This document shows positions 1-64,000 of a DNA stretch of 64,000 nucleotides, piece by piece. The stretch spans positions 1-64,000 of the IMG/VR virus record IMGVR_UViG_3300023202_000383. One strand, given 5' to 3'. The notes below the pieces were generated by a model that saw nothing but the letters and a program-made list of their open reading frames with translations, was not told the origin of the DNA and did no database searches. How positions within the stretch are numbered: the first letter of the stretch is position 1; each line of letters starts with the position of its first letter. The position numbers and the translations under genes are program-made.

Positions 1-255
1 ATGAATATACAGAGCGATTTAGATCACTTATTGATGACGGTGAAATCAGTAGTTCTGTACGCAATCTTGGTTAAAGACAAAGACCAAGAATTAAGCGATC
101 AAGAAATAGAAGAAAAAGTATTCAATGTGTTTATGGGAATGCTAAATAGAACATTTGGTAATAGGCCAGGCGATTATGAGTTGGTGAGAGCCGACTATGA
201 GATAATATATGAAGCCGCAGTCAAATGGTCTTATGATTATTTGTATCTTTCTTAA
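1..255 (+). CDS. hypothetical protein (may start before the window)
   Basis: 84-aa ORF with protein-like composition; no motif recognised. Confidence 0.55.
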   Translation: MNIQSDLDHLLMTVKSVVLYAILVKDKDQELSDQEIEEKVFNVFMGMLNRTFGNRPGDYELVRADYEIIYEAAVKWSYDYLYLS

Positions 256-973
256 AAAGCATAAAATTTTTAATAACCCATGATTCAGCGTCCGTTTTGT
301 TTTTCCAGATATCAGACCACCATTGACTAGCGGTTTGATCATATTCGAATCCATATTTTGATATTTTACCTATCCAATATTGTTTTGGTTGGCAATTTAT
401 GTGGCCTGTCCCAGGCTGCCCAGGCCTTGCGGCAGTAAAAAATATCATCCTATTAGACGCCCTACATAAATTATCAATAAACTTATTTGATAATTCCTCC
501 GGTATGTGCTCAGCTACTTCTACCGACCACGAGCAATCAAATCCGTTAACATTTATTTCAGATGTAATATCTGCTTTTTCTATATATTGCTTTATATACG
601 CAGGAATATATGGCTCAGCATTGTCGCGATTTAGCTCATAGCCCCTGATCTTGTGCGCTCCACCTTTTAAGCATCCTTCCAGGAATGAACCTACCCCGCA
701 CCCAAAATCAGCAACCGACTTTATATGATAATATTTTACGAACATTTCCGCTATATCTATTTGCCAATTTCTATATTGGTCTAAATGGCGTTTATAATAT
801 TTCTGCTTATATATGCTTTCTGGATTAGATAAATATTTTGCGGTAGTTTTATATATCTTCAGCCGCCTAGATAATTGCTTATGGTCATCGCTATCTGCTT
901 TTACAGAAGATAACTTTTTGTTTAACCTATCTATTCTATCAAATGTAAGTTGTAGGAGATATTCGTTATCCAA
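221..973 (-). CDS. class I SAM-dependent methyltransferase
   Basis: Motif I VADFGCGVG and SVEVAEHI. Start moved to TTG at 973, which follows GAGG; the longer ORF-track start overlaps the divergent lipoprotein gene. Confidence 0.8.
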   Translation of the reverse strand: MDNEYLLQLTFDRIDRLNKKLSSVKADSDDHKQLSRRLKIYKTTAKYLSNPESIYKQKYYKRHLDQYRNWQIDIAEMFVKYYHIKSVADFGCGVGSFLEGCLKGGAHKIRGYELNRDNAEPYIPAYIKQYIEKADITSEINVNGFDCSWSVEVAEHIPEELSNKFIDNLCRASNRMIFFTAARPGQPGTGHINCQPKQYWIGKISKYGFEYDQTASQWWSDIWKNKTDAESWVIKNFMLFKKDTNNHKTI

Positions 974-995
974 AATAGTGCCTCGTGGAGGAATC

Positions 996-1838
996 ATGGG
1001 TAGGCTTATAATAATATTAATACTTGTCGGATCTATTGTCGGTTGCAGCAGCTCTACAAAAACACCTAGTGATAAAGAAATACCTAAGAATCTAGAACAG
1101 GCAGAAAAAGTTATAAAAGAATCTGCAGAAGGAATAAGCTCATCTGCAGACAAAATCACCGAGCATACTGACAATATAAATAATGAAGTCAATGAGATAA
1201 AAAGCCAACCACCCGAGACGCCCGTAAGCAATGTTGGTGAGAATGTTAACAAGATAGAAGAAAACAGTAAGAAGATAGAAGATCTTGCCAATAAAATAAA
1301 GCTCTTGAGCAATGATTTAAATGTTGCAAGAAGCCAATTAAAAGAGGCTAGTGATAAGGCTGAGTCGCTTCAAAAAGAATTCAACGAGCTTAATGACAAA
1401 TATCAAGAACTTATAATGGAACAGACTGCAGCCAGGAATAAGATGTTGTATGGTATAGTCTTTATGGGGATCATTGGGTTTGGTATAAGTGCTGGGTTGT
1501 TGGTATTTGGTGCGGGCAAGTTGGGAGTTGCTGGTATGGTTGGTTCAATATCTGTTGCTACCGCTGCTACAATCTACCAAGACGAATGGGAAAATATTGG
1601 CACTATTGGCGGCATAGTGCTGTTGCTTATTGTTGTGTTTGCAATATATCACTTCTGGAAACAGAGACGAGCTACTCATCAAGTTGTCCAAACTGCTGAA
1701 ATAATGAAGGAAAGACTTGATCCAGAAGACAAAAAAGAATTGTTTGGTACTGAAACGGAGCCTGGCAAAATCAACATGCTCCAAGACAAAGATACTAAGA
1801 ATGTAGTTAAGAAACTCAGGAAAGTTAAAATCTGGTAG
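996..1838 (+). CDS. lipoprotein with long coiled coil and C-terminal transmembrane helices (possible spanin-like protein)
   Basis: GGAGG RBS at about 986-991; signal MGRLIIILILVGSIVG-C with lipobox; heptad-rich middle; about 3 hydrophobic segments. Confidence 0.7.
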   Translation: MGRLIIILILVGSIVGCSSSTKTPSDKEIPKNLEQAEKVIKESAEGISSSADKITEHTDNINNEVNEIKSQPPETPVSNVGENVNKIEENSKKIEDLANKIKLLSNDLNVARSQLKEASDKAESLQKEFNELNDKYQELIMEQTAARNKMLYGIVFMGIIGFGISAGLLVFGAGKLGVAGMVGSISVATAATIYQDEWENIGTIGGIVLLLIVVFAIYHFWKQRRATHQVVQTAEIMKERLDPEDKKELFGTETEPGKINMLQDKDTKNVVKKLRKVKIW

Positions 1839-1846
1839 GAGATAAA

Positions 1847-2089
1847 ATGAAGAAATTATTTGAAAAAATCAAGAATTGGTGGAGCGTTACTGATGGCAAG
1901 AAGACCTACATCATGGTCGGCGTTATCTTGTTTTTGGTCGTCGTGGAAGTGCTTGTAGATCTTCCATTTTGGGTCTGGCTAGTTGTAGGTGCCGCAGTTG
2001 TCTATACTCTTAGACACAGCATCGAGAAGCTGCACAAAGCAATTGTCGACTCGAATAGCGAAGACAAAGCGGATTCTAACGATGAATAG
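1847..2089 (+). CDS. small two-TM membrane protein, holin-like
   Basis: GKKTY followed by two hydrophobic helices and a charged tail; GGAG RBS. Confidence 0.5.
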   Translation: MKKLFEKIKNWWSVTDGKKTYIMVGVILFLVVVEVLVDLPFWVWLVVGAAVVYTLRHSIEKLHKAIVDSNSEDKADSNDE

Positions 2090-2264
2090 ATTTGCTGACG
2101 TTCGTTAGCTGGTGTTCTTTCCAACCTTCTGCTTGACCCTTAAACATCTTTCTGGGCCATTTGTATGGCTTGTTCTTGCCGACAGCGCCGAAGTGCTCGT
2201 CGTCTTGCCATACCTTTTTGCTTGTAGCTTTGGGTTGATTGCGATGCAATATGGTCAGTTTCAT
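2076..2264 (-). CDS. hypothetical protein
   Basis: 62-aa ORF whose start overlaps the stop of the upstream minus-strand gene. Confidence 0.45.
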   Translation of the reverse strand: MKLTILHRNQPKATSKKVWQDDEHFGAVGKNKPYKWPRKMFKGQAEGWKEHQLTNVSKSIHR

Positions 2265-2602
2265 GGGCTAAATTCTACTAGTGTATGCCAATTTAACAAA
2301 AACATATATCCTATTAATGTAGAAAATATAAGCGCGAGAATCAACGAAACCATTAAGACTCCGGGCTTATCTTTAACCAAGTACAATGCTAATAACGCCG
2401 TAGAAGCTGCCAGAGTTTTAAATCCTACTAAGCCAAGAACGCCACAATTTGCTAAAAACCACGACGCAAGTGGGTTTAATTCATCTACGTTCTCAATATT
2501 CATGTGGGTGATTGTCATGATCAAGTCCATTATGTTGGCACAAACTAAGTATCCTATTATTATACAAACTAGGTTCGCCTTCGTTGACTCTTTCATTATC
2601 AC
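2261..2602 (-). CDS. small membrane protein (DUF5658-like)
   Basis: Hydrophobic helices with D-x-x-x-T and ELNPL motif. Confidence 0.6.
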   Translation of the reverse strand: MIMKESTKANLVCIIIGYLVCANIMDLIMTITHMNIENVDELNPLASWFLANCGVLGLVGFKTLAASTALLALYLVKDKPGVLMVSLILALIFSTLIGYMFLLNWHTLVEFSP

Positions 2603-2634
2603 CCTCCATTTTAGATTTGACGGAGGGTGATATA

Positions 2635-2952
2635 TTATTCCGGTTTTCCCGGCACATACAATTTACACCAGCCGCTAGGCTGTATGCGGCCTCTAATTTG
2701 AGAGCATATATGCTTTTTGTTTGCTAATTTAAGATATATGAATTCGCAATTGCCGCATGTATTGTCAGACCCGCTGTCGTCAACATATTGCGAATCTTCT
2801 TTTGACATCTTATATGGTGGGGTTCCACTACCAAGTATATGATATAGCAATACCTCATCTCTCTGGTCATCAGGCAATTCCCTGAATTCATTAATAACCT
2901 TCTTTACTTCTTCAGGGGCGTTCTTACCAGCGTCTGGGTACATATTATCCAT
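2635..2952 (-). CDS. HiPIP-like [4Fe-4S] protein
   Basis: QY...CGNC...C...RGRIQPSGWCKLY reproduces the HiPIP cysteine spacing and GWC motif. Confidence 0.7.
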   Translation of the reverse strand: MDNMYPDAGKNAPEEVKKVINEFRELPDDQRDEVLLYHILGSGTPPYKMSKEDSQYVDDSGSDNTCGNCEFIYLKLANKKHICSQIRGRIQPSGWCKLYVPGKPE

Positions 2953-2973
2953 AGTTTCACCTCATTTTATTTT

Positions 2974-3498
2974 TTACGGACTGTACCTATCGTAGCCTTT
3001 CTTCTCCAATTTAGATCTGAGCTTATCGATGTCTTTGATAGGATAGCCCTTTTTGCCGCCATTTAATATGTCTTTGTATGGAGGCACTTTCCCCTTTTTG
3101 CCAAATGTTCCATTATAAGTATTGAATGTAATATATCTCCCAATGTCTTCAAACACCATACATAAGGTCACAACATCGGTCTGGCCATCGAATTCTACGT
3201 CATCTCTTATCCACAATTCGCTTATGCTGTTTAAATGATTCATATCTGCGATATTGCTGCCGACATTTTGCAGCTTCTTTATCGGTTTGCGTTTTTTGAT
3301 TTTCAGATTAACAGTGTCAGTATCCTTATCGAATATTCTCTGTCTGTTTACTCTAATTTGCTTGCCCGATTCTATATGAACGGCATGGATCAGCCCTTGT
3401 TTGTCTGGCTTCATGTTATATATGGCATATCCATCCAATAAGTTTCCCATAAAGCATAATTTGACTTTTTTAAGTGGTCTCTCTTCCATTTGCTCCAT
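2974..3498 (-). CDS. hypothetical protein
   Basis: 174-aa ORF in a tightly packed minus-strand run. Confidence 0.7.
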   Translation of the reverse strand: MEQMEERPLKKVKLCFMGNLLDGYAIYNMKPDKQGLIHAVHIESGKQIRVNRQRIFDKDTDTVNLKIKKRKPIKKLQNVGSNIADMNHLNSISELWIRDDVEFDGQTDVVTLCMVFEDIGRYITFNTYNGTFGKKGKVPPYKDILNGGKKGYPIKDIDKLRSKLEKKGYDRYSP

Positions 3499-3886
3499 TT
3501 TGCCATCCTTTAACTAGATCTTTAATTAAATTGCTATTCCTAAACTTCATTTGGTCGCTCAAAATTGCTCTGAATTTATCCATACTTATATATCCACATT
3601 TTACAAATTCAATGGGATCCATATTGTTTTTCCTTAGTTTACAGCCATCACATATTGGTACTATATTAGCCTGTACACAAGGACCCTTTTTGGATATAGG
3701 GAACATAAATTCTACGCTAGAAGTGTCCGAGCTGCAGTAGGCACATTTAGACTCATAAAAGTCTAAAATGTCCATTGCTTGATCAAGCGTAATGTCCGAT
3801 AGCATGCCAGATTTTTTGGCCCGATGCCTGCCTTGGCGAAGCCAACCGCCTATGCGATGTCTAATATGATTATCAGCATCTGGCAT
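3470..3886 (-). CDS. HNH-fold zinc-binding protein, catalytically degenerate
   Basis: CAYC...PISKKG...ANIVPICDGC; catalytic His positions are not conserved. Confidence 0.65.
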   Translation of the reverse strand: MPDADNHIRHRIGGWLRQGRHRAKKSGMLSDITLDQAMDILDFYESKCAYCSSDTSSVEFMFPISKKGPCVQANIVPICDGCKLRKNNMDPIEFVKCGYISMDKFRAILSDQMKFRNSNLIKDLVKGWQNGANGRETT

Positions 3887-3920
3887 TACATATAATATGC
3901 GCGTTATTATTTGATAACAA

Positions 3921-4241
3921 TTACTTAGATAATGCTGAAGACGTTATCATTCTTATTATCGATGCAACCACGTCTGCAAAATCACCACCATCAACAACAT
4001 ACCATACATTTTTGAGTTTTATTACAGGAAATGACGACATATCTAGACGCCCAGTTTCAGTGGATTCGTCTTCACCAGACTCTATTGATTCAGCAATAGT
4101 TGGCTGCAGAACAAACACGAATCCAACCCCTGCCCCAGCTTTGTCTAGAGCGTCTAGTTGATCGGACACGGATCTGTCCGGTATTTCAACAAAGCTGTCA
4201 TTTTTCCAATTATCAGCCGGTATTATTCTTATAGTATCCAT
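3921..4241 (-). CDS. hypothetical protein
   Basis: 106-aa ORF. Confidence 0.6.
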   Translation of the reverse strand: MDTIRIIPADNWKNDSFVEIPDRSVSDQLDALDKAGAGVGFVFVLQPTIAESIESGEDESTETGRLDMSSFPVIKLKNVWYVVDGGDFADVVASIIRMITSSALSK

Positions 4242-4270
4242 GCCAATGAAAATACTATCTGTCTTATATA

Positions 4271-5275
4271 TTACTCTTCATCATCATATTCATATTCATC
4301 TTTATCATCACTATCGTCAGCTACCTCGTATGTCTCATATTCAGCAGCGTGATCTTCTAACATTTTAGCAGCTTTATGAACCTGCATTTCCATAGCAACA
4401 GACATAACTTCTTTGCGAGTCATCAAGTTATATCCATCATATTTTATACCTTGTAGCATTTTTGATATTTCCAATATCCTGCTCGACGATATTTGACGTA
4501 TCATGTCATTGGCTAAACTATCGTCTATATTGGCCAGTTTTATAATATTGTGCATTGCCACAATTTTTTCATTTGGTGTCATCGGTATGCGTTTATTGTT
4601 TATTACCATACCATCAGGGGTCACGGCAAGACTAAAATCTTTCTCATCACCAGGTACTATACCAACAACAACCGGCTCAGATATATTAATATCTTCTATG
4701 CCAGCCTTTCTCTTCAGATCGATAAACTGCTTTATAGCGATAGAGAATTCACCCATAATTTTTCTGATCGCTCTTCTTTCATCATGATTTAATTCGGTTC
4801 TTCTTAGGTGCAGAAGAGTGTCCTTTTCTGGGTCTACCTCTCTTACCTCAAACTCGCCTCTTGGGCTAATATCCGGATCTTTAATCTTCCCGCTTTTGTA
4901 TTGTTGGATTGCCTCTCTAGCTTCTTCTTCAGAGTCATAAAATCCACCAAATTCTGCACCGGTTTTTATAAGCGGAATTGGCTTCTGCTCTTTGTTTGAC
5001 AACTTTTCAGAAAACCTTCTTGGTGCTTTATATAATATTATCCAATGAGGTCTATTAGATGCTTTTAGGCCATTTAAATATTGGTCGACTCTTTTAGCAG
5101 CAGTCTTTGCCGGGTCTTTAATGCCATCATCGGCATATAAATCCGTCAACCCGTTTATCATCATTCTTCTAAATGATACAGTTATCCCAACTTTTTTAGC
5201 ATGTTTGTAAGCACTAGATAAGGAATTGATAAATTCCTTATCGAAATGCACAGAATCTTCATGGAGTATATTCAT
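4271..5275 (-). CDS. hypothetical protein with acidic tail
   Basis: 334-aa ORF with D/E-rich C-terminus. Confidence 0.75.
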   Translation of the reverse strand: MNILHEDSVHFDKEFINSLSSAYKHAKKVGITVSFRRMMINGLTDLYADDGIKDPAKTAAKRVDQYLNGLKASNRPHWIILYKAPRRFSEKLSNKEQKPIPLIKTGAEFGGFYDSEEEAREAIQQYKSGKIKDPDISPRGEFEVREVDPEKDTLLHLRRTELNHDERRAIRKIMGEFSIAIKQFIDLKRKAGIEDINISEPVVVGIVPGDEKDFSLAVTPDGMVINNKRIPMTPNEKIVAMHNIIKLANIDDSLANDMIRQISSSRILEISKMLQGIKYDGYNLMTRKEVMSVAMEMQVHKAAKMLEDHAAEYETYEVADDSDDKDEYEYDDEE

Positions 5276-5296
5276 ACCAGATTATAATATCTTTGT

Positions 5297-6940
5297 CTAA
5301 TCCGGCCATTGTATGGCCTCATTAAACCATTTAGGTAGAATATTCTTATTGCGATCATGCCACCATTTAAATGATTTGTCTAATATATAAGTGTCTGCAG
5401 AATCGGATTTGCTACGGACACTCCTGCCGCTGCTTTGGACTAGTTTTAAAGCCGTCAGCCATTCATAATAAGCTGGATCCACTTCCATTCTAGCAGCCAA
5501 CTGCTTGTCCTGATAAAAATTCGGGAACGGCACTTTGCATATTATTTGAAACCTGCTTAAGTCTTCTATTAAATCGACACCTTCATGCATCGCTGGCGCT
5601 ACTATTATGGTATTATCGCTATTTTTATGATATTCCAGCATGTCTTTCTTTGTTCTGAAATCATTCTGGAATAGCACTCTATTAGAAACTTCTTTCGGCA
5701 AATCTTCGATCAACATTTTTGATATAGAAAAATTATGAGTATGCACGATCCCTTTATTATTTGGGTATCTGTTGCATATCTCAGCCACCTTTTTTGTGAT
5801 TGGTGGGCCCCACCTGCCTTTTTGTTTGTCTCCGCCACTCACTTTTACTGTTGGCATATAATATATTGGTCTATTTTCAACTGGGAATCTGCTCCTCATG
5901 CGCTTTGCGGCCAATTGATCTTTATCTATCGACAAAGATCTGGCCATAACATTTACATCTAGGATGGTTGCGGACATCATCAGAACATAGTCCGCCATGT
6001 TAAATAGGTGGTTGTGTACTTCATTGTACACATTGACTGGCTTAAATTGAACCGTTCTAGAATTGTCTCTCTCAACTTTATGCTCTACTACCCAACGCCC
6101 AGCACTGTCAGATTGCATTTTCGCAACAAACCAATTTAACTTATCTAAAAGCCGCTTGTATTTGTCTAATTTCTTAGTGTCTTCAGCTTTCCTGGCTTGT
6201 ATGATTCTTCGGCCAACATGAGTCAATATCTTCTCATCTTCTATCCATGTAGCATATTGTTTCGCTGATTTAAATTTTGGATATTTACAATCAAAATCTC
6301 TGTCGTTGAGGCTAACAGATATAAAATCAAGCATGACGGGTTCTATATTGTGAGCCTCGTCTATAATCATTAATTTTCTGTTCTTGAAGCTCTTAGTGTA
6401 CGTAGTTTGATATAAAAAGCTAGAGAAATTCATTAAGCATATGCTTGCAGATTTAGCTTTATTAAGTTGTGTATAATACGGGCACAATCCGCGATCCACA
6501 CACTCGTCATACTTGGCTTCGTCTTTTCTTTTGCAGTGCCCATCTGCACAATCATAAAATTCCTTCTTCCACGATGCTGCCGTTGATGGCTTGATTAATT
6601 TAGAACCTACCAACCTATCAGCATTTAATTTATAATAGCTGCACTCATAGGCATTTCTGCCCTTCAAATCTACAAGGCGATGACCAAATCGACCTGATTC
6701 TCCAAATTCGTTTACTAGCTGGTCTTGAAGGACTTTTTGAACTGTTAGATAGTAGCTGTTACCAAACAATCCAGCCAATGTCAGAGCTATAGCAGATTTC
6801 CCTGCACCGGTTGGTGCTTCTAATATGACAAACTTTTTGTTGTCACTAAAGCTCTTAAGAGCGAATTTTATGGCATCTAATTGCCCTTCCCGTGGCGCAG
6901 GAAACGGGAAGTGCTTCATGATTGAAGTTTCTATGTCCAT
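5297..6940 (-). CDS. DinG/XPD-family SF2 helicase with Fe-S cysteines
   Basis: Q motif (PREGQ), EAPTGAGKS, IIDEAH, four-Cys cluster, QSSGRSVRS. Confidence 0.9.
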   Translation of the reverse strand: MDIETSIMKHFPFPAPREGQLDAIKFALKSFSDNKKFVILEAPTGAGKSAIALTLAGLFGNSYYLTVQKVLQDQLVNEFGESGRFGHRLVDLKGRNAYECSYYKLNADRLVGSKLIKPSTAASWKKEFYDCADGHCKRKDEAKYDECVDRGLCPYYTQLNKAKSASICLMNFSSFLYQTTYTKSFKNRKLMIIDEAHNIEPVMLDFISVSLNDRDFDCKYPKFKSAKQYATWIEDEKILTHVGRRIIQARKAEDTKKLDKYKRLLDKLNWFVAKMQSDSAGRWVVEHKVERDNSRTVQFKPVNVYNEVHNHLFNMADYVLMMSATILDVNVMARSLSIDKDQLAAKRMRSRFPVENRPIYYMPTVKVSGGDKQKGRWGPPITKKVAEICNRYPNNKGIVHTHNFSISKMLIEDLPKEVSNRVLFQNDFRTKKDMLEYHKNSDNTIIVAPAMHEGVDLIEDLSRFQIICKVPFPNFYQDKQLAARMEVDPAYYEWLTALKLVQSSGRSVRSKSDSADTYILDKSFKWWHDRNKNILPKWFNEAIQWPD

Positions 6941-6974
6941 AACAAGTAAATACCGGCTTAGTATTCAACTACTT

Positions 6975-8051
6975 ATGAAAATCAACATATCAGCTGATAT
7001 TCATGTTGGCGTTCCCAATCGTTTAGACGATATAATGTGGGCATTGCGTAAGATGCGTCAATACAACGCCGATAATAATATAGATACATGGTTAATATTG
7101 GGAGATCTTCTGCACGACAGAGAATCATTAAATATTAAAGACTTATGTGAATTAGTGGAATTTTTAGAGGAAACCGACAATAGATATAATCAGAAAATCA
7201 TATCATTCCCAGGCAATCATGATATGTTTCTTAAAAATTCCTGGGACATAAATAGCTTAAAACCGCTAAGTAGATATATAGATTGTAAGACTACAGTATG
7301 CAAGGTAAATCTCGGTGGCATCAGATTTTGGATTCTTCCGTTTATACATTATGAATCCAAGTACATGAAGGTCTTAAATAAGATAGAAGAAAAGCACGAA
7401 GATGGCGATGTGTTGCTAACACACATAGGCGTAAAGTCAGCAACAATAAATACCTGTTTTCTGCTTCAATCATGGTCGATAGTTGACTTTTCCAACAGCC
7501 CATTTGATAGAATATATACTGGTCACTTCCATTCAAAGCAACAGGTTGGAGACAATGTTTGGTATCCAGGGAGCCCAATACCGTTTAAATTCGACGAAGG
7601 TGATGTTGATCACGGGTTCTTTGTATTCGACACAGACACTAGGACTCATGAGTTTGTGAGCATATGGCATGGTGGGAAAGATTCAGATGACCCACCACAA
7701 TTCATAACTTTAGACGACAATTTAATAAGCTCAAAAAAGAGCGATGAAATAAATGGCAATATGGTAAGGGTAGCTTTATCTAAGGATTACACCCACAATC
7801 AGCTGTCAGAAATAAAAGACCACTTGACGAAACTAGGTGCCAAAAAAGTCAGGTGGATGCATCTAGCATCTAAAGAAGACAAAGAAGGAATAAAGCTAGC
7901 CCAGAAAACAGCGTCGTCCGCATCAGAGTTATTTGAGCAATATGTTGACGCAGACGAAAAGGGAACAAAAGACCTGAATAAGTCCCTTCTAACCAAGATA
8001 AATAAAATGATTATCGCAGAAGGCGATAGAAGATACGAACTTATAGAATGA
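6975..8051 (+). CDS. sbcD: Mre11/SbcD (T4 gp47-like) nuclease
   Basis: ADIHVG, GDLLHD, GNHD and GHFH metallophosphoesterase motifs; start taken at ATG 6975. Confidence 0.9.
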   Translation: MKINISADIHVGVPNRLDDIMWALRKMRQYNADNNIDTWLILGDLLHDRESLNIKDLCELVEFLEETDNRYNQKIISFPGNHDMFLKNSWDINSLKPLSRYIDCKTTVCKVNLGGIRFWILPFIHYESKYMKVLNKIEEKHEDGDVLLTHIGVKSATINTCFLLQSWSIVDFSNSPFDRIYTGHFHSKQQVGDNVWYPGSPIPFKFDEGDVDHGFFVFDTDTRTHEFVSIWHGGKDSDDPPQFITLDDNLISSKKSDEINGNMVRVALSKDYTHNQLSEIKDHLTKLGAKKVRWMHLASKEDKEGIKLAQKTASSASELFEQYVDADEKGTKDLNKSLLTKINKMIIAEGDRRYELIE

Positions 8052-9802
8052 TAGAAATAGAAAATGTTAGATTTAGGAATTTTCTAAGTTATGGGGACTC
8101 CGACACAAGCATACGTCTCGATAACCTAGGATCATGTCTGATAACCGGAGAGAACGGTGCTGGTAAGTCTACTATATCGAATGCCATATTGTGGTGTTTA
8201 TTCGGCAGGACAATGCACTCTGCTGCTCCAGGGGATAAAGTAGTAAATTTTTTCGTCGGTAAAGACTGCTTTGTAGAGCTAAATTTCAAAAATGGAGACA
8301 AACTAACTAGAACCAGAAAATCAGATAAACACAACGACCTGCTTTTAGTCAAGGATGGGCAAGATGTTTCTTTGGGCACAACCAAGATGCAACAAGCCAA
8401 CTTGAATAAAATGCTTGATCTGGATTGGGATATATTTTGCGGCTCTACATTTTCAACTCAATTTGGAAAATCGTGGATGGAAATGGGCGACACAAAAAGG
8501 AAGCAAGCCCTGGAGCGCGAATTCCACATGGATAAAATAGTGTTATATGCCACTATTGCCAAAGAAAGCAAGAAGAAATTAGAGGAAAAGCAAGAGTCTC
8601 TTAGGACGGCTATTAATCACAAAAGACTCCTAATAGATAATTTATCGACTGAGATCGAGCAGTTAAAAAAGTCATCCGAAACCTTCGAATCCGACAAAGC
8701 CAATAGGATCAAATCAGCGACAGAAACCCTAAATGATATGATAGAGAGCCGGGATTCTATCGATACATATGACATAAAGTCTCTACAATCTAAATGGGAC
8801 TCTATAAATAAGGTCGCAGATAAGTTATCAAAGAAACGACCTGATGTTGTGAAATTAGAATCGGAGTCTAGAAGAATTTCGAATGACATAGCATATCAAA
8901 AAGAGAAAGTTAAATCTTGGAAAAACAAAGATGGGAAAGTCTGCAGCGAATGCGAACAGACTATACCGCATGATCACGTCAAAGACAAAATAAAAGACCC
9001 AGCCGAAGCTATAAAGTCTCTTAATGATAAGTTACAATCGATAGATTCAGATATAAAATCTAAAAAAGACGAATTATCCAGAATCGAAAAAATCATAGAA
9101 GAAAACAAACCGTCAAAGACTGTCTCAGAAGCGAAGGCGGCTAATGATGAGCACAAAAAGCGATGCAACAGTGTAGAGAAGCACAAAAAATTTATAGATA
9201 GCATTAAATCAGAAAAGAATGAGTACAAAAGCTCAATAGACAGGATCAACACCAAAATCAAGCAAGCAAATGTGGAGGTTGACGACCTATTAAGTAAGAT
9301 CAAGAATATTGATACGGCTTTGCTGCATTATAACTATGTATATAAGGCATATAGCGACAGACGAAAGATCAAAAGCTATATGCTAGATCAGTATGTGCCT
9401 TATCTAAACGAGAGAATCAAGCATTACCTAGATAAGTTCGATCTTGATTTGGAGCTAGAGTTCACAAATGCCCTGTCAATAAAGACAAACTATTGGGGAT
9501 ATGAATTCTTTAGTGGGGGTGAGAGAAAACGAGCGGATGTTGCTATGATGCTGGCGATGTTCGATTTGCACATACTAATGTATGGCAAGCAATGTAATAT
9601 TATGATGTTCGACGAAGTAGATGGCAGGCTAGATCCGCCCGGCGTAGAAGCGTTTGCTGACATTATAAAGAACGACTTAGAGAATAAAGTAGACTCTATA
9701 TTGGTGATAAGTCAGCACAAGGATATGCGCGGAGCATTGTCATCAGAAATAAAAGTTATTATGGACAATAGAATCTCAGAAATATCAGAAATTCTAATTT
9801 AG
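8048..9802 (+). CDS. sbcC: Rad50/SbcC (T4 gp46-like) ATPase
   Basis: GENGAGKS, coiled coil with CSEC zinc hook, FSGGE signature, MFDE Walker B. Confidence 0.92.
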   Translation: MIEIENVRFRNFLSYGDSDTSIRLDNLGSCLITGENGAGKSTISNAILWCLFGRTMHSAAPGDKVVNFFVGKDCFVELNFKNGDKLTRTRKSDKHNDLLLVKDGQDVSLGTTKMQQANLNKMLDLDWDIFCGSTFSTQFGKSWMEMGDTKRKQALEREFHMDKIVLYATIAKESKKKLEEKQESLRTAINHKRLLIDNLSTEIEQLKKSSETFESDKANRIKSATETLNDMIESRDSIDTYDIKSLQSKWDSINKVADKLSKKRPDVVKLESESRRISNDIAYQKEKVKSWKNKDGKVCSECEQTIPHDHVKDKIKDPAEAIKSLNDKLQSIDSDIKSKKDELSRIEKIIEENKPSKTVSEAKAANDEHKKRCNSVEKHKKFIDSIKSEKNEYKSSIDRINTKIKQANVEVDDLLSKIKNIDTALLHYNYVYKAYSDRRKIKSYMLDQYVPYLNERIKHYLDKFDLDLELEFTNALSIKTNYWGYEFFSGGERKRADVAMMLAMFDLHILMYGKQCNIMMFDEVDGRLDPPGVEAFADIIKNDLENKVDSILVISQHKDMRGALSSEIKVIMDNRISEISEILI

Positions 9803-9854
9803 ATAGTCTTGCTAAGAGACCCAGCTATAAGAAGTATCACACAAATCAGATCTA

Positions 9855-10439
9855 TTAATACTTTCCTCCGCCACCTTCCGGTCTAGCAGGCACATCTCTT
9901 CTGAAGAACTGCCCAGATCCGGTATCTGCTGTAGCTCTAGACGGCGACATAGATATTGTCTCGACATCAACATCCCTTATTCTACCTGCTTCCAAGCCCT
10001 TTGTCGAGTTGACCACGAATTTTATAATTTTTCTTGCTGTTAGATGATCTCTTGCTGGTGACTCTGCCAGCGTCTCTGGCCTGTTAAAATCCAAACCAGT
10101 CGCATTGGCGTGTTCTGTGTATCCTAGGAACAATTTTTTGTTGCCTAGAACGAACATATTCCATCCGAGTTTCGTATATCCAGTCGTAGGGTCTATTTCA
10201 TCGGCGTGCGGTATGACTTCTATCTTATTTATTAATTCTGGTATTTGCTCATGGATATCAGACATCAATGCCGGGTGCACAAGATTATCTACGTTCTCTA
10301 TGCCTTTGTTATAAAAATATTGCAAGAGCAATCTTCTAATAATTTCAGCGTTGAGCTGGCTAAATATACGTTTTGCTAGTGTGTTGCTTACCATTAACTT
10401 ATCTTTGCCTATCGATCTACGATGCCCAAGGAAAGGCAT
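9855..10439 (-). CDS. hypothetical protein
   Basis: ORF of about 190 aa; the true start may be slightly downstream. Confidence 0.65.
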   Translation of the reverse strand: MPFLGHRRSIGKDKLMVSNTLAKRIFSQLNAEIIRRLLLQYFYNKGIENVDNLVHPALMSDIHEQIPELINKIEVIPHADEIDPTTGYTKLGWNMFVLGNKKLFLGYTEHANATGLDFNRPETLAESPARDHLTARKIIKFVVNSTKGLEAGRIRDVDVETISMSPSRATADTGSGQFFRRDVPARPEGGGGKY

Positions 10440-11728
10440 TTAGATTTTATCTCAGACTTATGGCTTTCTACTTCTTTAGCTGAAATGCCTAAGAACTTCG
10501 CTATGTGGATCTTTCTGGCCGTTTGACTCCCCCAAGATGACGAAAACTCTATCCAAGTGTTTCCTTTTTGACTCAGAATGTCGAATATTTTCTTTGTGGT
10601 TCCAGAGTCTAAATTAGACCTAATCGTATCCAGCGCTTCATTAGATATATATTCGTCTACCGACCCAGTATGATTATATTCTTTTTGGCTATTAAATTCT
10701 ACTGCATCTGACCAGTTTGAATCTTCTTGCCCACTTCCGGACCTTTTGTAAGGCGAATTCATACTAAGAACTATCACTGGATCTTCGCAATCAACCTTTG
10801 CGTCTATCATAGATATCTGTTTGCTGGTTGATGTGACGGAGATTTGTGAAAAGTCAATCCATGAAATATCAATATTGTAGTTTTTATATTCTTTTGTGAT
10901 ACCAACCATAAATGAATCGAACGCCAACGGTGTCTGCATCAAGCTTAGGTATATGTCAAGCTCGCCTCCACTAACCGCTTTTGATTCATCGTAGTAGTAT
11001 TTACACTTGTTCGATTTTAATTCATTTAATATAGAATAAAATGCTATTATATCGGCTGGACCACATACTTCCACTTTAGTGGTCTGCGTCTTTATGATGT
11101 TCTCTTTTAATATCTGTCTAAAATAATTCCAAATCCATACAGAATACCATTTCCTTCTCTGAATACTATCATCTAGGATGCTATATGGATCCTCTACTTT
11201 CGTATCGCCACCAATGGATTCTATTGGAGATTCTAATTTCCGCTCAGCCGCTTTTTTGGATCTATATGGCCCGAGATCTATACTATCCCCAGAGATAAAG
11301 TACCCTTCGTCGTCTTTGTCTATATCGACTACATTTCCGTCTATTTCGGACTTCTTGCAATTTGGGCATATTTTATATTGCCTATCAAATTGCCTGATTT
11401 TTCCTGCGCTAGTTTTGTATTCTGATGATTCACAAAGATTGCATTTGTATGTGTAATCTTTGTGATATAGCAAATGTGCAGTGGCCCGCCATATTGCTAT
11501 TATAAATTCTTGATATGCCGCATTTTGGTCAGACCTGTAATCTCCAGATATAGTAGCACCAAGTTGCTTCATAAATTCGAACTTGTCTGCTGCCAGAGAC
11601 GGGTCGTCAGCCACCTCCTTGACTATGCCTTCTATTGTCTTTCTTTGCTCTTCTGAAAGATTTGTCATCGTTTGCGTGGCTATAGATCCACGCAAGTACA
11701 ATGCCGGTAGCTGCATTAACTTAGACAA
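10409..11728 (-). CDS. sigma-factor-like protein with zinc-ribbon insertion
   Basis: Region-2-like AYQEFIIAIWRA and WIWNYFRQIL split by CNLC/CPNC; C-terminal HTH KIHIAKFLGISAKEV. Confidence 0.55.
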   Translation of the reverse strand: MSKLMQLPALYLRGSIATQTMTNLSEEQRKTIEGIVKEVADDPSLAADKFEFMKQLGATISGDYRSDQNAAYQEFIIAIWRATAHLLYHKDYTYKCNLCESSEYKTSAGKIRQFDRQYKICPNCKKSEIDGNVVDIDKDDEGYFISGDSIDLGPYRSKKAAERKLESPIESIGGDTKVEDPYSILDDSIQRRKWYSVWIWNYFRQILKENIIKTQTTKVEVCGPADIIAFYSILNELKSNKCKYYYDESKAVSGGELDIYLSLMQTPLAFDSFMVGITKEYKNYNIDISWIDFSQISVTSTSKQISMIDAKVDCEDPVIVLSMNSPYKRSGSGQEDSNWSDAVEFNSQKEYNHTGSVDEYISNEALDTIRSNLDSGTTKKIFDILSQKGNTWIEFSSSWGSQTARKIHIAKFLGISAKEVESHKSEIKSKCLSLGIVDR

Positions 11729-11768
11729 TTTTATTCTCCTGGTTCCTACTTCATAGTATTTATATCAT

Positions 11769-12404
11769 ATGGCACAATATTGTAATTCACAGAAATTAGA
11801 TACCATATGGGAATCGTGGCAGCTTTCTAGAGAGACCCCTGATTTAGAATTGGTCCGTGATTCTGGGTTGTTATGGACCAGAAGATGTGGCGACGATATG
11901 CTGCTACACTGCACGGCATCAGAGAATGATTTTTGGTTTGTGTCTATTAACGGTTCGATCCATTCATCTGATATTATTTTGGCTTTTAAATCCAGTACGT
12001 TTGAACCGGATTATGATTTGATTTCTGAGCTATCAGAATCTGAATTCATATATGAGCAAGACGAAATAGAAAGTTGGAACGAATTAGTGCACATGATAAT
12101 TCCGGTAGTGACTAATATATCTAAAAAATTCAATCCTAGGAATGAAGACGAAAAGTTTGAATTGATCCAAGAAGCCCTCTACGTGATATTAGACAAAATA
12201 AATAGAGGTATTCTTAAAATGAAGAAAGGCAAAGCCCCTTCATTTAATCTACTTACTACAGCAATAATAAATGCTATGCGGTCAATTAAAAATAAAGAGA
12301 ACCGCATCAAGACCAAGGATGCTAAGATATTTCAAGGGCTGATTAATTCAAAATGGCAAAATCGATCCTCGTACCAGTGTCAGCAATCTCTGGCAAACGA
12401 GTAG
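11769..12404 (+). CDS. sigma-factor region-2-like protein
   Basis: ELIQEALYVILDKI...PSFNLLTTAIINAMRS resembles region 2 of phage sigma factors. Confidence 0.55.
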   Translation: MAQYCNSQKLDTIWESWQLSRETPDLELVRDSGLLWTRRCGDDMLLHCTASENDFWFVSINGSIHSSDIILAFKSSTFEPDYDLISELSESEFIYEQDEIESWNELVHMIIPVVTNISKKFNPRNEDEKFELIQEALYVILDKINRGILKMKKGKAPSFNLLTTAIINAMRSIKNKENRIKTKDAKIFQGLINSKWQNRSSYQCQQSLANE

Positions 12405-13279
12405 CATATAAGAAGAAGCCCAGAGTAGGGGGAAAGACGGTTTCGATAAAGTCGAAAACCCCGATTGTCTCTCATAAAAGTATAAAGCCCAAGATAGGCA
12501 AAAGAACAAGGCAGATAGCTAGCACAAAGCAAAGGCTTAAAGCTAGCATAAATACTAAAAAGGGCGTCGTAAAAAACAGTCTCAACGGTGGGTCTGATCC
12601 GAGAATAAATGACTTAAGGAACAGTTGCGCCGGGAAACTACTTGTAATCATTGGGAATGGGCCGTCGCACAAAGAAGCACCACTATACAAGTTAAAAGAT
12701 TTAGATAATGTTGAGATGATGTGTGTAAACAGGCCCGACGAGAGAATATGGCCGCCGGACTACTGGACATTCTGCGACAACAGCCAGTATAAAAGACACC
12801 TGAATTTGTGGGAAAGGTTTGCCGGAACAATATTTAATACCAAATCTGTAAAAGCGGAAAAGACAAGTAGTATAAAACTGGTCACTAAAGCCGGTAGAGG
12901 GTTTAGTAACAATTTAAATAAAGGCGTCCATGTAGGAAGATCAACTGTATATACATCTATGCAGATTGCCACTTGGTTAGGGCATGATAAAGTGTACATA
13001 TTTGGATGCGATATGGCGGCAGTAAAAGGAAAGTTGTATCCATGGGGCTCTAACCCAGATGTTGATGATCAAACCAGAATAAATAGGTTCAAGAATGAAT
13101 CGGAATACTATTCCTGGGCCGCAGAAAACATGCCACAAAGGATTATAGATAAATTTGTATTTTGTAGTGCGTACAACACGTGGCCCTTTACAAAGAAATT
13201 CAAAACTATTGACCACATGCAGGCAGTAAAAAATATTATAAAGCTTTCCAAGGAGATGAGCAATGGCCAAGAAGAATGA
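12353..13279 (+). CDS. DUF115/MAF_flag10-like glyco-enzyme with K/R-rich N-terminus
   Basis: IIGNGPS, MCVN, STVYTSMQIA...GHDKVYIFGCD. Confidence 0.7.
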   Translation: MAKSILVPVSAISGKRVAYKKKPRVGGKTVSIKSKTPIVSHKSIKPKIGKRTRQIASTKQRLKASINTKKGVVKNSLNGGSDPRINDLRNSCAGKLLVIIGNGPSHKEAPLYKLKDLDNVEMMCVNRPDERIWPPDYWTFCDNSQYKRHLNLWERFAGTIFNTKSVKAEKTSSIKLVTKAGRGFSNNLNKGVHVGRSTVYTSMQIATWLGHDKVYIFGCDMAAVKGKLYPWGSNPDVDDQTRINRFKNESEYYSWAAENMPQRIIDKFVFCSAYNTWPFTKKFKTIDHMQAVKNIIKLSKEMSNGQEE

Positions 13280-13493
13280 TGGTAATATCCCGAAGAATAC
13301 AAAGGCGTCTGTGCCTAAAAATTCAACAACAGGAAATGCTAGCCAAAAGACCACTGCTGGCGGGCATCCTGGCGGGGAGAATAAATTCCAAGAGATGGCA
13401 CCAGGAAAAGGGTTCTTTGTCGTAGATAGCCGCCCAGGTCATACTCAGAAGAAAAATATAGAACACAAGCAAGATTATAATAAGGACAAATAA
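13263..13493 (+). CDS. hypothetical low-complexity protein
   Basis: GGAG RBS; overlaps the upstream gene end. Confidence 0.55.
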   Translation: MAKKNDGNIPKNTKASVPKNSTTGNASQKTTAGGHPGGENKFQEMAPGKGFFVVDSRPGHTQKKNIEHKQDYNKDK

Positions 13494-13807
13494 TCTTCGA
13501 TTTCGCGTTCTAGATATTCACTCTTCTTCTTACTCATACTGACGCGCGACGACATCACTATATGGTTTGTATATGTCCATCTAAATATGCCGCCAATGTA
13601 TGCTAGTTTAGTTCCAAAACCCATGCCACCCAATCTAGACGTAAATTCTACAACAACACAAACATTTGTTCCCGGTTTTTGAATATCGTCGTTAACTTTC
13701 AGCCACTCACCCTTATAAGCTGAAAGATATACTTTGATAGTTGATTTATCGATAGTTCCCGATATATCATCAGATACTTTAATCATAACATAAAGCAGGC
13801 CCTGCAC
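13475..13807 (-). CDS. hypothetical protein
   Basis: ORF of about 105 aa; true start probably near 13789-13783. Confidence 0.55.
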   Translation of the reverse strand: MQGLLYVMIKVSDDISGTIDKSTIKVYLSAYKGEWLKVNDDIQKPGTNVCVVVEFTSRLGGMGFGTKLAYIGGIFRWTYTNHIVMSSRVSMSKKKSEYLEREIEDYLSLL

Positions 13808-13824
13808 ATAATGCAGGGCCTGCT
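13794..13824. terminator. intrinsic terminator hairpin
   Basis: 13-bp perfect inverted repeat AGCAGGCCCTGCA / TGCAGGGCCTGCT just after the minus-strand gene ending at 13853. Confidence 0.8.
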
Positions 13825-13852
13825 AAACGAGGGCGGGCGCGACCGAACTGGT

Positions 13853-14245
13853 TCACGCAGATTCAGCGGTTGCCTCTATCACATCAGCAACATCTACTGC
13901 TTCCGGTTTTTCTTCAGCTTTTGTTTCAGCTTTTGTTTCGGATTGTGTGTTTTGGGACTTTGCCTGCTGAGCTACTGGGCAGTCGTCGATTTTTCTCTCT
14001 GTGTAAATCTTGCACTTTTTCTCAAGCTTGTTCTTATCAATGTCGTGCGTCGTCTTTTCTGCATTCCACTTTTTGCCGGGTTTGTCATTGAATGTATTGA
14101 CGTACGTTACCTTGTTGGTATTATCGTTAATCAGCATCCAACTAACCGCTTCGATTTTAAATCCCTTTAGCGGCTTAGAAAAAACTCTGGTTGCCGGGAT
14201 CGGCTTCATTCTTTGCCCATACTTTTCTGCTAGTTGCTTATCCAT
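13853..14245 (-). CDS. hypothetical protein
   Basis: GGAG RBS, A/E/K-rich tail, followed by a terminator. Confidence 0.75.
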   Translation of the reverse strand: MDKQLAEKYGQRMKPIPATRVFSKPLKGFKIEAVSWMLINDNTNKVTYVNTFNDKPGKKWNAEKTTHDIDKNKLEKKCKIYTERKIDDCPVAQQAKSQNTQSETKAETKAEEKPEAVDVADVIEATAESA

Positions 14246-14294
14246 TTTGATTCTCCAAGAGTGTATTGTTCAAATACTTGTTTAGTATCATATT

Positions 14295-14507
14295 CTAGGC
14301 TCTAGAATAATATCCACTAGATATATCTTCTAGAGCCTCCTCGATTTTCTTATCCATATAATCCCATCCTTTATTCCAATTTCTATAAAACGAGCTCGTT
14401 GATGGGTATGGATTGTATGCTCGGCTTTTTGCGTCTTGTCTGGCTATTGCGCCTTCCTCAAAATAGACCGATCCTGGCTTCGTATTGTTTTTCCGTCGTC
14501 TTTGCAT
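14295..14507 (-). CDS. ribosome modulation factor (RMF)-like small protein
   Basis: FEEG..A......NPY......WNKGW pattern. Confidence 0.45.
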   Translation of the reverse strand: MQRRRKNNTKPGSVYFEEGAIARQDAKSRAYNPYPSTSSFYRNWNKGWDYMDKKIEEALEDISSGYYSRA

Positions 14508-14522
14508 CGAACTTATAATACA

Positions 14523-14756
14523 TTAGCTAGTAATTATCTTGGTCCGCCTAAGATCAACATATACCTCTCTGCGGCCCTGCCTGTCTCCGTCGCCTATAAG
14601 ATTTCTGTATCTCATTTTCCTAGCTGATGCTTTTACGAAATCCCTACTTATTTGAAGATGCTCAGCAGTCTTTTTGAGAGACATTCCACATTTAAACGCC
14701 TTTAAGATTTTATAAGACGTTGGGCCAACTTCTACAGTGCCTTCTATCTTGTTCAT
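14523..14756 (-). CDS. small HTH protein
   Basis: GMSLKKTAEHLQISRDFV helix-turn-helix pattern. Confidence 0.5.
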   Translation of the reverse strand: MNKIEGTVEVGPTSYKILKAFKCGMSLKKTAEHLQISRDFVKASARKMRYRNLIGDGDRQGRREVYVDLRRTKIITS

Positions 14757-14801
14757 GCAACGCAGTAGAACATTCTATCTTCCAAAAGAATCAACATTTA
14801 A

Positions 14802-15545
14802 TTATTTGCTCAATCTGTCATTTATAATTTTAGTACATTCTTCGCTCAATTCGACGCCCAAGAAATTCCGAGATTCTAATTTAGCAGCCATTAAACTAGA
14901 CCCACTTCCAGCAAATGGATCAAAAACCAAGCCGCCAGGCTTGCACATTGCCTTTACCCAGATTCTGACTAACTTCACAGGCATTTGGGTTGGAACACCT
15001 TTGACTCTTTCTTTATGTGTCCCTGCTATTCTCTTAAACGAGAAAACATCGTCCGGGCATTTACCTCTAGGATCAGCTCTTTTGTCATTATATAAAAGCT
15101 GCCTATCTGATGGCGTAGCAACCGATATTGGATCAAAATAACACTTCTTGTCTTTTCCGAATCTAAGGCCATGGGTCTTGCTTCTAGTGAATTTCTTTCT
15201 GTTATCTAGCTTTCCGCTCTGTCCGAATTTATAATGCCAAATAAGCCATTCTAAGCGTTTCATCTCCAGCTTTTTCCTACATATTGTATCTATATCTGAG
15301 ATATACTCATCGCCCATAAATATTAACATATTTCCGCCGCTCTTCAACAATCTGAAAGCTTCATATATCCACTCTTCAGACCACGCTAAAAAATCATCAT
15401 CAGGTCTGTTGTCATTATATGAGTCATACTTAAAATCAATATTAAACGGCGGATCTGCTATTATTAAATCCGCAAATGGTTTGTCTATTGTTTTCATCCA
15501 CTCTAAAGAGTTTCCGTTAATGCATTTGTTGATTTCCATAAGCAC
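14802..15545 (-). CDS. N4-cytosine/N6-adenine DNA methyltransferase (beta class)
   Basis: IADPPFN (motif IV) precedes FDPFAGSGS (motif I). Confidence 0.9.
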   Translation of the reverse strand: MLMEINKCINGNSLEWMKTIDKPFADLIIADPPFNIDFKYDSYNDNRPDDDFLAWSEEWIYEAFRLLKSGGNMLIFMGDEYISDIDTICRKKLEMKRLEWLIWHYKFGQSGKLDNRKKFTRSKTHGLRFGKDKKCYFDPISVATPSDRQLLYNDKRADPRGKCPDDVFSFKRIAGTHKERVKGVPTQMPVKLVRIWVKAMCKPGGLVFDPFAGSGSSLMAAKLESRNFLGVELSEECTKIINDRLSK

Positions 15546-15574
15546 GTATGTAACATCGATCCCTACTCAATAAT

Positions 15575-15586
15575 ATCAAATATAAA
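15575..15586 (+). promoter_or_regulatory. recurrent CAAATATA upstream motif, putative phage promoter
   Basis: Copies also at about 25347, 28250, 36765 and 61534 (+) and 60738 (-), with a variant near 3907 (-); all lie shortly upstream of start codons. Confidence 0.5.
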
Positions 15587-15599
15587 AAAGGAGGGAGAT

Positions 15600-15842
15600 A
15601 TGGGAGCTAAGAGGCACACGAAGTTTCCGTTTGGAAAGCATAGAGGCATGCCCATAGAACAATGCCCCACTGCATATTTAAAATGGGTGTCAGAAAATCT
15701 TATTGACACAGACATGCATGAATTCGCTGTAGTTGCTAGAGAAGTTCTGGAAGGCAGGGCAGACGATAAGAAATGCCATGATATAGAAGAAGCCGCTGAC
15801 GAATTCCTTAGAAGCCACGGCATAGATCCTCGTAATTTATAG
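15600..15842 (+). CDS. DUF3820-like protein
   Basis: FPFGKHRG.PIEQCP.AYLKW; strong AGGAGG RBS. Confidence 0.75.
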   Translation: MGAKRHTKFPFGKHRGMPIEQCPTAYLKWVSENLIDTDMHEFAVVAREVLEGRADDKKCHDIEEAADEFLRSHGIDPRNL

Positions 15843-15858
15843 ACAGTATTTTATTCGC

Positions 15859-16494
15859 ATGGGAATACTGTCTCACTCCAAAGTATACTTGTGCGGCCAA
15901 GTAGAGAGCGATCTAGATAACGCTTATTCATGGCGTTCATCTATGGCCGATATATTAAAAAGTATAAATAAAGAGATAATAGTTTGGGACCCTCTTATAA
16001 CTCCGTCATGGGTCCCAGATTTCTGCCAAGATCCGAAAGCTTTCGACAAAAGTATACTACACCATAACTTGTTTAATATAGATCCTGATCACGAATCAAG
16101 AAAAAGAATAGTAAACACAAATCTGATCGTTCGAAAGGTATGCCATAAATTAGCGTCGACATGCGATTGGATGATAGCCAGGTTGAGCGACAAATTCACA
16201 TGGGGTAGTATACAGGAACTTGAAATAGCCATACAGAGAGGTATCCCGATATTTATAATATATGCCGATCGACCGCTTAGCGTATATGGATCAACTGGCA
16301 TTTTAGAAAACAGGGTAGGAGATCCAATTATAAGCCATTTAGACGACTACGTATTCAATGATGTTAATAAAATGTATGATATAATTAGGGAATTGGACTC
16401 TAAAGGACCAGCTTCCGATTTGATTAAGAATGACCCATTTAAATGGTCTTTCATAACATACACAGACGGAGAAGACTATGCTCCCATTGCATAA
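15859..16494 (+). CDS. nucleoside 2-deoxyribosyltransferase / nucleotide N-glycosidase family
   Basis: VYLCG, WR, CDWMIA and GSIQELEIA (catalytic Glu retained). Confidence 0.7.
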   Translation: MGILSHSKVYLCGQVESDLDNAYSWRSSMADILKSINKEIIVWDPLITPSWVPDFCQDPKAFDKSILHHNLFNIDPDHESRKRIVNTNLIVRKVCHKLASTCDWMIARLSDKFTWGSIQELEIAIQRGIPIFIIYADRPLSVYGSTGILENRVGDPIISHLDDYVFNDVNKMYDIIRELDSKGPASDLIKNDPFKWSFITYTDGEDYAPIA

Positions 16495-17164
16495 ATTAGA
16501 AATTGATGTAACTAATTCAAAGCAGATAAACGAAGCTGCACAAATAGCCACAGAGCATTTTTGCGCAGCAGTTGTTGTTACTCCAGAGTTAGTTCAAGAT
16601 ACATTAATAGCCAGAAACATGTATCGCGGAAAATGGAAAATAATATCTACAGTTGATACTCCAAAAGGTCTGCAATTTGCAGACAATAAATTTAGGGGTA
16701 TGCCTGTTCAGTCATTGTCAGCCGATGGATACGAGATACTCTTAACTTATGGCGAAAAGAACGACATTGCCAGAGAAATAAAATATCTAAATCAATTTTA
16801 CAAAGGTCATTTTAGTCCATTAACCGAATTTAGATATACATTGGATTTTGGCACTGACAAAAGAGACGAAAAGTTCGTTCAAAATGTGTGTGATATTATC
16901 ACCAAAATATCTATGCCATCATTTTTGAGAAACACACATTTATGCAAAGTATCAGCTACAGCTGGTAGTAAAAGTTCGCTAGAAAAACAAACTAAAATGA
17001 TATCTGACAAGTCTGTTGTGCCAGTAAAACTTAGCGGCAACATTGATGCAGACAATTATACTGATATAGTTGTCCCAAGATTTGGCGTGAACCTCAAGCA
17101 AGCTAGGTCTATTATCAGGAAGCTAAAAGAAGCCAACGAAAAATTAACAGCTAAAGGGCGGTAG
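16478..17164 (+). CDS. DeoC-like TIM-barrel protein, Schiff-base Lys apparently replaced
   Basis: AAVVVTP, STVDTPKG, ADGYEI, VKLSG; FLRNTH stands where DeoC has FxKTSTG. Confidence 0.55.
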   Translation: MLPLHKLEIDVTNSKQINEAAQIATEHFCAAVVVTPELVQDTLIARNMYRGKWKIISTVDTPKGLQFADNKFRGMPVQSLSADGYEILLTYGEKNDIAREIKYLNQFYKGHFSPLTEFRYTLDFGTDKRDEKFVQNVCDIITKISMPSFLRNTHLCKVSATAGSKSSLEKQTKMISDKSVVPVKLSGNIDADNYTDIVVPRFGVNLKQARSIIRKLKEANEKLTAKGR

Positions 17165-17173
17165 ATTTGAAAT

Positions 17174-17779
17174 CTACTTTAATCTAGACGCTTCTTGCTC
17201 AATGCTCTGATCACTCGTTTCTTGTTGTTCTTTCATTTCGCCTTTTTCTTTGTCGATTAGACGAACCACGTACTGAATGATATCGCGATACCACCATAAT
17301 TCATCCTCTGATACGTCATTCGACAAATGCTTGTCGATTTTCAATACTTCAGACTTGATTTCAGATAACAATCTCTTCGTTTCAATGTTCATTCTGATTC
17401 GTCCTGATTCGTCCTGTTCGTCCTGTTCGTCCTGTTCATCCTGTTCATCCTGTTCATCCTGTTCATCCTGTTCATCATCCTGTTGGTTTGTGGTCTCACG
17501 TTCGACCAATTCATCAATTTCAATTTCTTCAATGAGTTTATTAGCTCTGGCAAACCACTTTTTGACCGCAGATCGGCTTTCGGTAACAACAAAAAAATTA
17601 CCACAGGGGGTATGTATTGTTACACAATTAAAGCCAAACGGGGGGATGCAAGTGTCGCAGTCGATATGGATTTCGATTCCGTTTTCGTGAACCAACTGCA
17701 CGGTGTATAAATCGACGCGGTTTGATGTCCATCCCTTTGTTCTGGACATCAATTTCCACATCTTCGTTTCAATGTTCAT
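17174..17779 (-). CDS. hypothetical protein; two MNIETK-initiated modules joined by a (DEQ)n linker
   Basis: GAAGGA RBS before ATG 17779; second MNIETK start at 17392. Confidence 0.6.
   Translation of the reverse strand: MNIETKMWKLMSRTKGWTSNRVDLYTVQLVHENGIEIHIDCDTCIPPFGFNCVTIHTPCGNFFVVTESRSAVKKWFARANKLIEEIEIDELVERETTNQQDDEQDEQDEQDEQDEQDEQDEQDESGRIRMNIETKRLLSEIKSEVLKIDKHLSNDVSEDELWWYRDIIQYVVRLIDKEKGEMKEQQETSDQSIEQEASRLK
17409..17483. repeat. 9-bp tandem repeat TCRTCCTGT, 7 full units plus 1 imperfect
   Basis: Read directly from sequence; encodes a DEQ repeat on the minus strand. Confidence 0.95.
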
Positions 17780-17944
17780 TCTGATTCCTTCTGATTCCTT
17801 CTTTCTTTTGATGTTACTGAATATCATTTGACTCGTCTCAAATCTTTTGCCGCCTTAATCGCCCGCTCTTTTCCGCCAAAATTGAAATTGCAGCGTTACA
17901 ATCAAGCAGTCCGTTTATTTTCTTCCCGACGTGCAGAAAAAGCT

Positions 17945-18379
17945 TTACAGAAAATTCCCAAGATACTGACGGAGAAGAATAATAACGTCATCTCCGTTAA
18001 TCGATCTCAGTTCCAGATCTTGTATATCGTCGAAATCATGCTGGTGCGAGAATACCAAACCTGACATATTAAAAGACACATCTTTTTTAGTGGCAAATCT
18101 ATGTGCCGCATTGTTCGCATATATTGTTTGGTGCTCCCGATGAAAATCTAGATCAACCGACGTAATAATTATTTCATGTGTTATCAGTACCATCGGCGTC
18201 TTTATATATGGAACGTTAGCATGTTCGCTTATATATAAATCTGCGGCGGCAATTACAGTTCTTGGGACACCGGCCAGAGTGCTGATAGGACTGGAATCAA
18301 ACAAAGATGCTAATTCGTAGCTAGGCTTTATTCTGGTCAAGTGAGTATGAGAATCTATTCTCGGGTACGGTAACATCAA
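17945..18379 (-). CDS. hypothetical protein, last gene of the purZ operon
   Basis: Start overlaps the sulfotransferase stop codon. Confidence 0.55.
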   Translation of the reverse strand: MMLPYPRIDSHTHLTRIKPSYELASLFDSSPISTLAGVPRTVIAAADLYISEHANVPYIKTPMVLITHEIIITSVDLDFHREHQTIYANNAAHRFATKKDVSFNMSGLVFSHQHDFDDIQDLELRSINGDDVIILLRQYLGNFL

Positions 18380-18951
18380 GCTGGATATCCAAAGATCTCA
18401 AAATCCATGTCCAGTTTACTATAAGCCACTCGCTTTAAGTCGTCATCGTAATATTCGGACCAATGCTTGTGGTCTGTAGAATTGTGCTTATCTAATTTTA
18501 AATCAATCCCTATAGTCTTTACAATAGCGTTGAAATCCTCGTCTAGATTTTCGAATCGCCCAACAAAGTCAACGACTATTTTGCTTCTATCATCACATAT
18601 CCATCTTCTTTGTCTCCACCAATCTAGAGAATTATTTATTATAAAATCTTCGAATGTCTTGTACTTTTCCGTGAATTTAATGATATTTCTTTTATAATTG
18701 TATTCATAAGCAGACACTAAATGATCATACGGGTTCCTTACGAATGCGAATTTATAGTAATTTGCCCATTCCTCTGGAAATCTTCTCTTTATTTTCCGCC
18801 AAGTAACATGATGATAATCGTCGCTATCGATTTCGTCGTTTGGGACTATATCATTAGCTATATTGCCTTTTTTCATGGCAAATTTTATGCTAGTCCCAGC
18901 GGTCTTAGGGATATGGACAAATATGAACTTGTGTTTGTGCGAAATAATCAT
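18376..18951 (-). CDS. sulfotransferase family 2 protein
   Basis: FIFVHIPKTAGTS (5'-PSB), FAFVRNPYDHLVSAY (3'-PB), DFVGRFENL. Confidence 0.88.
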   Translation of the reverse strand: MIISHKHKFIFVHIPKTAGTSIKFAMKKGNIANDIVPNDEIDSDDYHHVTWRKIKRRFPEEWANYYKFAFVRNPYDHLVSAYEYNYKRNIIKFTEKYKTFEDFIINNSLDWWRQRRWICDDRSKIVVDFVGRFENLDEDFNAIVKTIGIDLKLDKHNSTDHKHWSEYYDDDLKRVAYSKLDMDFEIFGYPA

Positions 18952-20156
18952 ACGTTTGCGAACACCACACTATCCGTACTTGGCCCGTGACTCCAGAATG
19001 ATGCCTCAACTCTATCTGGCAGGCAATCAAGATTATGATGTCTTATGAAATCTTTCATCTTTTCGTCGCCATATCTTTTAGACCCAACATAATTTAAAAA
19101 CGTGAACGCCAAGTATATCTTAAATGGGTTTGGGGGCATATTTTTTATTATAAAATCTTCTAATGCGAGTGTCGAAAATCTCATAATACGCCTAGGTAAC
19201 TTGGTAAGTGTAGTCATTTCAACAGGCACATCATAGCCAGCGATTCTCGACACCTCTTCCCAAGTCAATTCCTCACTGTCTTTAAATATATCGCCACTAT
19301 ATGAATCTACTTCTTCATATTCCTTGCCTTCCGATTCATATATCTGCACTTCATCCCAAGTTAAGAACTTTCTAGACTCTTTGTCAAGATATCTCTTGCT
19401 ATTTATTCTAATTGGCATAGTTCTATTTACTCCAATAATGTTGCCAATCAGATTCGGCGGCAGGTCCATGTCTGACATAAGCCCACCCACTGTGGTAGCT
19501 CTACTTGTGCAGTTAGGGTAGAAATTGGAATATAACGACAAGAAATGGCCTTGACTACCGTCCATAAGTGCGGTCGAGCTACTTAATTCAATTATCATAT
19601 CCAAAGGATCATATATCATATCCTTTAATTCATCATAGTCTTTAGCAACCTTCGTCTTTCTTAAGGACTTCTTGGCTCTACATGCGCCGCTTCCGGACCC
19701 AGTTGTGCCGTGCTTGCTTGTGCCCTTATATGGGTCAACTTCATTGTATGGGTCGCCCTCGAAGTTTTTTACTCCATTCTCAAAATCTATGTCATCCTGC
19801 GTGACTATCCCGGCATTGGGGTGTATATGTACGTGCGTTTTGGGGATATTTAGATCATGCATTTCTTTCAAAAGATCGTCTATGACAAACGCAGAACCGG
19901 GGCCAATAACCGCATGCGGCTCATATGGGATACCGTTTGCTAGATAACCATAATAAAACATACCAGATGGTAGTATTTTGAAGACATATTTTGTTCCGGA
20001 ATCTCTTACGGTATGGCTAGCGTTTCTGCTATTAGCAGTCAAAAGATAACGGGGGCAATTATTTTTAGCTAAATACGCTGATATTAGGCCTTTAGATTCA
20101 GATCCAAATTGTGCACCAAGACAAATATTTACTTTGCCGTTCTCGAAAAAACTCAT
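18948..20156 (-). CDS. purZ: PurZ-type adenylosuccinate-synthetase homolog (2-aminoadenine pathway)
   Basis: AQFGSESKG (Ser at the PurA Asp13 position), NASHT, DGSQG..LSLY..FYP..TSR, RTMPIRI, TTLTKLPRR (Leu at the PurA Arg303 position), TFLNY. Confidence 0.85.
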   Translation of the reverse strand: MSFFENGKVNICLGAQFGSESKGLISAYLAKNNCPRYLLTANSRNASHTVRDSGTKYVFKILPSGMFYYGYLANGIPYEPHAVIGPGSAFVIDDLLKEMHDLNIPKTHVHIHPNAGIVTQDDIDFENGVKNFEGDPYNEVDPYKGTSKHGTTGSGSGACRAKKSLRKTKVAKDYDELKDMIYDPLDMIIELSSSTALMDGSQGHFLSLYSNFYPNCTSRATTVGGLMSDMDLPPNLIGNIIGVNRTMPIRINSKRYLDKESRKFLTWDEVQIYESEGKEYEEVDSYSGDIFKDSEELTWEEVSRIAGYDVPVEMTTLTKLPRRIMRFSTLALEDFIIKNMPPNPFKIYLAFTFLNYVGSKRYGDEKMKDFIRHHNLDCLPDRVEASFWSHGPSTDSVVFANV

Positions 20157-20203
20157 TTATGTCTCCAAACTGGTATTTTATTGCAAGGTAACGTTTTAAT
20201 ACA

Positions 20204-20593
20204 ATGATAATCCCAACATCCATAAAAGTCAACGGCGTGTCAGGTGGAGGTTCTTACTATCCAGAATCTGTAGTTAAGGAAGCCATAGATGATTTTAATA
20301 ATAACTTGAAAGTCCGTAAGTCTGAGGGCGGATTAATAAATAGGAAGCACATCCAGATTACAGATGAAGTTACTCATATTACAAAGAAATTATTTATAGA
20401 AGATGGTAGGCTATATGCTGACATAGAATTGTTAGACAACCGACACGCTGATGATATAAGGTCTAAAATAAAAGGTGGATATTCTGTTATAGCAAGACCT
20501 GTAATGGCTGTTCCGTCATATGTTTTAGATGACCCATCCAAAATAATATCAGACATCACTAAAATCATGAAAGTTCAATTAGAGATCCAATAA
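20204..20593 (+). CDS. prohead protease (gp21)-like fold, probably inactive
   Basis: YYPESVVKEAI...VTHITKKLFIEDGRLYADIELLD; the S-R-G catalytic segment reads ARP. Confidence 0.5.
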   Translation: MIIPTSIKVNGVSGGGSYYPESVVKEAIDDFNNNLKVRKSEGGLINRKHIQITDEVTHITKKLFIEDGRLYADIELLDNRHADDIRSKIKGGYSVIARPVMAVPSYVLDDPSKIISDITKIMKVQLEIQ

Positions 20594-20979
20594 TGAAAAA
20601 CAGAGAATACATTTTCGTTTTCGAAGGCAAGTTTCTTGAATCAGATTCGCTAATAGACATATTTGGTGGAGTCACTAAAGAAGAGTGGGAAGTAATAGTA
20701 AAGGGGACTATAGGGTACTACTGCTTGATGATCGCTACAGACAAGGTATCGGAGTCTCTAGACAAAAAAGACCTTAGGCTCTCTAGGAAGCTCAAAAGAA
20801 CAATTCTGCAAATGAAAAATATAGACCCTGCGTTGTTATCTGAATTCGATTTAGAAGAAATCATTGAAGCAAGAGCTGAGGAAATGAAGAAGTTTGAAGA
20901 GGCTAACCAGAAAGCATTTGAGTCCATGAGAAATAACGGCAATCTCATGAAGTATCATGTAAAAACGAGTTCTTTATGA
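20593..20979 (+). CDS. hypothetical protein
   Basis: Translationally coupled ORF. Confidence 0.65.
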   Translation: MKNREYIFVFEGKFLESDSLIDIFGGVTKEEWEVIVKGTIGYYCLMIATDKVSESLDKKDLRLSRKLKRTILQMKNIDPALLSEFDLEEIIEARAEEMKKFEEANQKAFESMRNNGNLMKYHVKTSSL

Positions 20980-21314
20980 TAGCACAATGGAACAAATCTC
21001 CAATTGATGTATTCGGTACTCCCAACGGCTTTGATGCTTCAATATGCGGCTACTGTGAGGAGAAAAACGGAAGGTTCTATGTGTATATTGTACTTGAAAT
21101 AAACCAAAACAACTCTACATCATCGTATCTTCTTAAAGAAAATTCTAGAAAGATATTTGGACATGTTGATGTTGATAATATAGAGTCGCCGCACTTACAA
21201 AAGCAGATAGATAAGTTAAATGGAATATCTCATAAAGATTTAATAATAAAAGCCCAGCTATATGAATCAAAGGGTAAACTATTAGATGAAAATTGGAATA
21301 TTTTCAAAGTTTGA
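20976..21314 (+). CDS. hypothetical protein
   Basis: ATGA-coupled ORF. Confidence 0.65.
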   Translation: MIAQWNKSPIDVFGTPNGFDASICGYCEEKNGRFYVYIVLEINQNNSTSSYLLKENSRKIFGHVDVDNIESPHLQKQIDKLNGISHKDLIIKAQLYESKGKLLDENWNIFKV

Positions 21315-22362
21315 TATGGCTGGCGGTTCTGAATTCAGAGCCGCTGAAATGGCCAATGCGATAGCTAAATACAGCAATCACGAGTCTCTTATTCTGGCAG
21401 AGAAGCAAGTGCCAACCAGGATAAGAGACTATGTGAATAATAGTGTTAAAATAATTGAAAACGTAGTGCTACCCCAACCAAAGAACAAAGACGTTCTTTA
21501 TGAGGTAGATTCCCTTTTAGTCATCAATACTGATTCAAAAGATTTTACAACATTAGACTATTGGCAAGGCAAATCCACTAGGCATAGTGCTGTCATAGAT
21601 GTCTCTAAAATCAAGCAGATATGTTTTTTATTTAATTGGATAGTCAGCCCGTCTAGGCATCTATTCAAGCTTAATGAACTATCTGACATAAGAATAATCA
21701 CCACAAACGAGAAATTCTTTAAAGAAATAAGCGATCAAGACAGATATGAAATGGTAAGACATCTGCCTAGAACAATATTAAGAAGCCCAATAGATAATAC
21801 CAAATTCGACGACATCACAAGAAAACCATTAATCGATAGACCAATAAGAGTTGGAATGCATTCTAAATCCGTTGGGAACAAATGGAACAAAGAATTTAAA
21901 GACTTAATTAAGTACACAACAACCAAATATGGTAACAAAGTCCATTGGAAATTCATGGGAATGTCAAGAGAGCTAACTGAGTCTTTAAAACAAACCGATG
22001 GTAATATAACGATATCAAAAGAATTCGCAGAAGAAGTACCTCAGTTCCTATCTGATTTAGATATATTTACATTTTATATATCATGGTCCAGAGAAGAACC
22101 TTGGTCTAGAGCTTGTGCTGAGGCTATGGTTAGCGGATTGCCTGTCCTGGCGACCAACAAAGGTGGTAATAAAGATCAAATAGTGCATGGTAACAATGGA
22201 TTTTTATGTAAATCGCTACAAGATTTCAAAAATCACCTGACCGTCTTGATAGAGCACCCAGGAATTATATCAGATATGGCAAGAAATTCTAGGATATTGT
22301 CAAAGCAATTCCATAGCCAAGAAATAATCAGACAGTATATAAATTTTATAGATGCTCATTGA
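21286..22362 (+). CDS. glycosyltransferase family 4 (GT-B)
   Basis: AGGSE, REEPWSRACAEAMVSGLPVLATNKGG. Confidence 0.88.
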   Translation: MKIGIFSKFDMAGGSEFRAAEMANAIAKYSNHESLILAEKQVPTRIRDYVNNSVKIIENVVLPQPKNKDVLYEVDSLLVINTDSKDFTTLDYWQGKSTRHSAVIDVSKIKQICFLFNWIVSPSRHLFKLNELSDIRIITTNEKFFKEISDQDRYEMVRHLPRTILRSPIDNTKFDDITRKPLIDRPIRVGMHSKSVGNKWNKEFKDLIKYTTTKYGNKVHWKFMGMSRELTESLKQTDGNITISKEFAEEVPQFLSDLDIFTFYISWSREEPWSRACAEAMVSGLPVLATNKGGNKDQIVHGNNGFLCKSLQDFKNHLTVLIEHPGIISDMARNSRILSKQFHSQEIIRQYINFIDAH

Positions 22363-23143
22363 AAAAGAACAATATAAAGTATCCATGTGTACAACATGCA
22401 TGGATAGGCTATATACATTAAGAGAAACTCTTCCGAAGAACATAGAAGATAATGCTGACTATCCATTTGTCGAATTCGTTGTCTTAGATTACAATAGCAA
22501 AGATGGCTTGGGCGACTGGATAAAAGAAAATATGATGCCATTTATAGAATCTGGCATCGTCAGCTATTATAGAACAGAAGAGCCTCAATATTTTAGTATG
22601 TCACATTCAAGGAATATTGCTTTCAGAGTAGCATCTGGTGACATAGTAAATAATTTAGACGCTGACAACTTCACCAATCAAGGGTTTGCGTCCAGAATAA
22701 ATGAAATGGCACAACTGGGATCAAAGGATAGGGAAGTTGCATACCCAAACCCAGCAACAGAAGTAAATAAAGTCATGTTTGGTAAAGGCAAAAAGCTATT
22801 AAGAGGCAGATTGGGGTTCTTCAAGAGCGACTTCGTAAACCTTTTAGGTGGATATGACGAAGATCTGCAAGGATATGGTCACGACGATAGGGATTTGTAC
22901 AACAGAGCTATGAAACTTGAGTTTAATTTGTTGTGGTTTGGTGGCCAATATGTCGATAGAATAAAAACTTCCAGAGCCGAAAAAGTAGTAAATATGAAGA
23001 TAAAGGACTGGAAGAAGACAGAAAATATGAACAAAGAAGTAAGCAAGAAGAAAATAGACGCGGGTATATATAAAGCTAATCAGAATAGGCATTGGGGCAA
23101 AGCAACCCTAATAAAAAATTTCGATCAAGAAATACAAATATGA
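22352..23143 (+). CDS. glycosyltransferase family 2 / GT7-like
   Basis: SMCTTCMDRL, VVLDYNS, NLDADN, GGYDEDLQGYGHDD. Confidence 0.85.
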   Translation: MLIEKEQYKVSMCTTCMDRLYTLRETLPKNIEDNADYPFVEFVVLDYNSKDGLGDWIKENMMPFIESGIVSYYRTEEPQYFSMSHSRNIAFRVASGDIVNNLDADNFTNQGFASRINEMAQLGSKDREVAYPNPATEVNKVMFGKGKKLLRGRLGFFKSDFVNLLGGYDEDLQGYGHDDRDLYNRAMKLEFNLLWFGGQYVDRIKTSRAEKVVNMKIKDWKKTENMNKEVSKKKIDAGIYKANQNRHWGKATLIKNFDQEIQI

Positions 23144-23859
23144 GCAGAAGCATATCATTTTGCACCACAACCTTCAACAGGTTGGAGCATTTAAGCAAGA
23201 CTCTGCCATATAACATCAGAGATAATCGCCTATATTCTAAATTAGAATTAGTTATTCTTGACTGCGGATCTAAAGATGATACGCATAAATTCATGAGACA
23301 GTTCGAAAACCTTATGGAAGTCGGTAAGCTATCATATTATAAATTATTGTGGCCTGAAATCGAGTTCTTTGATGCAGCAAGAATGAAAAACATATGCCAT
23401 AAATTAGCAAATGGTGAATTACTGTGCAATTTAGATGTTGACCAATACTCTACAAAAGGGTTCGCAAGAAAATTAAATATATTGTGCAAGCATAAAAAGG
23501 ACAAATTCATAATAAGCAAAAATGGAAAATTGTGGGGAAAGTTGGCTGTCCTAAAGAAAGATTTCATCAAGATGCTTGGCGGATATGATGAATCAATGGA
23601 TGGTTATTGGTCTGATGATGAGGACTTATTTAATAGAGCTATTGCACAAGATTTTGAGCCAATAAGATTTAATAATGGGTTCAAAATGATTCACCACGAC
23701 AGATCAAGCAAATACTTCACATATGATCATGACAACAAAACCAAAAACAGGATAATATCTAATAAAAACATATTAGATCATAGATATAAAGCCAATATAG
23801 ATAGACAATGGGGCTGTGGAGTATTATTAAAAAACTTTCGTGAAGAAATCAAGATATGA
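23140..23859 (+). CDS. glycosyltransferase family 2 / GT7-like (tandem paralog)
   Basis: SFCTTTFNRL, ILDCGS, NLDVDQ, GGYDESMDGYWSDD. Confidence 0.85.
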   Translation: MSRSISFCTTTFNRLEHLSKTLPYNIRDNRLYSKLELVILDCGSKDDTHKFMRQFENLMEVGKLSYYKLLWPEIEFFDAARMKNICHKLANGELLCNLDVDQYSTKGFARKLNILCKHKKDKFIISKNGKLWGKLAVLKKDFIKMLGGYDESMDGYWSDDEDLFNRAIAQDFEPIRFNNGFKMIHHDRSSKYFTYDHDNKTKNRIISNKNILDHRYKANIDRQWGCGVLLKNFREEIKI

Positions 23860-24626
23860 AAAATCTTTTGGTAGCAAATTTCCAGCCTCCAGCCGATAGC
23901 GGTAACGATAAAAAGAAAGGTATGGACATAAATGGCTTAAAACTATTTATAAATGCTCAGATAGACAATAGCCTTCATTTAGGGTGGGACCCTAAAGACA
24001 TAATATTAGTCACAAATTTTATGCATCATTACAACGGCATAAATGCTTTTGTGACTAATTTAAACTCTAGTTGCCTGACTGGTAGCAAAATGTTTACTAT
24101 AAAATGGCTTTATGAAAACAATATAATAGATGATACGATATGGGCTCATGATTTAGATGCATGGCAGAATGATCCATTTTACGAGCCAGAATTTAAAGAT
24201 GTAGGAGTCTCAACATATAGCAGACCCAAATTCAACGGCGGTAGTATATTCATAAAACCGTCGGCCTTGGATATTATCAATGAAATAATAAATAATATAA
24301 TTACAAATAATGAAGATAGAGAAGAACCAACTATAAATGAAATTTTAAAATCAAATAAATACAAAGACAGAGTCACTGTACTAAATAACACGTATAATGT
24401 TGGGTGTTCTGGATATAAGGAGAGATACGAAAGAAGCAGCAAACCAATAAAAGTTTGCCATTTTAATCCACTAAATAGATTAGCATGGTGGACATTTGTT
24501 GGTGATAGACACAAATTAGGTCAAGCAGCCTCTGACAGATTAGCTTCTTTGTTGACCAAAAAATTCGGCAAGTATCAAAGCTTCAGAAGCGTGCCTTATA
24601 CTATGGATGAAAGAGATTTTAAATGA
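23856..24626 (+). CDS. nucleotide-diphospho-sugar transferase-like protein
   Basis: WAHDLDAW DxD motif, FNGGSIF, YNVG, CHF. Confidence 0.65.
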   Translation: MKNLLVANFQPPADSGNDKKKGMDINGLKLFINAQIDNSLHLGWDPKDIILVTNFMHHYNGINAFVTNLNSSCLTGSKMFTIKWLYENNIIDDTIWAHDLDAWQNDPFYEPEFKDVGVSTYSRPKFNGGSIFIKPSALDIINEIINNIITNNEDREEPTINEILKSNKYKDRVTVLNNTYNVGCSGYKERYERSSKPIKVCHFNPLNRLAWWTFVGDRHKLGQAASDRLASLLTKKFGKYQSFRSVPYTMDERDFK

Positions 24627-24741
24627 TTATCAGTAGTATAGTGATAAAAATATTAAGAAGACATTATTTTAATAAAATAATCAAAGACTTATTAGACACA
24701 AGATATGCAGAAGAAAGTTATGAATGTATTATACTTGAAGA

Positions 24742-24845
24742 AAAGTAGCAAAGTAGCAAAGTAGCAAAGTAGCAAAGTAGCAAAGTAGCAAAGTAGCAAA
24801 GTAGCAAAATAACACCAGAGCAAAATAACACCAGAGCAAAATAAC
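24742..24845. repeat. 8-bp-period array: (AAAGTAGC)x8 then (AAAATAACACCAGAGC)x2 plus a partial unit
   Basis: Read directly from sequence; intergenic. Confidence 0.95.
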
Positions 24846-24854
24846 AAGATTTGT

Positions 24855-25305
24855 AGATGGGAATCTCATATTGTCGGATCTGGTCCAGGCGAGATATGAG
24901 ATTGACTTTCCATCAGATTAATCCAGATCCCGCAAAGGTAGAGAACTACCTTCAGCGAAAATCCGATTGCTGAGAGAGCGCCCGGTAGGCTATTTCACCG
25001 GTCTAAGCCTACCATTCACCTTGGATAACCATTGGGTTACATGGCAAAAATGCAACAAGCAAAGCACAGTAACTCCCAGGAGAACACCCGCAGTCTCCGG
25101 CTCCGGGCCTAGCTATATCGGTTGGCACCCTGGGGATTAGAAACCAGGCTCTGTCATTACTAAATACCTACGCTGCTAGAAGCAGTGGGCAAAAGGGCCG
25201 AAATCGGGAAGGTTCCTGTCCATGGCAGCGTGAGAGTCAGACGTGATTAAAAAAGAAAAAGATGTTTCTCTCTTCGATTTTTCTTCTTCTTTTTTTTAAT
25301 CATCA
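24855..25305. ncRNA. candidate structured non-coding element (ncRNA or origin)
   Basis: No ORF of 60 aa or more; GC-enriched; several perfect inverted repeats (AATCTCATAT/ATATGAGATT, GGATCTGG/CCAGATCC, GGTAG/CTACC, GGTAGGCT/AGCCTACC, TAACC/GGTTA). Confidence 0.45.
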
Positions 25306-25363
25306 TGATCTCTCCAAGGTAAGGGAAACCGGACTATTTATAAATTATCAAATATAAAACGAC

Positions 25364-25585
25364 ATGTTTAAATGGCTTTTCGGCAGCAAGAAGCAAGAAA
25401 TGCATATCCATGTACATGTGGATGGTATTTTGAATGTTCAAGGTCAGGATTTAAAGCTTGGCATAAATTCGGATGCAGATATAAGCAACAATAAACAGGA
25501 TCCAAAAGAATCACACATACCTGAAATGGACCCGACAATTGGAGAAATTGACTTACCGCAGGTAGAATTTGGCGAAGAGGACTAA
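25364..25585 (+). CDS. small acidic protein with N-terminal amphipathic helix
   Basis: MFKWLFG start; preceded by the CAAATATA motif. Confidence 0.6.
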   Translation: MFKWLFGSKKQEMHIHVHVDGILNVQGQDLKLGINSDADISNNKQDPKESHIPEMDPTIGEIDLPQVEFGEED

Positions 25586-25586
25586 A

Positions 25587-26615
25587 ATGATTAAAATAGG
25601 ATTAGATCTTGGCACAAAGACAATCGTTTCTGCTAAAAGAGGCGAAGAAAACAAGCCTATATTCAAGCATGAAATAAATGGGTTTTATGAATTCCCGACA
25701 CCAGATAGCTTTACAAAAAAGCTGTTGGTTGGTCAGAAAATACCATTTGTTGAGAAGGATGGCAAGATATATGCTCTTGGCCGGAAGGCTGAGCAGTTTG
25801 CATATGCTGTCAATTCTACTCTTCGTAGACCGATGGCTGATGGTACAGTTAGCAAAGAGGAAGAAGCCATTAATATTATGGCATCGATTGTCCATGCTAT
25901 AATTGGCAAGTTAGATGATGATGCAATATTGTACTATTGTATCCCAGCAGACGCTATAAATAAGAGCACAAATGTGCAGTTCCACCAGAAGATTGCACAG
26001 ATGATAATTGATCGGTATCAAAGAAGTAAAGTAACTGTCAAGGGTTATCCTATCAATGAAGCCAGAGCGTTAGCTATAGGTTCTGGTGAGCCGGTTTGTA
26101 TTGCTGTGTCATTTGGTGCTGGTATGGTCAATGTTTGTTATTGCATGTACGGCATGTCAGTGTTTGAATTCAGTTTAGTTGGTAGCGGAGACCGGGTTGA
26201 TGCGGAGGCTGCTAGGCAGTTTGGATATGATCCAGAAAATCCAAATAAGAGCAGTCGCGAAACGCCGACAACCATGTGTAAGAGAAAGCACCAAATAGAT
26301 CTGACAAAATCTAAAGATGAAGTAGATAGAAAAGACCAGGCGATAATGATTTCGTATCAGATTCTGATAGAGAATGTTGTTGACGGTATTATAAAGGGTT
26401 TCAACGAAAACGAAGAAAAAGCCAAGATAGATCAGGCAATCCCTGTTGTAATAGCTGGTGGTACTTCATCTCCTCCGGGGTTCGGCGAATATTTTGAGGA
26501 GATTATGAAGTCTAAAGAACCCCCGTTTGAAATATCCACTATAACGGTACATCCTAGACCATTATATGCTGTTGCGGAAGGTTGTCTTATCGCTTCTGAG
26601 AGTCATGAGGAATAA
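25587..26615 (+). CDS. actin-fold ATPase (MreB/MamK/ParM superfamily)
   Basis: GLDLGT (phosphate 1), NEARA (connect 1), SFGAG (phosphate 2), IAGGTS (adenosine), PLYAVAEG (connect 2). Confidence 0.85.
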   Translation: MIKIGLDLGTKTIVSAKRGEENKPIFKHEINGFYEFPTPDSFTKKLLVGQKIPFVEKDGKIYALGRKAEQFAYAVNSTLRRPMADGTVSKEEEAINIMASIVHAIIGKLDDDAILYYCIPADAINKSTNVQFHQKIAQMIIDRYQRSKVTVKGYPINEARALAIGSGEPVCIAVSFGAGMVNVCYCMYGMSVFEFSLVGSGDRVDAEAARQFGYDPENPNKSSRETPTTMCKRKHQIDLTKSKDEVDRKDQAIMISYQILIENVVDGIIKGFNENEEKAKIDQAIPVVIAGGTSSPPGFGEYFEEIMKSKEPPFEISTITVHPRPLYAVAEGCLIASESHEE

Positions 26616-26640
26616 AATCAAAATTAAGTAGGAGGCAATT

Positions 26641-26883
26641 ATGGCACATCATGTAGTAGGTATAGGTCTATTTTCAGTTGCCAGAGATGGCACTGTTATG
26701 CCTGGAAAAGAAGGTACGATAGCTCAGGTTGCTACTTCTAATCTAGAAAGAAGAATTGTACCAACTAAAGGTGTAGATAGCTCAATGAATTATCCCACAA
26801 TAGTTGAATATCTAGATTTAGAAGAAGATGCTGGCTTTGATCTGGTTCATATAGACCAATATACTATAATAACTAAGGGCTAA
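26641..26883 (+). CDS. hypothetical protein
   Basis: AGGAGG RBS. Confidence 0.7.
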   Translation: MAHHVVGIGLFSVARDGTVMPGKEGTIAQVATSNLERRIVPTKGVDSSMNYPTIVEYLDLEEDAGFDLVHIDQYTIITKG

Positions 26884-26884
26884 A

Positions 26885-27310
26885 ATGCCGAGAAAGAGCC
26901 TAGAAGACAGGCTATGTGAAGCGTTATTAAGTCATTCGTCAAAAGACAATGACCAGTTTGATGAATATGTTGAAGATATCAAAGATCTCATGGGGTCATC
27001 TGGAGTTCTAGAAGAAGGCAAAAAGATAACTGTTACTACTATAATAGATACTGATGAAGATGAAGAAAAGATAGATCCTCAGGTAAAATTAAATATCCCA
27101 GATGAAGCAAAAAACAATTTCATGAACAAGGCTCAGGAATTGGGAAATTTTGATAGTCCTGCTTGGGTTGAGCAAGTTGTCAATGGTCTAAAGCAAGCGG
27201 GGGTTCAAGGAATGAACCCTATTGAGGATGATGAAAAGCCTGTAACTAAGAAAGAGATCATGTATCTAATATCTATGCTGATTGATCTCATAAAAACAGG
27301 AAAAGTATAA
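26885..27310 (+). CDS. hypothetical acidic protein
   Basis: Operon-packed ORF. Confidence 0.7.
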   Translation: MPRKSLEDRLCEALLSHSSKDNDQFDEYVEDIKDLMGSSGVLEEGKKITVTTIIDTDEDEEKIDPQVKLNIPDEAKNNFMNKAQELGNFDSPAWVEQVVNGLKQAGVQGMNPIEDDEKPVTKKEIMYLISMLIDLIKTGKV

Positions 27311-27915
27311 TGGCGCTAGAAGGTAAGGGACTAAACCTTAAAGGCGACAACACTTTCAAACCAGTTACCCCAGGCGTTAGAGTCACAGATATAGTTGTTA
27401 GAGGTGGCGGGGGAACGGTAACATTCTCTGATGGTGTTACTGTAGAATATTTATTTCAATTTATACAAGATCCCAGTATACCGTCTGGCGGTATCTTCGA
27501 TGTCACTCTGCAGGGCGATAGAGCTAAGAGAACGTATGAAAATGTGATATCTCAAGCTGTTTGTGATATGGTTGATTGGGTGACTCAGTGTTCCAGTCTC
27601 AATAGGCGAGTTTCTGAATTAGAAAAGTTACTTGGTAGAGGTGTTGAATTTACGTTCGAGATTGAGGATTGGGACGATCTTGGTGTAAAGAATCAGATCC
27701 ACATTATAAATGAAGGAACTCCTGGGCCTGGAGAAATTGGTCCACATGAATTAGGTACTTCTAGATCATTCCATATATCTGTTTGGAAAAGGGATGGGTC
27801 CCCTGCGATATTCGGCGTAGATACTGAATTCGAAATCAATTTAGATACTGGATTAATCAAACTTATTAAAGCTCCTTTAGGTAAGCCATTTGCTGGCAGG
27901 GTTATTGTAAGTTGA
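27310..27915 (+). CDS. putative virion/fibre protein
   Basis: C-terminal PGPGEIGPHEL...FAGRVIV module shared with 28294..28992. Confidence 0.55.
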   Translation: MALEGKGLNLKGDNTFKPVTPGVRVTDIVVRGGGGTVTFSDGVTVEYLFQFIQDPSIPSGGIFDVTLQGDRAKRTYENVISQAVCDMVDWVTQCSSLNRRVSELEKLLGRGVEFTFEIEDWDDLGVKNQIHIINEGTPGPGEIGPHELGTSRSFHISVWKRDGSPAIFGVDTEFEINLDTGLIKLIKAPLGKPFAGRVIVS

Positions 27916-28238
27916 TTAGGCTGAAAGCTATAGAACTCGTTGAAGCAAGAAATGCTTTTGAACCATATTTAAGTAGGCAATTGCCGTATGGTTTGTCTAA
28001 AAGAATGGGCAATATTGTAGCTGAACTTGACAAGCATATTTTAAGGTTAAAATCGCATCGCCTTGCTATGGCCGATAAATATAAAGAACTTGACGACCCT
28101 GAAGGATTTAATAAGAAGTCAATAGAATTAATGATGTCAGACGTAAAATTAGACGTTGATAAGATTCCTGAAGAACTTATTGATAAAGTAGAAGTCAGAC
28201 CATCAGATATGAAATATCTTTCGCTGTTTGTTGAATGA
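27912..28238 (+). CDS. hypothetical helical protein
   Basis: Overlapping, operon-packed ORF. Confidence 0.55.
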   Translation: MIRLKAIELVEARNAFEPYLSRQLPYGLSKRMGNIVAELDKHILRLKSHRLAMADKYKELDDPEGFNKKSIELMMSDVKLDVDKIPEELIDKVEVRPSDMKYLSLFVE

Positions 28239-28293
28239 TTAATTCTTTAACAAATATATTATGAAAGATTAACTCTAATGAAAGAGATATCTG

Positions 28294-28992
28294 ATGTCTA
28301 AAACTTTTTATGAAGCAATTATCGCGCAGGGTGGCTTTGCTGGGCAGGTATTTGATGTTGCTGCTGGTCCTGCCAACACCGATGTGATTGATGCTCTTTT
28401 GAGTGCCAGCGATGGTGTTCTTACGGAGAATGCTCCAGTCAATATGATATCAACCGGTGCTCTCTCTGCTGGAGCTGGTACTGATGGTATTGTTGACCTT
28501 GATATTACTGCGTTGGAGCAGGAAGGTCGCTGGTTCTGGCTTTCTGTTAGAAACAGTGATATCGGAACAATTAGCTTAACTGTTACTTCTACCACAGATA
28601 TTAATGGTGGCGGTGCCACCTTAACTATCAGTAGTGCTCAGGACCTGTTGTTTGTTCATGAATCTGGAGGCACTTGGAGAGCTTATCGCCAAGAACTTAG
28701 CACAGCCCCAACAAATGCTAAGATTTTCCGCGATACATTTGCTGCTAGTGATTGGTCTGGTGGGCCTACTAACTCTATTACAGTAATACAAACTGGCGCT
28801 CCTGGTGCTGGTGAAATCGGGCCTCATGGATTAGCTATTGCTAGTTCTTATGCTGTTCAGGTATATCGAGATTCAGACGATGAGCTTGTGGATCTTGGTA
28901 CAGTAGTAGATGGTGGCACCGGTGATATCACCTTGACTAAAACTGGCCTTGGTACTAATTTTGATGGTCGTGTGATTGTCGTTGGTGACTAA
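28294..28992 (+). CDS. putative virion/fibre protein
   Basis: G/T/A-rich beta-type sequence; PGAGEIGPHGL...FDGRVIV module. Confidence 0.6.
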   Translation: MSKTFYEAIIAQGGFAGQVFDVAAGPANTDVIDALLSASDGVLTENAPVNMISTGALSAGAGTDGIVDLDITALEQEGRWFWLSVRNSDIGTISLTVTSTTDINGGGATLTISSAQDLLFVHESGGTWRAYRQELSTAPTNAKIFRDTFAASDWSGGPTNSITVIQTGAPGAGEIGPHGLAIASSYAVQVYRDSDDELVDLGTVVDGGTGDITLTKTGLGTNFDGRVIVVGD

Positions 28993-29013
28993 AACTTATG
29001 AGGGGGGCTGGCG

Positions 29014-29205
29014 ATGGACGCCGACAAAGTATATAAAGATCTAAAGGATGAAGCTAATGCTCTCATTGGTCGCGAGAGAGAGCTGGAGAGTAGGATAGAA
29101 GCTGTCAAAACTTTGAGAAGCAATAACAGAGATCGAAGAGTTAGGATTGAGAAGCTTGAGGCTCAGCTTGCGGAATTAATGGATGACGTTCTTGATAACA
29201 AATAA
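29014..29205 (+). CDS. small coiled-coil protein
   Basis: GAGGGG RBS; heptad pattern. Confidence 0.6.
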   Translation: MDADKVYKDLKDEANALIGRERELESRIEAVKTLRSNNRDRRVRIEKLEAQLAELMDDVLDNK

Positions 29206-29232
29206 GAAATAAACGCTGGTTTATAAAGTGGT

Positions 29233-29991
29233 ATGGCTAGAGAGTTCTTTGATACTGTTGCTACTAAAGCTGGTTTGGCTGGCGAATATGAAGAACTAAT
29301 TGAGTCTGAATTCGCCGCCTCGGCTGGACCAGCGTATACGCCCGGCGAAGATGGAATTTTTAGGGTAGTTGCCTCTAGGACAATTCAGTTATTGAAGGGT
29401 AGTCCAATCTATGTGGAGACTTTTCAGGACTCTGCTGCCACCCTACGAGTTCCGTCTGGGCTAATAGCAAGCAATGATGCCAACGATGGTAGATTTTATT
29501 TTGTCAAGAACAGCGGAATTGGGAATGTTGCATTACAAGATCACTTAGGTGGATCTTTGGCGGCAATCCGTAAAGGTCAATTTGTTGTTGCCCTACATGG
29601 AGATGATGATAATTGGGATGCTTCTGGGTTGCTTAGTTCCGACGCCGTCGTCGAAGTCAAGAACACGTTGACGACCACGGACACACTGCTGAACACGATC
29701 GCCACGATCGACGTCGACCCCAGCACCGTACACCATCTGGACGTGACGATCACGGCGCGGGAGGGCGACAATAATAGAGGGTCGTTCGTGCGTAAGGCCA
29801 CGATTTACCGTAATTCGACGGGCGGGGCAGCAATCGAGAATAACGTAATCGTGGTATTTGACGAGAGCAGCAGCGGTAACTTTAAGATAGCTGTCGTGGC
29901 GAGCGGCAACAGCATACTCATTCAGGTTCAGGATGAGCAGGGGCAAACGGTGAACTGGACCAGTTGGCACAAACTCTACTCACAGGCGTGA
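29233..29991 (+). CDS. putative fibre/structural protein, chimeric (AT-rich 5' half, GC-rich 3' half)
   Basis: Codon composition switches abruptly near 29640 with no break in frame. Confidence 0.65.
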   Translation: MAREFFDTVATKAGLAGEYEELIESEFAASAGPAYTPGEDGIFRVVASRTIQLLKGSPIYVETFQDSAATLRVPSGLIASNDANDGRFYFVKNSGIGNVALQDHLGGSLAAIRKGQFVVALHGDDDNWDASGLLSSDAVVEVKNTLTTTDTLLNTIATIDVDPSTVHHLDVTITAREGDNNRGSFVRKATIYRNSTGGAAIENNVIVVFDESSSGNFKIAVVASGNSILIQVQDEQGQTVNWTSWHKLYSQA

Positions 29992-29992
29992 C

Positions 29993-30634
29993 ATGATTAC
30001 CGGCATCACACAATTCGGGTTGGAGGGGCGTGTAGCAACGGTGGATCACGACCCGGCTATCGTGTCGACCGATGTCCCCGCAGGTTCGATTATCCTGTCG
30101 ACCTCCACAGGATTGCTCTACCGAAAACTCACCGGCGGCAGCAACACGGATGTGTTGCCGATGACCGCTTCCAGTCAGCCGTTCGATTGGGACAGCGGGG
30201 CGTCGGCGGTCGCGGCGGTCGTCGCGGCCGGGATGCTGTCGCTCGAATTGCTTGCCGATACCGACTCGAAGGTAGTCGGCGGCGACGTTGCCCCGCTGCA
30301 CGTCGACCTCGATCAGGCGTTGGAGCTTGACGTCAAGATCGTCACCCTCAGCTTGGGCGACGCGTCGGCCGACGCGCACCTGCGGCTGACGGCCCGCTAC
30401 GTGGGGTTGGGCGAGGCGGCGGACAAGACGCCCGACGAGACGATCGACCACATCTTTGAAGTCGCCAACGTAGATAAGTGCGTGCACGCCGTGACGTTCA
30501 CACTGGACCCGTCGCTTATCTCCCCCGAAGACCTGCTAAACCTGGAGCTGTCGCGGCTGGGCACGTCAGCGAGTGACGTGTTTACCGGCTCCATCGGCGT
30601 TGCCGAGAGGTCGCTGCTGAGGTTCTTTAACTGA
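29993..30634 (+). CDS. putative structural (beta-rich) protein in GC island
   Basis: Coupled to neighbours; high GC3. Confidence 0.65.
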   Translation: MITGITQFGLEGRVATVDHDPAIVSTDVPAGSIILSTSTGLLYRKLTGGSNTDVLPMTASSQPFDWDSGASAVAAVVAAGMLSLELLADTDSKVVGGDVAPLHVDLDQALELDVKIVTLSLGDASADAHLRLTARYVGLGEAADKTPDETIDHIFEVANVDKCVHAVTFTLDPSLISPEDLLNLELSRLGTSASDVFTGSIGVAERSLLRFFN

Positions 30635-31164
30635 TGGCAAGCACGTACGAACTGATACTGTTCCGCGAGGAGACCCGAGACGACGGGAAGGTGGCGTTGC
30701 TGCGTATCCCGTTGGTGGCCGGTGCGGGGATCGACCTCGACGCGGTGATCGGGGAGGTATCCGCCGGTAGCGGTGTGAGCGTGCAGGAGGGATACGCCGA
30801 GAGCGAAGGGACCAGTTCGACGACCAGCACCAACTTTCAGCAAAAGCTCCGCGCCAGCTTGACGGGTCTAGACGCCGGTACGTATGAGGTGGCGTGGTCT
30901 TGTGAGGTGTTGCCCGGCAAAAACAATCTGGCTGCCCGCGTGCGGGTTCAAGTGGATGACACGACGACGCTAAACAGCCCTGACCCGGTCCTCAATCGAG
31001 ACAATAGCGGGGGCAACGTGAAGGGCTGGATGCCTCTCAGTGGGTTCCGTCAATTGGCATTGAGCGCCGGGGATCATGACTTCGACATCGACTTTGCTTC
31101 ACCTCAGAACGGAAAGTCAGTAGATATCCGGTTTGCGCGTATCAAAATAGCGAGGACAAATTAA
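30634..31164 (+). CDS. putative structural/fibre-tip protein in GC island
   Basis: TGATG coupling; beta-sandwich-like composition. Confidence 0.65.
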   Translation: MASTYELILFREETRDDGKVALLRIPLVAGAGIDLDAVIGEVSAGSGVSVQEGYAESEGTSSTTSTNFQQKLRASLTGLDAGTYEVAWSCEVLPGKNNLAARVRVQVDDTTTLNSPDPVLNRDNSGGNVKGWMPLSGFRQLALSAGDHDFDIDFASPQNGKSVDIRFARIKIARTN

Positions 31165-32106
31165 GTGGCCGAGCAAGCATACACGTACAGCATCGCCAGC
31201 GACTTCCCGTCGGGCGCGGTCAACACGCAGAAGCTGCACGACGAGGTCGTGGCCGACACGGCGATCACGACGCAGCTCGACCGCATCGACACCGACGGCG
31301 ACGGCTTGTCAATCGTGTTTCAGGCGGCGCTGTCGGCGGCGGAGAAGACGGCGCTGGACGGCGACACGACCGGACCGGCCGGGGGGCTGATCGCGCAGCA
31401 CGACAACAGCGCGTCCGCCCCCGACTACGGGAAGATGCAGATCGACGGGATCTCCCCGGACGCCAACGGCTCGCTGCCGCAGGCCCCGATCATCTCCACG
31501 CCGGGCCACCGGCTCAACGACCGCGACGTGCTGGTGCGGGTGGGCGAGTTCGACAACCCGTTCGAGGACCTGCGGGTCAACCCCGACGACAACAAGGAAG
31601 TGGCGTGGGGCGAGGTCACGTGCGACCCGGCCGACACCGATCCGGCGAACAAGACCGGGGTATTCAAGCTCGACGGCAACGGCGACTGGGTCCGCTGCAC
31701 CGACCAGACCGACGCGGCCGCCAACGCCGGGCTCACGGTCCTGGAGTACCAGGCCCGGCAGGGCGGCGTGGCCGGGGGCGATGCGCTCAAGTACGACGTG
31801 CGGGGCGGGACGCTGTGGGTCGACTCCAACGTGCCGGACGACGGCGACCGCTGGTCGCACCGCGTCTATTCGGTCGGTGCCCCGGACCTGTCGGCCGTCC
31901 TCGGCGGCCGGGTGCCGTTCTTCGACGGTTACCTGTTTCCCTATCGCAACAACTGGATGCAGACGCTCAATCCCGTGGCGTTCCCGATGGATCCGTCGGC
32001 GTCGGCGGCGGCGAGCATCGTCCGCGTGTGGTTCTATTACAAGGCGGGCACGGCGTACGAGCACGTGCTGCGGTTCCACCTGTACCGACCGACCGGAAGC
32101 TGGTAG
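31165..32106 (+). CDS. putative structural protein in GC island
   Basis: GTG start directly after the upstream stop; very high GC3. Confidence 0.7.
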   Translation: MAEQAYTYSIASDFPSGAVNTQKLHDEVVADTAITTQLDRIDTDGDGLSIVFQAALSAAEKTALDGDTTGPAGGLIAQHDNSASAPDYGKMQIDGISPDANGSLPQAPIISTPGHRLNDRDVLVRVGEFDNPFEDLRVNPDDNKEVAWGEVTCDPADTDPANKTGVFKLDGNGDWVRCTDQTDAAANAGLTVLEYQARQGGVAGGDALKYDVRGGTLWVDSNVPDDGDRWSHRVYSVGAPDLSAVLGGRVPFFDGYLFPYRNNWMQTLNPVAFPMDPSASAAASIVRVWFYYKAGTAYEHVLRFHLYRPTGSW

Positions 32107-32118
32107 GGTTTCCCATTC

Positions 32119-32190
32119 ATGAAGCTAATATTCTGCCCAGACTGCCGGGACGTGTTTAAGCTAGTCCGCGATGAGCCCCGTAAATGCTGA
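32119..32190 (+). pseudogene. truncated N-terminus of a small Zn-binding protein (MKLIFCPDCRDVFKLVRDEPRKC)
   Basis: CxxC...C start that stops at the island boundary. Confidence 0.5.
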
Positions 32191-32237
32191 GATTCTTGCT
32201 ATATCGAGACCCATCTGCTTAGTATTTGGATTAAGCT

Positions 32238-32888
32238 ATGGCTGACAAGATCAGTGTGCTTATGCCAACATATAATCGTGCGCACTTGATAGGTGTGTCT
32301 ATAAAGTCTATATTGTCCCAGACCCATAAAAATGTTGTTTTGTGCATCTATGATGATGGGTCTACTGACAATACAGAAGATGTCGTAAAATCATTTGGCG
32401 ATAACAGAATCATATATCATAAATCCGGAAAGAATTCTGGGTGTCCAGTTGCTAGAAATAAACTTCTTGAGATGGCCAATACTAGGTATGCTTGTTGGCA
32501 AGATAGTGATGATATCTCAAATAAGCATAGAATAAGAGAACAATTGAAGGCTATAAAGAAGTCGAAGGCGGCTATGGTTTGGTCTACGTTTAGGTGGTTT
32601 GACAAAGATATTGGCGATTCTTGGATGGAAGAACCAAAATCGCATAGTGGTACGGCTGCCCATGCTAGCATAATGTTTGAAGTATCTAAGGCCGTGCCAT
32701 TTAGATTGGTAAAAACTTTGGGTGGAGAAGATGCTAAGTGGCGTAGAGAAATAGAATCAGTTTATGGCAGGACGTTAAAAATCCCCAAAATATTGTATTA
32801 TGTAAGAAAGCACAATGATAGGATTGGGGTATGGAAGAAGAATCCTAAAGCCAATAAAGACTGGTACAACAGGATGGTCAAAAGATGA
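32238..32888 (+). CDS. glycosyltransferase family 2
   Basis: ISVLMPTYNR, YDDGSTD, WQDSDD. Confidence 0.92.
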   Translation: MADKISVLMPTYNRAHLIGVSIKSILSQTHKNVVLCIYDDGSTDNTEDVVKSFGDNRIIYHKSGKNSGCPVARNKLLEMANTRYACWQDSDDISNKHRIREQLKAIKKSKAAMVWSTFRWFDKDIGDSWMEEPKSHSGTAAHASIMFEVSKAVPFRLVKTLGGEDAKWRREIESVYGRTLKIPKILYYVRKHNDRIGVWKKNPKANKDWYNRMVKR

Positions 32889-33529
32889 CACTAAAATATT
32901 TAGTGGTTGGGACTGGCAGATGTGGTACTGGCTATATATCAAAATCGTTTGATAAAATTGGCATCCCATGTGGGCATGAAGAAATATTTAGCTTAACTAG
33001 AGTTAAACGCATAGATAACTTAAGAGTCAAAGAAAATCTAAATAAGTCCAAAAAAGAAGCCGAGTCAAGTTGGCTAGCCGTTCCGTGGTTAGATAATTAT
33101 GTGATAATACCGGAAGATTGTAAGATCATTCATATAACTAGACATCCAAAGGATACCATAGAATCACTTTTAGACACTGGAATGTTATCTAGATATGACA
33201 ATAAATATACACAATTTGCGTTTAGAAATATGCCGAGGATGAGGCCGGAGTATGACCCTATTATAAATTGTGCTATTTGGTACGTTTGGTGGAACAGGAA
33301 AATAGAAAACACAACCAGAAATGTAATAAGGCATAAAGTAGAAGACGATATAACTAATTTGTTTGATAGAATAGGACTGCCACACAATAATAAGCTATTT
33401 AATAACACTAAATATAATAGCAGGGTATCTAAAAAGAGAAGACAAGTAGATCTCAAGGAAGAACTTAGCGGGAAACCGATATTAAAATATTTATTGAGCA
33501 TGGCAAGCGAATATGGATATGAAATGTGA
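32885..33529 (+). CDS. P-loop sulfotransferase-like protein
   Basis: VVGTGRCGTGY, GHEE, IIHITRHPKDTIES. Confidence 0.7.
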   Translation: MTLKYLVVGTGRCGTGYISKSFDKIGIPCGHEEIFSLTRVKRIDNLRVKENLNKSKKEAESSWLAVPWLDNYVIIPEDCKIIHITRHPKDTIESLLDTGMLSRYDNKYTQFAFRNMPRMRPEYDPIINCAIWYVWWNRKIENTTRNVIRHKVEDDITNLFDRIGLPHNNKLFNNTKYNSRVSKKRRQVDLKEELSGKPILKYLLSMASEYGYEM

Positions 33530-33702
33530 AAGACGTCGGCAAAGCCAAACTGGAATCAGAGAAAGCTTTAACTGAGTATCTAAAATGCCAGCAAGAACTG
33601 CTGGTAATGATCAATAAACAAATGGATCTGGGAAGAATCTACGCTGAGAAGAGAGCCGAATATTTGGCTTTGAAAGAAGATAATGAGCCAGGAATTGATT
33701 AA
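33526..33702 (+). CDS. small helical hypothetical protein (58 aa, absent from the ORF track)
   Basis: GTG overlapping the upstream TGA; open to TAA at 33702. Confidence 0.45.
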   Translation: MKDVGKAKLESEKALTEYLKCQQELLVMINKQMDLGRIYAEKRAEYLALKEDNEPGID

Positions 33703-35327
33703 GGTTTCAATATAAATTTATAATGTCCAGCATCCCACAGTCTTCTATATTTATTATTAAACATATTTTCGGCCTCGGTAAGACGCGAGTCGAAATTTTC
33801 TAGTAATTTTGATAATTTGTGTTTTTGAAAGTGTTGGCGAGAATACAATATCGATGTGTTGCCGTCTTTATAATATTTATAATTTGGCTTAGTTAAACCG
33901 CATGGTTTGAATCCTAATTTTTTATATAAATTTCCTGTCGAATATCTTGCGTCTGCATATGTTAAAATTGATTTTGGGTCATGTAATGCTATAAAATGAT
34001 TTAGTAGTTTTCCTGCTCCCCCGATAGCTGTTGAACCTATAGCTTGTGCGTATCTTATTATTTCCCATTTATATTTATGGTGCTTGGCAAAAGACATGCA
34101 TGCGACTAATTCTCCATTATATGTTAATCCAATTCTTACCGATGCATCCCGCGATCCATATATATGGTTTTCAGTCATAAATGAATCGTAATCTTTTGTG
34201 TTCAACGATATTATTTTACATTTTCTGGCGTATAATTTTGATGAATACCCAAGTTTATGATTTATTATTGATTTGACTATATTTTGTTTGTTTGACCATT
34301 CGTCCTCGTTTATTTGCAGAAGTTGTATATTGTTTTCTACGCATCTAGTATGTTTAGCTTGATGTTTAAATCTTTCGTCTTTTGATTCAGTATGGTTGTA
34401 TGAATGGTAATATAACCCATTATATTCGATAGCTACGTTATGATTTGGCAGATAGATATCGATTTCTAATGGATATATTGTCTTTCTATCGTTAATAATA
34501 TATTCAGTATTTATCGATTTTATATATTCTATTATTTCTTGGTGTGGTTTAGAAATCGAGTTAGAGCATTTAGGGCATCCGTGTCCGTTTAAATGATTAC
34601 TTACTGTTTGGGAAAAATTGCCGTGTATGATACATGTTATTGTGATTGGTTCCATGTACCCGCTGTAATTGGATTTGTCATATGAATATTTGTCGCCGTG
34701 GATCGATATTGCTCTATTTATTATATCTTCTGTTGTAGGTGTGTTTATTGCACATTTAGGGCAACCGTGGCCTTCGAGGTGCCTTCTGGTTAATTGTTTA
34801 AATTTGCCATGTTTCGGGCATTTTATTATTATGTGACTTCGATATGATTTATATATCGAATCGCTATAATCATATTTGTTATTGTGTAATTTTGATGATT
34901 TATTTATAAAATCGTCAATTGTATTACTTAAATTTTTTATTCCGCATAATTTGCACCCATACTTTCCGTAGATGTGTGATTTTGGTGTTTGTTCGAATTC
35001 GCCGTGTTCTGGGCATATTATTGTGATTTTTGTATAGCTATTGACATACTCAGATTTACTATAATCATACTTATCGCCGTGCACTAATGTTGCTTTTTCT
35101 ATAAATTTATTTAGTGGCAATTTAAGATTTTGTTTTTGTTGTTGCCTAAAACATTTTTTGCATCTTGCGCCTTTTTTGTGATTTCTAGCGCGTTGTCTAA
35201 ACTCTCCGTGTTCCGGGCATATTATTGTGACGCGTCCGCTCAATTCAATTTCTGTAACCTTTGAATAGTCATACTTGTTATTGTGTATCAGGGATGATTC
35301 ATGTATAAAGCGTTGTAATTTATTCAT
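33699..35327 (-). CDS. Hef-like free-standing endonuclease: DUF723-type Zn repeats + Vsr/EDxHD nuclease + Mom/GNAT-like domain
   Basis: Four KYDYSK...ICPxHGxFxQ...CxxC repeats; EIDIYLPNHNVAIEYNGLYYH; GGAGKLL..LTYADARYS.G.LY..LGF. Confidence 0.8.
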   Translation of the reverse strand: MNKLQRFIHESSLIHNNKYDYSKVTEIELSGRVTIICPEHGEFRQRARNHKKGARCKKCFRQQQKQNLKLPLNKFIEKATLVHGDKYDYSKSEYVNSYTKITIICPEHGEFEQTPKSHIYGKYGCKLCGIKNLSNTIDDFINKSSKLHNNKYDYSDSIYKSYRSHIIIKCPKHGKFKQLTRRHLEGHGCPKCAINTPTTEDIINRAISIHGDKYSYDKSNYSGYMEPITITCIIHGNFSQTVSNHLNGHGCPKCSNSISKPHQEIIEYIKSINTEYIINDRKTIYPLEIDIYLPNHNVAIEYNGLYYHSYNHTESKDERFKHQAKHTRCVENNIQLLQINEDEWSNKQNIVKSIINHKLGYSSKLYARKCKIISLNTKDYDSFMTENHIYGSRDASVRIGLTYNGELVACMSFAKHHKYKWEIIRYAQAIGSTAIGGAGKLLNHFIALHDPKSILTYADARYSTGNLYKKLGFKPCGLTKPNYKYYKDGNTSILYSRQHFQKHKLSKLLENFDSRLTEAENMFNNKYRRLWDAGHYKFILKP

Positions 35328-35397
35328 AATAAAATATCTTTGATTACAGATAGATCCTCTGCATTGCGTGTTGTATTTTATATACATGGTTGACATA

Positions 35398-36747
35398 ATG
35401 AAATATAATGGTCCTACAGACTTTGCTCATCTTCATGTCCATACTTTATATAGTACGCTTGATGGGGTTCAATCTCCAGAAGAATTGTTTTCTACGTGCA
35501 AAGAAAGAGGATGGAGTGCGTTAGCCGTAACCGAGCATGGGACATTGGCATCAGTCCCAGACAATTATGCGGCTGCAAAAGAATACGGCGTAAAGTATAT
35601 AGTTGCTTGCGAAATTTATTACAATGATTATGAACCGACTAGGCAAGATCTTGTTAAAGAAGATGTTAAAATTCGCAAGCTAAAAGAAACCGACCCTAAT
35701 TTTTATTATAAAATGTCTAGAAATAGGCATTTAACAGTCCTTGCTAAAAACGATAAGGGTGTGGAGAACATAATAAAATTGACCACTCAAGCGTGGGAGA
35801 CTGGATTTTATTATAGGCCGAGGATATGGTTTGATAAATTAGATGAATATAGAGAGGGTTTATTGGTATTGAGTGGATGTTTAAATGGGCCTGTTTCTCA
35901 TGAGTTAAGACATGGGAATTTAAGGTCTGATGATATGAGAGGTGCATTAGACTATATACATAAATTCAAAGAAGTATTTGGCGATGATTATTTTGTAGAA
36001 TTGCAGATGCCTTGTCTTCCTGATTTTCCTGACCACAAAGTCTTCCGTGCATTAAATCATATAGCTAACAAGTACAATATACCGAAAGTTCTTACAAATG
36101 ACGCACATTATCTAAATCGTGAAGACTTTGAAATCCAGAAATTAATGATGGCTATATCCCAGGGTTTAACTGTTGATGATCCGAATCTGTTCCATGTAAA
36201 TAGTGATGAGCAATATCTTAAAACCAGAGCAGATCTATGGCACACATTTAAGACTGGGAAAGACGGCAAATATTGTGAATATGTGACTGATAGCGAATTT
36301 GAAGATATGTGCAACAACACATTGGTAGTTGCCGGTAAATGTGATAATTTCGAACCTGATTTGTCGTCGAAGGTTCCTACATTAGATAATGACGAGCAGA
36401 TCTTAAGAACCCTTGTGTACGATAGGCTTAAGCAAGAGGGATTCGATAAAGATGAAACTAAGTACAATATAGACAATAAAGAAGTTACTTATAGAGAACA
36501 AGCCGACATAGAATTGAATAGGTTTATTGAGAAGAATTTCGCCAGCTATTTCTTGATAACCAGAGATTTGGTGCAGTATAGTTTAGATAACGGTTGGCCT
36601 GTTGGACCGCGAGGTTCAGTTGGCGGCAGTCTAGTGTGTTATTTATTGGGCATAACCGAGTTGGATCCAATAAAATGGAATTTATCGTTTAACAGGTTTT
36701 TAAGCCCCTCGCGCGGAGGAAAGATGCTAAACATTAAGGCAGAATAG
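35398..36747 (+). CDS. dnaE: DNA polymerase III alpha, fragment 1 (PHP domain + N-terminal palm)
   Basis: HLHVHTLYSTLDG, TEHG, NDAHY, YFLIT, GPRGSVGGSLV, RFLSPSR, then stop. Confidence 0.9.
   Translation: MKYNGPTDFAHLHVHTLYSTLDGVQSPEELFSTCKERGWSALAVTEHGTLASVPDNYAAAKEYGVKYIVACEIYYNDYEPTRQDLVKEDVKIRKLKETDPNFYYKMSRNRHLTVLAKNDKGVENIIKLTTQAWETGFYYRPRIWFDKLDEYREGLLVLSGCLNGPVSHELRHGNLRSDDMRGALDYIHKFKEVFGDDYFVELQMPCLPDFPDHKVFRALNHIANKYNIPKVLTNDAHYLNREDFEIQKLMMAISQGLTVDDPNLFHVNSDEQYLKTRADLWHTFKTGKDGKYCEYVTDSEFEDMCNNTLVVAGKCDNFEPDLSSKVPTLDNDEQILRTLVYDRLKQEGFDKDETKYNIDNKEVTYREQADIELNRFIEKNFASYFLITRDLVQYSLDNGWPVGPRGSVGGSLVCYLLGITELDPIKWNLSFNRFLSPSRGGKMLNIKAE
36728..36746 (+). repeat. direct repeat flanking the inserted endonuclease gene (partner at 38604-38628)
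   Basis: TAAACATTAAGGCAGAATA here; the partner reads TAAACATTAAG-ATTAAG-GCAGAATA. Confidence 0.85.
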
Positions 36748-36777
36748 GTCTAATTCAGTTATAAGCAAATATATAAT

Positions 36778-38613
36778 ATGATAAATGTACAACGAAGCAA
36801 AGAAGTGTTTGGATTAAAAAGCATCAATAGGATTCCTAAAAAACAGAAAGTTATATGTAATTGTGATGTTTGTGGGGTTGAATCACGTATTACTAAGCAG
36901 CACCATTATATATGCAGCAAACGTGCTGGTTTATATAGATGTAAAGATTGTGGTAGAAAAGCCATGGCATCTAAAGTATCAAAAGCCATGATATCAAAAT
37001 GGCAAAACGACAAATACAAATCCAAGCAGATTGGCAGGACTCATAGCGATGAATTAAAGGAATATGCTAGGCAGAGAGCTATCAAATTGTGGAAAGATAA
37101 AGAATATGTGGCAAAGTATAATGCTGGGTTTGACCCGGCCAAGGCTAGAAAGAATCTAAAGGCCACCAGATCGGTTGCCAATAAAGCTGCATCGCTTGCT
37201 ATGGCTGATAAATGGCAGGAAAAAGAATATCGCAGTAAAATGTCAGATCAATCAGCTAAGCTATGGAGTAACGATTGTTATAGAAACAAAGTAATAAGTA
37301 GCCTCAAAAAACATTATTCGTCATTAGAAGTTTTAGATAGATGTTCAAATAGAGCGAAAAAATTGTGGAAGAATAATGATTATAGGGATAGGTGGTTCAA
37401 ATCATTTATGCAATCATTTGGCAATGAAAGGTTACACGAAATTTCATTACAAAGTGCCAAGAATTGGGGAGACCGAGAATATAGAGATAAAATAGAATCA
37501 CAATGGGACGATCAAAAACGTGCAGAAATGTCCGAAATATGTAAAGAATGGTGGACTGATGATAGGAGAGCTGAAGTTTCTGAGATTATGATAAGTAGGT
37601 GGTCGGACCCTAATTTTAGAAAGAAAACAATAAAAGCATTTATTGATTCATGGACTGAAGAACGCAGGCAGGCTGCTAAAGATTCATGGACTGAAGAACG
37701 CAGGCAGGCTGCGTCTGATAGATCCAGGAATTTGTGGAAAGATCCGAAATATGTTAGCAAGATGGTTGATATGATCGGGAGGCCGTCGTCTTTAGAAATT
37801 CAATTCGCCAGCTTATTGGATGATTATGGCATCGAGTACACGCAACAGTTCCATTTAGGGCCATATTTATTTGATTTTAAGGTCAACGATGTCTTAATAG
37901 AAATTAATGGCGATTATTGGCATAGATTGCCGAAGACAATATCAAAAGACAAGGCTAAAGCTACTTATGTTGAAAAACATTATCAGCAATATCAGCTTAA
38001 GTATTTATGGGAGCATGAATTTTATCAATTAGAAAAGATTAATAAATTTATTGAATTCAGTTTTGTTGGTTCTGACGTAGAAGAGGTTGATTTTTCAGAA
38101 TTAAAATTTGTTACTGATATAGATTATGATTCAATAAAATCGTTAATTGAGAAATATCATTATAAAGGAAGTATTGGTCGGGGTGGGGTGTATTATGGTG
38201 TTATATATCGTGGTAATTTGATCGCTGGGTCTGTTGTTGGGTCACCAACTAGGAATGTTGTTGGTGGCGAGTTGTTACGATTTGTTATACACCCACAGTA
38301 TCAGGTCAAGAATCTTGCATCGTGGTTTTTGAGTAGAATCTCAAAGCATGCTTTGAGAGATTATGATTTATTGTTTACATTTGCTGATCCGAATTTTAAC
38401 AATTACGGCACAATATATGAGGCTAGCGGCTGGGAATTTGCTGGCGAAACAAAATCAGATTATTGGTATGTTAGCGAAGACGGTTGGGTTATGCATAAAA
38501 AGACTTTATGGAATAGAGCAAAGAATTTATGTATGTCAGAAAGGTATTTTGCTGAGGTTTTTGGATATAATCGGGTATATGGGTTGCCAAAGAGAAAGTA
38601 TATTAAACATTAA
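36778..38613 (+). CDS. free-standing endonuclease: helical W-repeats + DUF559/Vsr-like nuclease + Mom-like GNAT domain
   Basis: PSSLE...FDFKVNDVLIEINGDYWH; ELLRF...NLASWFLS...TFADPNFNNYGTIYEASGW. Confidence 0.8.
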   Translation: MINVQRSKEVFGLKSINRIPKKQKVICNCDVCGVESRITKQHHYICSKRAGLYRCKDCGRKAMASKVSKAMISKWQNDKYKSKQIGRTHSDELKEYARQRAIKLWKDKEYVAKYNAGFDPAKARKNLKATRSVANKAASLAMADKWQEKEYRSKMSDQSAKLWSNDCYRNKVISSLKKHYSSLEVLDRCSNRAKKLWKNNDYRDRWFKSFMQSFGNERLHEISLQSAKNWGDREYRDKIESQWDDQKRAEMSEICKEWWTDDRRAEVSEIMISRWSDPNFRKKTIKAFIDSWTEERRQAAKDSWTEERRQAASDRSRNLWKDPKYVSKMVDMIGRPSSLEIQFASLLDDYGIEYTQQFHLGPYLFDFKVNDVLIEINGDYWHRLPKTISKDKAKATYVEKHYQQYQLKYLWEHEFYQLEKINKFIEFSFVGSDVEEVDFSELKFVTDIDYDSIKSLIEKYHYKGSIGRGGVYYGVIYRGNLIAGSVVGSPTRNVVGGELLRFVIHPQYQVKNLASWFLSRISKHALRDYDLLFTFADPNFNNYGTIYEASGWEFAGETKSDYWYVSEDGWVMHKKTLWNRAKNLCMSERYFAEVFGYNRVYGLPKRKYIKH

Positions 38614-38628
38614 GATTAAGGCAGAATA

Positions 38629-39015
38629 ATGGATAAGAATCAGATTAAGTTAGGAATAACATCTATACAGCGATCCGTTGTTGTGTGCAATAGGTTGGGG
38701 CTGTTTGAAGCAGCGTCGGCTGCTGTTTACAGTATGATAGATGCTATAAACGCTTTGGTAGAAGGCAACGAAGAAACTGCTGCTGAAGATTGTTTCAAAT
38801 CATCGTTTCTGATATATAAGGTTTTGTACGAATCATTTTCTGAAAAGTTTGAGAAGAGATCCAGTCTAGCGGAAGACGCGGAGAAAATTCTGAAAGAATC
38901 CAATGATTGGAATGCATTTGCAAAAGCGTCCAGTAATTATATGGATGCAATAGCAGAGGTTGTACATGGAACGGAATTCGAGGCCGAATTCTTGAAATTT
39001 AAAGTTGGCTCCTGA
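38629..39015 (+). CDS. hypothetical helical protein between dnaE fragments
   Basis: TAATG-coupled start. Confidence 0.65.
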   Translation: MDKNQIKLGITSIQRSVVVCNRLGLFEAASAAVYSMIDAINALVEGNEETAAEDCFKSSFLIYKVLYESFSEKFEKRSSLAEDAEKILKESNDWNAFAKASSNYMDAIAEVVHGTEFEAEFLKFKVGS

Positions 39016-39496
39016 TAAAATAGACATATATTGCTTTGCTAGAGGCAAGGATAGTCCATACGCATATGGCATCCTTGTGGTCGCACATTATGGCGAAGAG
39101 TGTAAAGAGCACGAGAAATTTGGTTTCGTAGATGCGAAAACGCCTACTGAGGCCAATATCAAGATAATATTGATGGCGTTGAAGTCCGTTAAAGATGACT
39201 TTAAGGACCTCGATATCACTCTTCATGTAAGAAAATCTGCATTTTATTGTGTTGATAGAACATCTTGGGGAACCTATAGAACAAAGCCAACCAGACATCA
39301 TAAACTGATAGGTGCGGTGAGAAGTTTGTTTGACGAGCTTCCTAATGCAAGATCAAAGATGATATTCTCCAAATACCAAAAGTATGCTAAAAGATGTATA
39401 AAAAAGTCTAGGAGCATGTTTCATGCGAAACGACGCGAGTTGGGACGATATAAAGGTGATAGCGGTCAAGGAGCTCGTCCAGAAAAAGCTACCTAA
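39005..39496 (+). CDS. RNase HI-fold protein, catalytic acidic residues lost
   Basis: IDIYCFA (for IYTDG), YGILV, TPTEANIKIILMAL, ITLHVRKS (for TDS). Confidence 0.5.
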   Translation: MAPDKIDIYCFARGKDSPYAYGILVVAHYGEECKEHEKFGFVDAKTPTEANIKIILMALKSVKDDFKDLDITLHVRKSAFYCVDRTSWGTYRTKPTRHHKLIGAVRSLFDELPNARSKMIFSKYQKYAKRCIKKSRSMFHAKRRELGRYKGDSGQGARPEKAT

Positions 39497-41192
39497 CGAG
39501 TATAAGTCTAGATTTAAGACAGAAATAAAAGAGATCGAAAAGCAAGGTGCCAATGCCTATTGGCAGCAGCTATATAACGAAGATCACAAATACGACACGA
39601 ATAACAATGGTTTGGTCTTGCCCTGGATATTAGGCATGACCGATGTTGATCCTTTAAAATCAGACCATCAATATACAAGGTCGACGGACTGGCCTGACAT
39701 AGATGTTGACTGCTTACCGACAGCCAGAGATAGGATCAAAGAATATGCTGCAGAGAAATATGGCAAAGACAAAGTCTGTAGCGTAGGGTTGTGGCAGACA
39801 TATAAATTTAGGTCAGCATTACAAGACTCTGTTAGAGGTGTTGGTGGTAATGTCAAAGAAATCATGGACATCACTAAGCAGTTGCCGGATGATGTTGACG
39901 ATCTGAAAGATGGTGGTTTTGCAAAGTGCACTGAATGTAAAACGAAGCATAATGAGCATAAATGCCCAGAATGTGGATCAACAGAAATAGATGGGATCAC
40001 ATTTGGGAAGGTGATAGAAGATCATGAAGAATTAAAGAAATATTATGGAGAGCATCCTAAAGAAGTCAATCTAGCCGTTAGAATGATAGGAAAAATAAAA
40101 GCGCTGGGTAAACACGCTGGCGGCCTTATTATATCTGATAGAGTGCTATTCGGAAATGTCCCTATGGGCGTTTCAAATGGCCATTGGACAAGTTTGTGGA
40201 CTGAAGGCAGGAGTACTCAATTATCTAAATTCGGGTATATTAAGTGGGATATGCTTGGCCTTAAAACTTTGCAGTATATTCATGAGTGCTGCAAATTAAT
40301 CAATAAAACCAGAAATTACAAGTTTAATGTTATTCCATGGAAAGGAATGGACCCATGGGAAAACTGTCTTGGATACTATTGGGATAATAATGGCGTAAAA
40401 CACAAAGTGAGGATGGATGACGAAAAAACCTTTGAGATGATGAACGCCATAAGGACCGATACAGTATTCCAATTCGACACGGCACTGCAGAAGAAGATTT
40501 TAGAAAATGGCGTAAACAGCTTTTATGATTTACAGATATTTAATGCAATGGGCCACCCAGGTCCGTTGCCAATGATCGATGAGTATGTAGCTCGACGTGA
40601 CAATGAGGACTACGATTGGAAGAGCGAGGAGCATCCTGATGTTGCATCGTTGCTTAAAGACACAAAGGGTATCATAGTATATCAGGAGCAATTGCAGAAG
40701 ATCTGGCAACATTTGGCTAAATTCACGGCTCCCGAAGCTGAATCTGCGAGGAAGGCTGTTGCTAAGAAATGGACGGAAAAACTAAAGCCTGTTGAGGAGA
40801 AGTGGGTAAGGGGCGCATCTAAGATAATGGGCGAGCGGCGGGCTAAAGATTACTGGGGGAAGATGAAAACTTTCGGTAGGTATGCCTTCAATAAATGCCT
40901 GGACAAAGATACTATATTAGAAGATCCTACAAATGGCAATACTATAACTGTTGAAGAGCTTTTTGAATCTAAATCGAGCTTTAAATTAGAATCTTATTGT
41001 GATGATGGATTTGTGGTCGATGACGTTGATGAGATAATCGAATGCGGTGAACAAGATATTTATGAAATAGAATTAGATAATGGGGCGATTCAGAAAGTCA
41101 CTTTGAATCATAAGTTTAGGTGCGATGATGGAAAATACTGGACAGTCAAAGAAATCATCGAAGGCAATTATTCCATCGTGGTTCGACCATAA
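39423..41192 (+). CDS. dnaE: DNA polymerase III alpha, fragment 2 (catalytic palm/fingers) fused to N-half of split intein (40896-41189)
   Basis: WPDIDVDC, GKHAGG, IKWDMLGLKTL, IVYQEQ, YAFNK|CLDKDT...KVTLNHKF. Confidence 0.9.
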   Translation: MRNDASWDDIKVIAVKELVQKKLPNEYKSRFKTEIKEIEKQGANAYWQQLYNEDHKYDTNNNGLVLPWILGMTDVDPLKSDHQYTRSTDWPDIDVDCLPTARDRIKEYAAEKYGKDKVCSVGLWQTYKFRSALQDSVRGVGGNVKEIMDITKQLPDDVDDLKDGGFAKCTECKTKHNEHKCPECGSTEIDGITFGKVIEDHEELKKYYGEHPKEVNLAVRMIGKIKALGKHAGGLIISDRVLFGNVPMGVSNGHWTSLWTEGRSTQLSKFGYIKWDMLGLKTLQYIHECCKLINKTRNYKFNVIPWKGMDPWENCLGYYWDNNGVKHKVRMDDEKTFEMMNAIRTDTVFQFDTALQKKILENGVNSFYDLQIFNAMGHPGPLPMIDEYVARRDNEDYDWKSEEHPDVASLLKDTKGIIVYQEQLQKIWQHLAKFTAPEAESARKAVAKKWTEKLKPVEEKWVRGASKIMGERRAKDYWGKMKTFGRYAFNKCLDKDTILEDPTNGNTITVEELFESKSSFKLESYCDDGFVVDDVDEIIECGEQDIYEIELDNGAIQKVTLNHKFRCDDGKYWTVKEIIEGNYSIVVRP

Positions 41193-41920
41193 AATTATAA
41201 GCTACAATGATAATATAAAAAGTAATGATACAATAAAATCAATATGTTCAATATGCGGCGATAAAACAAGTAGAAAATTTATCGAACATAAAAGGCTGTG
41301 CAATAGGCAATCAAGATATGTTAGCTCATATCGGTGCCGGTCTTGCCTGACAAAGTCAGATGATTACAAAATCAAAATAAAAAAAGCTGAATTCGACACA
41401 GATGCTATGAGTAAGAGGTCAAAAAAGCATTGGGCTAATTTATCAAAGCACGATCGTAAGGCATTAACTAGCAAGATAACAGCCAAATTAAGAACTGATG
41501 CTGTAAGAGAAAAAATTAGCAAGTCTATAAAAGAAAAATTTGACGATCCAGATTATATTCGTAAAGTTTCGGAGGCGAGAAAGAAATATTGGGAAAATTA
41601 TGAATATAGGAAAAATAGGACGTTATCGATAGATGAATTTATAGAGAGATCTAAGTCAGTTCATGGCGATAAGTATGATTATTCGAAAGTTCAATTCGAT
41701 TCTGCCAGGAATTCTAAAGTTGATATTATATGTCCAGATCATGGTGTCTTCCGACAAAGACCGTTATGGCATTATTTGTATGGTAATGGGTGCCCAGATT
41801 GTTAGACAAGAATTCCAAAAGCACAAACTTAGCGGTAAATTAGACAATTTTGATAGTAATTTGACTGAACTACAGAATATGTTCAATAATGGATATAGGG
41901 TGGGATGCTGGACACAATAA
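41125..41920 (+). pseudogene. internally deleted Hef-like endonuclease remnant between the intein halves
   Basis: ORF 41125-41805 has W-repeats and one DUF723 repeat, then stops; 41805-41920 in another frame reads RQEFQKHKL...LTELQNMFNNGY, the family's C-terminal end; nuclease and GNAT domains are absent. Confidence 0.7.
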
Positions 41921-41922
41921 AT

Positions 41923-43071
41923 ATGAATGGAAACGTAGCTAAAATAAAGTCTATAAAATATGTCGGTAAAAGAAGATCATACAACATATGTATGGAATCT
42001 AGCCAACATAATTATTTAATAAAACCATCTAGCGGGCAACCTATTCATAAAAATTCCCATAGCATAGGCTATATAACGGAGGCATATTGGTGTGCATGGT
42101 TAAAGGCTCACTTTCCGCCAGAATGGTGGGCGTCTGTTATGAGTTATTGCCACCATGTGAGACTCAAGAGATACATGAATGTGGCAAGGTCTGAGGGCGT
42201 TAAATTTGGTCCTATAAATATAGAGGACCTGTCACCATATTATTCAGTCGACCCAGAGACGCATAAAGTCACTCCTGGTCTTATAAGCATAAAGGGGATC
42301 GGCCAGAAAGCTGCAGACAAACTGTCTGGTAAAGGAAAGTATGATAATATAGATGATTTCGTGGATAAATTTGGAAAAGACAAAAGGGTGATGGAAAGAT
42401 TGATACTTCTTGGTGCTTTTCAGAAATACCACCCAAATATAAAAGCCACTTGGATTTGGTACCAATATAAATATTGTAGTGGCGCTGCCTCTAGAGAAAT
42501 CAAGAAGCACATTAAGTCTGAACTGCTGGCTGACTGGACCGATGAGAGAATTGAACAAGAACGCAAAAGACAGGCGGATGAATATTTTAAATTGTATCCA
42601 AATAGGCGTAAGCTTCCGAATAAGATAGCCAACTGGAATCCTAAGCCTGATGATACAAGAGAAAATGTTATGGCATTGATAGAAGACGATTATGCTAATG
42701 CCGAAAAATTCAATTTTGAAAAGGAATATCTAGGGTACTATTGGAGGAATCCAATAGAATATTTTAAGACTGATTCAGATAATACAATTATAAATGCCAA
42801 GAAGAATGGTGGGGGGTTCATAGATGTAGTGATAGAGTCTTTCGAAATAGCGGAGACTCGCAAAGGAGGATTATTCGGCAGGTTGGCAGTAATGGATGGC
42901 AGCACAGCCTGTAACGTATACATGTGGGAAGGCGAGCTCGATGCCTCTGAGAGCTTCATCGATGACGGGATAGGTATTAGACTAAATGTTGATTATAACG
43001 ACGGAAGAAGGACATTCTCAGTCAAGAGAGGATCAGTTCCTGTGATACTTGAGATGTCTGAGGACCAGTAG
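41923..43071 (+). CDS. dnaE: C-half of split intein (41923-42054) fused to DNA polymerase III alpha fragment 3 (HhH + OB)
   Basis: KIKSIKYVGKRRSYNI...IHKN|SHSIGY..AYWCAWLKAHFP; GLISIKGIG; EKEYLG. Confidence 0.88.
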   Translation: MNGNVAKIKSIKYVGKRRSYNICMESSQHNYLIKPSSGQPIHKNSHSIGYITEAYWCAWLKAHFPPEWWASVMSYCHHVRLKRYMNVARSEGVKFGPINIEDLSPYYSVDPETHKVTPGLISIKGIGQKAADKLSGKGKYDNIDDFVDKFGKDKRVMERLILLGAFQKYHPNIKATWIWYQYKYCSGAASREIKKHIKSELLADWTDERIEQERKRQADEYFKLYPNRRKLPNKIANWNPKPDDTRENVMALIEDDYANAEKFNFEKEYLGYYWRNPIEYFKTDSDNTIINAKKNGGGFIDVVIESFEIAETRKGGLFGRLAVMDGSTACNVYMWEGELDASESFIDDGIGIRLNVDYNDGRRTFSVKRGSVPVILEMSEDQ

Positions 43072-43593
43072 ATGTTAATTGATACAGACAAACTATGCTG
43101 TGATTATTGCGGGGAGATATTAGATGGGGATTTCTATTATTATTCGTTTGATTTTAAGGAAATAAATGTCCAAAACATGGCTGTGTCTGTAAAGGATGGC
43201 ATATTTAGTGCTGATGTATGCAATGATTGTATGGAATCCTACAAACAACGAGTAAAGCAAGCATATAAGCCACCTGACAAAGACGCAATATATTGTGACA
43301 TATCGGGCGAAAAATTGTCTGGCAATATATTATACTATTTGTGTATCATAACGCGCGTTGATGTGCGTTTTAGCGGAAAACTATATTACTGTGAAGTATG
43401 TAAACAAAATAAGAAAGTAAGTAACATCCCCTGTGAAGAATGCCCAGAAAATCACCAATTAACAAGAAATGCAGATGTCAAAAAAGATGAAGAGCATTTT
43501 GAATTTAATTTTAGCAAACAAATGTATGATTTGTTTGTAAATCATGTCGACATCATTAAGAAAAGAGGAATAGAAGAATGGGCGAAGATATGA
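43072..43593 (+). CDS. Cys-rich zinc-binding hypothetical protein
   Basis: Several CxxC pairs arranged as an internal repeat. Confidence 0.7.
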   Translation: MLIDTDKLCCDYCGEILDGDFYYYSFDFKEINVQNMAVSVKDGIFSADVCNDCMESYKQRVKQAYKPPDKDAIYCDISGEKLSGNILYYLCIITRVDVRFSGKLYYCEVCKQNKKVSNIPCEECPENHQLTRNADVKKDEEHFEFNFSKQMYDLFVNHVDIIKKRGIEEWAKI

Positions 43594-44075
43594 ATCCATA
43601 TAATATGTCTGAAATTAAAATAGAAGACGAGATCGTTCTAGGCAGGCCGGTCGAATGGGACTCCGAACCAGACAATGCAGACGGATCAAAATCTGATGGT
43701 ACCTATATTGAGCCAATTAAGTATGAGACTACATGTCCATATTGTGGGAGCTTAATTAGCTATGAGTCGAAATTTTTATCCGTGCAGTGCCAAGAATGTG
43801 GTAAGGGCGAGTTTGAAGAAAGAGATCCTGTTGACCACGAATCGCCAGTCGATCTAGATATTGAATTAACGGACATTGAAGGCGAAGAAGATGAAATCGA
43901 CACAGAAATTGATGGACAAGAAGAGAGCGAAGAGAATGAGGAAGAGGGAGGGTCAGAAGAGAAAGAAAATGCTGAAGATGAGAATGATCAAGAGATCGAT
44001 AAAAAGGGCGACGAAAGAGAGAATAATGAGGAAGATGGAGAAGAAATAGATATCGATAAGCTTTTAGAAGATTGA
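43578..44075 (+). CDS. zinc-ribbon protein with acidic tail
   Basis: CPYC...CQEC; E/D-rich C-terminus. Confidence 0.65.
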   Translation: MGEDMNPYNMSEIKIEDEIVLGRPVEWDSEPDNADGSKSDGTYIEPIKYETTCPYCGSLISYESKFLSVQCQECGKGEFEERDPVDHESPVDLDIELTDIEGEEDEIDTEIDGQEESEENEEEGGSEEKENAEDENDQEIDKKGDERENNEEDGEEIDIDKLLED

Positions 44076-45001
44076 TGAATTATATTATTGGTGGTGGATT
44101 CGTTGGGCTGTTGGCTAGGGACATATTGGGTCCTGGGTATTCTATTATACCGATTGGCAAATCAAGATTTTATTCTCATAAGCCGCCAGTGGCCGATGAT
44201 TTTATAATTCGGGATGAAGCCATTGATGATTATATGAATCAGTTCGCATTCATGCCAGTATATCATAAAATAGGATACTCTATAGCCGGTCAGATAACTT
44301 ACAACCATGACCTGGCGTTGGACGCATGGTTGCATAAAAAATTCGGGGACGATATCCCATCTCATGCCGATCAATATATGAGATCCCATACTGAATTTTT
44401 TGTGTACGGTGATTGCTCTGAGATATACACTAGATTGAAGAACAGATATAAAGAAGAGATGATAAGTAATCATCAGAAATATGGTGTAGTTACTTCAATC
44501 TCCAATCATGTCATTAAGACTGAAACCGGTGCTAGCATCGAGTATGACAATGTTGTGTCTACAGTTCCATTGAATGTTATCACCGGTTGGCTTGGCAAAG
44601 AAACTAAGTTGCCAGTTTCTGATGTGTGGTGTTATCATTTAAAAACCGATAAGCTGGATTTTGAAGGCGCAAACGGCCTTTTAGTCTGTGACCCTGAGAT
44701 AGAAGGCATATATTATGCCAATAAGATTAGTAACGACAATTATATTTTATATTCTAATAAAAAGATAGAATACCCAGGCCAGCTGTTCCATAGCTTGGTT
44801 GGAGACTTTGTGCTGATAGGCGAAATAAATATCCCGGAAGCGATGCCGCGTGGCGATAAGCCGAAGCCAGCTTCATTTAGTGACGGCTATCTGATGGCAA
44901 TGCTAGAGGATAATGGTGTTACTCCCGTTGGGTCGTGTGCTGAATGGGATGACTGTTTGGATATTGGGTCCGTGATTAAAAAACTGATTCGAATGAAATA
45001 A
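44075..45001 (+). CDS. FAD/NAD-binding oxidoreductase-like protein
   Basis: IIGGGFVGL dinucleotide-binding motif; VVSTVPL; VGSCAEWD. Confidence 0.7.
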   Translation: MNYIIGGGFVGLLARDILGPGYSIIPIGKSRFYSHKPPVADDFIIRDEAIDDYMNQFAFMPVYHKIGYSIAGQITYNHDLALDAWLHKKFGDDIPSHADQYMRSHTEFFVYGDCSEIYTRLKNRYKEEMISNHQKYGVVTSISNHVIKTETGASIEYDNVVSTVPLNVITGWLGKETKLPVSDVWCYHLKTDKLDFEGANGLLVCDPEIEGIYYANKISNDNYILYSNKKIEYPGQLFHSLVGDFVLIGEINIPEAMPRGDKPKPASFSDGYLMAMLEDNGVTPVGSCAEWDDCLDIGSVIKKLIRMK

Positions 45002-45621
45002 TGTCAGAAAAACCAGACAAAATGGAAATGCTATGCAGCCTCAAAGAGGCATGTATGAATTGTGGCATGTGCGACTTAGGTTGGCAAACCGGCGATGATG
45101 TTGAACAATACAATCCGCATGTCTTTAGCAACTTTGATCCAGCTGTAAGACTCCCTGAGATAATGGTTGTTGGGCAGAATCCAGGATGGAATGAAGTGTG
45201 CCAAAAACAGCCTTTTGTTGGAGATGCCGGTAAAAATTTTGACAATGAGCTTTTTAAACATGATGTAGACAGAAAGCACTTATATATAACAAATGCTGTA
45301 AAATGTTTTAGTAAGGGAAACAAAAAACCATATGAAGAGCAAGTCAACGCTTGTGAGCCGTTCCTTCGTATGGAGATCAATATTATAAAGCCGCAATTTA
45401 TAGTTGCGCTTGGGGCGTTGGCGTTTAATTTATTGTGCCCTGGAGAAGATTATCGCAGCAACCTTGGTAAAATAACCAAGAGCAAAAAATTCAATCAGAA
45501 GGTGTTTGCAATATATCACCCTTCTCCGCTCAATTTATCTAATGCTGATAGGCGTAGTAAATACGAAAAAGACATTAGAAAGCTCTGCAAACTCATGCAA
45601 CATTTCTTGACACCATTTTAA
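45001..45621 (+). CDS. udg: uracil-DNA glycosylase family 4
   Basis: CMNCGMC, VVGQNPG, PFVGDAG, TNAVKC, YHPS. Confidence 0.9.
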   Translation: MSEKPDKMEMLCSLKEACMNCGMCDLGWQTGDDVEQYNPHVFSNFDPAVRLPEIMVVGQNPGWNEVCQKQPFVGDAGKNFDNELFKHDVDRKHLYITNAVKCFSKGNKKPYEEQVNACEPFLRMEINIIKPQFIVALGALAFNLLCPGEDYRSNLGKITKSKKFNQKVFAIYHPSPLNLSNADRRSKYEKDIRKLCKLMQHFLTPF

Positions 45622-45990
45622 TTATCTTATGGGGTCTAGGTAATAATATGTAATTTTATTCCTCTTGCGCTTCTTTAATGTATATAAATTTTGTTTTTTT
45701 AGGTAGTTCTTGATGCGAATAACTATCGAGGAAAGGTTTTCTGTGTCAGAAGCCAGCAAGAGTTCTTGCTTTGTTAGCCCAGGTGGTGATTCCAATAACG
45801 CGACAATTGCGTTTTGGGTTTCTCGTATCGCGAGCATTTTCTCTTTTGATTTAGCGTCTTTTACTTCTTTTGCTTCTTTAGCATTTTTTAATATTTCCGA
45901 TCTAATGTCCTGGACTTTATCGGATATATCTGCATCCAAATTTATAGTTGGATGTTCTTCTAGATTTACTGTTATTTCTTCTGAGGACAT
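45622..45990 (-). CDS. hypothetical protein, possible winged helix
   Basis: PGLTKQELLLAS...SIVIRIKNYL. Confidence 0.55.
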   Translation of the reverse strand: MSSEEITVNLEEHPTINLDADISDKVQDIRSEILKNAKEAKEVKDAKSKEKMLAIRETQNAIVALLESPPGLTKQELLLASDTENLSSIVIRIKNYLKKQNLYTLKKRKRNKITYYYLDPIR

Positions 45991-45993
45991 ATG

Positions 45994-46803
45994 ATGGAAA
46001 AAAGATGCATATTTAGTGGTAGCACTGAGAATTTAAATACTTCTATGAACATAATTGTTGATGGTGAAACAGTGACGTGTTTTATATCTGATGAATATGC
46101 AGAAGACGCTACAATAAAGAGTGTCAAGGAGGCATACGCAGCCAGGCAGCATAAAATAGAAGAGCTCAAAAGACAAGCCGAGGAATTGGGCATTGTTATA
46201 GGTGATGATGCTGCACAGAAGCAAGCTGGTATGCAGCCACAGCAGCCACAGCAGCCACAGCAGCCACAGCAGCCACAGCAGCCACAGCAGTCACAGCAGT
46301 CACAGCAGCCACAGCAGCCACAGCAGCCACAGCAGCCACAGCAGCCAGAAGTCGATCAAACAGGTATGGTCGATGCGAAGGTGGCCGATGGTAATTTAAT
46401 TGATCTATCTAAAGTAAAATCCACATCAAATGTTGGTGGCCCGCAATCTCAATATGCCATAGAGTCTATAACAGAAGCGTCTGAAGATTTAAAAGAAGGC
46501 GAGAAGGCTAGGATTCAGAATGTTGAAGCTCGGAAGGGGTTAAATGTCCCGATACCAGTGGAGAGAGTTGGCAAGACTGGCACTACTAGAGTTAAGATTT
46601 CTAAATATTCAGATGCTGAATTGCAGAATAGATTTAAAAAGATGGCAGATGCTACTCAGAGCGATCAATTTGAAGGATATAGCAGATCATATGAGGTCAG
46701 GCTATCTAAGTGCCCATTGTGTAGAGGTAGTGGGACGGTTAAGAATAGCCAGGTGTGCCCAAAATGTGGCGGTGCTGGCGAGATAGAAGTGCATCAATTT
46801 TAA
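45994..46803 (+). CDS. hypothetical protein with QQP repeat and C-terminal DnaJ-type zinc finger
   Basis: CPLCRGSG...CPKCGGAG. Confidence 0.75.
   Translation: MEKRCIFSGSTENLNTSMNIIVDGETVTCFISDEYAEDATIKSVKEAYAARQHKIEELKRQAEELGIVIGDDAAQKQAGMQPQQPQQPQQPQQPQQPQQSQQSQQPQQPQQPQQPQQPEVDQTGMVDAKVADGNLIDLSKVKSTSNVGGPQSQYAIESITEASEDLKEGEKARIQNVEARKGLNVPIPVERVGKTGTTRVKISKYSDAELQNRFKKMADATQSDQFEGYSRSYEVRLSKCPLCRGSGTVKNSQVCPKCGGAGEIEVHQF
46234..46347 (+). repeat. 9-bp tandem repeat CAGYCACAG x12 plus partial (QPQ/QSQ)
   Basis: Read directly from sequence. Confidence 0.95.
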
Positions 46804-47072
46804 TATGGCGTGCCTGGGTTATTTAGGCCGAAATATTTTCTATATCTTGGGTTTTTGATAACTGGAGATGTCAAAACTCCTGACCCGCCTTTTGTCTTTC
46901 TTAATTCTGGGACCCCAGGCCCGGAGCCTATTAGAGACTTCTTTCTTCTTTGCCTTCTCTTAGCATCATATGCTTTCATGCGCATAGCTTTCGCTATGGT
47001 CTTGCCCAAACCCCAAGCCGTCTTTAGACCAATTCCGATAGTAGTTTCTTCATATAGGTCATTAAGCTTCAT
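46800..47072 (+). CDS. small basic hypothetical protein
   Basis: MKLNDLYEE start; K/R-rich. Confidence 0.55.
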
Positions 47073-47487
47073 ATTGAGCTGGCTGCGAAGCGTCGACTAT
47101 TTCATCCATATCTGGATTGTTTCCGGCGTCCTTTTCGGCCCCATCAAGGCCTTCTACTATTTCGGAGAGGGCTTTATGGGCAACTTCCCTCTCTTCATCA
47201 GGGACCGCCATTGCGGTCATCTCTTTCTCGAACGCTAGGCCAAATGATGGGTCGTCCACATATTTATATGAATGGACTCTGTTAAAAGCCGAAGCCACTC
47301 CATCATGGTATTCTAAATCTATGACTTTGAGCCTAAACGATTGCTCGATGTTTTCGTGCAAGTATGTAAATGTATTAGCACGCTCTTCGGGCTGCGGATC
47401 GTGATATGCCAGTCCTAATTTGGCTTTACCACTTAGCATAGACTCAACGGCTTCCAGCAATTTCTGTTGATCTTTATTGAGTGTCAT
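47062..47487 (-). CDS. hypothetical acidic protein
   Basis: GAGGGAG RBS. Confidence 0.7.
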   Translation of the reverse strand: MTLNKDQQKLLEAVESMLSGKAKLGLAYHDPQPEERANTFTYLHENIEQSFRLKVIDLEYHDGVASAFNRVHSYKYVDDPSFGLAFEKEMTAMAVPDEEREVAHKALSEIVEGLDGAEKDAGNNPDMDEIVDASQPAQYEA

Positions 47488-47575
47488 TAGACTCCCTCAT
47501 ATGGAAATTTCTAAAATTATTTTTGATAACGGTCTAAAAATATTTACTCACAATGTGCTATTTAAGCAGTATTAG

Positions 47576-49741
47576 ATGTCAGGAGGCAACATGGCTAAAG
47601 GCAAAAAAGAAAGCAAGACAGACTATTCGAACATGGACATAGACAGTCTGATGAGTAGTCTTAACAAGAAATATGGTGAGGGGTCTGTGCAGAAGTATGA
47701 TAGGGCCGCAATAGTGTCGTGCGATACTATAAGCACTGGCGTGGCCACTTTAGATGATGCTTTGCATATTGGCGGAGTACCTAAAGGGCGGGTAATAGAA
47801 ATCTATGGCCCCGAATCTGGCGGCAAGACTACTCTATCTCTGTCTATCGTAGCCGAATGCCAGGCTGCCGGTGGGACAGCGGCATTTATTGATGCTGAGC
47901 ACGCGTTGGATGTTCAGTGGGCGCACGACATTGGTGTTGATGTAGAATCATTGCTGATAAGCCAGCCGGATTCTGGCGAGCAGGCGTTGGAAATCTGCGA
48001 AGCTATGGTTAGATCGAACAAGTTTGGTATTATAGTGGTTGATTCGGTTGCAGCCCTTGTTCCTAAAGCCGAAATTGATGGTGAAATGGGCGATGCCCAT
48101 GTTGGTCTGCAGGCCAGGATGATTAGTCAGGGTATGAGAAAGCTATCTGGTGCAGTTAAGACCAGCAATACATGCTTGGTATTTATTAATCAGCTTCGCG
48201 AGAAGATCGGCGTGATGTTTGGGTGTTTACATGCTGACAATCTTATAAATTTTTCGGATGGCAAGTCGGCCACAATAAAAGACGTTGTTGATAATAAAAT
48301 CAAAGGATCAGTATGGTCTTATGATGAGGAATTAGACGAATTTTGTGAATGCCAGATTACTGATTGGCATTTCAATGGTGAAGTCAGTAATCCAGAGGAT
48401 TATTTATCTATTTCAATAAAAGGATCTGGTAATAAAAATGGGCGAATGAATATAATTGTGACGCCCGACCACGATGTGCTTACTGATTATGGCTGGGTTC
48501 GGGCAACCGATCTGGATATCGGAGACAAATTAATAACCAAGCAGCAAGATGTTATGTGTGGTGATTTAGGAAATTTTCTTAGAGGGACATTGTCTGGCGA
48601 TTCGCATATATCTCAAGCGGATGGGCACCTGTGTGCAAGTTTGAAAATCAGGGATAATATTGATATTAATTATGCAAAATGGAAGGCAAATAAGTTGTCT
48701 GCAATCAGTATGACCAAAAAGACTTATGGTAAATATGATATATATACTTCTGGGCAATTTTCTCAATTTGTTGACATAAAAGAAGATTTCCCAAACAGGG
48801 ACCCTATGCTTTTGTTGAGTAGTTTTAGTTGGCTTGGTTTTGCTATATGGATAATGGATGATGCTTGTTATAATAGAAGTAGATATGTTTTGTCTATTAA
48901 AAGGCTAAAAGGCGACCATAAAAAGATCGATGAAATTAGTAAGACACTAGACGACCTAGGCTTATATCATCATTCTAGTTATGGCGGGAAAATCACGTTC
49001 GACAAAGACATATCTGATATGATTGCCCATAAGATAGCCAAATATGTTCCTATATGTATGCGTCATAAATTACCAAATGACGTTGAATTAGATAATTATT
49101 GCGAATTTGAATTGAAGAATTCAACGAAGCAGTGCAAGACTTATGCAGAGGTTGTTGATATACGTACCGCAAGCAATAGACAAATGAAAAATGTCGGAAA
49201 ATATGATATTTCAGTGGACAGATGCCACAATTATTCCGTTGGTGGGAGACATAATGGCGTTATTGTGCACAATTCGCCCGAAACAACGCCTGGCGGTAGG
49301 GCACTGAAATTCTATGCATCAGTTAGGCTAGATGTTAGACGTACTGGAATAGAAAAAGACGGCGATACGCCGATTGGAAGTAAGGTTAGGGTAAAAGTTG
49401 TTAAGAACAAAGTGGCTCCGCCATTCTCGCAGGCTGAATTTGTTATATACTATGGCAAAGACGAGATGCCAGTATATGGTCCTGATAAGTTCGGATCCAT
49501 CTTAGATATGGCGGTAGATAAGGATATTGTTGGTAAAAGCGGGTCGTGGTATGAGTATAATGGCGATAAAATAGGGAATGGTAGGACTAACGCTGTAAGA
49601 TTCTTACAGGATTCTGATTCAGTGTCTGAGGAAATCAAAGCTAAATTGGCCGATCTTAGGAAAGCGCGTGTTGCTGAGGTCAATGAGGCCGATGAAGTTG
49701 ATGAAATCAAAGACGAAGACACAGAATCGGAAGGTGATTGA
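47576..49741 (+). CDS. recA: RecA recombinase with intein
   Basis: [46 protein letters not shown]|...|[14 protein letters not shown]. Confidence 0.95.
48224..49273 (+). mobile_element. 350-aa intein with LAGLIDADG-type endonuclease in RecA
   Basis: Starts CLHAD, block [15 protein letters not shown] and AIWIMDDA helices, ends IVHN before Ser. Confidence 0.92.
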
Positions 49742-50091
49742 TGGCACCATTTAGGCCACGATTTTCAGTTGGAGATATTGTATATCTCGTTGAATCTGCT
49801 AAGTTAGGATCACTAGAATCTTATACAATAGCTGAAGTGCGGCAGGATTTAAGGGGCCAGGCGATTTATAGAATTGGAATTCCTGCGAGGCCACCTACTG
49901 CTTTGCAAACGGTTGGCGACAGAATTACTTTAAAGAGAAGCTTCGATTTTGAGCTTAGTGAGTCTGAATTAACAGATTTATGTAGTGCTATTGAATTCGC
50001 AAAGGCTGCTTTGGAGCGGCAGCTCGCTAGAATTAATGATATTTCCGATAAGTTCTGCAGCGATGAGACTGATGGGACAGGTACTGAATGA
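49741..50091 (+). CDS. hypothetical protein
   Basis: Coupled to recA and to the helicase gene. Confidence 0.65.
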   Translation: MAPFRPRFSVGDIVYLVESAKLGSLESYTIAEVRQDLRGQAIYRIGIPARPPTALQTVGDRITLKRSFDFELSESELTDLCSAIEFAKAALERQLARINDISDKFCSDETDGTGTE

Positions 50092-50921
50092 GCTTAAAGG
50101 CTCTTGAAAATGATGAGCCGAACGACTCGCCGTTTGGTAATTATGAAGAAGAAGCAATAGCTTCCTTGATTTTAGACCATCCTGAATTTTTCACCCATAT
50201 TGCCAAATTTATAACATATAAACTTTTCAAAAGACCTGAAGTACAGTATATTATTGCAAATATTGTTGAATACCATGACAAGTACAATGAATTCCCTACT
50301 AGGGGAATATTGAAAGACACTATAGCCAAACAGTTGACCGTTGATGATGAATATGTAGACGATATATTATCTATCGTAGACAGGCCATCGAATCCCAGAG
50401 AAATACCAGCAATAAAAGACAGATTGTTAGAATGGGCAAAGACTCAAGCATATAGTTTGCTTTGGGACAAAGAAACAATTGATAGGTACAAGCAAGGCGA
50501 TTATGACTATATAGAACAGGTAGTGAATGAAGCGAAGCTGATACAGGACGTTAGTTCTACGGGACTGTGGTTCTTTGATGAACTGGAAAGTTTATTCTAT
50601 AGAGACGAGAAAGAAAGATTCACAACTGGGATTTATGAATTAGATCAATTGCTAGACGAAGGCGGACCATCCAGAGGCGATGAAGTAGTATGGATGGCAC
50701 CGACGGGTGTCGGCAAATGCCATACTCTAGAATCAAAGATGATTGAAGAAAATTTGTCAGGAATCTTTGAAATAGAGCTAGACAATGGCAAGACTCTCAA
50801 ACTCGCAGGATTTAGAGAAGTTCAAACAGCACGTGGGCCAGTAAAGGTCTGCGATCTTACCGAAGAAGACGATATTGTCGAGATACCAAATATCAGAGAT
50901 GGGGGGGATATATCTGTGTAA
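50088..50921 (+). CDS. dnaB: replicative helicase DnaB/gp41 N-part fused to N-half of split intein (50718-50918)
   Basis: EEAIASLIL, RFTTGIYELDQLL, WMAPTGVGK|CHTLES. Confidence 0.85.
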   Translation: MSLKALENDEPNDSPFGNYEEEAIASLILDHPEFFTHIAKFITYKLFKRPEVQYIIANIVEYHDKYNEFPTRGILKDTIAKQLTVDDEYVDDILSIVDRPSNPREIPAIKDRLLEWAKTQAYSLLWDKETIDRYKQGDYDYIEQVVNEAKLIQDVSSTGLWFFDELESLFYRDEKERFTTGIYELDQLLDEGGPSRGDEVVWMAPTGVGKCHTLESKMIEENLSGIFEIELDNGKTLKLAGFREVQTARGPVKVCDLTEEDDIVEIPNIRDGGDISV

Positions 50922-51009
50922 GCATTGCGAATTCTCTACGATCTCATCGATTTTAATCATATAAGCTCCAAACATGGAAGGCTGAACGACAATCTAAGGA
51001 AATTTATAC

Positions 51010-52110
51010 GTGAAAATAAAATCAATTAATAAGACTAACCAATATAAGCATGTGGACTTCGGGATGCTTGCTGAACGATGGAATAAGTCTAGGGTTCTTA
51101 CGCCAACTGGATTTGAAGAGGTAAAAGCATTCGATTTAATAAAACGAGATGCCCCCACTTTATTGCTTAGCATAGATAATGGTATGGAGATTAAGTGTGA
51201 TCCAAATCATAAAATTGTCTGTGAATCATACAAATCGGACAGTGAGACCAGTGAAATAATAGAGAAGTTCGTTAAAGACTTAGACCCAGGCACAGACAAG
51301 CTGATAGGATATGGTGGTCAACGTAGGTCATTCGAAGTGCGTGATGGTGGTACGCACGATCTATATGATATCGAAATTTGTTCGCCACATTTGTATTATA
51401 CAGCTGGCGTTTTGAGCCATAATAGCATTATGCTAGTCAATAATGCGATTGCTAACTCAAAAAAGAGCAAGAATGTTTTATATATAACTTTGGAATTGTC
51501 CCATTTAAAATCTGCGTTGAGAGGCTTAGGCGCATTGTCAAATAAATCGATAGTTGGAGAGAGCAGATTTGACAATAAAGATGATATGATAGATGTTGCC
51601 AGAAAGGTAAAAGCGAGTGGTGCTGGCGATATCGTTTTTTATCAGTACCCACCGGAAGAAATAGATGTTGATACAATATATGCATTGATAGACACTCTTA
51701 GAAAAAACGAGAAATGGCACCCAGATGTTGTAATAATTGATTATCTCGAATTAATGCTCAGTCGAAGAGACTCAGATAACTCCGAAGATTACATTAGACA
51801 AAAGAATGTTTCTACTCAGATAAGAGGCTTGGCTATTAATGAGAATGTTTGTGTCTTTACAGCCACACAAACCAATAGAAGTGGCAATGATGATAGCAAA
51901 ATGATAGATGTCACCAAGATATCTGAAAGCTATGGAAAATCTATGGCGATGGATTATTTGATAAGTATTAACCAATCACCAGATGAGTATTCGTCAACGC
52001 CAGCACAAGCCAGGTTATATGTTGCTAAAAACCGTAATGGCCCTAAATTCATAAGTATTCCAATCAAGATAAACTACAAAACAATGTCCGTTAAGGAGAT
52101 AGACCAATGA
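51010..52110 (+). CDS. dnaB: C-half of split intein (51010-51423) fused to helicase C-part
   Basis: AAGGA RBS + GTG; block B KCDPNH, LYDIEI, LSHN|SIMLVN; YITLE, IIDYLELM, TATQTNR, KNRNG. Confidence 0.87.
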   Translation: MKIKSINKTNQYKHVDFGMLAERWNKSRVLTPTGFEEVKAFDLIKRDAPTLLLSIDNGMEIKCDPNHKIVCESYKSDSETSEIIEKFVKDLDPGTDKLIGYGGQRRSFEVRDGGTHDLYDIEICSPHLYYTAGVLSHNSIMLVNNAIANSKKSKNVLYITLELSHLKSALRGLGALSNKSIVGESRFDNKDDMIDVARKVKASGAGDIVFYQYPPEEIDVDTIYALIDTLRKNEKWHPDVVIIDYLELMLSRRDSDNSEDYIRQKNVSTQIRGLAINENVCVFTATQTNRSGNDDSKMIDVTKISESYGKSMAMDYLISINQSPDEYSSTPAQARLYVAKNRNGPKFISIPIKINYKTMSVKEIDQ

Positions 52111-52433
52111 AGCTGAAGCAACTGGATGCAAAGAATGATTACCTCGCAATATACGTATCACCTATTTCTGAGGATCTTTATGTCGATGACAAGTCGCAAT
52201 ATAACAATGAAGGGGTTGTTGTTGGCAAAGGCCCGAAAGTGAGCGATTCTGATCTAGACCTGGGCGATAAAGTTATATTTCTTAATAAGAACTATAGTAC
52301 CATTACTCCAGAAAGTGGCGGATATAATGGCAATACTATAGTGATTATTAGGGAAAGCGATATATTAATCAAACATCGTGGGAGTTCGGAAGTTCATGAA
52401 GTAGTACATTGGGATGAATGGTCTGAAGAATGA
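52107..52433 (+). CDS. groES: GroES/gp31-like co-chaperonin
   Basis: EGVVVGKGP, LGDKVIF, IIRESDIL. Confidence 0.8.
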   Translation: MKLKQLDAKNDYLAIYVSPISEDLYVDDKSQYNNEGVVVGKGPKVSDSDLDLGDKVIFLNKNYSTITPESGGYNGNTIVIIRESDILIKHRGSSEVHEVVHWDEWSEE

Positions 52434-52813
52434 TATACGAATACACATGTATAGATTGCGTAGAGAGGGCTGCTGGGAAGAAAGTATCTGAGTTGTCTGT
52501 TGCTGACCATAATATATTGTCTAATCGATATAAGATATTGGTCAAGCATAGGCTTTCTGAATCTCCAACAGTTGTGTGCCCTATTTGTGATGGCAATAAC
52601 ACTTGCAAGTTGTTGCAGATGGAGACTTCATATGTTAGAGGGTATGGGTATCTCGACAAAAAAGGTGTATATAACGATATGGACTTACACAAGATGGCTT
52701 CGGGGAATGACCCATATGCCGGGTCTAGAGCTGAGGGCGAAGCCAAAGATGTGATTGATAAATTAAGAAAGAATAAGAAACGAAATGTACGATCTAAGAA
52801 TGTATATATGTAA
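52430..52813 (+). CDS. FmdB-family zinc-ribbon protein
   Basis: MIYEYTCIDC...CPIC. Confidence 0.7.
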   Translation: MIYEYTCIDCVERAAGKKVSELSVADHNILSNRYKILVKHRLSESPTVVCPICDGNNTCKLLQMETSYVRGYGYLDKKGVYNDMDLHKMASGNDPYAGSRAEGEAKDVIDKLRKNKKRNVRSKNVYM

Positions 52814-53985
52814 TGCTTGGTGTTTATACAGTATTTAGTGAAAAAGACAGGTCCAAGCCGTTAGCAACCGCTATTTCTAACGGCTTGGAAACCAGAGTAG
52901 TAAGCCTATTCGGATCAAAATCCGGCAAAACCATATATGACATAAACCAAGATGTTTGTAAGATAAAGAGTGTACTTACGTCTGGTAAAGAGATCTTAAT
53001 CAATAATCTTAAAGATCATATTATAGGGTTCGGTGTCGACAATAGTATATCTGATTCCATTAATGCCTATGAGATTCTAGAAGTAGATGGTCAACGCGAT
53101 CATAATATAGATTCCGCTAGAGCGAAAGCCAAAAAGCGGTGTCAGATGATGGTAAGTGCTAAAAAGATGGATTGGCATAAGGTAAAAGCCGGTGCGTCTA
53201 AGGTATACGCTCATTTAGAAAAGAAGGGAATCCTGTACAACTATAGTCCAACGTATCCGGCGTGGGACACCAAATTGTTCTCTGGCAGATCTAGAACCAG
53301 TGGATTTAGTATACATGGTGCTAGTAAAGATGATATGATTGCCAATATAAATGGCGACGATTTATATATAAACTTCGACTGGGTTGCAGCAGATATTAGG
53401 ATAGTGTCATACTTGAGCAAGGACAAAGTATTGTTAGAATCATTTGAAGATGGAGACCCATATAGTTATATAGCAAAAATGCTGAATGCGGATTCTGATT
53501 CTGACGAAATATCTAGAGATGAGAGCAAACGAGCATTGTTGGCCACTATCTATTCTATGGACATAGACAATCCGCTTTTAAATCTCTTCGAAAGTTTAAG
53601 GCCCTGGATGGTTGAATCATTGAAGAGATTTGACAAGGATGGATATTTGTCTAGTGTACTGGGTCGTAGATTTAGAATATCTAAAGATAGGACAAAAAAG
53701 TCAGTATTTAATGCGGTCATCCAAGGGTCTGTTGCGCACGCCATGCAGAATGTTATGTACAAAGCGTGGTTAAAATATCCAAACAAGATATTGACCGAAA
53801 ATCACGATTCGTTAGTTGTAACATGTAAAGAAAACAATAGCCAGATGCGTAAGATAATAGAGTATGTGAGTGCAATAATGTTAAGGCCATTTGATGGTAT
53901 TTTAGAAGATGAGATGATATTCCCAGTTAGTATAAGTATTGGTAAAAAATATAAGAGATGGAAATTTTATAAGAGATTGCAATGA
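52813..53985 (+). CDS. minimal family A DNA polymerase
   Basis: SGRSR, motif A FDWVAADIR, motif B RDESKRALLATIYSM, NAVIQGS, motif C NHDSL. Confidence 0.8.
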   Translation: MLGVYTVFSEKDRSKPLATAISNGLETRVVSLFGSKSGKTIYDINQDVCKIKSVLTSGKEILINNLKDHIIGFGVDNSISDSINAYEILEVDGQRDHNIDSARAKAKKRCQMMVSAKKMDWHKVKAGASKVYAHLEKKGILYNYSPTYPAWDTKLFSGRSRTSGFSIHGASKDDMIANINGDDLYINFDWVAADIRIVSYLSKDKVLLESFEDGDPYSYIAKMLNADSDSDEISRDESKRALLATIYSMDIDNPLLNLFESLRPWMVESLKRFDKDGYLSSVLGRRFRISKDRTKKSVFNAVIQGSVAHAMQNVMYKAWLKYPNKILTENHDSLVVTCKENNSQMRKIIEYVSAIMLRPFDGILEDEMIFPVSISIGKKYKRWKFYKRLQ

Positions 53986-54185
53986 TTAGTAGAAGAAAAA
54001 GAAAAGAACTTAGAAGAAAGAGAAGAAAAGACAAGAAGAAGACAACAGAACAAAAAGACACAAAGAGCACAAAAGCAACAGAGCAAAAAGCAAAAGAGCA
54101 AAAGAGCAAAAGAACAAAAGAGCAAAAGAGCAACTTCGACAAAAGAGCATGGGGCGTAAAAAATGGCAAAGAGGCAGATACCTAA
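53982..54185 (+). CDS. small K/R-rich protein built on an 8-bp repeat
   Basis: ATGA-coupled to polA; overlaps the start of the next gene. Confidence 0.45.
   Translation: MISRRKRKELRRKRRKDKKKTTEQKDTKSTKATEQKAKEQKSKRTKEQKSNFDKRAWGVKNGKEADT
54091..54147 (+). repeat. 8-bp tandem repeat CAAAAGAR x5 plus 1
   Basis: Read directly; degenerate units extend upstream to about 54050. Confidence 0.9.
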
Positions 54186-54663
54186 GTGGTTTAAAGAGAA
54201 TATCCCATCAGAAGTTTCCGATAGTTCCCTTTTCAAATTCAAAATATTGGTCAGGAAAGACCAGGTCGTCGAAGTAGATATGCGATCTGATCTAGATGTT
54301 GATTATGTGAATATTCAGCAGGAGCTAGAGGAATCCCCGTCTGTTTTTGCATATTGGGCTTCTATCTATAGCGAATTAAAAATGCAATGTACTAAAATCG
54401 AAAGACAAATAAAGACAAGGCGTGGCAGATTAGTAGAGGAAATAATAAATGATGCCACTCAAAATGGAGTAAGGCTTACTGACAAACAAGTAGGCTTAAT
54501 AATAGAAGCAGATGAAGTATTAAATGGTCTAGAAACAAAGCACATGATACTGCAGAAGCACACTGGCAAAATGTGGTTTATGGTTGAAGCAATCAGAATG
54601 AAAGCTGACAACTTAAGATCATTGTCTGGATTCGCAAAAATGGAATTTAGCCAACAGCAATAA
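54163..54663 (+). CDS. UvsY-like recombination mediator
   Basis: Helical pattern YWASIYSEL...EAIRMKADNLRSL; position next to the SSB gene. Confidence 0.6.
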   Translation: MAKRQIPKWFKENIPSEVSDSSLFKFKILVRKDQVVEVDMRSDLDVDYVNIQQELEESPSVFAYWASIYSELKMQCTKIERQIKTRRGRLVEEIINDATQNGVRLTDKQVGLIIEADEVLNGLETKHMILQKHTGKMWFMVEAIRMKADNLRSLSGFAKMEFSQQQ

Positions 54664-54683
54664 TAGAAAGGAGCGATGGCAAA

Positions 54684-55724
54684 ATGTCCAAGTACGATTT
54701 GAAGAAAATTAGGAAGAAGATCAAAGAGAAGCAAGGTGGGAGGTCTAGGGACCCGAATGAGTTTAAGACCCCGCAGCCCAAATCTGACTCTGAGCCGATA
54801 AAGATTAGGTTCTTTATTCTGCCGCCACTCAAGAAGGGCGATACATGTGCAGACGGCGTAGCTAGTCAGGATATGGATCTGTTTTATGTGGCCAATGGCT
54901 CGCACTGGGTTAACAACAGACCATATCCTTGTCCAAGAGTGCATGACGATGAGAATTGCACGATGTGTGATTTCGCTTTTGAGTTGATGAGCGAAACGCA
55001 GGACAAGGATGAGCGTAGAGCGATAGCTAGACAGTATCTGCCGCAGACAAAATATGCTGTCAATGTTTTGTTCTTAAATAGCGAGACGAACCCAGAGGAT
55101 GTTCGCGGCAAGGTCATGTGGTATAATGTTTCGAAGCAGGTGTTTGATAAGTTTGAAGCTTGCATCTGCAGGGACAATGCTGGCGATGACGCTGATCCTC
55201 AAGCTTATGGTGTATTCTTTGATGAAGAGAATGCTTACGCATTCCAGCTTGAGATTCTTAAGTCAGGTCAATATCCTAGCTACAAGACTTCGAAGTTCCT
55301 CGCTGGATCTGGGACAATGCCAATAGCCGCGAAGAAGGTCGACGGTAAGGTTGTTCCTGATAGCAATAAGATCAAGAAGATTCTTGACCAGAGGCACGAC
55401 TTGTTCACTAAATTCGAAACCAGAGATCAAGACAAGATCTCCGAGTTGGTGACGATGGTGACGAGTGAATCTCCTGGGTCTGGGTTTGACGAGGATGATA
55501 CTAATGAATCAGACTCGTCTAGTAGCTCGGATGATGAGGTCAACGCCAGCGAACTTGGCATAAGTGAGGAGATTTCCGGCGAAGAGCCGGTCTCCGAGAC
55601 TGCTGATGAATCTAAAGCTGAAGAGAAAGCCGAAGACAAGCCCAAGGAAACGGCAGAAGTTAGCAGCAATGATGAAGAAGAGGAAGAGATCGCTGCTCTC
55701 CTCAATGACTTGAATGACGACTAA
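54684..55724 (+). CDS. T4 gp32-like single-stranded DNA-binding protein
   Basis: IRFFILPP, HW...CPR...C.MC, long acidic tail; AGGAG RBS. Confidence 0.8.
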   Translation: MSKYDLKKIRKKIKEKQGGRSRDPNEFKTPQPKSDSEPIKIRFFILPPLKKGDTCADGVASQDMDLFYVANGSHWVNNRPYPCPRVHDDENCTMCDFAFELMSETQDKDERRAIARQYLPQTKYAVNVLFLNSETNPEDVRGKVMWYNVSKQVFDKFEACICRDNAGDDADPQAYGVFFDEENAYAFQLEILKSGQYPSYKTSKFLAGSGTMPIAAKKVDGKVVPDSNKIKKILDQRHDLFTKFETRDQDKISELVTMVTSESPGSGFDEDDTNESDSSSSSDDEVNASELGISEEISGEEPVSETADESKAEEKAEDKPKETAEVSSNDEEEEEIAALLNDLNDD

Positions 55725-55732
55725 GCGATTAG

Positions 55733-55764
55733 AGGGCACTGGCATAGCAGCCAGTGCCCTTTTT
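55733..55764 (+). terminator. rho-independent terminator
   Basis: AGGGCACTGGC / GCCAGTGCCCT followed by a T-run. Confidence 0.88.
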
Positions 55765-55769
55765 ATATT

Positions 55770-56615
55770 ATGGGTCCACTGTTATTAATAGATGGTAGAA
55801 ATGCAGCGTACCGCACGCTGTTTGCTGGATTGGGCGACCAAAGATTCGCCAAAAGCGGATACCATATGTTCGTTATATGGATGAGGTTTGCTCACACTTG
55901 GCTCGAGAAGTTCAATCCGCAGTCAATTCATGTGTTTTGGGATTGTCCGGGGCACCATGTATGGCGGAATAAGATATTTAATGAGTATAAAGACGGCAGA
56001 GGATATGATCATCCTGAAGTAAATATTCCGGATGAAATAAATAAGATCTGCAGCACTGCAGATGCTTTATTGAAGTACATGAATCATAGGACCTATATCA
56101 AAGACAATCAAGAAGCGGACGACTTGATTTATTCGTTTTGTCGCGTCACTTATCCGCAGGAATCAATTATAATATCTAGCGATACCGACATGTCTCAGAT
56201 TTCTTGGTGGATGCCAAATGTAAAGTGCTTTGACCCACGAAAGAAAAAGTTTATAGAGCATGATGGATGCAACCCTGCTGTTCAAAAGGCATTGGTTGGC
56301 GACAAATCAGACAATATTGAAGGCTATAGGGGAATAGGTCCAGTTAAAGGTAAGAAGCTCGCTAGCGACCTATGCAAATTATCTAAATTTTTAGACGAAA
56401 ATGGCAGCGGTGCATTTAAGAAGAATTTAAGTCTCATAGACTTGTCGCACAATCCATATAAAGTGTCTAATGACATGTATATTGTAAAACAGCTTAGCGA
56501 AGAACCGATTTTTGATAAGTCTAAAATTATGAGTTCTATTTTAGAGCATAAGGTTAGAGGCCTTCAAGCTGAATACCCTAGAATTGTCAGTCCATTTAAA
56601 CAGGTGACTGCTTAA
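55770..56615 (+). CDS. 5'-3' exonuclease / flap endonuclease (T4 RNase H-like)
   Basis: LIDGRN, VFWD, EADDLI, SSDTDM, LVGDKSDNIEG..GIG. Confidence 0.9.
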   Translation: MGPLLLIDGRNAAYRTLFAGLGDQRFAKSGYHMFVIWMRFAHTWLEKFNPQSIHVFWDCPGHHVWRNKIFNEYKDGRGYDHPEVNIPDEINKICSTADALLKYMNHRTYIKDNQEADDLIYSFCRVTYPQESIIISSDTDMSQISWWMPNVKCFDPRKKKFIEHDGCNPAVQKALVGDKSDNIEGYRGIGPVKGKKLASDLCKLSKFLDENGSGAFKKNLSLIDLSHNPYKVSNDMYIVKQLSEEPIFDKSKIMSSILEHKVRGLQAEYPRIVSPFKQVTA

Positions 56616-57034
56616 TCTTCTTCCTCTGTTATCATGCTGTCTAATTTTGTTGTTGATTCTTTATACGTAAGGTCGCATTTTCTGGACGGTGTCTGTGATG
56701 ACACCCATTCCCAAATATCTTCGTGCTCTTTCATAAGCCAAGTTATAAATGCTATGGGTGCTTTGTGTGGCGATATTTCGAATGAATATTTGTGATGGCT
56801 AGCACACAGCAGGATTCCGTTTTTTACGACATGTCTGTGGGATTTCATTTCCCTTGGTATTAAATGGTGCGCCTGTACATACTCTGTCGCCCCACATATT
56901 GCGCATTTATTATTCCACTTCGCTGCTACTAGTGATCTCCATAATTTGTCGGCTTTATTTCTCCATAATGTACTATTTGGGTTGTCTTTTCGCTTTTGGA
57001 GCTTGCTTTTCTTTTTTCTCTTTTTTCGTGCCAT
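56612..57034 (-). CDS. HNH endonuclease (NinG-like)
   Basis: CAICG...QAHHLIPR...NGILLCASHH. Confidence 0.8.
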   Translation of the reverse strand: MARKKRKKKSKLQKRKDNPNSTLWRNKADKLWRSLVAAKWNNKCAICGATEYVQAHHLIPREMKSHRHVVKNGILLCASHHKYSFEISPHKAPIAFITWLMKEHEDIWEWVSSQTPSRKCDLTYKESTTKLDSMITEEED

Positions 57035-57115
57035 ATAGTAAATTTTGATCAAGTATTATAATTATTAAATACAATATCCTATATAAGCGAAGATACTGTA
57101 AGAGAGGATGTCATT

Positions 57116-57379
57116 ATGGGATGTTGTGGTAAATCAAAGAGCACGAAACCTAAAAAACGCAAAGTAAGAATAAAAACAACGGCTTCTAGTCGCAAAAGAG
57201 CTCAGAAGACCGCTGCTATATCTTCTATATCTAAGAGGAACAATATTATTTCGGATGTATCTAATAAGTGTCCAAAATGCAATAGTAAAGTGGTGGTTGT
57301 TAATCGTATGTTGAACGGTAAGCAGCACAAAATGGTGCAGTGCACGAATATTGGTTGCGGGCATATAGCTAGGAGATGA
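57116..57379 (+). CDS. small basic zinc-ribbon protein
   Basis: MGCCGK start; CPKC...CTNIGC. Confidence 0.6.
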   Translation: MGCCGKSKSTKPKKRKVRIKTTASSRKRAQKTAAISSISKRNNIISDVSNKCPKCNSKVVVVNRMLNGKQHKMVQCTNIGCGHIARR

Positions 57380-57380
57380 C

Positions 57381-57800
57381 GTGGATTTAGATAACCAAGG
57401 CAGAGTAATAATAAGGACAGTATATGATATCAAAGAGGCCATTTCTGAGTTTTTAAAAGAAGATGATGCTACGGAAATGCAAACTGTAATTATGTCTGGC
57501 GGCAAAAAGTACGCTGTCAAGGCTGAGTCTAGCTGTAGTTATAGTCGCATGTTTATTGAAGGATTTGATATATTAAAGAGACGAAAGGAAGCAGCTGAGA
57601 ATATCAAAGTCAAGGATGGGTGTTCTCCTATAATGTTAGAGGGAAGAATGTGGTTGGATGATCTAATAGAACGGAGACTTGGTGGCGTAAGAGATGATCT
57701 TAGGGTTAGATGGGACTTGGATGACGGAACATACTATTACGATCCGTTCGCTAAAAAACTCACAAAGGCTATAGATGATGGAACGTCAAGTATCGACTGA
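57381..57800 (+). CDS. hypothetical protein
   Basis: Operon-packed ORF. Confidence 0.65.
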   Translation: MDLDNQGRVIIRTVYDIKEAISEFLKEDDATEMQTVIMSGGKKYAVKAESSCSYSRMFIEGFDILKRRKEAAENIKVKDGCSPIMLEGRMWLDDLIERRLGGVRDDLRVRWDLDDGTYYYDPFAKKLTKAIDDGTSSID

Positions 57801-58095
57801 ATTAGTTAGATATCTAGATATCAGAAATTATAATCCAGAAGTTGGCGATATAATAATAGAACACGGGTGGTTTAAAAGAACTCGGTGGTTTGGGGTGGTT
57901 AACTATATCACCGAGAATGGTGTGTTGCAGGTAATATGTGAAGGATCTATGAGGTTATTGGTTACAACTACACCAGACGCTGTTGAATCTAAAACCAAGT
58001 TAATCAGGCCTTCAGACATCGTCAATAGCTGGCCAGGAAAATACTCGATCATGCAGTCTGACCCTAAAACAAACACGCCTATATGGTATATCTAG
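57775..58095 (+). CDS. hypothetical protein
   Basis: Operon-packed ORF. Confidence 0.65.
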   Translation: MMERQVSTELVRYLDIRNYNPEVGDIIIEHGWFKRTRWFGVVNYITENGVLQVICEGSMRLLVTTTPDAVESKTKLIRPSDIVNSWPGKYSIMQSDPKTNTPIWYI

Positions 58096-58110
58096 ATCAA
58101 AAGTCATTAG

Positions 58111-59025
58111 ATGCTTCAATGGTCATCAGCAAAATCAGTGGCAACACACGGCGTGGTTACTGGCTGTGATAGAAGAATGGAATGGATGCTGCCGTGGTGG
58201 TACGGCCATTACCAAAAGCATAATAATTATAAAGTGTGTTTTGCTGATTTCGGGATGTCTGGTGAAGCGCAGAAGTGGTGCGAGAGTCGTGGGATTTTGG
58301 TCAATGTCAGACAAAAAGCCAGAAAGACATGGTTCAAAAAGCCTCTTTCTATGCTCAGAACCCCGTTTGACAATATCATATGGGTTGATCTTGATTGTGA
58401 AATAAGGAAGTCGCTGTCTCCGCTAATGGCATACTGTCAGAATGGTGTTGGGGTCACTCTTGATCCGCACAACCCGCATAACAAAGATGAGTCTGGCACA
58501 AAAATAGAAGACGCTGTTGCTACTGGCGTGGTCGCGTCTTATAGATTTAATCAGTTGATTCTTGAATGGGCAAATGCATGTCTAGATGCCAACAAGATGC
58601 GAGGCGACCAAGAAGTATTCAACCAGCTTATAATAAACAATAGGAAGCAAATAAACATAATGCCGCCTGAATATCAGTGGCTGAGGTTAGATGGCGAAAA
58701 TGATGACGCCATAATGATGCATTGGACTGGTTCTAAGGGCAAAATAAAAATCGCAAATGATCTCGGTTTCAGATCCACTCCTAAAGGCAATATAAGTGCT
58801 AGATCAGCTAGGATTAAACAGATTAATTCCAATGGCAGCAAATATGCGAAGCTAGCAAAACGAGCGGCCAGAAGACCTGCACGTTCGGTAGCTAGTCATA
58901 TAGGTAGCAAAGAACCAAAAACTATCAGCAGGAGAGTCGGCACTCCGCTCCAGCCATACTCTAACTCGCTTAAACAAAAAGTTAAAGATAAGTATAATTC
59001 CGGCAGAATCAAACCACCGAGTTGA
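58111..59025 (+). CDS. GT-A glycosyltransferase-like protein with basic C-terminal tail
   Basis: FADFGMS, WVDLDCEI DxD, RGDQE, IMMHWTG. Confidence 0.75.
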   Translation: MLQWSSAKSVATHGVVTGCDRRMEWMLPWWYGHYQKHNNYKVCFADFGMSGEAQKWCESRGILVNVRQKARKTWFKKPLSMLRTPFDNIIWVDLDCEIRKSLSPLMAYCQNGVGVTLDPHNPHNKDESGTKIEDAVATGVVASYRFNQLILEWANACLDANKMRGDQEVFNQLIINNRKQINIMPPEYQWLRLDGENDDAIMMHWTGSKGKIKIANDLGFRSTPKGNISARSARIKQINSNGSKYAKLAKRAARRPARSVASHIGSKEPKTISRRVGTPLQPYSNSLKQKVKDKYNSGRIKPPS

Positions 59026-59668
59026 TATCTTGATACTTAATGAATTTATTCAGGTAGCCGTTCTTAGAACACGATATGATTTCTGTGTTTGGGAATACTG
59101 ATTTATAATTTATCACTGCGTCTTTAAAATATCCTCTAAAGTTATCCATGAATCTTGAAAATTTTTTGGAATTTACTTTATATCTGTTGTGATAGTGAGT
59201 ATCTTTAGAGTCATTTAGATCTATTCCGCATAAATAAATCTTTTTGTATCCGAGTATCAACGCCAATTGCATAGCGCAGTATCCGCTGTTATCTCCGGTT
59301 CTGAAATCATTAAATGATTTGCCTAAACCATCTTTTCTGTTGCTTTTGATCACTTTATCGAACCTATCTAGCATGTTGTATTTTAAGCCTATCTTAGTAT
59401 CTGTTATTGTGCCGTCTATTTCCTTAAGCCTGCCGGTGGCGCAATTGGCGACGAATATTTTAGTTGACTTGCATTGATTAAATAGTAGGTCTTTTTTCTT
59501 TTTGGTCATTCTGTCTACCCAACTATAATCTATTGTCATAAAATAATTGGATGTTCTTATATCAAAGATTGCTTCGTTGGTCGCTATAGTGTCTTTATTG
59601 GTAAATTTCTTAAAGTTGAAGCCCTTTAGACTTGGGCCTCCACCAATTATAAATATCCTATTGTTCAT
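59009..59668 (-). CDS. DUF115/MAF_flag10-like glyco-enzyme
   Basis: IIGGGPSL, IATNEA, NSGYCAMQLA..LGYKKIYLCGID. Confidence 0.75.
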   Translation of the reverse strand: MNNRIFIIGGGPSLKGFNFKKFTNKDTIATNEAIFDIRTSNYFMTIDYSWVDRMTKKKKDLLFNQCKSTKIFVANCATGRLKEIDGTITDTKIGLKYNMLDRFDKVIKSNRKDGLGKSFNDFRTGDNSGYCAMQLALILGYKKIYLCGIDLNDSKDTHYHNRYKVNSKKFSRFMDNFRGYFKDAVINYKSVFPNTEIISCSKNGYLNKFIKYQDINSVV

Positions 59669-59695
59669 AATTCAAAAATACTTTGGAGAAAAATT

Positions 59696-59998
59696 ATGTC
59701 ATTTGAAACAATCCAAATCTTTCGTAAGATTCCGATCGTCAATGGTTTCGTAAGGCCGCATGATGCGTTGGAAAAAGATAGGAATGCTGTTGATGTTGAC
59801 AGTGTTTTGAATTCTGTTCCAGATGCTAATCTTAAAAAGCTTGAGCCACGCACTGGCAATGGTCATAGAGTCGCGGGACTGAAGTTTGGGGCACAAGAAT
59901 TTATAGAGACTCCAGGTGTTCCTATAGTAGATTCCAATGGCAATGTTAATTCTGGCACGATTAGCGATACTTATAGCGACGTAAGAAATCTGTTCTAA
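59696..59998 (+). CDS. hypothetical, possibly structural protein
   Basis: GGAG RBS; followed by a terminator. Confidence 0.7.
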   Translation: MSFETIQIFRKIPIVNGFVRPHDALEKDRNAVDVDSVLNSVPDANLKKLEPRTGNGHRVAGLKFGAQEFIETPGVPIVDSNGNVNSGTISDTYSDVRNLF

Positions 59999-60006
59999 TT
60001 ATATAA

Positions 60007-60042
60007 AAATGCCGCCGTCCAGGGGTCTGAACGGCGGCATTT
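60007..60042. terminator. bidirectional terminator
   Basis: AAATGCCGCCGT / ACGGCGGCATTT between convergent genes. Confidence 0.85.
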
Positions 60043-60071
60043 GCCTGCCTGACCATTAATGGTCTGGTAAC

Positions 60072-60704
60072 TCATTCTCCCGATTGCAGTGCTTGTAATT
60101 CTAGAGCGGAAAGCTCTTCGTGCATCCTATACTGCACTAAATCACGCAGAGCTTCTGTAAATTTCATTCCGCTTTCCCTGCTCTTTTGCATCACCATTGC
60201 CTGCGTTATGCCCAAAGCCCTGGACATTGGTGTGGCACCAGCGAAGTCTAGATTAACGTGTGAGGTCATGTTGTTAGTGGCTCGCACGCCTTTTGTAACA
60301 GCCAAGCCGTATCCAGTTGGCAGGCCTCTGTCTCTTTTCTCCGCCATGGTAAGTCCAAATTTAGAGAAATCGAGAGTTGCGCCGGACATCCTCAATCTGC
60401 GTACTTCTTCAACCGAGGCGTTTCTAGGAACAACCACTTTCCTATCCCCTATTTTGGTTTTCCAATATTTGCGCAGCCTAGTTTTCTCTGTGACTAGGGA
60501 ATCCAGGGCGTTTTGGTGCTTCTGGATGCTTGTTGCAGTTCTCTTTAGTACTTCTTCATATTGATCGTCCCAGGCTTCTTGGCCCAAAACTTTATCAACA
60601 ATGGAAATTGCCCTTTTGGCAGAGTCCTTGTCAACAGCAAATGTTGGCGATGCTATTAGTAGCGCTACTAGCGCCATCAACGGTATTAGGTGCGTCCTCC
60701 TCAT
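60072..60704 (-). CDS. secreted/periplasmic hypothetical protein
   Basis: Sec-type signal MRRTHLIPLMALVALLIASPTFA; AGGAGG RBS. Confidence 0.7.
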   Translation of the reverse strand: MRRTHLIPLMALVALLIASPTFAVDKDSAKRAISIVDKVLGQEAWDDQYEEVLKRTATSIQKHQNALDSLVTEKTRLRKYWKTKIGDRKVVVPRNASVEEVRRLRMSGATLDFSKFGLTMAEKRDRGLPTGYGLAVTKGVRATNNMTSHVNLDFAGATPMSRALGITQAMVMQKSRESGMKFTEALRDLVQYRMHEELSALELQALQSGE

Positions 60705-60805
60705 GGTATCCTCCTGTGCTAAAGAATCTGCACATTAATATATTTGATAGGTAATTTCTATTCAAAAATAATTAGGATTCAACGTTGGACTAAGGAGGTA
60801 TTACT

Positions 60806-61192
60806 ATGGCAAGTCAGCCTGCAAATCAAACAATCAACGTTTTTCGTAGGGTCCGTACGTTTCGTGAGGATCTCCGTCATGAGTCTGTCAAGAACATCAC
60901 TTCTTGGCTGCGTGGTTTAGTATTCTCGGTACCATCCGAGGAAGTAAGAACTGTCAATGGTGATCTGGATACATCTGTAAGCGATCTCAGTGTCTTCGCT
61001 AAGGATGGATTCCCAATTACTGTTGGTGTCCGTGCTGCTAAGGACTTCAGCACTGTTGAAGCCCTCGGTGCCCTTGCTGGTTCGCCAGCTGGTGCACAGG
61101 TCAGGGTCATTGAAATCGGTCACGACAAGTTTGTCGAGCACCGTGAGCAGAACTTGGATCGCGATCTGCACCAAGATCTCCGCGACGCCTGA
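60806..61192 (+). CDS. hypothetical, possibly abundant structural protein
   Basis: AAGGAGG RBS; own terminator. Confidence 0.75.
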   Translation: MASQPANQTINVFRRVRTFREDLRHESVKNITSWLRGLVFSVPSEEVRTVNGDLDTSVSDLSVFAKDGFPITVGVRAAKDFSTVEALGALAGSPAGAQVRVIEIGHDKFVEHREQNLDRDLHQDLRDA

Positions 61193-61228
61193 TCAAAATT
61201 TTCACAACCAATTCCAACCTGAATCCAG

Positions 61229-61255
61229 CAGAGGGCCGCAAGGCCCTCTGTTTTT
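61229..61255 (+). terminator. rho-independent terminator
   Basis: CAGAGGGCC-GCAA-GGCCCTCTG followed by T5. Confidence 0.9.
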
Positions 61256-61300
61256 GTATATGAATTCTATGGATGAGGTCTGATTTAGTCGGGGGCAATT

Positions 61301-61512
61301 TTTGCATTTGCTGACACTGTACATCATTTGTGGCATGGCGAAAGGGCTTTGCGGAAGTATGATGACAGGATAGATACTTTAGATCAGTTTAGGTTCAATC
61401 TTGATTCTGACATTAGAAAAAACGCTCATGGTGCTGGGAGTGGACTGGGCGTAACCCAGAATTGGAAGATGCTGTAGCTGAGTATATGTACCAAAGGAAA
61501 GAAGATGGATAA
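61301..61512 (+). pseudogene. frameshifted C-terminal remnant of a glycosyltransferase-like protein
   Basis: Two frames give HHLWHGERALRKYDDR...FNLDSDI and EWTGRNPELEDAVAEYMYQRKEDG; no start codon. Confidence 0.5.
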
Positions 61513-61565
61513 TGAGTTTAGTTATATGTAATTATCAAATATATAAATGAAACAGGAGAAATAGA

Positions 61566-62144
61566 ATGGTTAGAATACCGTTTACTGCATATATGAAGAT
61601 CATTCCTGATCGTGGCAGTGGTAAGCGATTTGAAGCTTGGCGAAGCTTGCAACAGATCGCACACCTTATCCATAGAGATCTCAATGAGAACCTATCTACA
61701 GCTAATATAGCTGAGCCAGGTGGCAGCGGAGAAAATTGGGGTCTTGCGCCTGGAATAGGTACCGATGATGCCAGCGAGGAAGCGGCACGCGGCAGCATGT
61801 CTAAGCTCATAGAAATAGTTGCGGTTAAGCCATCTTTTGGCGATCAGCCAGATATGGTAACTATTGTTGGGTTTAATAATGTTGCAGATTCTGCAGCTAA
61901 TAGGGCGAAGCCATACCCAGAGAAAACTATCATACATGCTGGTGAAACCGTATCGGGTCACGCTGCGGGAGCACCTGGGTGGAGAAGAGATAATTCTCTG
62001 AATCCTACGGCTAATACTGATAGCCTTGTGAAGACTTTTAAGTCTGATCTTGAAGCCGCTATTACTAATGTTAGTGCTGAGACTATTAAAATGAACTATT
62101 CTGGTATCCTTTATGGTAGAGGCGGGCATAACTTCCCGGTTTAA
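61566..62144 (+). CDS. hypothetical, possibly structural protein
   Basis: AGGAG RBS; CAAATATA motif upstream. Confidence 0.7.
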   Translation: MVRIPFTAYMKIIPDRGSGKRFEAWRSLQQIAHLIHRDLNENLSTANIAEPGGSGENWGLAPGIGTDDASEEAARGSMSKLIEIVAVKPSFGDQPDMVTIVGFNNVADSAANRAKPYPEKTIIHAGETVSGHAAGAPGWRRDNSLNPTANTDSLVKTFKSDLEAAITNVSAETIKMNYSGILYGRGGHNFPV

Positions 62145-62145
62145 T

Positions 62146-62424
62146 ATGCGACGATATACTCCACAAGACATTGTTAACTTGATTGAAGAGGATTTGGGGA
62201 AATCTTCAACTCCTAATTATTTCCGAATAGTTCAAGACTATTTAAGCAGGAGAGTCAAAGAGCTTCAGGAGGAAGGTGAGGATAATCCTTATCCTTATGC
62301 ATTGGGCGAAGCGGGTGCACATATGTCAAATCTGCTCTATGCTTTGGATCGCATAAAGATCTATGTGGATGACGAGCATGTTATTGACATAATCGATCAG
62401 GCGATCGAAAAGTACACTAAATAA
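62146..62424 (+). CDS. hypothetical protein
   Basis: ATG at 62146 just after the upstream stop. Confidence 0.6.
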   Translation: MRRYTPQDIVNLIEEDLGKSSTPNYFRIVQDYLSRRVKELQEEGEDNPYPYALGEAGAHMSNLLYALDRIKIYVDDEHVIDIIDQAIEKYTK

Positions 62425-62437
62425 GTTATAATTTAGA

Positions 62438-63324
62438 ATGAGATTGGGCTATTTATATTCTGTGACTCTCATGGAAGCCGACCTCATGGTCGGATTTGGT
62501 CCACAAATCCAAAAAACATCCAAAGAACTAGGATTGCTCCAGAAGAGTTAGCTGGGTTTATTCAATCAATAAAAGATGAAACAAAAGTATATATCCCATG
62601 GCTTATCAAACAGATTTCTCCATCAAAAGCGGGCAGTCAAAGATTGCGTCTTCCAGAAGACATACCAAGAATAATCAATGTCTTGCGGTCATTTAATAAA
62701 TTAAAGACCAAACTGCCACATAAAGACATCAATAAATACACTTTTAGAGATTTAGAAGCGCAAGTAGATAAATTGAGCGGTACCGCTATAAAATCTAAAC
62801 GCCAAAAAGCGAAAGATATAAAAGCTGAAGGAGTAGAGGATTACAGGGAAAATGCTTCATGGAAGATAATTAAAGTGACTACCGCTAAAGCAGCTTGTAT
62901 TTTGTCTAAGAACACTAAGTGGTGCACAAGCGATGAAGGTGTAGCGGCAGGATATCTCCCGCTATATATCGTGTTTAAGAAAAGTGGCAGCAAGTTGATC
63001 AAAGTTGCACAGTATGATGCTGATTTTGATCAGGTTATGGATGTAAAAGATAATCCGATAGATCAAGTACCAAAATCATTGGCTGAATTGATGAAACCTC
63101 AATCGCCTAGTCCTGAACAAGCATATCGCTATGCTAAAGATGTCATCAAGGGAAGATGGCCCGATGGAGAAGAAACGATAAAGAAAGATCCTAAATGGGC
63201 TTATCACTATGCTCTCGATGTCATCAAGGGAAGATGGCCTGAGGCTGAGGAAACGATAAAGAATGATCCTGAATGGGCTTATCACTATGCTCTCGATGTC
63301 ATCAAGGGAAGATGGCCTGAGTGA
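62438..63324 (+). pseudogene. KDIN/WC-motif protein with 24-aa AYxYAxDVIKGRWPE repeats; apparent 1-nt frameshift near 62533 and abrupt end
   Basis: ATG 62438 frame stops at 62551; the other frame carries YIPWLIKQ, KDINKY, KWCTS and the 72-bp repeats. Confidence 0.55.
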
Positions 63325-63348
63325 CAACATTAAGTTTTATGAAGTAGA

Positions 63349-64000
63349 TTACTTACTCCAGATAAATTTGAAATGGCCAGCGTCCCATAATCTGCGATAT
63401 CTATTATTGAACATATTTTCAGATTCAGTAAGAGACGGATCGAAATTATCTAATTTGTCCAATAATTTATGTTTTTGAAATTGATGTCTATTAAAGACCA
63501 TATTGTCTTTGACATAACAATATCCAGGCTGTGTTATTGAATCAAGTTTGAATCCCAGTGCTTTATATAAATTTCCAGCAGAGAATCTTCTGTCGCAGTA
63601 TGTCATTATTGTTTTTGGGCCATGCGATCTGGTAAAATGTCTAAGCAATTTACTTGCGCCGCCAATAACGTTGTTGTTTATTTTGTTGGCAAATCTTGAT
63701 ACTTCCCATTCGTATTTTTTGTGTTTGTTGAATCCCATACAACAAACGATTTCATTATCATATGTAAGAGCATATTTAACCCTTGAATTTATATGTCCTT
63801 GCATATGGTTGGTGCTCATAAAATCACTGAAGTTGTTATTGTCGAGTTCTACAATGTCACATTTTCTGGCATATATCTTGTTACTCAACCCCATCTTGTT
63901 TTTTATTATCGACTTGATTATGTCAGTTTTGTCTTTCCATTCGTTCTCATAGATTTGATATACTAGATAGTTATTGCTAAGAGCTAGATCCGCTTTATAA
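63349..64000 (-). CDS. Hef-like endonuclease with Mom/GNAT-like domain, 5' part outside the window
   Basis: Frame is open to the window edge; IYARKC, GGASKLL, TYCDRRFS.G.LY, ENMFNNRYRRLWDAG; paralog of 33699..35327. Confidence 0.8.
   Translation of the reverse strand, partial: YKADLALSNNYLVYQIYENEWKDKTDIIKSIIKNKMGLSNKIYARKCDIVELDNNNFSDFMSTNHMQGHINSRVKYALTYDNEIVCCMGFNKHKKYEWEVSRFANKINNNVIGGASKLLRHFTRSHGPKTIMTYCDRRFSAGNLYKALGFKLDSITQPGYCYVKDNMVFNRHQFQKHKLLDKLDNFDPSLTESENMFNNRYRRLWDAGHFKFIWSK

What the first reader, a model, noticed from the sequence alone, without database searches (positions are those of the whole stretch)
29640..32190. Sharp GC-rich island swapping fibre-like genes, with the breakpoint inside a gene
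Seen: codon style flips from AT-rich to strongly GC-rich at about 29640 within ORF 29233-29991 with the frame preserved. It stays high through three more genes and reverts at about 32190. Inference: recent receptor-binding module exchange from a high-GC phage, hinting at a high-GC host or co-infecting phage for this AT-rich virus.
Basis: partly seen in the sequence, partly recalled or inferred. Interest (0 to 1): 0.6.

Follow-up and report, generated by a model that had tools for sequence, protein, structure and literature searches.

The report
Imported GC-rich fibre cassette in phage
A 2.5-kb stretch of very GC-rich DNA inside an AT-rich giant phage from a desert salt pan is real. It is a block of virion-surface (fibre or spike) genes taken from high-GC phages and spliced in frame at a protein-domain boundary, which is a clean but ordinary kind of phage module swap.

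Summary
GC rises from about 0.41 to 0.63 over 29,638-32,106 (z = 7.4 against 101 other windows of the 256.5-kb record). GC3 flips from 0.33 to 0.70-0.94 at codon 135 of ORF 29233-29991, with the frame kept, and falls back right after the stop of ORF 31165-32106.

It is not an assembly chimera. Contigs from two JGI metagenomes and two Logan run assemblies of the same Namib salt-pan study carry the junctions with at most one mismatch.

Related AT-rich jumbo phages share the upstream block at 44-66% amino-acid identity. That homology stops at residue 129 of the chimeric protein. Ten relatives keep this N-terminal domain but carry at least five different C-termini.

The imported part is a C-terminal domain plus genes of 213, 176 and 313 aa. 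It has syntenic relatives in uniformly 60% GC phage contigs, where two of the proteins are collagen-like fibres. An AT-rich version of part of the cassette also exists.

The folds are beta-sandwich knobs like those of phage spikes and baseplate adaptors. A tail versus capsid location is unresolved.

The island has two compositional layers that break at 31,165-31,180. No donor and no host were identified. A high-GC host is only a weak lead. This is a known kind of event.

The parts
27310..27915 (+). Resident AT-style gene (201 aa) of the same modular family. Its C-terminal 86 aa are 43% identical to the C-terminus of the 232-aa protein.
   Evidence: BLASTP. It is 56-61% identical to genes in the related jumbo contigs L010 and L013. 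GC3 is 0.30. No Pfam, PHROG or NCBIfam hit.
28294..28992 (+). Resident AT-style paralogue (232 aa). Its N-terminal 130 aa are weakly homologous to the N-terminal domain of the chimeric protein.
   Evidence: 24% identity, E 2e-4. It is 62-65% identical to the L010 and L013 orthologues. GC3 is 0.29.
29014..29205 (+). Small conserved protein (63 aa) that always precedes the chimeric gene in relatives.
   Evidence: 37-48% identical to the 59- and 62-aa genes at the same position in L013 and L010.
29233..29637 (+). Resident part of the chimeric gene: the N-terminal anchor domain (aa 1 to about 134, AT-style codons, ending just after the motif HGDDDNWD).
   Evidence: GC3 is 0.33. It is 59-66% identical to L010 and L013 over aa 1-129 only. 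It is shared by 10 relatives, P0044-P0053. AlphaFold pLDDT is about 90 for aa 17-133. The fold resembles the knob of the Pa223 capsid spike and the Solidus tailspike (both Z 9.4) and CBA120 TSP4 (Z 7.8). Foldseek matches are the KP1 baseplate at E 7e-4 and T4 gp9 at E 4.5e-3.
29638..29991 (+). Imported part of the chimeric gene: the GC-rich C-terminal domain (aa 135-252).
   Evidence: GC3 is 0.73, with the change point at codon 135. It has no homology to backbone relatives. It is 32% identical (E 4e-13) to the C-terminal 111 aa of a 476-aa collagen-like fibre protein in the 60.5% GC contig L022, and that alignment starts at aa 130. Its last 41 aa are 56% identical to an AT-rich copy in L014. 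The structure model is poor here (pLDDT below 50).
29993..30634 (+). Imported gene 2 (213 aa).
   Evidence: GC3 is 0.81. It is 56% identical to P0055 in the 42% GC contig L014. Its N-terminal 54 aa are 43% identical to the start of a 417-aa collagen-like fibre protein that follows the 476-aa protein in L022. Atlas look-alikes are all viral and include collagen-tailed, Mtd_N and PTL_trimer clusters.
30634..31164 (+). Imported gene 3 (176 aa). GC3 decays towards its 3' end.
   Evidence: GC3 is 0.70. Aa 52-175 are 28% identical (E 8e-14) to the 201-aa gene just upstream of the 313-aa homologue in the 60% GC contig L003. Aa 1-44 are 52% identical to L014. The last 24 or so codons have GC3 of about 0.43.
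31165..32106 (+). Imported gene 4 (313 aa): a widely shared 80-aa N-terminal adaptor domain plus a jelly-roll C-terminal domain. It forms a separate, higher-GC compositional layer.
   Evidence: GC3 is 0.94, with an internal break at about 31,180 (logLR 26.8, 0 of 500 shuffles reach it). Full-length homologues are 33-45% identical. They include L003 (60% GC, 37%) and L006 (53% GC, 45%). The N-terminal domain is about 60% identical in many proteins that have other C-termini. AlphaFold pLDDT is 87. The jelly roll's best match is Z 7.3, to phage cement proteins, CBMs and TNF-like folds, which is generic.
32107..32237 (.). 3' junction zone: a 131-nt spacer holding a 23-codon mini-ORF (32,119-32,190, CPDC motif, GC 0.51, GC3 0.63). 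It may be a truncated remnant.
   Evidence: Sequence and translation. No homologue was found in any fetched locus or in the genome. No terminator-like site was found.
32238..32888 (+). First resident gene downstream of the island: a family-2 glycosyltransferase with AT-style codons. It is not part of the import.
   Evidence: Pfam Glycos_transf_2, E 3e-29. GC3 is 0.38.

Best explanation
The window is the left part of an AT-rich (41% GC) jumbo phage from Namib salt-pan mats. The phage has a T4-type gp23 capsid gene, gp32, DnaB, a split DnaE, RecA and 35 tRNAs.

At 26.6-29.6 kb it carries a small block of modular virion-surface genes that related jumbo phages share. The last gene of that block encodes a trimer-type beta-sandwich N-terminal domain of about 130 aa, which is the conserved virion anchor. 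The C-terminal part after it differs from relative to relative.

In this phage lineage, the distal part of that gene and everything up to the next resident gene was replaced by DNA from phages of much higher GC (donor GC3 0.76-0.94, so genome GC of about 60-70%). The crossover lies in the roughly 20-nt linker after the motif HGDDDNWD (nt 29,620-29,640) and keeps the frame. The product therefore has the resident anchor and a foreign distal domain.

Three complete foreign genes (213, 176 and 313 aa) came along with it. Each looks like a short fibre or spike subunit with an N-terminal adaptor and a beta-sandwich head.

Inference: these four parts travel together because they assemble into one distal host-recognition structure, so the swap changed what the virion surface binds.

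Shown: the composition break, the homology break, the domain boundary, the synteny with high-GC phage contigs, and presence in several assemblies.

Inferred: virion location, trimer state, receptor binding, one versus two import events, and the direction and date of the transfer.
For: Composition:
- Searches give z = 7.4 and the GC3 jump from 0.33 to 0.73-0.94. GC1 also rises.

Not an artefact:
- L007 (JGI 3300023202, 332-kb parent contig) is 100% identical to the window.
- L008 (JGI 3300022719) and L002 (Logan SRR23862438) span both junctions with one mismatch each.
- L009 (SRR23862439) spans the 5' junction.
- All four come from one Namib study with several samples.

Recipient backbone:
- L010 (384-kb contig, 46% GC) and L013 (42.5% GC) share genes 26,641-29,619 at 44-66% identity. 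They have no GC island, and their homology ends at aa 129.
- Ten relatives share aa 1-130 and carry at least five unrelated C-termini, one of them with collagen repeats.

Domain boundary:
- pLDDT is about 90 up to residue 133 and below 50 after it.

Donor-type context:
- L022 (163-kb viral contig, uniformly 60.5% GC) has, in the same order, a domain like the imported C-terminal domain, the start of a 213-like protein, a 301-aa gene and the 313-type N-terminal domain.
- L003 (161-kb contig, 60% GC) has the 176-like and 313-like genes side by side.
- Ten of 11 viral contigs carrying the 313-type N-terminal domain have 51-64% GC.

Fibre or spike nature:
- Fold matches of the anchor domain are to phage spike, tailspike and baseplate proteins, at Z 7.6-9.4. 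These stand above the background of Z about 5. Foldseek matches are the KP1 baseplate and T4 gp9.
- The L022 partners hit collagen-like tail-fibre PHROGs.
- The 213-aa protein's look-alikes are viral and collagen-tailed or Mtd-like.
Against: - No donor was found. The closest relatives of the island proteins are only 32-56% identical.
- For three of the four parts, the closest relative is in a 42% GC contig (L014). The cassette type is therefore not confined to high-GC phages.
- The island has two compositional layers (GC3 0.76 versus 0.945, break at about 31,180). 'One swap from one donor' may be too simple.
- Fold matches for the 313-aa jelly roll are generic (best Z 7.3, which is the usual best score for models without a true match).
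- The C-terminal domain of the chimeric protein could not be modelled.
- No family scan names any island protein.
- No reads were inspected.
- The five high-GC carrier records tested lack a gp23-type capsid gene. The donors are therefore not close kin of the recipient, and how the two met in one cell is unexplained.
Confidence: 0.75

Rival explanations
1. Same import, different place on the virion. The block encodes capsid spikes, head fibres or decoration proteins rather than tail receptor-binding proteins. The swap would then change capsid-surface adhesion or stability rather than the primary receptor.
For: - The anchor domain's joint best fold match is the C-terminal knob of the Pa223 capsid spike (Z 9.4). 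The Pa223 paper describes that knob as TNF-like and trimeric.
- The 313-aa jelly roll's best matches are the trimeric cement proteins of phages KHP40 and Pam1 (Z 7.3 and 6.5).
- In relative L010 the block lies 5-7 kb downstream of a gene with a weak Phage_cement_2 hit.
- In this genome the block lies far from the baseplate-type gene at about 209-212 kb.
Against: - Equally good matches go to tailspike and baseplate proteins: Solidus tailspike (Z 9.4), CBA120 TSP4, KP1 baseplate and T4 gp9.
- In relative L013 the block lies about 5 kb upstream of a 1,395-aa Tail_P2_I baseplate protein.
- The L022 relatives hit tail-fibre PHROGs, although this is driven by their collagen repeats.
- The jelly-roll Z values are at background level.
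Confidence: 0.3
2. Assembly chimera: a high-GC contig from another organism was wrongly joined into the phage contig.
For: The GC step is very sharp. The source is a complex metagenome. No read-level check could be made.
Against: - Both junctions recur with at most one mismatch in four assemblies, from at least two samples and two different assemblers.
- The 5' junction keeps a 252-codon frame open and falls on a predicted domain boundary.
- The 3' edge falls three bases after a stop codon.
- No repeat that could cause a misjoin was noticed in the sequence read at the junctions. No repeat scan was run.
Confidence: 0.02
3. Native genes with locally biased composition. The cause would be selection for GC-ending codons in highly expressed virion genes, or a local mutational bias, with no transfer.
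For: Other genes of the record also have raised GC3 without any obvious transfer. Examples are the gp23-type capsid gene (0.65), an AAA ATPase (0.77) and a VWA/metallopeptidase gene (0.68).
Against: - GC3 reaches 0.94 and GC1 rises too. This is far beyond any other gene of the record.
- The step occurs in the middle of a gene, exactly where homology to all relatives ends.
- Relatives have other genes at this place and no GC step.
- Homologues of the island genes sit in phage contigs that are high-GC throughout.
Confidence: 0.03
4. The block was captured from the chromosome or a prophage of a high-GC bacterial host, not from a co-infecting phage.
For: - The mats are rich in high-GC Alphaproteobacteria and Planctomycetota.
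- A glutamate dehydrogenase gene just left of the record is 60-64% identical to those of Phycisphaerae MAGs whose loci have 66-68% GC. The next-best groups are at 40-47%.
Against: - No relative of the 313-aa family was found in one genome each of 185,579 species, using the two motif patterns tried.
- None was found in 401 Phycisphaerae genomes or in the five closest MAGs, using a profile.
- Every homologue with context lies on a phage-like contig, many over 140 kb.
- A second GC-rich gene of the phage has only about 30% identity to Planctomycetota.
Confidence: 0.1

Closest known systems
Distal tail-fibre module exchange in T-even phages (gp37 C-terminus with gp38), by recombination at conserved motifs. 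Cited from my own knowledge of the literature (Tetart et al. 1998), not read here.
   Same: The proximal part of the fibre gene is conserved. The distal part is exchanged together with the downstream partner gene(s). The crossover is in frame inside the gene. The result is a mosaic locus that differs between close relatives. The recipient here also has a T4-type gp23 capsid gene.
   Different: - There is no sequence similarity to gp37 or gp38.
- The proteins are short (176-313 aa), without long shafts.
- Three extra genes travel with the domain.
- The exchanged DNA differs from the recipient by more than 20 GC points, so ordinary homologous recombination between relatives is unlikely.
Tailspikes and fibres with a conserved N-terminal anchor and a swappable C-terminal receptor-binding part, as in CBA120 TSP1-4, Klebsiella and Acinetobacter phage depolymerases, and T4 gp9/gp10 adaptors
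   Same: - The anchor domain (aa 10-136) superposes on domains of CBA120 TSP4 (Z 7.8), the Solidus tailspike (Z 9.4) and the KP1 baseplate (Z 7.6; Foldseek E 7e-4), and on T4 gp9 (Foldseek E 4.5e-3).
- Relatives keep the anchor and vary the rest.
   Different: - No beta-helix or depolymerase domain was found.
- The matched domain is C-terminal in Pa223 and Solidus but N-terminal here.
- Similarity is of fold only (7-20% identity).
- Attachment to a baseplate has not been shown.
Pseudomonas phage Pa223 capsid spike gp52 (bioRxiv 10.1101/2025.06.11.659172)
   Same: This is the joint best structural match for the anchor domain (Z 9.4, rmsd 2.0 over 87 residues, chain residues 196-294, which is its TNF-like C-terminal knob). 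Both proteins are short, at about 250-290 aa.
   Different: Pa223 gp52 anchors through a 41-residue N-terminal arm and has a triple beta-helix, which is not seen here. There is no sequence similarity. The capsid location is untested here.
Collagen-like phage tail fibre proteins (PHROGs 6320, 5073, 30509, 1806 and others)
   Same: High-GC relatives of two island parts are the C-terminal knob and the N-terminal start of collagen-like fibre proteins (L022 476 aa and 417 aa; E down to 3e-75 against these PHROGs). One backbone relative (P0053) has collagen repeats after the same anchor.
   Different: The window's own four proteins have no collagen repeats and hit none of these families. They look like stalk-less versions.
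Compositionally deviant islands (morons, horizontally acquired islands) in phage and bacterial genomes
   Same: A sharp deviation in GC and codon use, absence from relatives, and homologues in genomes of matching composition.
   Different: - No promoter-terminator 'moron' unit was found.
- No integrase or transposase is adjacent. The nearest mobile-looking gene is a DUF723/zinc-finger ORF at 33,699-35,396 on the other strand.
- One edge is an in-frame fusion inside a structural gene rather than an insertion between genes.

Membership tests
Horizontally acquired island | Base and codon composition far from the rest of the genome, with sharp edges | tested here: met
   z = 7.4 against 101 windows. 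GC3 is 0.70-0.94 against a genome median of 0.40. Change points fall at 29,638/29,639 and 32,109.
Horizontally acquired island | Absent from relatives that share the flanking genes | tested here: met
   This holds for the 5' side. L010 and L013 share 26.6-29.6 kb, their homology ends at nt 29,619, and they show no GC step. The 3' flank (GT2 onward) is not syntenic in those relatives, so the 3' side could not be tested.
Horizontally acquired island | Homologues in a donor lineage of matching composition | tested here: inconclusive
   Syntenic relatives occur in 60% GC phage contigs L022 and L003, at only 28-56% identity. A 42% GC version also exists (L014). No near-identical donor is in the 5.8-billion-protein collection.
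Horizontally acquired island | Physical continuity with the host replicon (not a misassembly) | tested here: met
   Four assemblies from at least two samples carry the junctions.
Modular phage fibre/spike (receptor-binding) proteins with a conserved anchor and an exchangeable distal part | N-terminal part conserved and C-terminal part variable among related phages | tested here: met
   Ten relatives share aa 1-130 at 44-66% identity and carry at least five unrelated C-termini.
Modular phage fibre/spike (receptor-binding) proteins with a conserved anchor and an exchangeable distal part | Fold of known fibre, spike or baseplate-adaptor domains | tested here: inconclusive
   The anchor domain matches clearly above background (Z 9.4-7.6 to phage spike, tailspike and baseplate chains, against about 5 for the rest; Foldseek E 7e-4). 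The 313-aa jelly roll gives only generic matches (Z at most 7.3). The imported C-terminal domain could not be modelled.
Modular phage fibre/spike (receptor-binding) proteins with a conserved anchor and an exchangeable distal part | Encoded among virion structural genes | tested here: inconclusive
   In relatives the block is near a cement-like gene (L010) or a baseplate Tail_P2_I gene (L013). In this genome it sits between an actin-like gene, glycosyltransferases and replication genes. The gp23-type capsid gene is at 115.6 kb and the baseplate-type gene at 209 kb.
Modular phage fibre/spike (receptor-binding) proteins with a conserved anchor and an exchangeable distal part | Presence in the virion, trimer formation and binding to a host surface receptor | not testable with these tools
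   There is no isolate, proteome or host. One complex prediction gave no answer.
Collagen-like tail fibre proteins | Gly-X-Y collagen repeats forming the stalk | tested here: not met
   None of the four island proteins, nor the resident paralogues, has a Pfam Collagen or PHROG collagen-like hit. Only relatives elsewhere have them.
T4 gp9/gp10-type baseplate adaptors | Sequence or clear structural membership | tested here: inconclusive
   There is no family hit. The Foldseek match to T4 gp9 has E 4.5e-3 and low TM, because half of the model is unreliable.

The most novel reading that the evidence does not exclude
The AT-rich (41% GC) jumbo phage actually replicates in a high-GC host such as a Phycisphaerae-type planctomycete of the salt-pan mat. 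There it meets 60-70% GC phages and takes whole host-recognition cassettes from them without amelioration. The phage is possibly PurZ-bearing, that is, it may use the 2-aminoadenine base. On this reading the island would be a direct marker of a strongly GC-mismatched phage-host pair, and of gene flow between unrelated jumbo-phage lineages that share that host.
Probability: 0.15. Interest if true: 0.65.

Novelty: new member of a known kind. Interest (0 to 1): 0.38.

Why it matters
This is a well-documented natural case of in-frame domain-plus-gene cassette exchange in an uncultured jumbo phage. The junction is resolved to about 20 nt and coincides with a structural domain boundary. The anchor domain is kept across ten relatives that carry different distal parts.

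Three things follow:
- It marks where this phage group's virion-surface proteins can be recombined.
- It defines two widespread but unnamed adaptor domains: the 130-aa anchor, and the 80-aa N-terminal domain of the 313-aa family.
- It shows gene flow between phages that differ by more than 20 GC points. This constrains ideas about who co-infects whom in hypersaline mats.

It does not reveal a new kind of mechanism.

Tried and rejected
- **Read-level check.** Independent assemblies were used instead.
- **DNA search.** A search of the island against 50,697 phage records gave no match.
- **Family scans.** Pfam, PHROGs and NCBIfam scans of all island proteins gave nothing.
- **Related loci.** Searches with the actin-like protein and with the 213-aa alignment in viral contigs gave no relatives.
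- **Degenerate pattern.** A DNA pattern for the HGD(D/N)D(D/N)WD motif in viral contigs gave six hits, all chance matches in about 60% GC contigs with no homology.
- **Bacterial genomes.** It was also not found in five Phycisphaerae/Kiritimatiellae MAGs or in 401 Phycisphaerae genomes.
- **Capsid gene in carriers.** A gp23-type capsid gene was not found in five high-GC carrier records.
- **Complex prediction.** The imported C-terminal domain was tested with the 213-aa protein. The result was 'no answer' (score 0.00), which is evidence neither for nor against binding.
- **Mini-ORF 32,119-32,190.** No homologue was found anywhere. An off-by-one error was corrected.
- **Host lead.** The GC-rich VWA/metallopeptidase gene of the phage has only about 30% identity to Planctomycetota, so it gives no support.
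- **Atlas shape search of the 313-aa model.** It recovered only its own 72-aa N-terminal-domain cluster. The rest was noise.
- **Not run.** The exhaustive HMMER search was not run. It returns no names or context, and the claim does not rest on the absence of relatives.
- **Housekeeping.** No alternative genetic code was used. No toxin gene was involved.

Full report
**What the window is.**
- The 64-kb window is the left end of a 256,507-bp IMG/VR virus record with 41.1% GC overall.
- Its genes mark a jumbo tailed phage:
  - a split DnaE-type polymerase;
  - RecA with an intein;
  - gp32 and a DnaB-type helicase;
  - an SbcCD-like pair and glycosyltransferases;
  - a PurA/PurZ-like gene and a volactin-like actin.
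- Outside the window the record has a T4-type gp23 capsid gene and 35 tRNAs.
- The record was cut from a 332,374-bp contig of IMG metagenome 3300023202. That metagenome belongs to a study of Namib Desert salt-pan microbial mats and halites (bioRxiv 10.1101/2022.02.18.481119).

**Check of the observation.**
- The GC step is real.
- In 200-bp windows GC climbs from 0.44-0.47 to 0.57-0.745 between 29.6 and 32.1 kb, and is 0.385 by 32.2 kb.
- Likelihood change points fall at nt 29,639 (all bases), at codon 135 of ORF 29233-29991 (third positions; nt 29,638), and at nt 32,109. The last is three bases after the stop of ORF 31165-32106.
- GC3 is 0.33 for codons 1-129 of the chimeric gene and 0.73 for the rest. 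It is 0.81, 0.70 and 0.94 for the next three genes, and 0.38 for the glycosyltransferase that follows. GC1 rises as well.
- The 2,468-bp island has GC 0.632. The 101 other windows of that size in the record have mean 0.409, sd 0.030 and maximum 0.512, so z = 7.4.
- No other ORF of the record comes near GC3 0.94.
That tail holds a 23-codon mini-ORF with no homologue.

**Is it an assembly artefact?**
- The same sequence was, however, assembled independently several times:
  - a 9,412-bp contig of IMG 3300022719 (L008, one mismatch);
  - a 12,896-bp Logan contig of SRR23862438 (L002, one mismatch);
  - a 2,819-bp Logan contig of SRR23862439 (L009, one mismatch, 5' junction only);
  - the parent contig itself (L007, identical).
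- These come from at least two samples of one study and from two assemblers.
- The frame stays open across the junction and the 3' edge abuts a stop codon. I take a misjoin as very unlikely.

**The recipient side.**
- Genes 26,641-29,619 have orthologues at 44-66% amino-acid identity, in the same order, in other jumbo-phage contigs: L010 (384 kb, 46% GC) and L013 (42.5% GC). Neither has a GC step.
- In both protein and six-frame comparisons the homology ends at residue 129 of the 252-aa protein, which is nt 29,619.
- A word search found ten relatives that share residues 1-130 up to the motif HGD(D/N)DxWD. After it they carry at least five unrelated C-terminal parts, one with collagen repeats.
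- AlphaFold models residues 17-133 with pLDDT of about 90 and nothing reliable after 134.
- The homology break (aa 129), the fold boundary (aa 133/134) and the codon-usage break (codon 135) therefore coincide within about 20 nt. That stretch encodes a short linker.
- The neighbouring resident genes belong to the same shuffled family. The 232-aa protein shares the N-terminal domain (E 2e-4). The 201-aa protein shares the 232-aa protein's C-terminal 86 residues (43%).

**The imported side.**
- None of the four parts hits a curated family, but each has relatives in metagenomic phage contigs.
- The 313-aa protein:
  - It has full-length homologues at 33-45% identity.
  - Two have DNA in hand and lie in contigs of 60% (L003, from a 161-kb contig) and 53% GC (L006), uniform along their length.
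  - In L003 the gene just upstream is homologous to the 176-aa protein (28%, E 8e-14), so that pair is syntenic.
- The best picture of the whole cassette is L022, from a 163-kb viral contig of 60.5% GC. It holds, in order:
  - a 476-aa protein whose last 111 residues align with residues 130-242 of the chimeric protein (32%, E 4e-13), so the alignment starts exactly at the junction;
  - a 417-aa protein whose first 54 residues match the start of the 213-aa protein (43%);
  - a 301-aa gene;
  - a 339-aa protein with the N-terminal domain of the 313-aa family (56%).
- Both of the first two L022 proteins are collagen-like and hit tail-fibre PHROGs.
- Of 11 viral contigs that carry the 313-type N-terminal domain, ten have 51-64% GC and most exceed 140 kb.
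- Five of those records were searched and have no gp23-type capsid gene, so these carriers are not close kin of the recipient.
- Two facts complicate the simple story:
  - A 1,055-bp contig of 41.8% GC (L014) carries the end of the C-terminal domain, a 213-aa homologue and the start of a 176-aa homologue at 52-56% identity. That is closer than any high-GC relative, so the cassette type exists in AT-rich phages too.
  - The island itself has two layers. GC3 is 0.76 up to about 31,180 and 0.945 after it (logLR 26.8; none of 500 shuffles reaches it). The last codons of the 176-aa gene drop to about 0.43.
- The donor was therefore itself a mosaic, or there were two imports.

**What the proteins look like.**
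- The anchor domain of the chimeric protein:
  - It superposes on the TNF-like knob of the Pa223 capsid spike (Z 9.4, rmsd 2.0 over 87 residues) and on the Solidus tailspike (Z 9.4).
  - It also superposes on a fibre/chaperone complex (Z 8.3), CBA120 TSP4 (Z 7.8) and a Klebsiella phage KP1 baseplate chain (Z 7.6).
  - Unrelated chains follow at Z of about 5 (the Pa223 domains are described).
  - Foldseek agrees weakly, with the KP1 baseplate at E 7e-4 and T4 gp9 at E 4.5e-3.
- The 313-aa model:
  - It is confident (pLDDT 87). It has a small alpha/beta N-terminal domain and a jelly roll spanning residues 112-311.
  - The jelly roll's matches (phage cement proteins, satellite-virus coats, CBM32/51, TNF-family ligands) peak at Z 7.3. 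That is the usual best score for models without a true match.
  - The N-terminal domain also exists as a free-standing 72-aa viral protein cluster.
- The 213-aa protein's nearest Atlas clusters are all viral and include collagen-tailed, Mtd_N and PTL_trimer sets.
- Together this supports 'short fibre or spike subunits on the virion surface'. It does not settle tail versus capsid.

**Mechanism proposed.**
- Shown: a conserved anchor domain is fused in frame to a foreign distal domain, followed by three foreign genes. In a high-GC phage, the relatives of these parts lie side by side in the same order.
- Inferred: the four parts form one distal assembly (anchor socket plus stacked short fibres or knobs). 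That is why the crossover sits in the linker and why the partners moved together.
- Inferred: the effect is a change of surface specificity, as in T-even gp37/gp38 swaps (my own knowledge).
- With a GC difference of more than 20 points, recombination was probably illegitimate or guided by very short homology.
- One complex prediction gave no answer and is not evidence either way.

**Host and donor.**
- No donor was found, and no bacterial genome holds the family.
- The only host hint is a glutamate dehydrogenase gene in the parent contig, 5.7 kb left of the record start.
  - It has 43.5% GC.
  - Its closest relatives (60-64% identity, against 40-47% for the next groups) are in Phycisphaerae and Planctomycetota MAGs whose loci have 66-68% GC. 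There is also one Kiritimatiellae MAG at 57% GC.
- Planctomycetes are abundant in these mats.
- A second GC-rich phage gene gave no such signal.
- The 7 kb beyond the IMG/VR 'provirus' boundary has the same 40% GC as the phage. The boundary therefore says nothing about a host.

**Verdict.**
- It is unproven in its details (receptor binding, recency, a single donor, a high-GC host).
- It is a clean new example of a known process.

Noticed in passing
window 18948-20156 (-); parent contig L039 13847-15241: A 402-aa protein's best NCBIfam hit is PurZ, the succino-amino-deoxyadenylate synthase (E 4e-43, 147.6 bits, below the 300-bit cutoff). An adenylosuccinate lyase gene lies just left of the record start. 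This is a candidate 2-aminoadenine (Z-base) pathway in a jumbo phage. DatZ, MazZ and DpoZ were not shown.
   Followed up: partly
window 35368-36747, 36778-38613, 39423-41192, 41905-43071: The DnaE-type polymerase is split into at least three ORFs: PHP plus the start of the NTPase domain, then the rest of the NTPase domain plus fingers, then HHH. A 611-aa ORF with a Mom-like domain sits between the first two pieces. A DUF723/treble-clef zinc-finger ORF lies on the opposite strand just upstream (33699-35396).
   Followed up: no
window 47576-49741: RecA is interrupted by an intein with a LAGLIDADG endonuclease domain.
   Followed up: no
window 25569-26615: A phage-encoded actin-like protein matches Pfam Volactin (E 6e-49), a family described from haloarchaea. 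It lies immediately upstream of the fibre-like block and is present in the same position in all near-identical contigs.
   Followed up: no
G000 115595-117151, 134677-135429, 219473-220366, 236139-237371, 242569-243222, 245210-246868: There are other, milder GC3-rich genes (0.65-0.77) outside the window. They are a gp23-type major capsid protein, DUF7873, DUF6744, an AAA ATPase, an unnamed gene and a DUF2201 VWA/metallopeptidase. They could reflect codon selection or further imports.
   Followed up: partly
G000 129258-154108 and 196366-206979: There are 35 tRNA genes in two clusters. They include a predicted suppressor-type tRNA (anticodon tta) on the minus strand and one with an odd anticodon loop.
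   Followed up: no
parent contig L039 13499-20525 (left of window start): IMG/VR calls the record a provirus. However, the 7 kb beyond its left boundary has the same 40% GC, and it carries PurB, MotA/ExbB-like and glutamate dehydrogenase genes. The phage probably continues there. The GDH is closest (60-64%) to those of high-GC Phycisphaerae MAGs.
   Followed up: partly
window 32119-32190: A 23-codon mini-ORF with a CPDC motif and intermediate GC lies between the island and the glycosyltransferase. It may be the stump of a gene cut by the 3' crossover. No homologue was found.
   Followed up: yes
window 21286-24626 and 32238-33529: Several glycosyltransferase genes (GT1, three GT2) and a hydrolase-like gene flank the fibre-like block on both sides. 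This raises the possibility that virion or host surface glycans are modified.
   Followed up: no

Follow-up and report, generated by a model that had tools for sequence, protein, structure and literature searches.

Three separate lines of literature already contain the architecture considered here; they concern Hef as a member of the EDxHD enzymes, the fusion of Mom with nucleases in jumbo phages, and "fractured genes". The Hef protein of phage U5 cleaves nrdB (reviewed in PMC2988022), and Hef-type proteins were placed in a Vsr-like family named EDxHD by its authors (PMC3239194), the prototype of which is I-Bth0305I. For jumbo-phage proteins in which a Mom domain is joined to a restriction-type nuclease, a protect-and-attack function was proposed (Iyer et al., 2021; PMC7824862). 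Finally, descriptions exist of fractured DnaE genes whose split intein has a Vsr-like endonuclease gene lodged between its halves, and of a later loss of that gene (Dassa et al., 2009; PMC2677866). Phage Mu Mom itself (8bv8) is a transferase that depends on Gly-tRNA and targets the N6 of adenine in DNA; mutation of an active-site residue abolishes its activity, which also requires a helix-turn-helix-like insertion between the last strands (PMC13219725).

The stretch of DNA analyzed here, hereafter the window, comprises positions 1 to 64,000 of a 256-kb phage record (IMG/VR IMGVR_UViG_3300023202_000383). Three ORFs of this window, present where a reading made from the letters of the DNA (hereafter the sequence-only reading) had placed them, are free-standing homing endonuclease genes of the Hef/EDxHD (Vsr-like) superfamily (Table 1). 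The ORF1 frame is open up to 35396, which would give 565 aa, and ORF1 residues are numbered throughout in this 565-aa frame; the 542-aa product is on record as P0001 and agrees with the end coordinate given by the sequence-only reading. Regarding dnaE piece 1, the frame opens at GTG 35368, the start at 35398 being our choice, and the piece stops just short of the catalytic D-x-D; ORF2 starts 30 nt past this stop. The part of ORF3 lying in the window, 53% identical to ORF1, covers the last stretch of the nuclease core and the complete GNAT domain, the full gene of the parent record (63349-65016) encoding 555 aa.

Table 1. Position and assignment of the features of the window.
Feature	Position	Strand	Assignment	Support or remarks
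ORF1	33699..35327	-	Hef-type free-standing homing endonuclease gene	542 aa from ATG 35327
ORF1 residues 27-283	34548..35318	-	Four zinc-ribbon repeats, about 65 aa each	DUF723 3.6e-10; DUF4379; regular-expression map
ORF1 residues 285-377	34266..34544	-	Vsr-like/EDxHD nuclease core	
ORF1 residues 385-565	33702..34244	-	GNAT domain, Mom lineage	
ORF2	36778..38613	+	Mom-type member of the same superfamily as ORF1	611 aa
ORF2 residues 26-330	36853..37767	+	One zinc ribbon, then at least 7 short W-x-D-x-x-Y-R-type repeats	
ORF2 residues 335-428	37780..38061	+	EDxHD nuclease core	
ORF2 residues 433-611	38074..38610	+	Mom-family GNAT domain	PF25680, hhalign and 8bv8 matches
ORF3	63349..64000 (window end)	-	3' part of a third Hef-type gene	phrog_3339 5.7e-73
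Remnant	41125..41899	+	Hef-type gene remnant	E 1.4e-14 and 2.1e-9; phrog_681
dnaE piece 1	35398..36747	+	PHP domain and start of palm	
dnaE piece 2	39423..40895	+	Remaining palm and fingers, up to ...FNK	
Split intein, N-terminal half	40896..41192	+	98 aa, starts C-L-D-K-D	Plus stop codon
Split intein, C-terminal half	41905..42054	+	50 aa, ends H-K-N	C-extein starts S-H-S
dnaE piece 3	42055..43071	+	C-extein, with HHH_6 domain	

The three ORFs follow a common plan, in which a variable set of DNA-binding repeats forms the N-terminal part, a Vsr-like/EDxHD nuclease core comes next and a GNAT domain closes the protein. Profile and structure matches agree with the earlier domain calls, which had recognised these three parts and assigned the GNAT domain to the Mom family. 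The N-terminal array of ORF1 and ORF3 is formed by DUF723-type zinc-ribbon repeats, whose module in ORF1 reads H-G/N-D/N-K-Y-D/S-Y ... C-P-x-H-G-x-F ... C-x-x-C and is presumed to bind DNA. The zinc ribbon of ORF2 involves C29/C32 and C55/C58, and a perfect 32-nt direct repeat lies within the repeat region of this gene (37645-37712). As had been remarked from the letters, ORF2 has a different N-terminus, made of another repeat type, and is closer to Mom, being matched by the Pfam Mom family.

ORF1 matched PHROG homing-endonuclease families (phrog_559, 4.5e-131; phrog_3339, 8e-95) and 952 phage records; its nuclease and GNAT core was matched by 416 phage records of many kinds, under annotations such as "Hef", "Hef85", "Hef-like homing endonuclease", "F-LimVII" or "putative nuclease/acetyltransferase protein". 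This core is 30-46% identical, with at least 80% covered, in 366 phage records, full-length identity being 34-39%. The known Hef and Hef-like genes (U5 Hef, Campylobacter NCTC12673 Hef85, Dickeya F-LimVII, PA5oct) share the whole architecture common to ORF1 and ORF3, the likeness to U5 Hef resting on annotations and PMC3239194 and not on an alignment to that protein. A single genome typically holds several of them, diverged from each other (11-12 places in some Campylobacter phages, 5 in PA5oct) and set next to or within conserved genes. ORF2 differs from them by its N-terminal array and by a tail nearer to Mom, and belongs to a sister family represented by one record among isolated phages, yet common in metagenomes.

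The nuclease core is homologous to that of I-Bth0305I by profile and by fold. Indeed, the catalytic domain of this enzyme (3r3p) was matched by the Hef-type (5.5e-8) and ORF2-type (3.6e-9) family profiles, and its comparison with the ORF2 model in Foldseek gave a target TM of 0.77 and an rmsd of 2.8 Å. ORF1 residues E311, D313, E324, H331, H345 and K348 stand at invariant or nearly invariant columns of the family; among 120 homologues of ORF2, D366, G378, H382 and D391 are invariant and E375 and K394 nearly so. The last Asp of E-D-x-H-D, retained in the ORF2 type (D391), is replaced by an invariant His in the Hef-type family (ORF1 H345). Both I-Bth0305I and the present proteins carry modular DNA-binding repeats at the N-terminus and are tied to introns, inteins and fractured genes. 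In contrast to them, I-Bth0305I ends with its nuclease domain and has no GNAT domain.

The GNAT domain was then compared with Mom, a stand-alone protein of about 240 aa that has neither a nuclease domain nor a DNA-binding array. The Pfam Mom model (PF25680) matched ORF2 (6.1e-12, 46.1 bits for a cut-off of 27.1). No match to ORF1 or ORF3 was obtained with this model, beyond the reach of which the Hef type lies, its best result on Hef-type copies being a sub-threshold 1.2e-3 for the paralogue at 67937-69622 of the parent record. The C-terminal families of the Hef type and the ORF2 type were linked by hhalign (probability 99.6%, E 2e-24), as were the ORF2 GNAT domain and Mu Mom (96.4%, with a profile match to 8bv8 at 1.4e-9), and the Hef-type HMM matched the Mom-type paralogues of the genome (1e-12 to 3e-19). 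AlphaFold models were obtained for two domains of ORF1 (pLDDT 97.9, pTM 0.92) and for ORF2 (pLDDT 93.3). Submitted to the Foldseek check that had been proposed for the C-terminal domains, both models returned Mu Mom as the first PDB match (2.2e-6 and 2.9e-9), in line with a GNAT fold shared with Mom. Moreover, the models show a helical segment between their last strands, where Mom has its insertion, the correspondence being by position only.

The alignments of about 240 homologues show hardly any variation at most Mom active-site residues, among H58, R111, S124, D149 and Y159. The counterparts of Mom H58, R111, D149, R151 and Y159 are H411, R448, D482, R484 and Y491 in ORF1, where G462 takes the place of S124 and the domain bears a Gly-rich G-G-x-(S/G)-K motif. 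ORF2 H461, Y462, R501, N512, S515, D537 and Y547 correspond to Mom H58, Y59, R111, N121, S124, D149 and Y159, with N539 in place of R151. Within the ORF2 family (n = 120), conservation is 100% at the counterparts of H58, Y59, R111, N121, D149 and Y159, and only S or T occurs at the S124 position; in the Hef family (n = 119), conservation reaches 99% for H, 100% for R and Y, 87% for D and 92% for R151. The differences from Mom concern the Hef type, which has a Gly-rich motif A absent in Mom and often a Gly at the essential S124 position (ORF1 and 34% of homologues) and, in 9%, an Asn at D149, and the ORF2 type, where T, N or S stands in place of the essential R151.

Such replacements are what would be seen if the GNAT domain were non-catalytic, i.e., a DNA-binding, base-flipping or dimerisation module positioning the nuclease, whose conserved residues hold a flipped base or the fold, a reading that we consider unlikely. 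It would also be consistent with the predicted ORF1 two-domain model, which forms one rigid body, with the ability of the Mom dimer to bind double-stranded DNA, the target adenine being flipped out according to an AlphaFold3 model (PMC13219725), and with EDxHD enzymes that function without a GNAT domain (PMC3239194). However, four to five polar active-site residues are 99-100% invariant in about 240 sequences at 35-60% identity and are shared by two families only about 20-25% identical to each other, whereas pseudo-enzymes normally drift at such positions. Besides, a cofactor-binding GNAT needs a Gly-rich motif A, which the Hef type possesses. An active domain with a target other than DNA seems very improbable, be it charged tRNA, as for the TacT/AtaT toxins, or a protein of the host or the phage, for instance one involved in repair or recombination; with either target, the activity could bias repair towards recombination or slow the host. 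According to the authors of the Mom study, GNAT substrates are unpredictable from the fold (PMC13219725). Yet the GNAT domain is always fused behind a DNA-binding array and a DNA nuclease, and both the first rank of Mom in Foldseek and the helical stretch located, by position, where Mom has the insertion required for its activity speak against such a target.

The sequence-only reading had counted three copies and one remnant, all of which are real, but this count was incomplete: the parent record holds ten full GNAT-bearing copies, nine of them with the nuclease core, and one remnant. Its exact Mom-type motif is found in ORF1 and ORF2 and is missed by ORF3 because of a Val at the second position (EVSRF), the sole deviation; slightly relaxed, the motif retrieved exactly the ten GNAT-bearing paralogues among the 872 ORFs of the genome and none per shuffled proteome. 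The genes adjoin or sit in conserved phage genes (dnaE, sheath/tube, prohead protease). The claimed remnant is a decayed homing endonuclease gene located between the split-intein halves in dnaE. An open 226-aa ORF (41125-41805) retains the N-terminal DNA-binding part, and 99 nt from the GNAT tail come next (41801-41899); nothing else is left of the GNAT domain, and the nuclease core has disappeared; the match to phrog_681 spans profile positions 184-428 of 576.

Across 34 related jumbo-phage loci, several sites within or near dnaE carry such a gene in some genomes and lack it in others, and gene-free sister genomes exist. The junction between pieces 2 and 3 is uninterrupted and lacks an intein half in 21 loci; L054-56 have an intein there but no Hef gene, L061, L064 and L065 have a split intein together with an intact Hef-type gene, and the window has a split intein together with the remnant; the N-terminal intein half matches at this same junction in L054-56, L061, L064 and L065. 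Further Hef-type insertions occur inside piece 2 (L048/49, L031, L059) and, as for ORF1, upstream of piece 1 (L064/65). In the window, L030 and L031, an ORF2-type gene lies 2-31 nt past the piece 1 stop, those of L030 and L031 being orthologues of ORF2; none was found at this position in the remaining related loci. On a DnaE piece-1 tree, the gene-bearing loci have gene-free sisters (SH-aLRT at least 96), this quick, unrooted tree showing the scatter of presence and absence and not its direction. In PA5oct, a Hef-like gene splits a DNA polymerase gene likewise. Three metagenome runs of a single study yielded no contig with a gene-free variant of the locus. Given the presence or absence at several sites and the gene-free sisters, these are mobile homing endonuclease genes, as the "mobile/selfish" reading had it; some relatives have an intact copy between the split-intein halves, where the window has a decayed one. 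This locus resembles the fractured genes of Dassa et al. (2009; PMC2677866), in which a split intein breaks dnaE with a free-standing Vsr-like gene between its halves, decay of the endonuclease gene is a predicted later step, and an intein-less break with a Vsr-like gene (the SbcD-like case) has its counterpart in ORF2 at the piece 1/piece 2 break. It differs in that the endonuclease genes here also bear a GNAT tail.

These contexts weigh on the proposal of PMC7824862, according to which the fusions would be weapons rather than homing genes: in a single-chain, restriction-modification-like system, Mom would modify adenines all over the phage's own genome and the nuclease would destroy unmodified DNA of the host or of a superinfecting phage. 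That study counts five "momylating enzymes" in PA5oct, most probably the five Hef-like genes of this phage, in which five places match ORF1; the ten paralogues with differing DNA-binding arrays and the conservation of both active sites would also suit a weapon. This reading is nevertheless quite unlikely. The fusion genes are found within or immediately next to conserved essential genes, or else separate the two halves of a split intein, and their presence or absence in near-identical sisters, together with a decayed copy, corresponds to the life cycle of a homing gene and not to a fixed defence gene. Furthermore, the nuclease core is homologous to a proven homing enzyme, I-Bth0305I, U5 Hef cuts nrdB in a homing context (PMC2988022), and long modular arrays suggest rare long sites instead of frequent short ones.

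The presence of these fusions had been considered notable in a purZ genome. PurZ is the best model for the gene at 18948-20156(-) of the window, with a score under NCBI's cut-off. The link looks incidental, as the core occurs in so many kinds of phages and no PurZ-like gene was found in PA5oct.

Taken as a whole, the explanation that we retain as probable, with real reservations, is that of homing endonuclease genes whose GNAT tail marks their own target. The DNA-binding array would bind a long site in an allele lacking the gene, the nuclease would cut it, and recombinational repair from the carrier genome would copy the gene in (homing). The GNAT domain would be a working acyl- or aminoacyl-transferase acting, like Mom, on adenine N6 in DNA, the modified base in this phage possibly being 2-aminoadenine. 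The Gly-rich motif A suggests an acyl-CoA donor for the Hef-type copies, and the N-x-x-S version of Mom suggests a donor of Mom's kind (aminoacyl-tRNA) for the ORF2-type copies. Tethered by the same array, the domain would mark the enzyme's own target, so that carrier DNA, packaged and replicating, would be immune and unmarked competitor DNA cut. Such a single-chain "cut and protect" element, our best guess for the GNAT domain from its conserved Mom active-site residues and from analogy, would recall the type IIG restriction-modification enzymes. Type IIG/IIC enzymes such as MmeI and BcgI combine a recognition part, a nuclease and a DNA-modifying domain in one polypeptide; they differ by a SAM-dependent methyltransferase, short recognition sites and their status as cellular defence genes, and no sequence relationship is implied. 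Against a protective role of the GNAT domain, EDxHD enzymes devoid of it, e.g., I-Bth0305I, home perfectly well, and insertion inside the target gene could alone destroy the recognition site, making a protecting mark unnecessary. For the alternative that had been raised, a nuclease reading base modification, no evidence was found. Iyer et al. (2021; PMC7824862) describe the same domain fusion, also in jumbo phages and in several copies each, but treat it as a protect-and-attack conflict system, with no link to homing. The polymorphic sites, the split-intein context and the remnant found here show that such fusions behave as mobile homing endonuclease genes.

The parent virus record measures 256.5 kb, of which the window covers the first 64 kb. 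HMM searches of the parent record recovered ten full-length proteins with a GNAT tail, plus one remnant. The three copies and one remnant counted in the sequence-only reading are all present, but they represent only part of this larger set. The genes belong to a Hef type, which includes ORF1 and ORF3, or to a Mom type, which includes ORF2, with one intermediate copy (see the table). Identity between paralogues was 41–50% inside each type and 22–27% across types, which rules out a recent duplication of the copies, and N-terminal modules were shuffled among them. ORF1 and ORF3 shared 53% identity over their last 211 residues, and ORF1 and ORF2 only 26% over approximately 200 residues spanning the nuclease core and the tail. 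In PHROGs, ORF1 and ORF3 fell into two large families of phage homing endonucleases (4.5e-131 and 8e-95 for ORF1). The tail of the intermediate copy matched both Pfam Mom (4e-3) and the Hef-type HMM (3e-27), and its middle region is unlike that of the other copies.

Coordinates of the nuclease plus GNAT genes, the split dnaE gene and neighboring features
Feature	Position	Strand	Size	Description
ORF1	33699-35396 (open frame)	minus	542 aa	product on the record starts at ATG 35327
ORF2	36778-38613	plus	611 aa	
ORF3	63349 to window end; whole gene to 65016 in parent record	minus	555 aa	
Hef-type copies	starts 33699, 63349, 67937, 75536			HMM search of the record
Mom-type copies	starts 36778, 111323, 190439, 243521, 246911			HMM search of the record
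Intermediate copy	234334-236112	minus	592 aa	Mom-related tail, Vsr-like motif absent
dnaE piece 1	ends 36747			stops just ahead of catalytic D-x-D
dnaE piece 2	starts 39423			ends with N-terminal intein half
Intein N half	40896-41189		98 aa	end of piece 2
Intein C half	41905-42054		50 aa	front of piece 3
Remnant	41125-41899	plus		between intein halves; 226-aa ORF and 99-nt GNAT-tail piece
Island ORFs (four)	29233-29991, 29993-30634, 30634-31164, 31165-32106	plus		
Hint-domain ORF	G000:C1, within 65060-67902		263 aa	N-terminal host part, Hint/intein domain ending V-V-G-H, stop
Endonuclease ORF	G000:C1, 66252-67262			helix-turn-helix and TnsA-like endonuclease domain
Host part	G000:C1, 67162-67902			possible C-terminal host part

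Conserved genes adjoin the copies, namely dnaE, tail sheath and tail tube, prohead protease, a Hint-domain gene and an AAA ATPase gene, and a DUF2201 gene has copies on both sides. Megablast of positions 33000-39500 gave no match among isolated phages, and no NCBIfam model matched ORF1 or ORF2. Since PADLOC returned only a weak “HEase” match for ORF1, ORF1 and ORF2 were not assigned to any known defence system. Between positions 33400 and 42200, predicted promoters (40, against 37.1 ± 6.8 expected from shuffled sequence) and terminators (6, against 4.9 ± 2.4) were not above expectation.

Just past the window, G000:C1:65060-67902 in the parent record (G000) looks like a second fractured gene and is flanked by Hef-type copies at 63349-65016 (minus) and 67937-69622 (plus). 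Positions 29200-32100 form a 3-kb island of 63–66% G+C in a genome of approximately 38% G+C; none of its four ORFs matched PHROGs, the last three were also without an NCBIfam match, and the island may be a foreign cassette, perhaps tail-fibre-like. IMG/VR classifies the record as a “provirus” that is 70% complete. Instead, a tail sheath, a tail tube, a prohead protease, a split DnaE of its own and numerous genes for homing endonucleases make its content look like that of a lytic jumbo myovirus. Contigs as long as 332 kb carry proteins identical to those of the record.

The C-terminal tail of these proteins certainly has a GNAT fold. A GNAT/Mom-like C-terminal domain had been proposed from the sequence, and the Foldseek check suggested for it bears this out: for both AlphaFold models of the nuclease and tail cores (one with a pLDDT of 97.9 and a pTM of 0.92, the other with a pLDDT of 93.3), the phage Mu Mom structure 8bv8 ranked first, followed by more than 80 GNAT matches at E ≤ 1e-3. 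For ORF2, specific kinship with Mom is strongly supported, with a match to Pfam Mom (PF25680) at 6e-12 and 46.1 bits against a gathering score of 27.1, and a match of its family profile to the 8bv8 sequence at 1.4e-9; the paralogue at 190439-191992 reached 70.5 bits. Pfam Mom did not match ORF1 or ORF3, and the best Hef-type paralogue scored 18.9 bits, under the 27.1 cut-off. The evidence for the Hef type is therefore indirect but consistent. Indeed, hhalign aligned the Hef-type tail with the ORF2-type tail over 162 columns (99.6%, E 2e-24), and the Hef-type HMM matched the Mom-type paralogues of the genome at 1e-12 to 3e-19. Because this homology is visible only through profile-profile comparison, HMM cross-matches and fold, the Hef-type copies were filed as “Mom-related GNAT” rather than as members of Pfam Mom. 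A chance motif match was ruled out by the hhalign result, the Foldseek ranking of 8bv8 and a motif scan of the record. Two or three helices lie between the last strands of the models and may correspond to the helix-turn-helix-like insertion that Mom has in this region and requires for activity; the Foldseek alignments cover 197–201 columns of the 222-residue chain. No Pfam family is dedicated to the Hef-type tail, and Hef-type genes are frequently mislabelled “HNH endonuclease” in annotation.

Upstream of the tail, family profiles built from approximately 120 homologues each for ORF1 and ORF2 both matched 3r3p, the catalytic domain of I-Bth0305I (5.5e-8 for the Hef type and 3.6e-9 for the ORF2 type), and Foldseek superposed the ORF2 model on 3r3p with a target TM of 0.77. 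Within the EDxHD set, D366, H382 and D391 show no variation in the ORF2 family, and E375 and K394 almost none. ORF1 carries E311, D313, E324 and H331 (565-aa frame numbering), but an invariant His (H345) takes the position of the last Asp, a variant found across the whole Hef-type family. The core motif occurs in nine of the ten paralogues, the exception being the copy at 234334-236112. Both N-terminal arrays are predicted to bind DNA: in ORF1, four DUF723/DUF4379 zinc-ribbon repeats of approximately 65 aa, and in ORF2, one zinc ribbon and then seven or more short W-x-D-x-x-Y-R repeats. Within the ORF2 array, a perfect 32-nt direct repeat with 36-nt spacing (37645-37712) contributes one 12-aa unit. 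It is exactly at this repeat that public assemblies break and contig depth doubles. By fold, catalytic residue set, N-terminal repeats and genomic behavior, ORF1, ORF2 and ORF3 thus belong with the EDxHD/Vsr-like homing endonucleases, the Vsr-like family named EDxHD by its authors being the one to which Hef-type proteins were assigned (PMC3239194).

The dnaE gene of the window is in three pieces. Piece 1 ends 30 nt before ORF2. Between pieces 2 and 3, dnaE ORFs end and begin with intein halves that enclose the remnant of an endonuclease gene. The similarity of the remnant's 226-aa ORF to a Hef-type gene (phrog_681) is confined to the DNA-binding part at the front. This is the arrangement of the fractured gene described by Dassa et al. 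(PMC2677866), at the stage of endonuclease-gene decay. A group I or II intron was rejected as the cause of the dnaE breaks, the Rfam E-value scan of positions 30000-46000 having found no intron; therefore, pieces 1 and 2 must be separate polypeptides, and pieces 2 and 3 must be trans-spliced. At the piece 1/piece 2 break (36650-36747 and 39423-39700), no intein was seen, and every related locus with both pieces has the break. Three aligned sequences share a conserved end of piece 1, R-F-L-S-P-S-R-G-G-x-M-L-N, and a weak second copy of the L-G-I-T-x-x-D-P motif of piece 1 occurs within roughly the first 90 residues of piece 2 (pairwise E 3e-4). Two small ORFs of 128 and 163 aa without family matches lie between ORF2 and piece 2 (38629-39496); in the related locus L030, a weak counterpart of the second immediately precedes piece 2.

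The behavior of these genes was then followed across 34 related jumbo-phage loci. In the locus search, a three-sequence alignment of DnaE piece 1 retrieved 32 loci and a lone piece-1 protein none. The piece 1/piece 2 break is ancestral, since it is present at every locus where both pieces were seen, with a gap of 881 to 6594 nt. The window, L030 and L031 alone have an ORF2-type gene in this gap. At the junction of pieces 2 and 3, 21 loci show no interruption, L054-56 carry an intein but no Hef gene, L061, L064 and L065 combine a split intein with an intact gene of the Hef type, and the window combines a split intein with the remnant. Furthermore, Hef-type genes lie within piece 2 at three further points (L048/49, L031 and L059), and L064/65 have them on the opposite strand ahead of piece 1, which is also the placement of ORF1 in the window. 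Polymorphism is seen at no fewer than five sites in and around dnaE. In a quick maximum-likelihood tree of 29 distinct piece-1 sequences, the window's included, which is unrooted and so speaks to repeated gain or loss and not to direction, every gene-bearing locus had a gene-free sister with SH-aLRT support of at least 96 (L030/L036, L031/L047, L061/L038, L064-65/L060 and L048-49/L066). Nuclease plus GNAT genes have thus been repeatedly gained or lost around dnaE. No gene-free variant of the window's own locus was found in contigs of three runs from one study; these contigs were identical to the window, and their sole break was the 32-nt repeat inside ORF2. Among RNA runs, none contained the stretch. 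Piece 1 is itself interrupted in several relatives: in L030 the called gene (5456-7969) has faint Hint and LAGLIDADG matches, and L052, L059, L060 and L064 show split tblastn matches only. Such interruptions are one more sign that dnaE is a hot spot for mobile elements among these phages.

Several parts of this system have been described separately. Phage U5 encodes Hef, which is accepted as a homing endonuclease and cleaves nrdB (PMC2988022). Iyer et al. described jumbo-phage proteins in which a Mom domain is joined to a restriction-type nuclease, five of them in PA5oct, and proposed a protect-and-attack function; homing is not mentioned in their comparative-genomics paper (PMC7824862). As a rival to a homing function, the genes could be a non-mobile restriction-modification-like weapon, a reading that has to be set against their repeated gain or loss around dnaE. 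Five places in PA5oct match ORF1, and because five “momylating enzymes” were counted there (PMC7824862), we infer that these are its five Hef-like genes. The DNA polymerase gene of PA5oct is likewise split by a Hef-like gene. Homologues are already labelled “putative nuclease/acetyltransferase protein” in some GenBank records. The homing-endonuclease literature searched does not mention the GNAT tail of Hef-type enzymes, and no link of this tail to homing was found in the literature searched. ORF1, ORF2 and ORF3 are therefore further examples of known mobile elements, and the locus is another fractured dnaE, otherwise ordinary.

The residues of Mu Mom that have been tested for function are H58, Y59, R111, S124, D149, R151 and Y159 (PMC13219725; the numbering in PMC7261163 is 10 lower). 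Their frequencies were compared in the ORF2 family (n = 120) and the Hef family (n = 119). H58 is present in 100 and 99% of sequences, respectively, and R111 and Y159 in 100% of both. Y59 is found in 100% of the ORF2 family and replaced by I or L in the Hef family, D149 occurs in 100 and 87% (N in 9%), and S124 is S or T in 100% of the ORF2 family and S (57%) or G (34%) in the Hef family. Conversely, R151 is retained in 92% of the Hef family and replaced by T, N or S in the ORF2 family, in which N121 is found in 100% of sequences. Among H58, R111, S124, D149, R151 and Y159, ORF2 thus retains all but R151 (N539) and ORF1 all but S124 (G462). In the alignment, ORF3 retains all six, with Ser at the S124 position. 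The Hef type also has a Gly-rich G-G-x-(S/G)-K stretch, aligned with cofactor-binding motif A of glyphosate acetyltransferase, where Mom and the ORF2 type have N-x-x-S. Mom-like activity of the tail is plausible but not assured, as each type lacks one residue essential in Mom. The invariance of residues across two families that are only approximately 20–25% identical argues for catalysis by the tail and falls short of proving it, and a non-catalytic DNA-binding role for the GNAT domain is a rival explanation. Since this invariance names no substrate either, the domain could also act on a substrate other than DNA.

The architecture, conservation and mobile behavior of these genes are direct observations. 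From them, the idea of an enzyme that cuts and protects, raised in the sequence-only reading, can be given a more specific form. Gene-free alleles would be cleaved by the nuclease, leading to homing, and carrier DNA would be spared because a catalytically active GNAT domain marks the target at adenine N6. It is conceivable, although we consider it rather doubtful, that the largest free-standing family of phage homing endonucleases (Hef/EDxHD) is a two-enzyme machine. Its GNAT domain, related to Mom, would attach an acyl or aminoacyl group to N6 of the adenine in the enzyme's own target; in this phage, whose genome is probably a Z genome, the base could be 2-aminoadenine. Carriers would thereby gain epigenetic immunity, making a “homing restriction-modification” element. 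The donor could be acyl-CoA in the Hef type, which has the Gly-rich motif, and aminoacyl-tRNA in the Mom type. Against this protective reading, each type is without one of the residues essential in Mom, EDxHD enzymes work without a GNAT domain, and insertion within the target gene already removes the site.

The PurZ model NF038379 was the best match to the gene at 18948-20156 (minus; 4e-43), yet with 147.6 bits against a cut-off of 300. The gene encodes an adenylosuccinate-synthetase homologue, also matched by phrog_1211 (4.5e-36), and no DatZ- or MazZ-like neighbor was recognized in the two adjacent ORFs scanned. PurZ-like genes are present in four related jumbo phages and no PurZ-like gene was found in PA5oct. 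The co-occurrence with purZ, earlier considered notable, looks incidental, because the nuclease plus GNAT core spans 416 phage records from many host groups and PA5oct carries the core without a PurZ-like gene; the same two findings rule out that these genes are special to purZ phages. A Z genome, if this is one, would still keep the comparison of dA and dZ substrates interesting as an assay.

The structure and chemistry of Mom (Gly-tRNA, adenine N6) were published in 2026, and therefore assays for the function of the tail exist. Joining the literature on homing with that on Mom fusions yields a concrete hypothesis and a rich set for testing it, consisting of ten diverged copies in one genome together with natural filled, empty and decayed sites in relatives. 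How homing enzymes of introns and inteins spare their own genome is well understood, as insertion breaks the site. Self-sparing by free-standing homing endonucleases is poorly understood. A DNA-modifying domain travelling with the nuclease would, if true, be a new answer to how free-standing enzymes spare their own genome.

What the first reader, a model, noticed from the sequence alone, without database searches (positions are those of the whole stretch)
35398..41192. DnaE active site split between two genes with no intein, bridged by a duplicated helical segment
Seen: fragment 1 ends just after GPRGS...RFLSPSR with no intein motif. About 2.7 kb and three ORFs later, fragment 2 starts with a degenerate second copy of the same segment (RFKTEIKEIEKQG..AYW...LVLPWILGMTDVDPL vs IELNRFIEKNFASYF...LVCYLLGITELDPI) before the catalytic PDIDVD. 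Known: in bacterial DnaE the GRGS/RF..ER triphosphate-binding residues and the DxD aspartates lie on one continuous palm. Inference: the polymerase assembles non-covalently, possibly by domain swapping through the duplicated segment, giving a three-gene replicase.
Basis: partly seen in the sequence, partly recalled or inferred. Interest (0 to 1): 0.75.

Follow-up and report, generated by a model that had tools for sequence, protein, structure and literature searches.

The report
Clade-wide intein-less two-gene split DnaE polymerase
This jumbo phage and hundreds of uncultured relatives encode their DnaE-type replicative DNA polymerase as two proteins cut through the catalytic palm with no intein, each keeping a complementary, partly decayed copy of the same ~80-residue segment, so the active site is probably built across two subunits.

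Summary
Fragment 1 (35398-36747) covers E. coli Pol III alpha residues 82-396. It ends 10 residues after RFLSPSR, with no intein. Fragment 2 (39423-41192) opens with a second, degenerate copy of alpha ~319-396 before PDIDVD. That copy lacks exactly the GPGRG and FLNPE stretches that fragment 1 keeps invariant.

The split is old, not a local accident. More than 100 fragment-1 homologues (about 430-530 aa; about 440-510 apart from four that end in an intein half; 53-68% identical) share its C-terminal tail, apart from those four. More than 100 fragment-2 homologues start at the same point. Six related contigs were mapped, five with DNA in hand, and all show the same layout.

Two of the three intervening ORFs are conserved genes: a helical protein and an RNase H-like protein that lacks two catalytic Asp. 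The third, the 611-aa homing endonuclease, is a secondary insertion flanked by a duplicated copy of the fragment-1 3' end.

No intron was detected. Contigs from three DNA runs confirm the assembly.

A complex model scores ipSAE 0.88, against 0.00 for the best control, and both duplicated segments lie in the interface. The fragment 2/3 break is a known "fractured gene" (split intein plus a decayed endonuclease gene).

Non-covalent assembly is well supported computationally. Domain swapping is untested. I rate this a new variant of a known kind.

The parts
35398..36747 (+). DnaE fragment 1 (449 aa): PHP domain plus the dNTP-binding first half of the palm
   Evidence: Pfam PHP and DNA_pol3_alpha 8-98/260. 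phmmer to E. coli alpha 82-396. The AF2 model has pLDDT 93 and superposes as one body on Taq alpha 5-461 with Z 36. All nine canonical PHP metal-ligand positions (assigned from my own knowledge) are invariant or nearly invariant.
36400..36744 (+). Fragment 1 copy of the duplicated segment (residues 335-449). It keeps the GS motif (RGS at 36610-36618) and RFLSPSR (36694-36714), then the tail GGKMLNIKAE.
   Evidence: Invariant R405 G406 S407 G410 S411 S430 R433 R439 G440 G441 in 115 sequences. The tail has pLDDT 69 then 47 in the single-chain model, yet all of residues 432-449 are in the predicted interface.
36716..36747 (+). Left copy of a short direct repeat (the 3' end of fragment 1)
   Evidence: Repeat family D13 and reading. 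The right copy at 38592-38631 ends in ...GCAGAATAATG, i.e. the fragment-1 stop overlapping the start of the next gene.
36778..38613 (+). Free-standing homing endonuclease gene (611 aa; repeats, an endonuclease-like stretch, Mom/GNAT-like C-terminus), a secondary insertion
   Evidence: phrog_3339 homing endonuclease, phrog_1384 and Pfam Mom. No counterpart lies in the fragment 1/fragment 2 gap of the six related contigs. Flanked by the duplicated fragment-1 3' end.
38592..38631 (+). Right copy of the direct repeat, with the relic stop/start overlap TAATG
38629..39015 (+). Conserved small helical protein (128 aa), function unknown
   Evidence: 28% identical to the 115-aa ORF at the same place in L004, E=6e-10. 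Aligns with counterparts in L010, L008 and L003. No family found.
39005..39496 (+). Conserved RNase H-like protein (163 aa) without the first and third catalytic Asp
   Evidence: ESM Atlas features score 0.93 to RNase H clusters, with ten of the ten best hits in one family or clan. Homologous to the ORF just upstream of fragment 2 in L004, L010, L008 and L003. By my reading of alignment A3 against the E. coli RNase HI motifs (from my own knowledge), the D10 and D70 equivalents are replaced in all five.
39423..41192 (+). DnaE fragment 2 (589 aa): degenerate second copy of the segment, then the metal-binding palm, thumb with a 4-Cys insert, fingers, and the N-half of an intein
   Evidence: Pfam DNA_pol3_alpha 11-260/260 and finger. 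phmmer to E. coli alpha 319-466 and 468-758. AF2 model pLDDT 91.3. AGGAG lies 8 nt before the ATG.
39423..39677 (+). Fragment 2 copy of the duplicated segment (residues 1-85). It is helical and lacks the GS loop and the RF..R motif.
   Evidence: The alignment to E. coli alpha shows 5-residue gaps exactly at GPGRG and FLNPE. E34, Q41 and L64 are invariant; Y27, R30, E37, K40, G42, W47, N60, P67, D76 and P77 are nearly so. pLDDT is 87-97. Predicted-interface residues are more conserved than the rest, 0.77 against 0.46, p=4e-6.
39696..39710 (+). Catalytic DxD (D92, D94; also D96). The third carboxylate D276 and K274 lie further on.
   Evidence: Invariant D92 D94 D96 K274 D276. Aligned to the E. 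coli PDFDVD stretch.
40899..41192 (+). N-terminal half of a split intein (starts CLDKDT, block B TLNH)
   Evidence: NCBIfam intein_Nterm at 492-566, E=9e-5, and Pfam Intein_splicing E=3e-4, both below their cut-offs. Extein homology stops at AFNK, residue 491-492.
41125..41920 (+). Decayed homing endonuclease gene between the intein halves (a 226-aa ORF plus an out-of-frame C-terminal relic)
   Evidence: phrog_681 endonuclease, positions 184-428 of 576. A 32-aa stretch of the ORF at 41663-41920, in another frame, is 75% identical to residues 520-551 of the intact endonuclease at 33699-35396.
41905..43071 (+). DnaE fragment 3 (388 aa): C-half of the split intein (41905-42054, ends HKN, next residue S) and the C-terminal part of DnaE with HhH
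   Evidence: Pfam HHH_6. NCBIfam and PHROG DnaE matches start at residue 50 and continue the profile positions where fragment 2 stops: 751 and 793.

Best explanation
The replicative C-family polymerase of this roughly 256-kb phage is a heteromer of two polypeptides.

**Division of labour.**
- Fragment 1 carries the PHP domain, probably an active proofreading exonuclease. It also carries the first half of the palm, with the triphosphate-binding GS loop and the RF..R motif.
- Fragment 2, trans-spliced to fragment 3 by a split intein in this genome and a single gene in many relatives, carries the three catalytic carboxylates, thumb, fingers and the C-terminal DNA-binding parts.
- The active site is therefore composite: dNTP-binding residues come from one chain and metal ligands from the other.

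**The duplicated segment.** Both chains keep a version of alpha ~319-396. Fragment 1's version is the working, canonical one. Fragment 2's version has lost exactly the two motif stretches but stays under purifying selection. I infer that it now serves as a docking surface for fragment 1. The invariant but intrinsically unordered C-terminal tail of fragment 1 would help hold the pair together.

**Likely origin.** Gene fission by partial duplication followed by complementary loss, in the ancestor of a large clade of uncultured phages.

**The intervening genes.** The two conserved small genes between the halves (a helical protein and an inactive RNase H-like protein) may be further subunits. The 611-aa endonuclease gene is a later intergenic invader.

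**Shown versus inferred.** Shown: the anatomy, the homology of the two copies, the clade-wide conservation and synteny, and the secondary nature of the endonuclease insertion. Inferred: assembly, the composite active site and the docking role.
For: **Homology and complementary loss.**
- The Pfam profile ranges overlap.
- Both fragments align to E. coli alpha 319-396, and the gaps in fragment 2 fall at GPGRG and FLNPE.
- hhalign of the two family profiles gives E=1.8e-5.

**Conservation.**
- 989 fragment-1-sized homologues have E<=1e-5. The best 120 are about 430-530 aa; apart from four that end in an intein half, they share the tail RFLSPSRGG.MLN.
- 2282 fragment-2 homologues were found. The best cover 99-100% of residues 1-492, with conserved N-termini.
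- The motif residues are invariant.

**Synteny.** Fragment 1, then 2-4 small ORFs, then fragment 2, in L003, L004, L006, L008, L010, L011 and one JGI contig without DNA.

**Distance from unsplit DnaE.** The nearest unsplit DnaE are only 38-41% identical, and their match to fragment 1 stops at residue 439-440.

**Tiling onto solved structures.** The fragment 1 model 7-442 superposes on Taq alpha 5-461 (Z 36). The best fragment 2 superpositions run 85-492 onto Taq 458-816.

**Complex model.** ipSAE 0.88 against a best control of 0.00. That mark was reached by 58 of 80 solved complexes and 2 of 110 mismatched pairs. The interface includes fragment 2 residues 33-73 and 82-98 and fragment 1 residues 381-449.

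**Other support.**
- The fragment 1 tail is disordered in the single-chain model.
- Interface residues of fragment 2's copy are the conserved ones.
- In some relatives an intein sits in the GS motif of fragment 1 (GPRG|C). Inteins typically sit in functionally essential motifs (general knowledge).
- No PolB was found in the 256-kb record.
Against: - Everything is computational. No transcript, protein or activity data exist, and no RNA run was listed.
- The complex score may reflect the model's memory of single-chain DnaE structures. It used unpaired alignments of my own making.
- No coordinates were returned, so the position of fragment 2's extra segment is unknown. Some superpositions with higher rmsd do place it near the canonical site.
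- Conserved columns and predicted interfaces are not independent, because the model saw the alignments.
- The record is estimated to be about 70% complete, so another polymerase could exist. A short PolA-like ORF lies at 53356-53952.
Confidence: 0.72

Rival explanations
1. Fragment 2/3 is a self-sufficient polymerase with its own, modified palm. Fragment 1 is a separate PHP exonuclease (proofreading) subunit whose palm piece is only a structural anchor and takes no part in catalysis.
For: Fragment 2 matches nearly the whole NTPase-domain profile, 11-260 of 260. It folds confidently on its own, N-terminal segment included. All PHP metal-ligand positions in fragment 1 are conserved.
Against: Fragment 2's copy lacks exactly the GPGRG and FLNPE stretches. 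Fragment 1 keeps RGS, R433 and R439 invariant across 115 sequences. The GS motif is a defining catalytic element of Pol-beta-like nucleotidyltransferases (established knowledge). Fragment 1 plus fragment 2 residues 85-492 tile the canonical enzyme without overlap.
Confidence: 0.15
2. The two reading frames are joined after transcription or translation (group I or II intron, an undetected intein, or ribosomal bypass), so a single-chain DnaE is made.
For: Phage genes are often interrupted by introns or inteins carrying endonuclease genes. One endonuclease gene lies in the gap, and a split intein is used 1.5 kb downstream.
Against: - No Rfam match at E<=1 in 33000-44000.
- No intein family at the junction.
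- The gap holds two protein-coding genes conserved across the clade, with overlapping stops and starts.
- Fragment 1 has a conserved tail and stop. Fragment 2 has a conserved N-terminus and a Shine-Dalgarno sequence.
- Joining the frames would give two copies of the same segment in one chain.
- No joined form appears in the DNA contigs.
Confidence: 0.03
3. The gene was recently broken by the homing endonuclease insertion and is decaying; the phage relies on another (its own or host) polymerase.
For: Homing endonuclease genes flank and interrupt the locus: 33699-35396, 36778-38613 and a relic at 41125-41920. The record is incomplete and has a PolA-like ORF.
Against: The split exists without any endonuclease gene in the fragment 1/fragment 2 gap of L003, L004, L006, L010 and L011. 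Both ends are conserved over sequences only 45-68% identical, with invariant catalytic residues. The endonuclease gene sits between genes and is flanked by a duplicated 3' end, not inside a reading frame.
Confidence: 0.02

Closest known systems
Split 'minimal' Pol III alpha of group 2.2 jumbo phages (Iyer et al. 2021, PMC7824862)
   Same: A phage Pol III alpha-type catalytic module predicted to be made of two separate proteins, an N-terminal NTP-binding part and a C-terminal Mg- and DNA-binding part. This is the same topological cut, between the GS motif and the DxD.
   Different: That version is minimal (no PHP or other DnaE domains), its genes are far apart, and it accompanies a family B polymerase. 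Here the architecture is full DnaE: PHP, fingers and HhH. The genes are neighbours with two conserved genes between them. No PolB was found. The two parts overlap by a duplicated segment. In the passages I read, that paper does not mention an overlap.
Fractured genes: split intein plus free-standing homing endonuclease gene (Dassa et al. 2009, PMC2677866), and the cyanobacterial split DnaE intein
   Same: The fragment 2/3 break is of this kind: intein halves on the two genes with an endonuclease gene between them. That paper lists three DnaE loci from ocean metagenomes.
   Different: The fragment 1/2 break has no intein halves and cannot be healed by trans-splicing. The endonuclease gene in the intein gap here is decayed.
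Genes in pieces made by a homing endonuclease insertion (Aeromonas phage Aeh1 nrdA/mobE); split gp43 PolB of some T4-related phages; two-gene PolB of Methanothermobacter (all three from my own knowledge, not checked here)
   Same: Essential replication enzymes encoded as two genes whose products assemble non-covalently without an intein.
   Different: In the Aeh1 case the endonuclease gene itself is the cause of the split. Here the split predates the endonuclease and is clade-wide, it lies in a C-family polymerase inside the catalytic palm, and the halves overlap by a duplicated segment.
Single-chain bacterial and phage DnaE (E. coli, Taq, M. tuberculosis DnaE1; Streptomyces phage Blueeyedbeauty gp60)
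   Same: Same domains in the same order and the same catalytic motifs. The models tile onto the solved structures. Cultured-phage homologues are one gene of 1064 aa.
   Different: Only 33-41% identical to fragment 1, one polypeptide, and no duplicated segment.

Membership tests
C-family DNA polymerase, DnaE type (Pol III alpha) | N-terminal PHP domain with metal ligands | tested here: met
   Pfam PHP E=1.8e-40. H11 H13 D22 H47 E72 H111 C161 D235 H237 are invariant or nearly invariant. Their assignment as ligand positions is from my own knowledge.
C-family DNA polymerase, DnaE type (Pol III alpha) | Pol-beta-like palm with a GS motif, DxD and a third carboxylate | tested here: met
   All are present and invariant, but on two chains: RGS, R433 and R439 in fragment 1; D92, D94 and D276 in fragment 2.
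C-family DNA polymerase, DnaE type (Pol III alpha) | Fingers and HhH C-terminal parts | tested here: met
   Pfam DNA_pol3_finger in fragment 2 and HHH_6 in fragment 3. NCBIfam PRK05673 positions 370-751 and 751-1055.
C-family DNA polymerase, DnaE type (Pol III alpha) | Catalytic core on one polypeptide | tested here: not met
   Two genes 2.67 kb apart here and about 0.8-1.7 kb apart in relatives. All whole-protein NCBIfam scores fall below the curated cut-offs.
Intein-split gene (fractured gene / cyanobacterial DnaE), for the fragment 1/2 break | Intein N-half at the end of the first gene and C-half at the start of the second | tested here: not met
   No intein family in fragment 1 or at the start of fragment 2. 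Fragment 1 ends GGKMLNIKAE, and fragment 2 starts with a DnaE-homologous segment.
Intein-split gene (fractured gene), for the fragment 2/3 break | Intein halves flanking a free-standing endonuclease gene; extein sequence continuous across them | tested here: met
   intein_Nterm at 492-566, E=9e-5, just under its cut-off. Cys1 and TxxH are read. Fragment 3 has ...HKN then S51, and DnaE profile positions resume exactly where fragment 2 stops. An endonuclease relic lies between. Splicing activity is not testable here.
Gene interrupted by a self-splicing intron | Ribozyme structure between the exons | tested here: not met
   No Rfam match at E<=1 on either strand of 33000-44000. The gap is filled by conserved protein genes.
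Genes in pieces caused by a homing endonuclease insertion | The endonuclease gene occupies the break wherever the break occurs | tested here: not met
   Relatives with the same break have no endonuclease gene in it. Here the endonuclease gene is flanked by a duplicated fragment-1 3' end.
Split minimal Pol III alpha of group 2.2 jumbo phages (Iyer et al. 2021) | Cut between the NTP-binding and Mg-binding subdomains | tested here: met
   The cut falls after RF..R and before DxD.
Split minimal Pol III alpha of group 2.2 jumbo phages (Iyer et al. 2021) | No PHP or other DnaE domains; distant genes; accompanies a PolB | tested here: not met
   PHP, finger and HhH are present. The genes are neighbours. 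No PolB was found in the record.

The most novel reading that the evidence does not exclude
A large, uncultured clade of big phages replicates with a C-family polymerase whose active site is assembled across two subunits. The overlapping duplicated segment would be a preserved fossil of gene fission by duplication and complementary loss, since recruited as the docking module. The two conserved small proteins encoded between the halves (a helical protein and a catalytically dead RNase H-like protein) would be new subunits of this replicase.
Probability: 0.4. Interest if true: 0.75.

Novelty: new variant of a known kind. Interest (0 to 1): 0.62.

Why it matters
- **Enzyme architecture.** Replicative polymerases are almost always single catalytic chains. 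A natural, stable cut between the nucleotide-binding and metal-binding halves of the DnaE palm would show that this active site can be assembled from two proteins.
- **Evolution.** It would give a rare, still legible example of how a gene splits (overlap, then complementary loss).
- **Annotation.** It defines a marker and an annotation rule for a widespread group of uncultured large phages, whose DnaE is otherwise called as fragments or pseudogenes.
- **Protein engineering.** It offers a naturally evolved split-polymerase pair.
- **New candidates.** The conserved small genes between the halves are candidates for unknown replicase subunits.

Tried and rejected
**Searches that found nothing useful**
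- Megablast and blastn of the locus against phage records: no match.
- Peptide-pattern scans of IMG/VR with both fragments: nothing.
- Rfam at E<=1 over 33000-44000: nothing, so an intron is rejected.
- RNA sequencing runs: none was listed, so splicing could not be tested on transcripts.
- Word-based homologue search for the 163-aa ORF: found only itself. Its relatives were taken from syntenic loci instead.
- Pfam, NCBIfam and PHROGs for the 128-aa and 163-aa ORFs: nothing significant.
- Promoter and terminator scan: counts at the level of shuffled sequence, not used.

**Cultured phages.** tblastn of fragment 1 and of two more distant fragment-1-like proteins found only unsplit genes at 33-38% identity, for example Blueeyedbeauty gp60.

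**Literature.** Six full-text searches found no description of a full-length DnaE split with an overlap. PHROGs does hold two fragment-1-sized families, phrog_7513 (461 positions, 'unknown function') and phrog_13169 (463 positions). Such proteins are therefore already catalogued but not interpreted.

**Explanations rejected**
- Recent breakage by the endonuclease.
- A pseudogene.
- An assembly error.

**Not attempted.** A phylogeny to decide whether fragment 2's copy arose by internal duplication or came from a second dnaE. About 70 columns at about 18% identity carry too little signal.

Full report
**Setting**

The window is the first 64 kb of a single 256.5-kb virus record. The record has 41% G+C and 35 tRNA genes, and its completeness is estimated at about 70%. 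It is a jumbo phage with no close relative among deposited phage genomes. Nucleotide searches found nothing, and protein identity to those genomes is at most 29-35%.

Fragment 1 (35398-36747, 449 aa) has a PHP domain and positions 8-98 of the 260-position Pfam DNA_pol3_alpha profile. Fragment 2 (39423-41192, 589 aa) matches positions 11-260 of the same profile plus the finger domain.

- Against E. coli Pol III alpha, fragment 1 covers residues 82-396 and stops after RFLSPSR plus ten residues.
- Fragment 2 residues 25-157 cover alpha 319-466, so alpha ~319-396 is represented twice.
- The two copies resemble each other weakly by BLASTP (E=0.015 over 24 aa).
- They resemble each other clearly as family profiles (hhalign E=1.8e-5, 71 collinear columns).

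The degeneration is complementary and precise. In the alignment to E. coli, fragment 2's copy has five-residue gaps exactly at GPGRG (the GS loop) and at FLNPE (the RF..R motif). Fragment 1 has both motifs but ends before the DxD strand.

Independent contigs from three DNA runs reproduce the stretch without a difference.

**The split is ancient and clade-wide**

- The fragment-1 search returned 989 homologues with E<=1e-5.
  - The best 120 are about 430-530 aa and 53-68% identical.
  - Apart from four that end in an intein half (next paragraph), they are about 440-510 aa and share the tail ...RFLSPSRGG.MLN....
- The fragment-2 search returned 2282 homologues. The best cover 99-100% of residues 1-492 and begin at the same point, with a conserved N-terminus.
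- In a library without length limits, the fragment-1-type proteins form a block at 45-59% identity.
- The score then drops to ordinary single-chain DnaE of 1100-1500 aa at 38-41% identity, whose match ends at residue 439-440.
- A few more distant ~400-460-aa proteins end at the same spot with a similar tail.

Six related contigs were mapped, up to 385 kb long, one of them without DNA. All show fragment 1, then two to four small ORFs, then fragment 2.

Some relatives carry an additional split intein in fragment 1, inserted at GPRG|C in the GS motif.

**Conservation points to function**

In 115 fragment-1 sequences the following are invariant: R405 G406 S407 G410 S411 S430 R433 R439 G440 G441. 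The nine PHP metal-ligand positions are invariant or nearly so.

In 111 fragment-2 sequences D92 D94 D96 K274 D276 are invariant. So are E34, Q41 and L64 inside the degenerate copy, and about ten more positions there are nearly invariant. The second copy is therefore maintained, not decaying.

**The gap**

*The 611-aa ORF (36778-38613).* It is a homing endonuclease gene (phrog_3339, Mom-like C-terminus).

- None of the mapped related contigs has an endonuclease gene in this gap.
- It is flanked by a repeat of the last ~25-30 nt of fragment 1 (36716-36747 and 38592-38631).
- The downstream copy preserves the relic ...GCAGAATAATG, which is the fragment-1 stop overlapping the start of the 128-aa ORF.
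- It therefore invaded an intergenic junction after the split.

*The 128-aa and 163-aa ORFs.* Both have homologues at the same positions in relatives (E=6e-10 and 2e-6).

- The 163-aa protein is RNase H-like by protein-language-model features (0.93).
- By my reading of the alignment, it lacks the first and third catalytic Asp in all five sequences.
- The 128-aa protein is helical and has no recognisable family.

**No joining mechanism**

Rfam finds nothing at E<=1. No intein signature lies at this junction. Fragment 2 has its own Shine-Dalgarno sequence and a conserved N-terminus. No RNA run was listed, so transcripts could not be examined.

**Structure**

- *Fragment 1.* Its model (pLDDT 93) superposes as one body on Taq alpha 5-461 and E. 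coli alpha 1-400 (Z 31-36). Its duplicated segment keeps the canonical place next to the PHP domain. Its last 19 residues are poorly ordered in the single-chain model (pLDDT 69 then 47).
- *Fragment 2.* The model of residues 1-492 (pLDDT 91) has confident helices at 7-20, 25-40, 44-52 and 65-69. The best rigid superpositions start at residue 85-86, opposite E. coli 394-397 or Taq 458. Its N-terminal 84 residues join only in poorer fits.
- *Tiling.* Fragment 1 plus fragment 2 from residue 85 onward tile the canonical enzyme, and fragment 2's first 84 residues are an extra element.
- *Complex.*
  - The prediction scored ipSAE 0.88 in three runs, against 0.00 for the best of three controls.
  - That mark was reached by 58 of 80 solved complexes and 2 of 110 mismatched pairs.
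  - About 294 contacts were predicted, including fragment 2 residues 33-73 and 82-98 and fragment 1 residues 381-449.
- *Conservation at the interface.* Within fragment 2's extra segment, the predicted interface residues are the conserved ones (0.77 against 0.46, p=4e-6).
- *Caveats.* The score may reflect the model's memory of single-chain DnaE. The alignments were mine and unpaired. No coordinates were returned.

**Fragment 2/3**

Fragment 2 ends in an intein N-half (CLDKDT..., TLNH). Fragment 3 starts with a 50-residue C-half ending HKN, followed by SHS. The DnaE profile resumes exactly where it stopped.

Between the two lies a decayed endonuclease gene. This is the 'fractured gene' arrangement of Dassa et al. 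2009. Many relatives have the same break, and many others have one 830-940-aa gene.

**Comparison and novelty**

The nearest precedent is Iyer et al. 2021. They predicted a minimal, PHP-less Pol III alpha in group 2.2 jumbo phages, split into NTP-binding and Mg-binding proteins encoded far apart, alongside a PolB.

The present case differs in four ways. It has the full DnaE architecture. The two genes are neighbours in a conserved four-gene module. The halves overlap by a duplicated segment. No PolB was found.

PHROGs already holds fragment-1-sized families, one labelled 'unknown function'. I found no paper that describes this arrangement. I rate it a new variant of a known kind.

Noticed in passing
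window 29900-32100: An island of 63-66% G+C in a genome of about 38-41% G+C. It holds four + strand ORFs (29233-32106) with no Pfam match. It may be a recent foreign insertion, and may be why the record is classed as a 'provirus'.
   Followed up: partly
window 33699-35396 (- strand): An intact 565-aa homing endonuclease gene lies directly upstream of fragment 1 in divergent orientation (phrog_559 E=4.5e-131, phrog_3339; DUF723 repeats). Its C-terminal half is homologous to that of the 611-aa endonuclease.
   Followed up: partly
window 39927-39974 (fragment 2 residues 169-184): A four-cysteine cluster (C169, C172, C181, C184), invariant in the family, sits in an insert of the thumb region that has no counterpart in the E. 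coli alpha alignment. It is probably a zinc ribbon.
   Followed up: no
L008 7909-10647; proteins P0028, P0032, P0042, P0043: In some relatives fragment 1 is itself broken by a split intein inserted at GPRG|C in the GS motif. A 329-aa ORF lies between the pieces, and an 87-aa gene carries the rest. DnaE is then encoded in four or more pieces. Other cluster representatives of 650-1245 aa match fragment 1 in two or three separate stretches. I read this as inteins inside the PHP part, but did not inspect the intervening sequence.
   Followed up: partly
window 37645-37712: A perfect 32-nt direct repeat at 36-nt spacing inside the 611-aa endonuclease gene (encoding DSWTEERRQAA twice). It is the only place where the independent contigs of the DNA runs break.
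   Followed up: no
window 53356-53952: A short PolA-like ORF (395-aa open frame) matches DNA_pol_A positions 151-379 at 38 bits, just over the cut-off. It is the only other polymerase signal found in the record.
   Followed up: no
genome C1 129258-154108 and 196366-206979 (outside the window): 35 tRNA genes lie in two clusters. One has anticodon TTA (it would read UAA stop codons) at 132690-132764 on the - strand, and one has an irregular anticodon loop.
   Followed up: no
L004, L006, L008, L010, L011 and the JGI contig: A gene with the Pfam Volactin family lies upstream of fragment 1, at distances from about 0.1 kb (L010) to about 6 kb (L006). Except in L008 and L011, a UDG gene lies a few genes downstream of fragment 2. 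The neighbourhood is syntenic across the clade.
   Followed up: no
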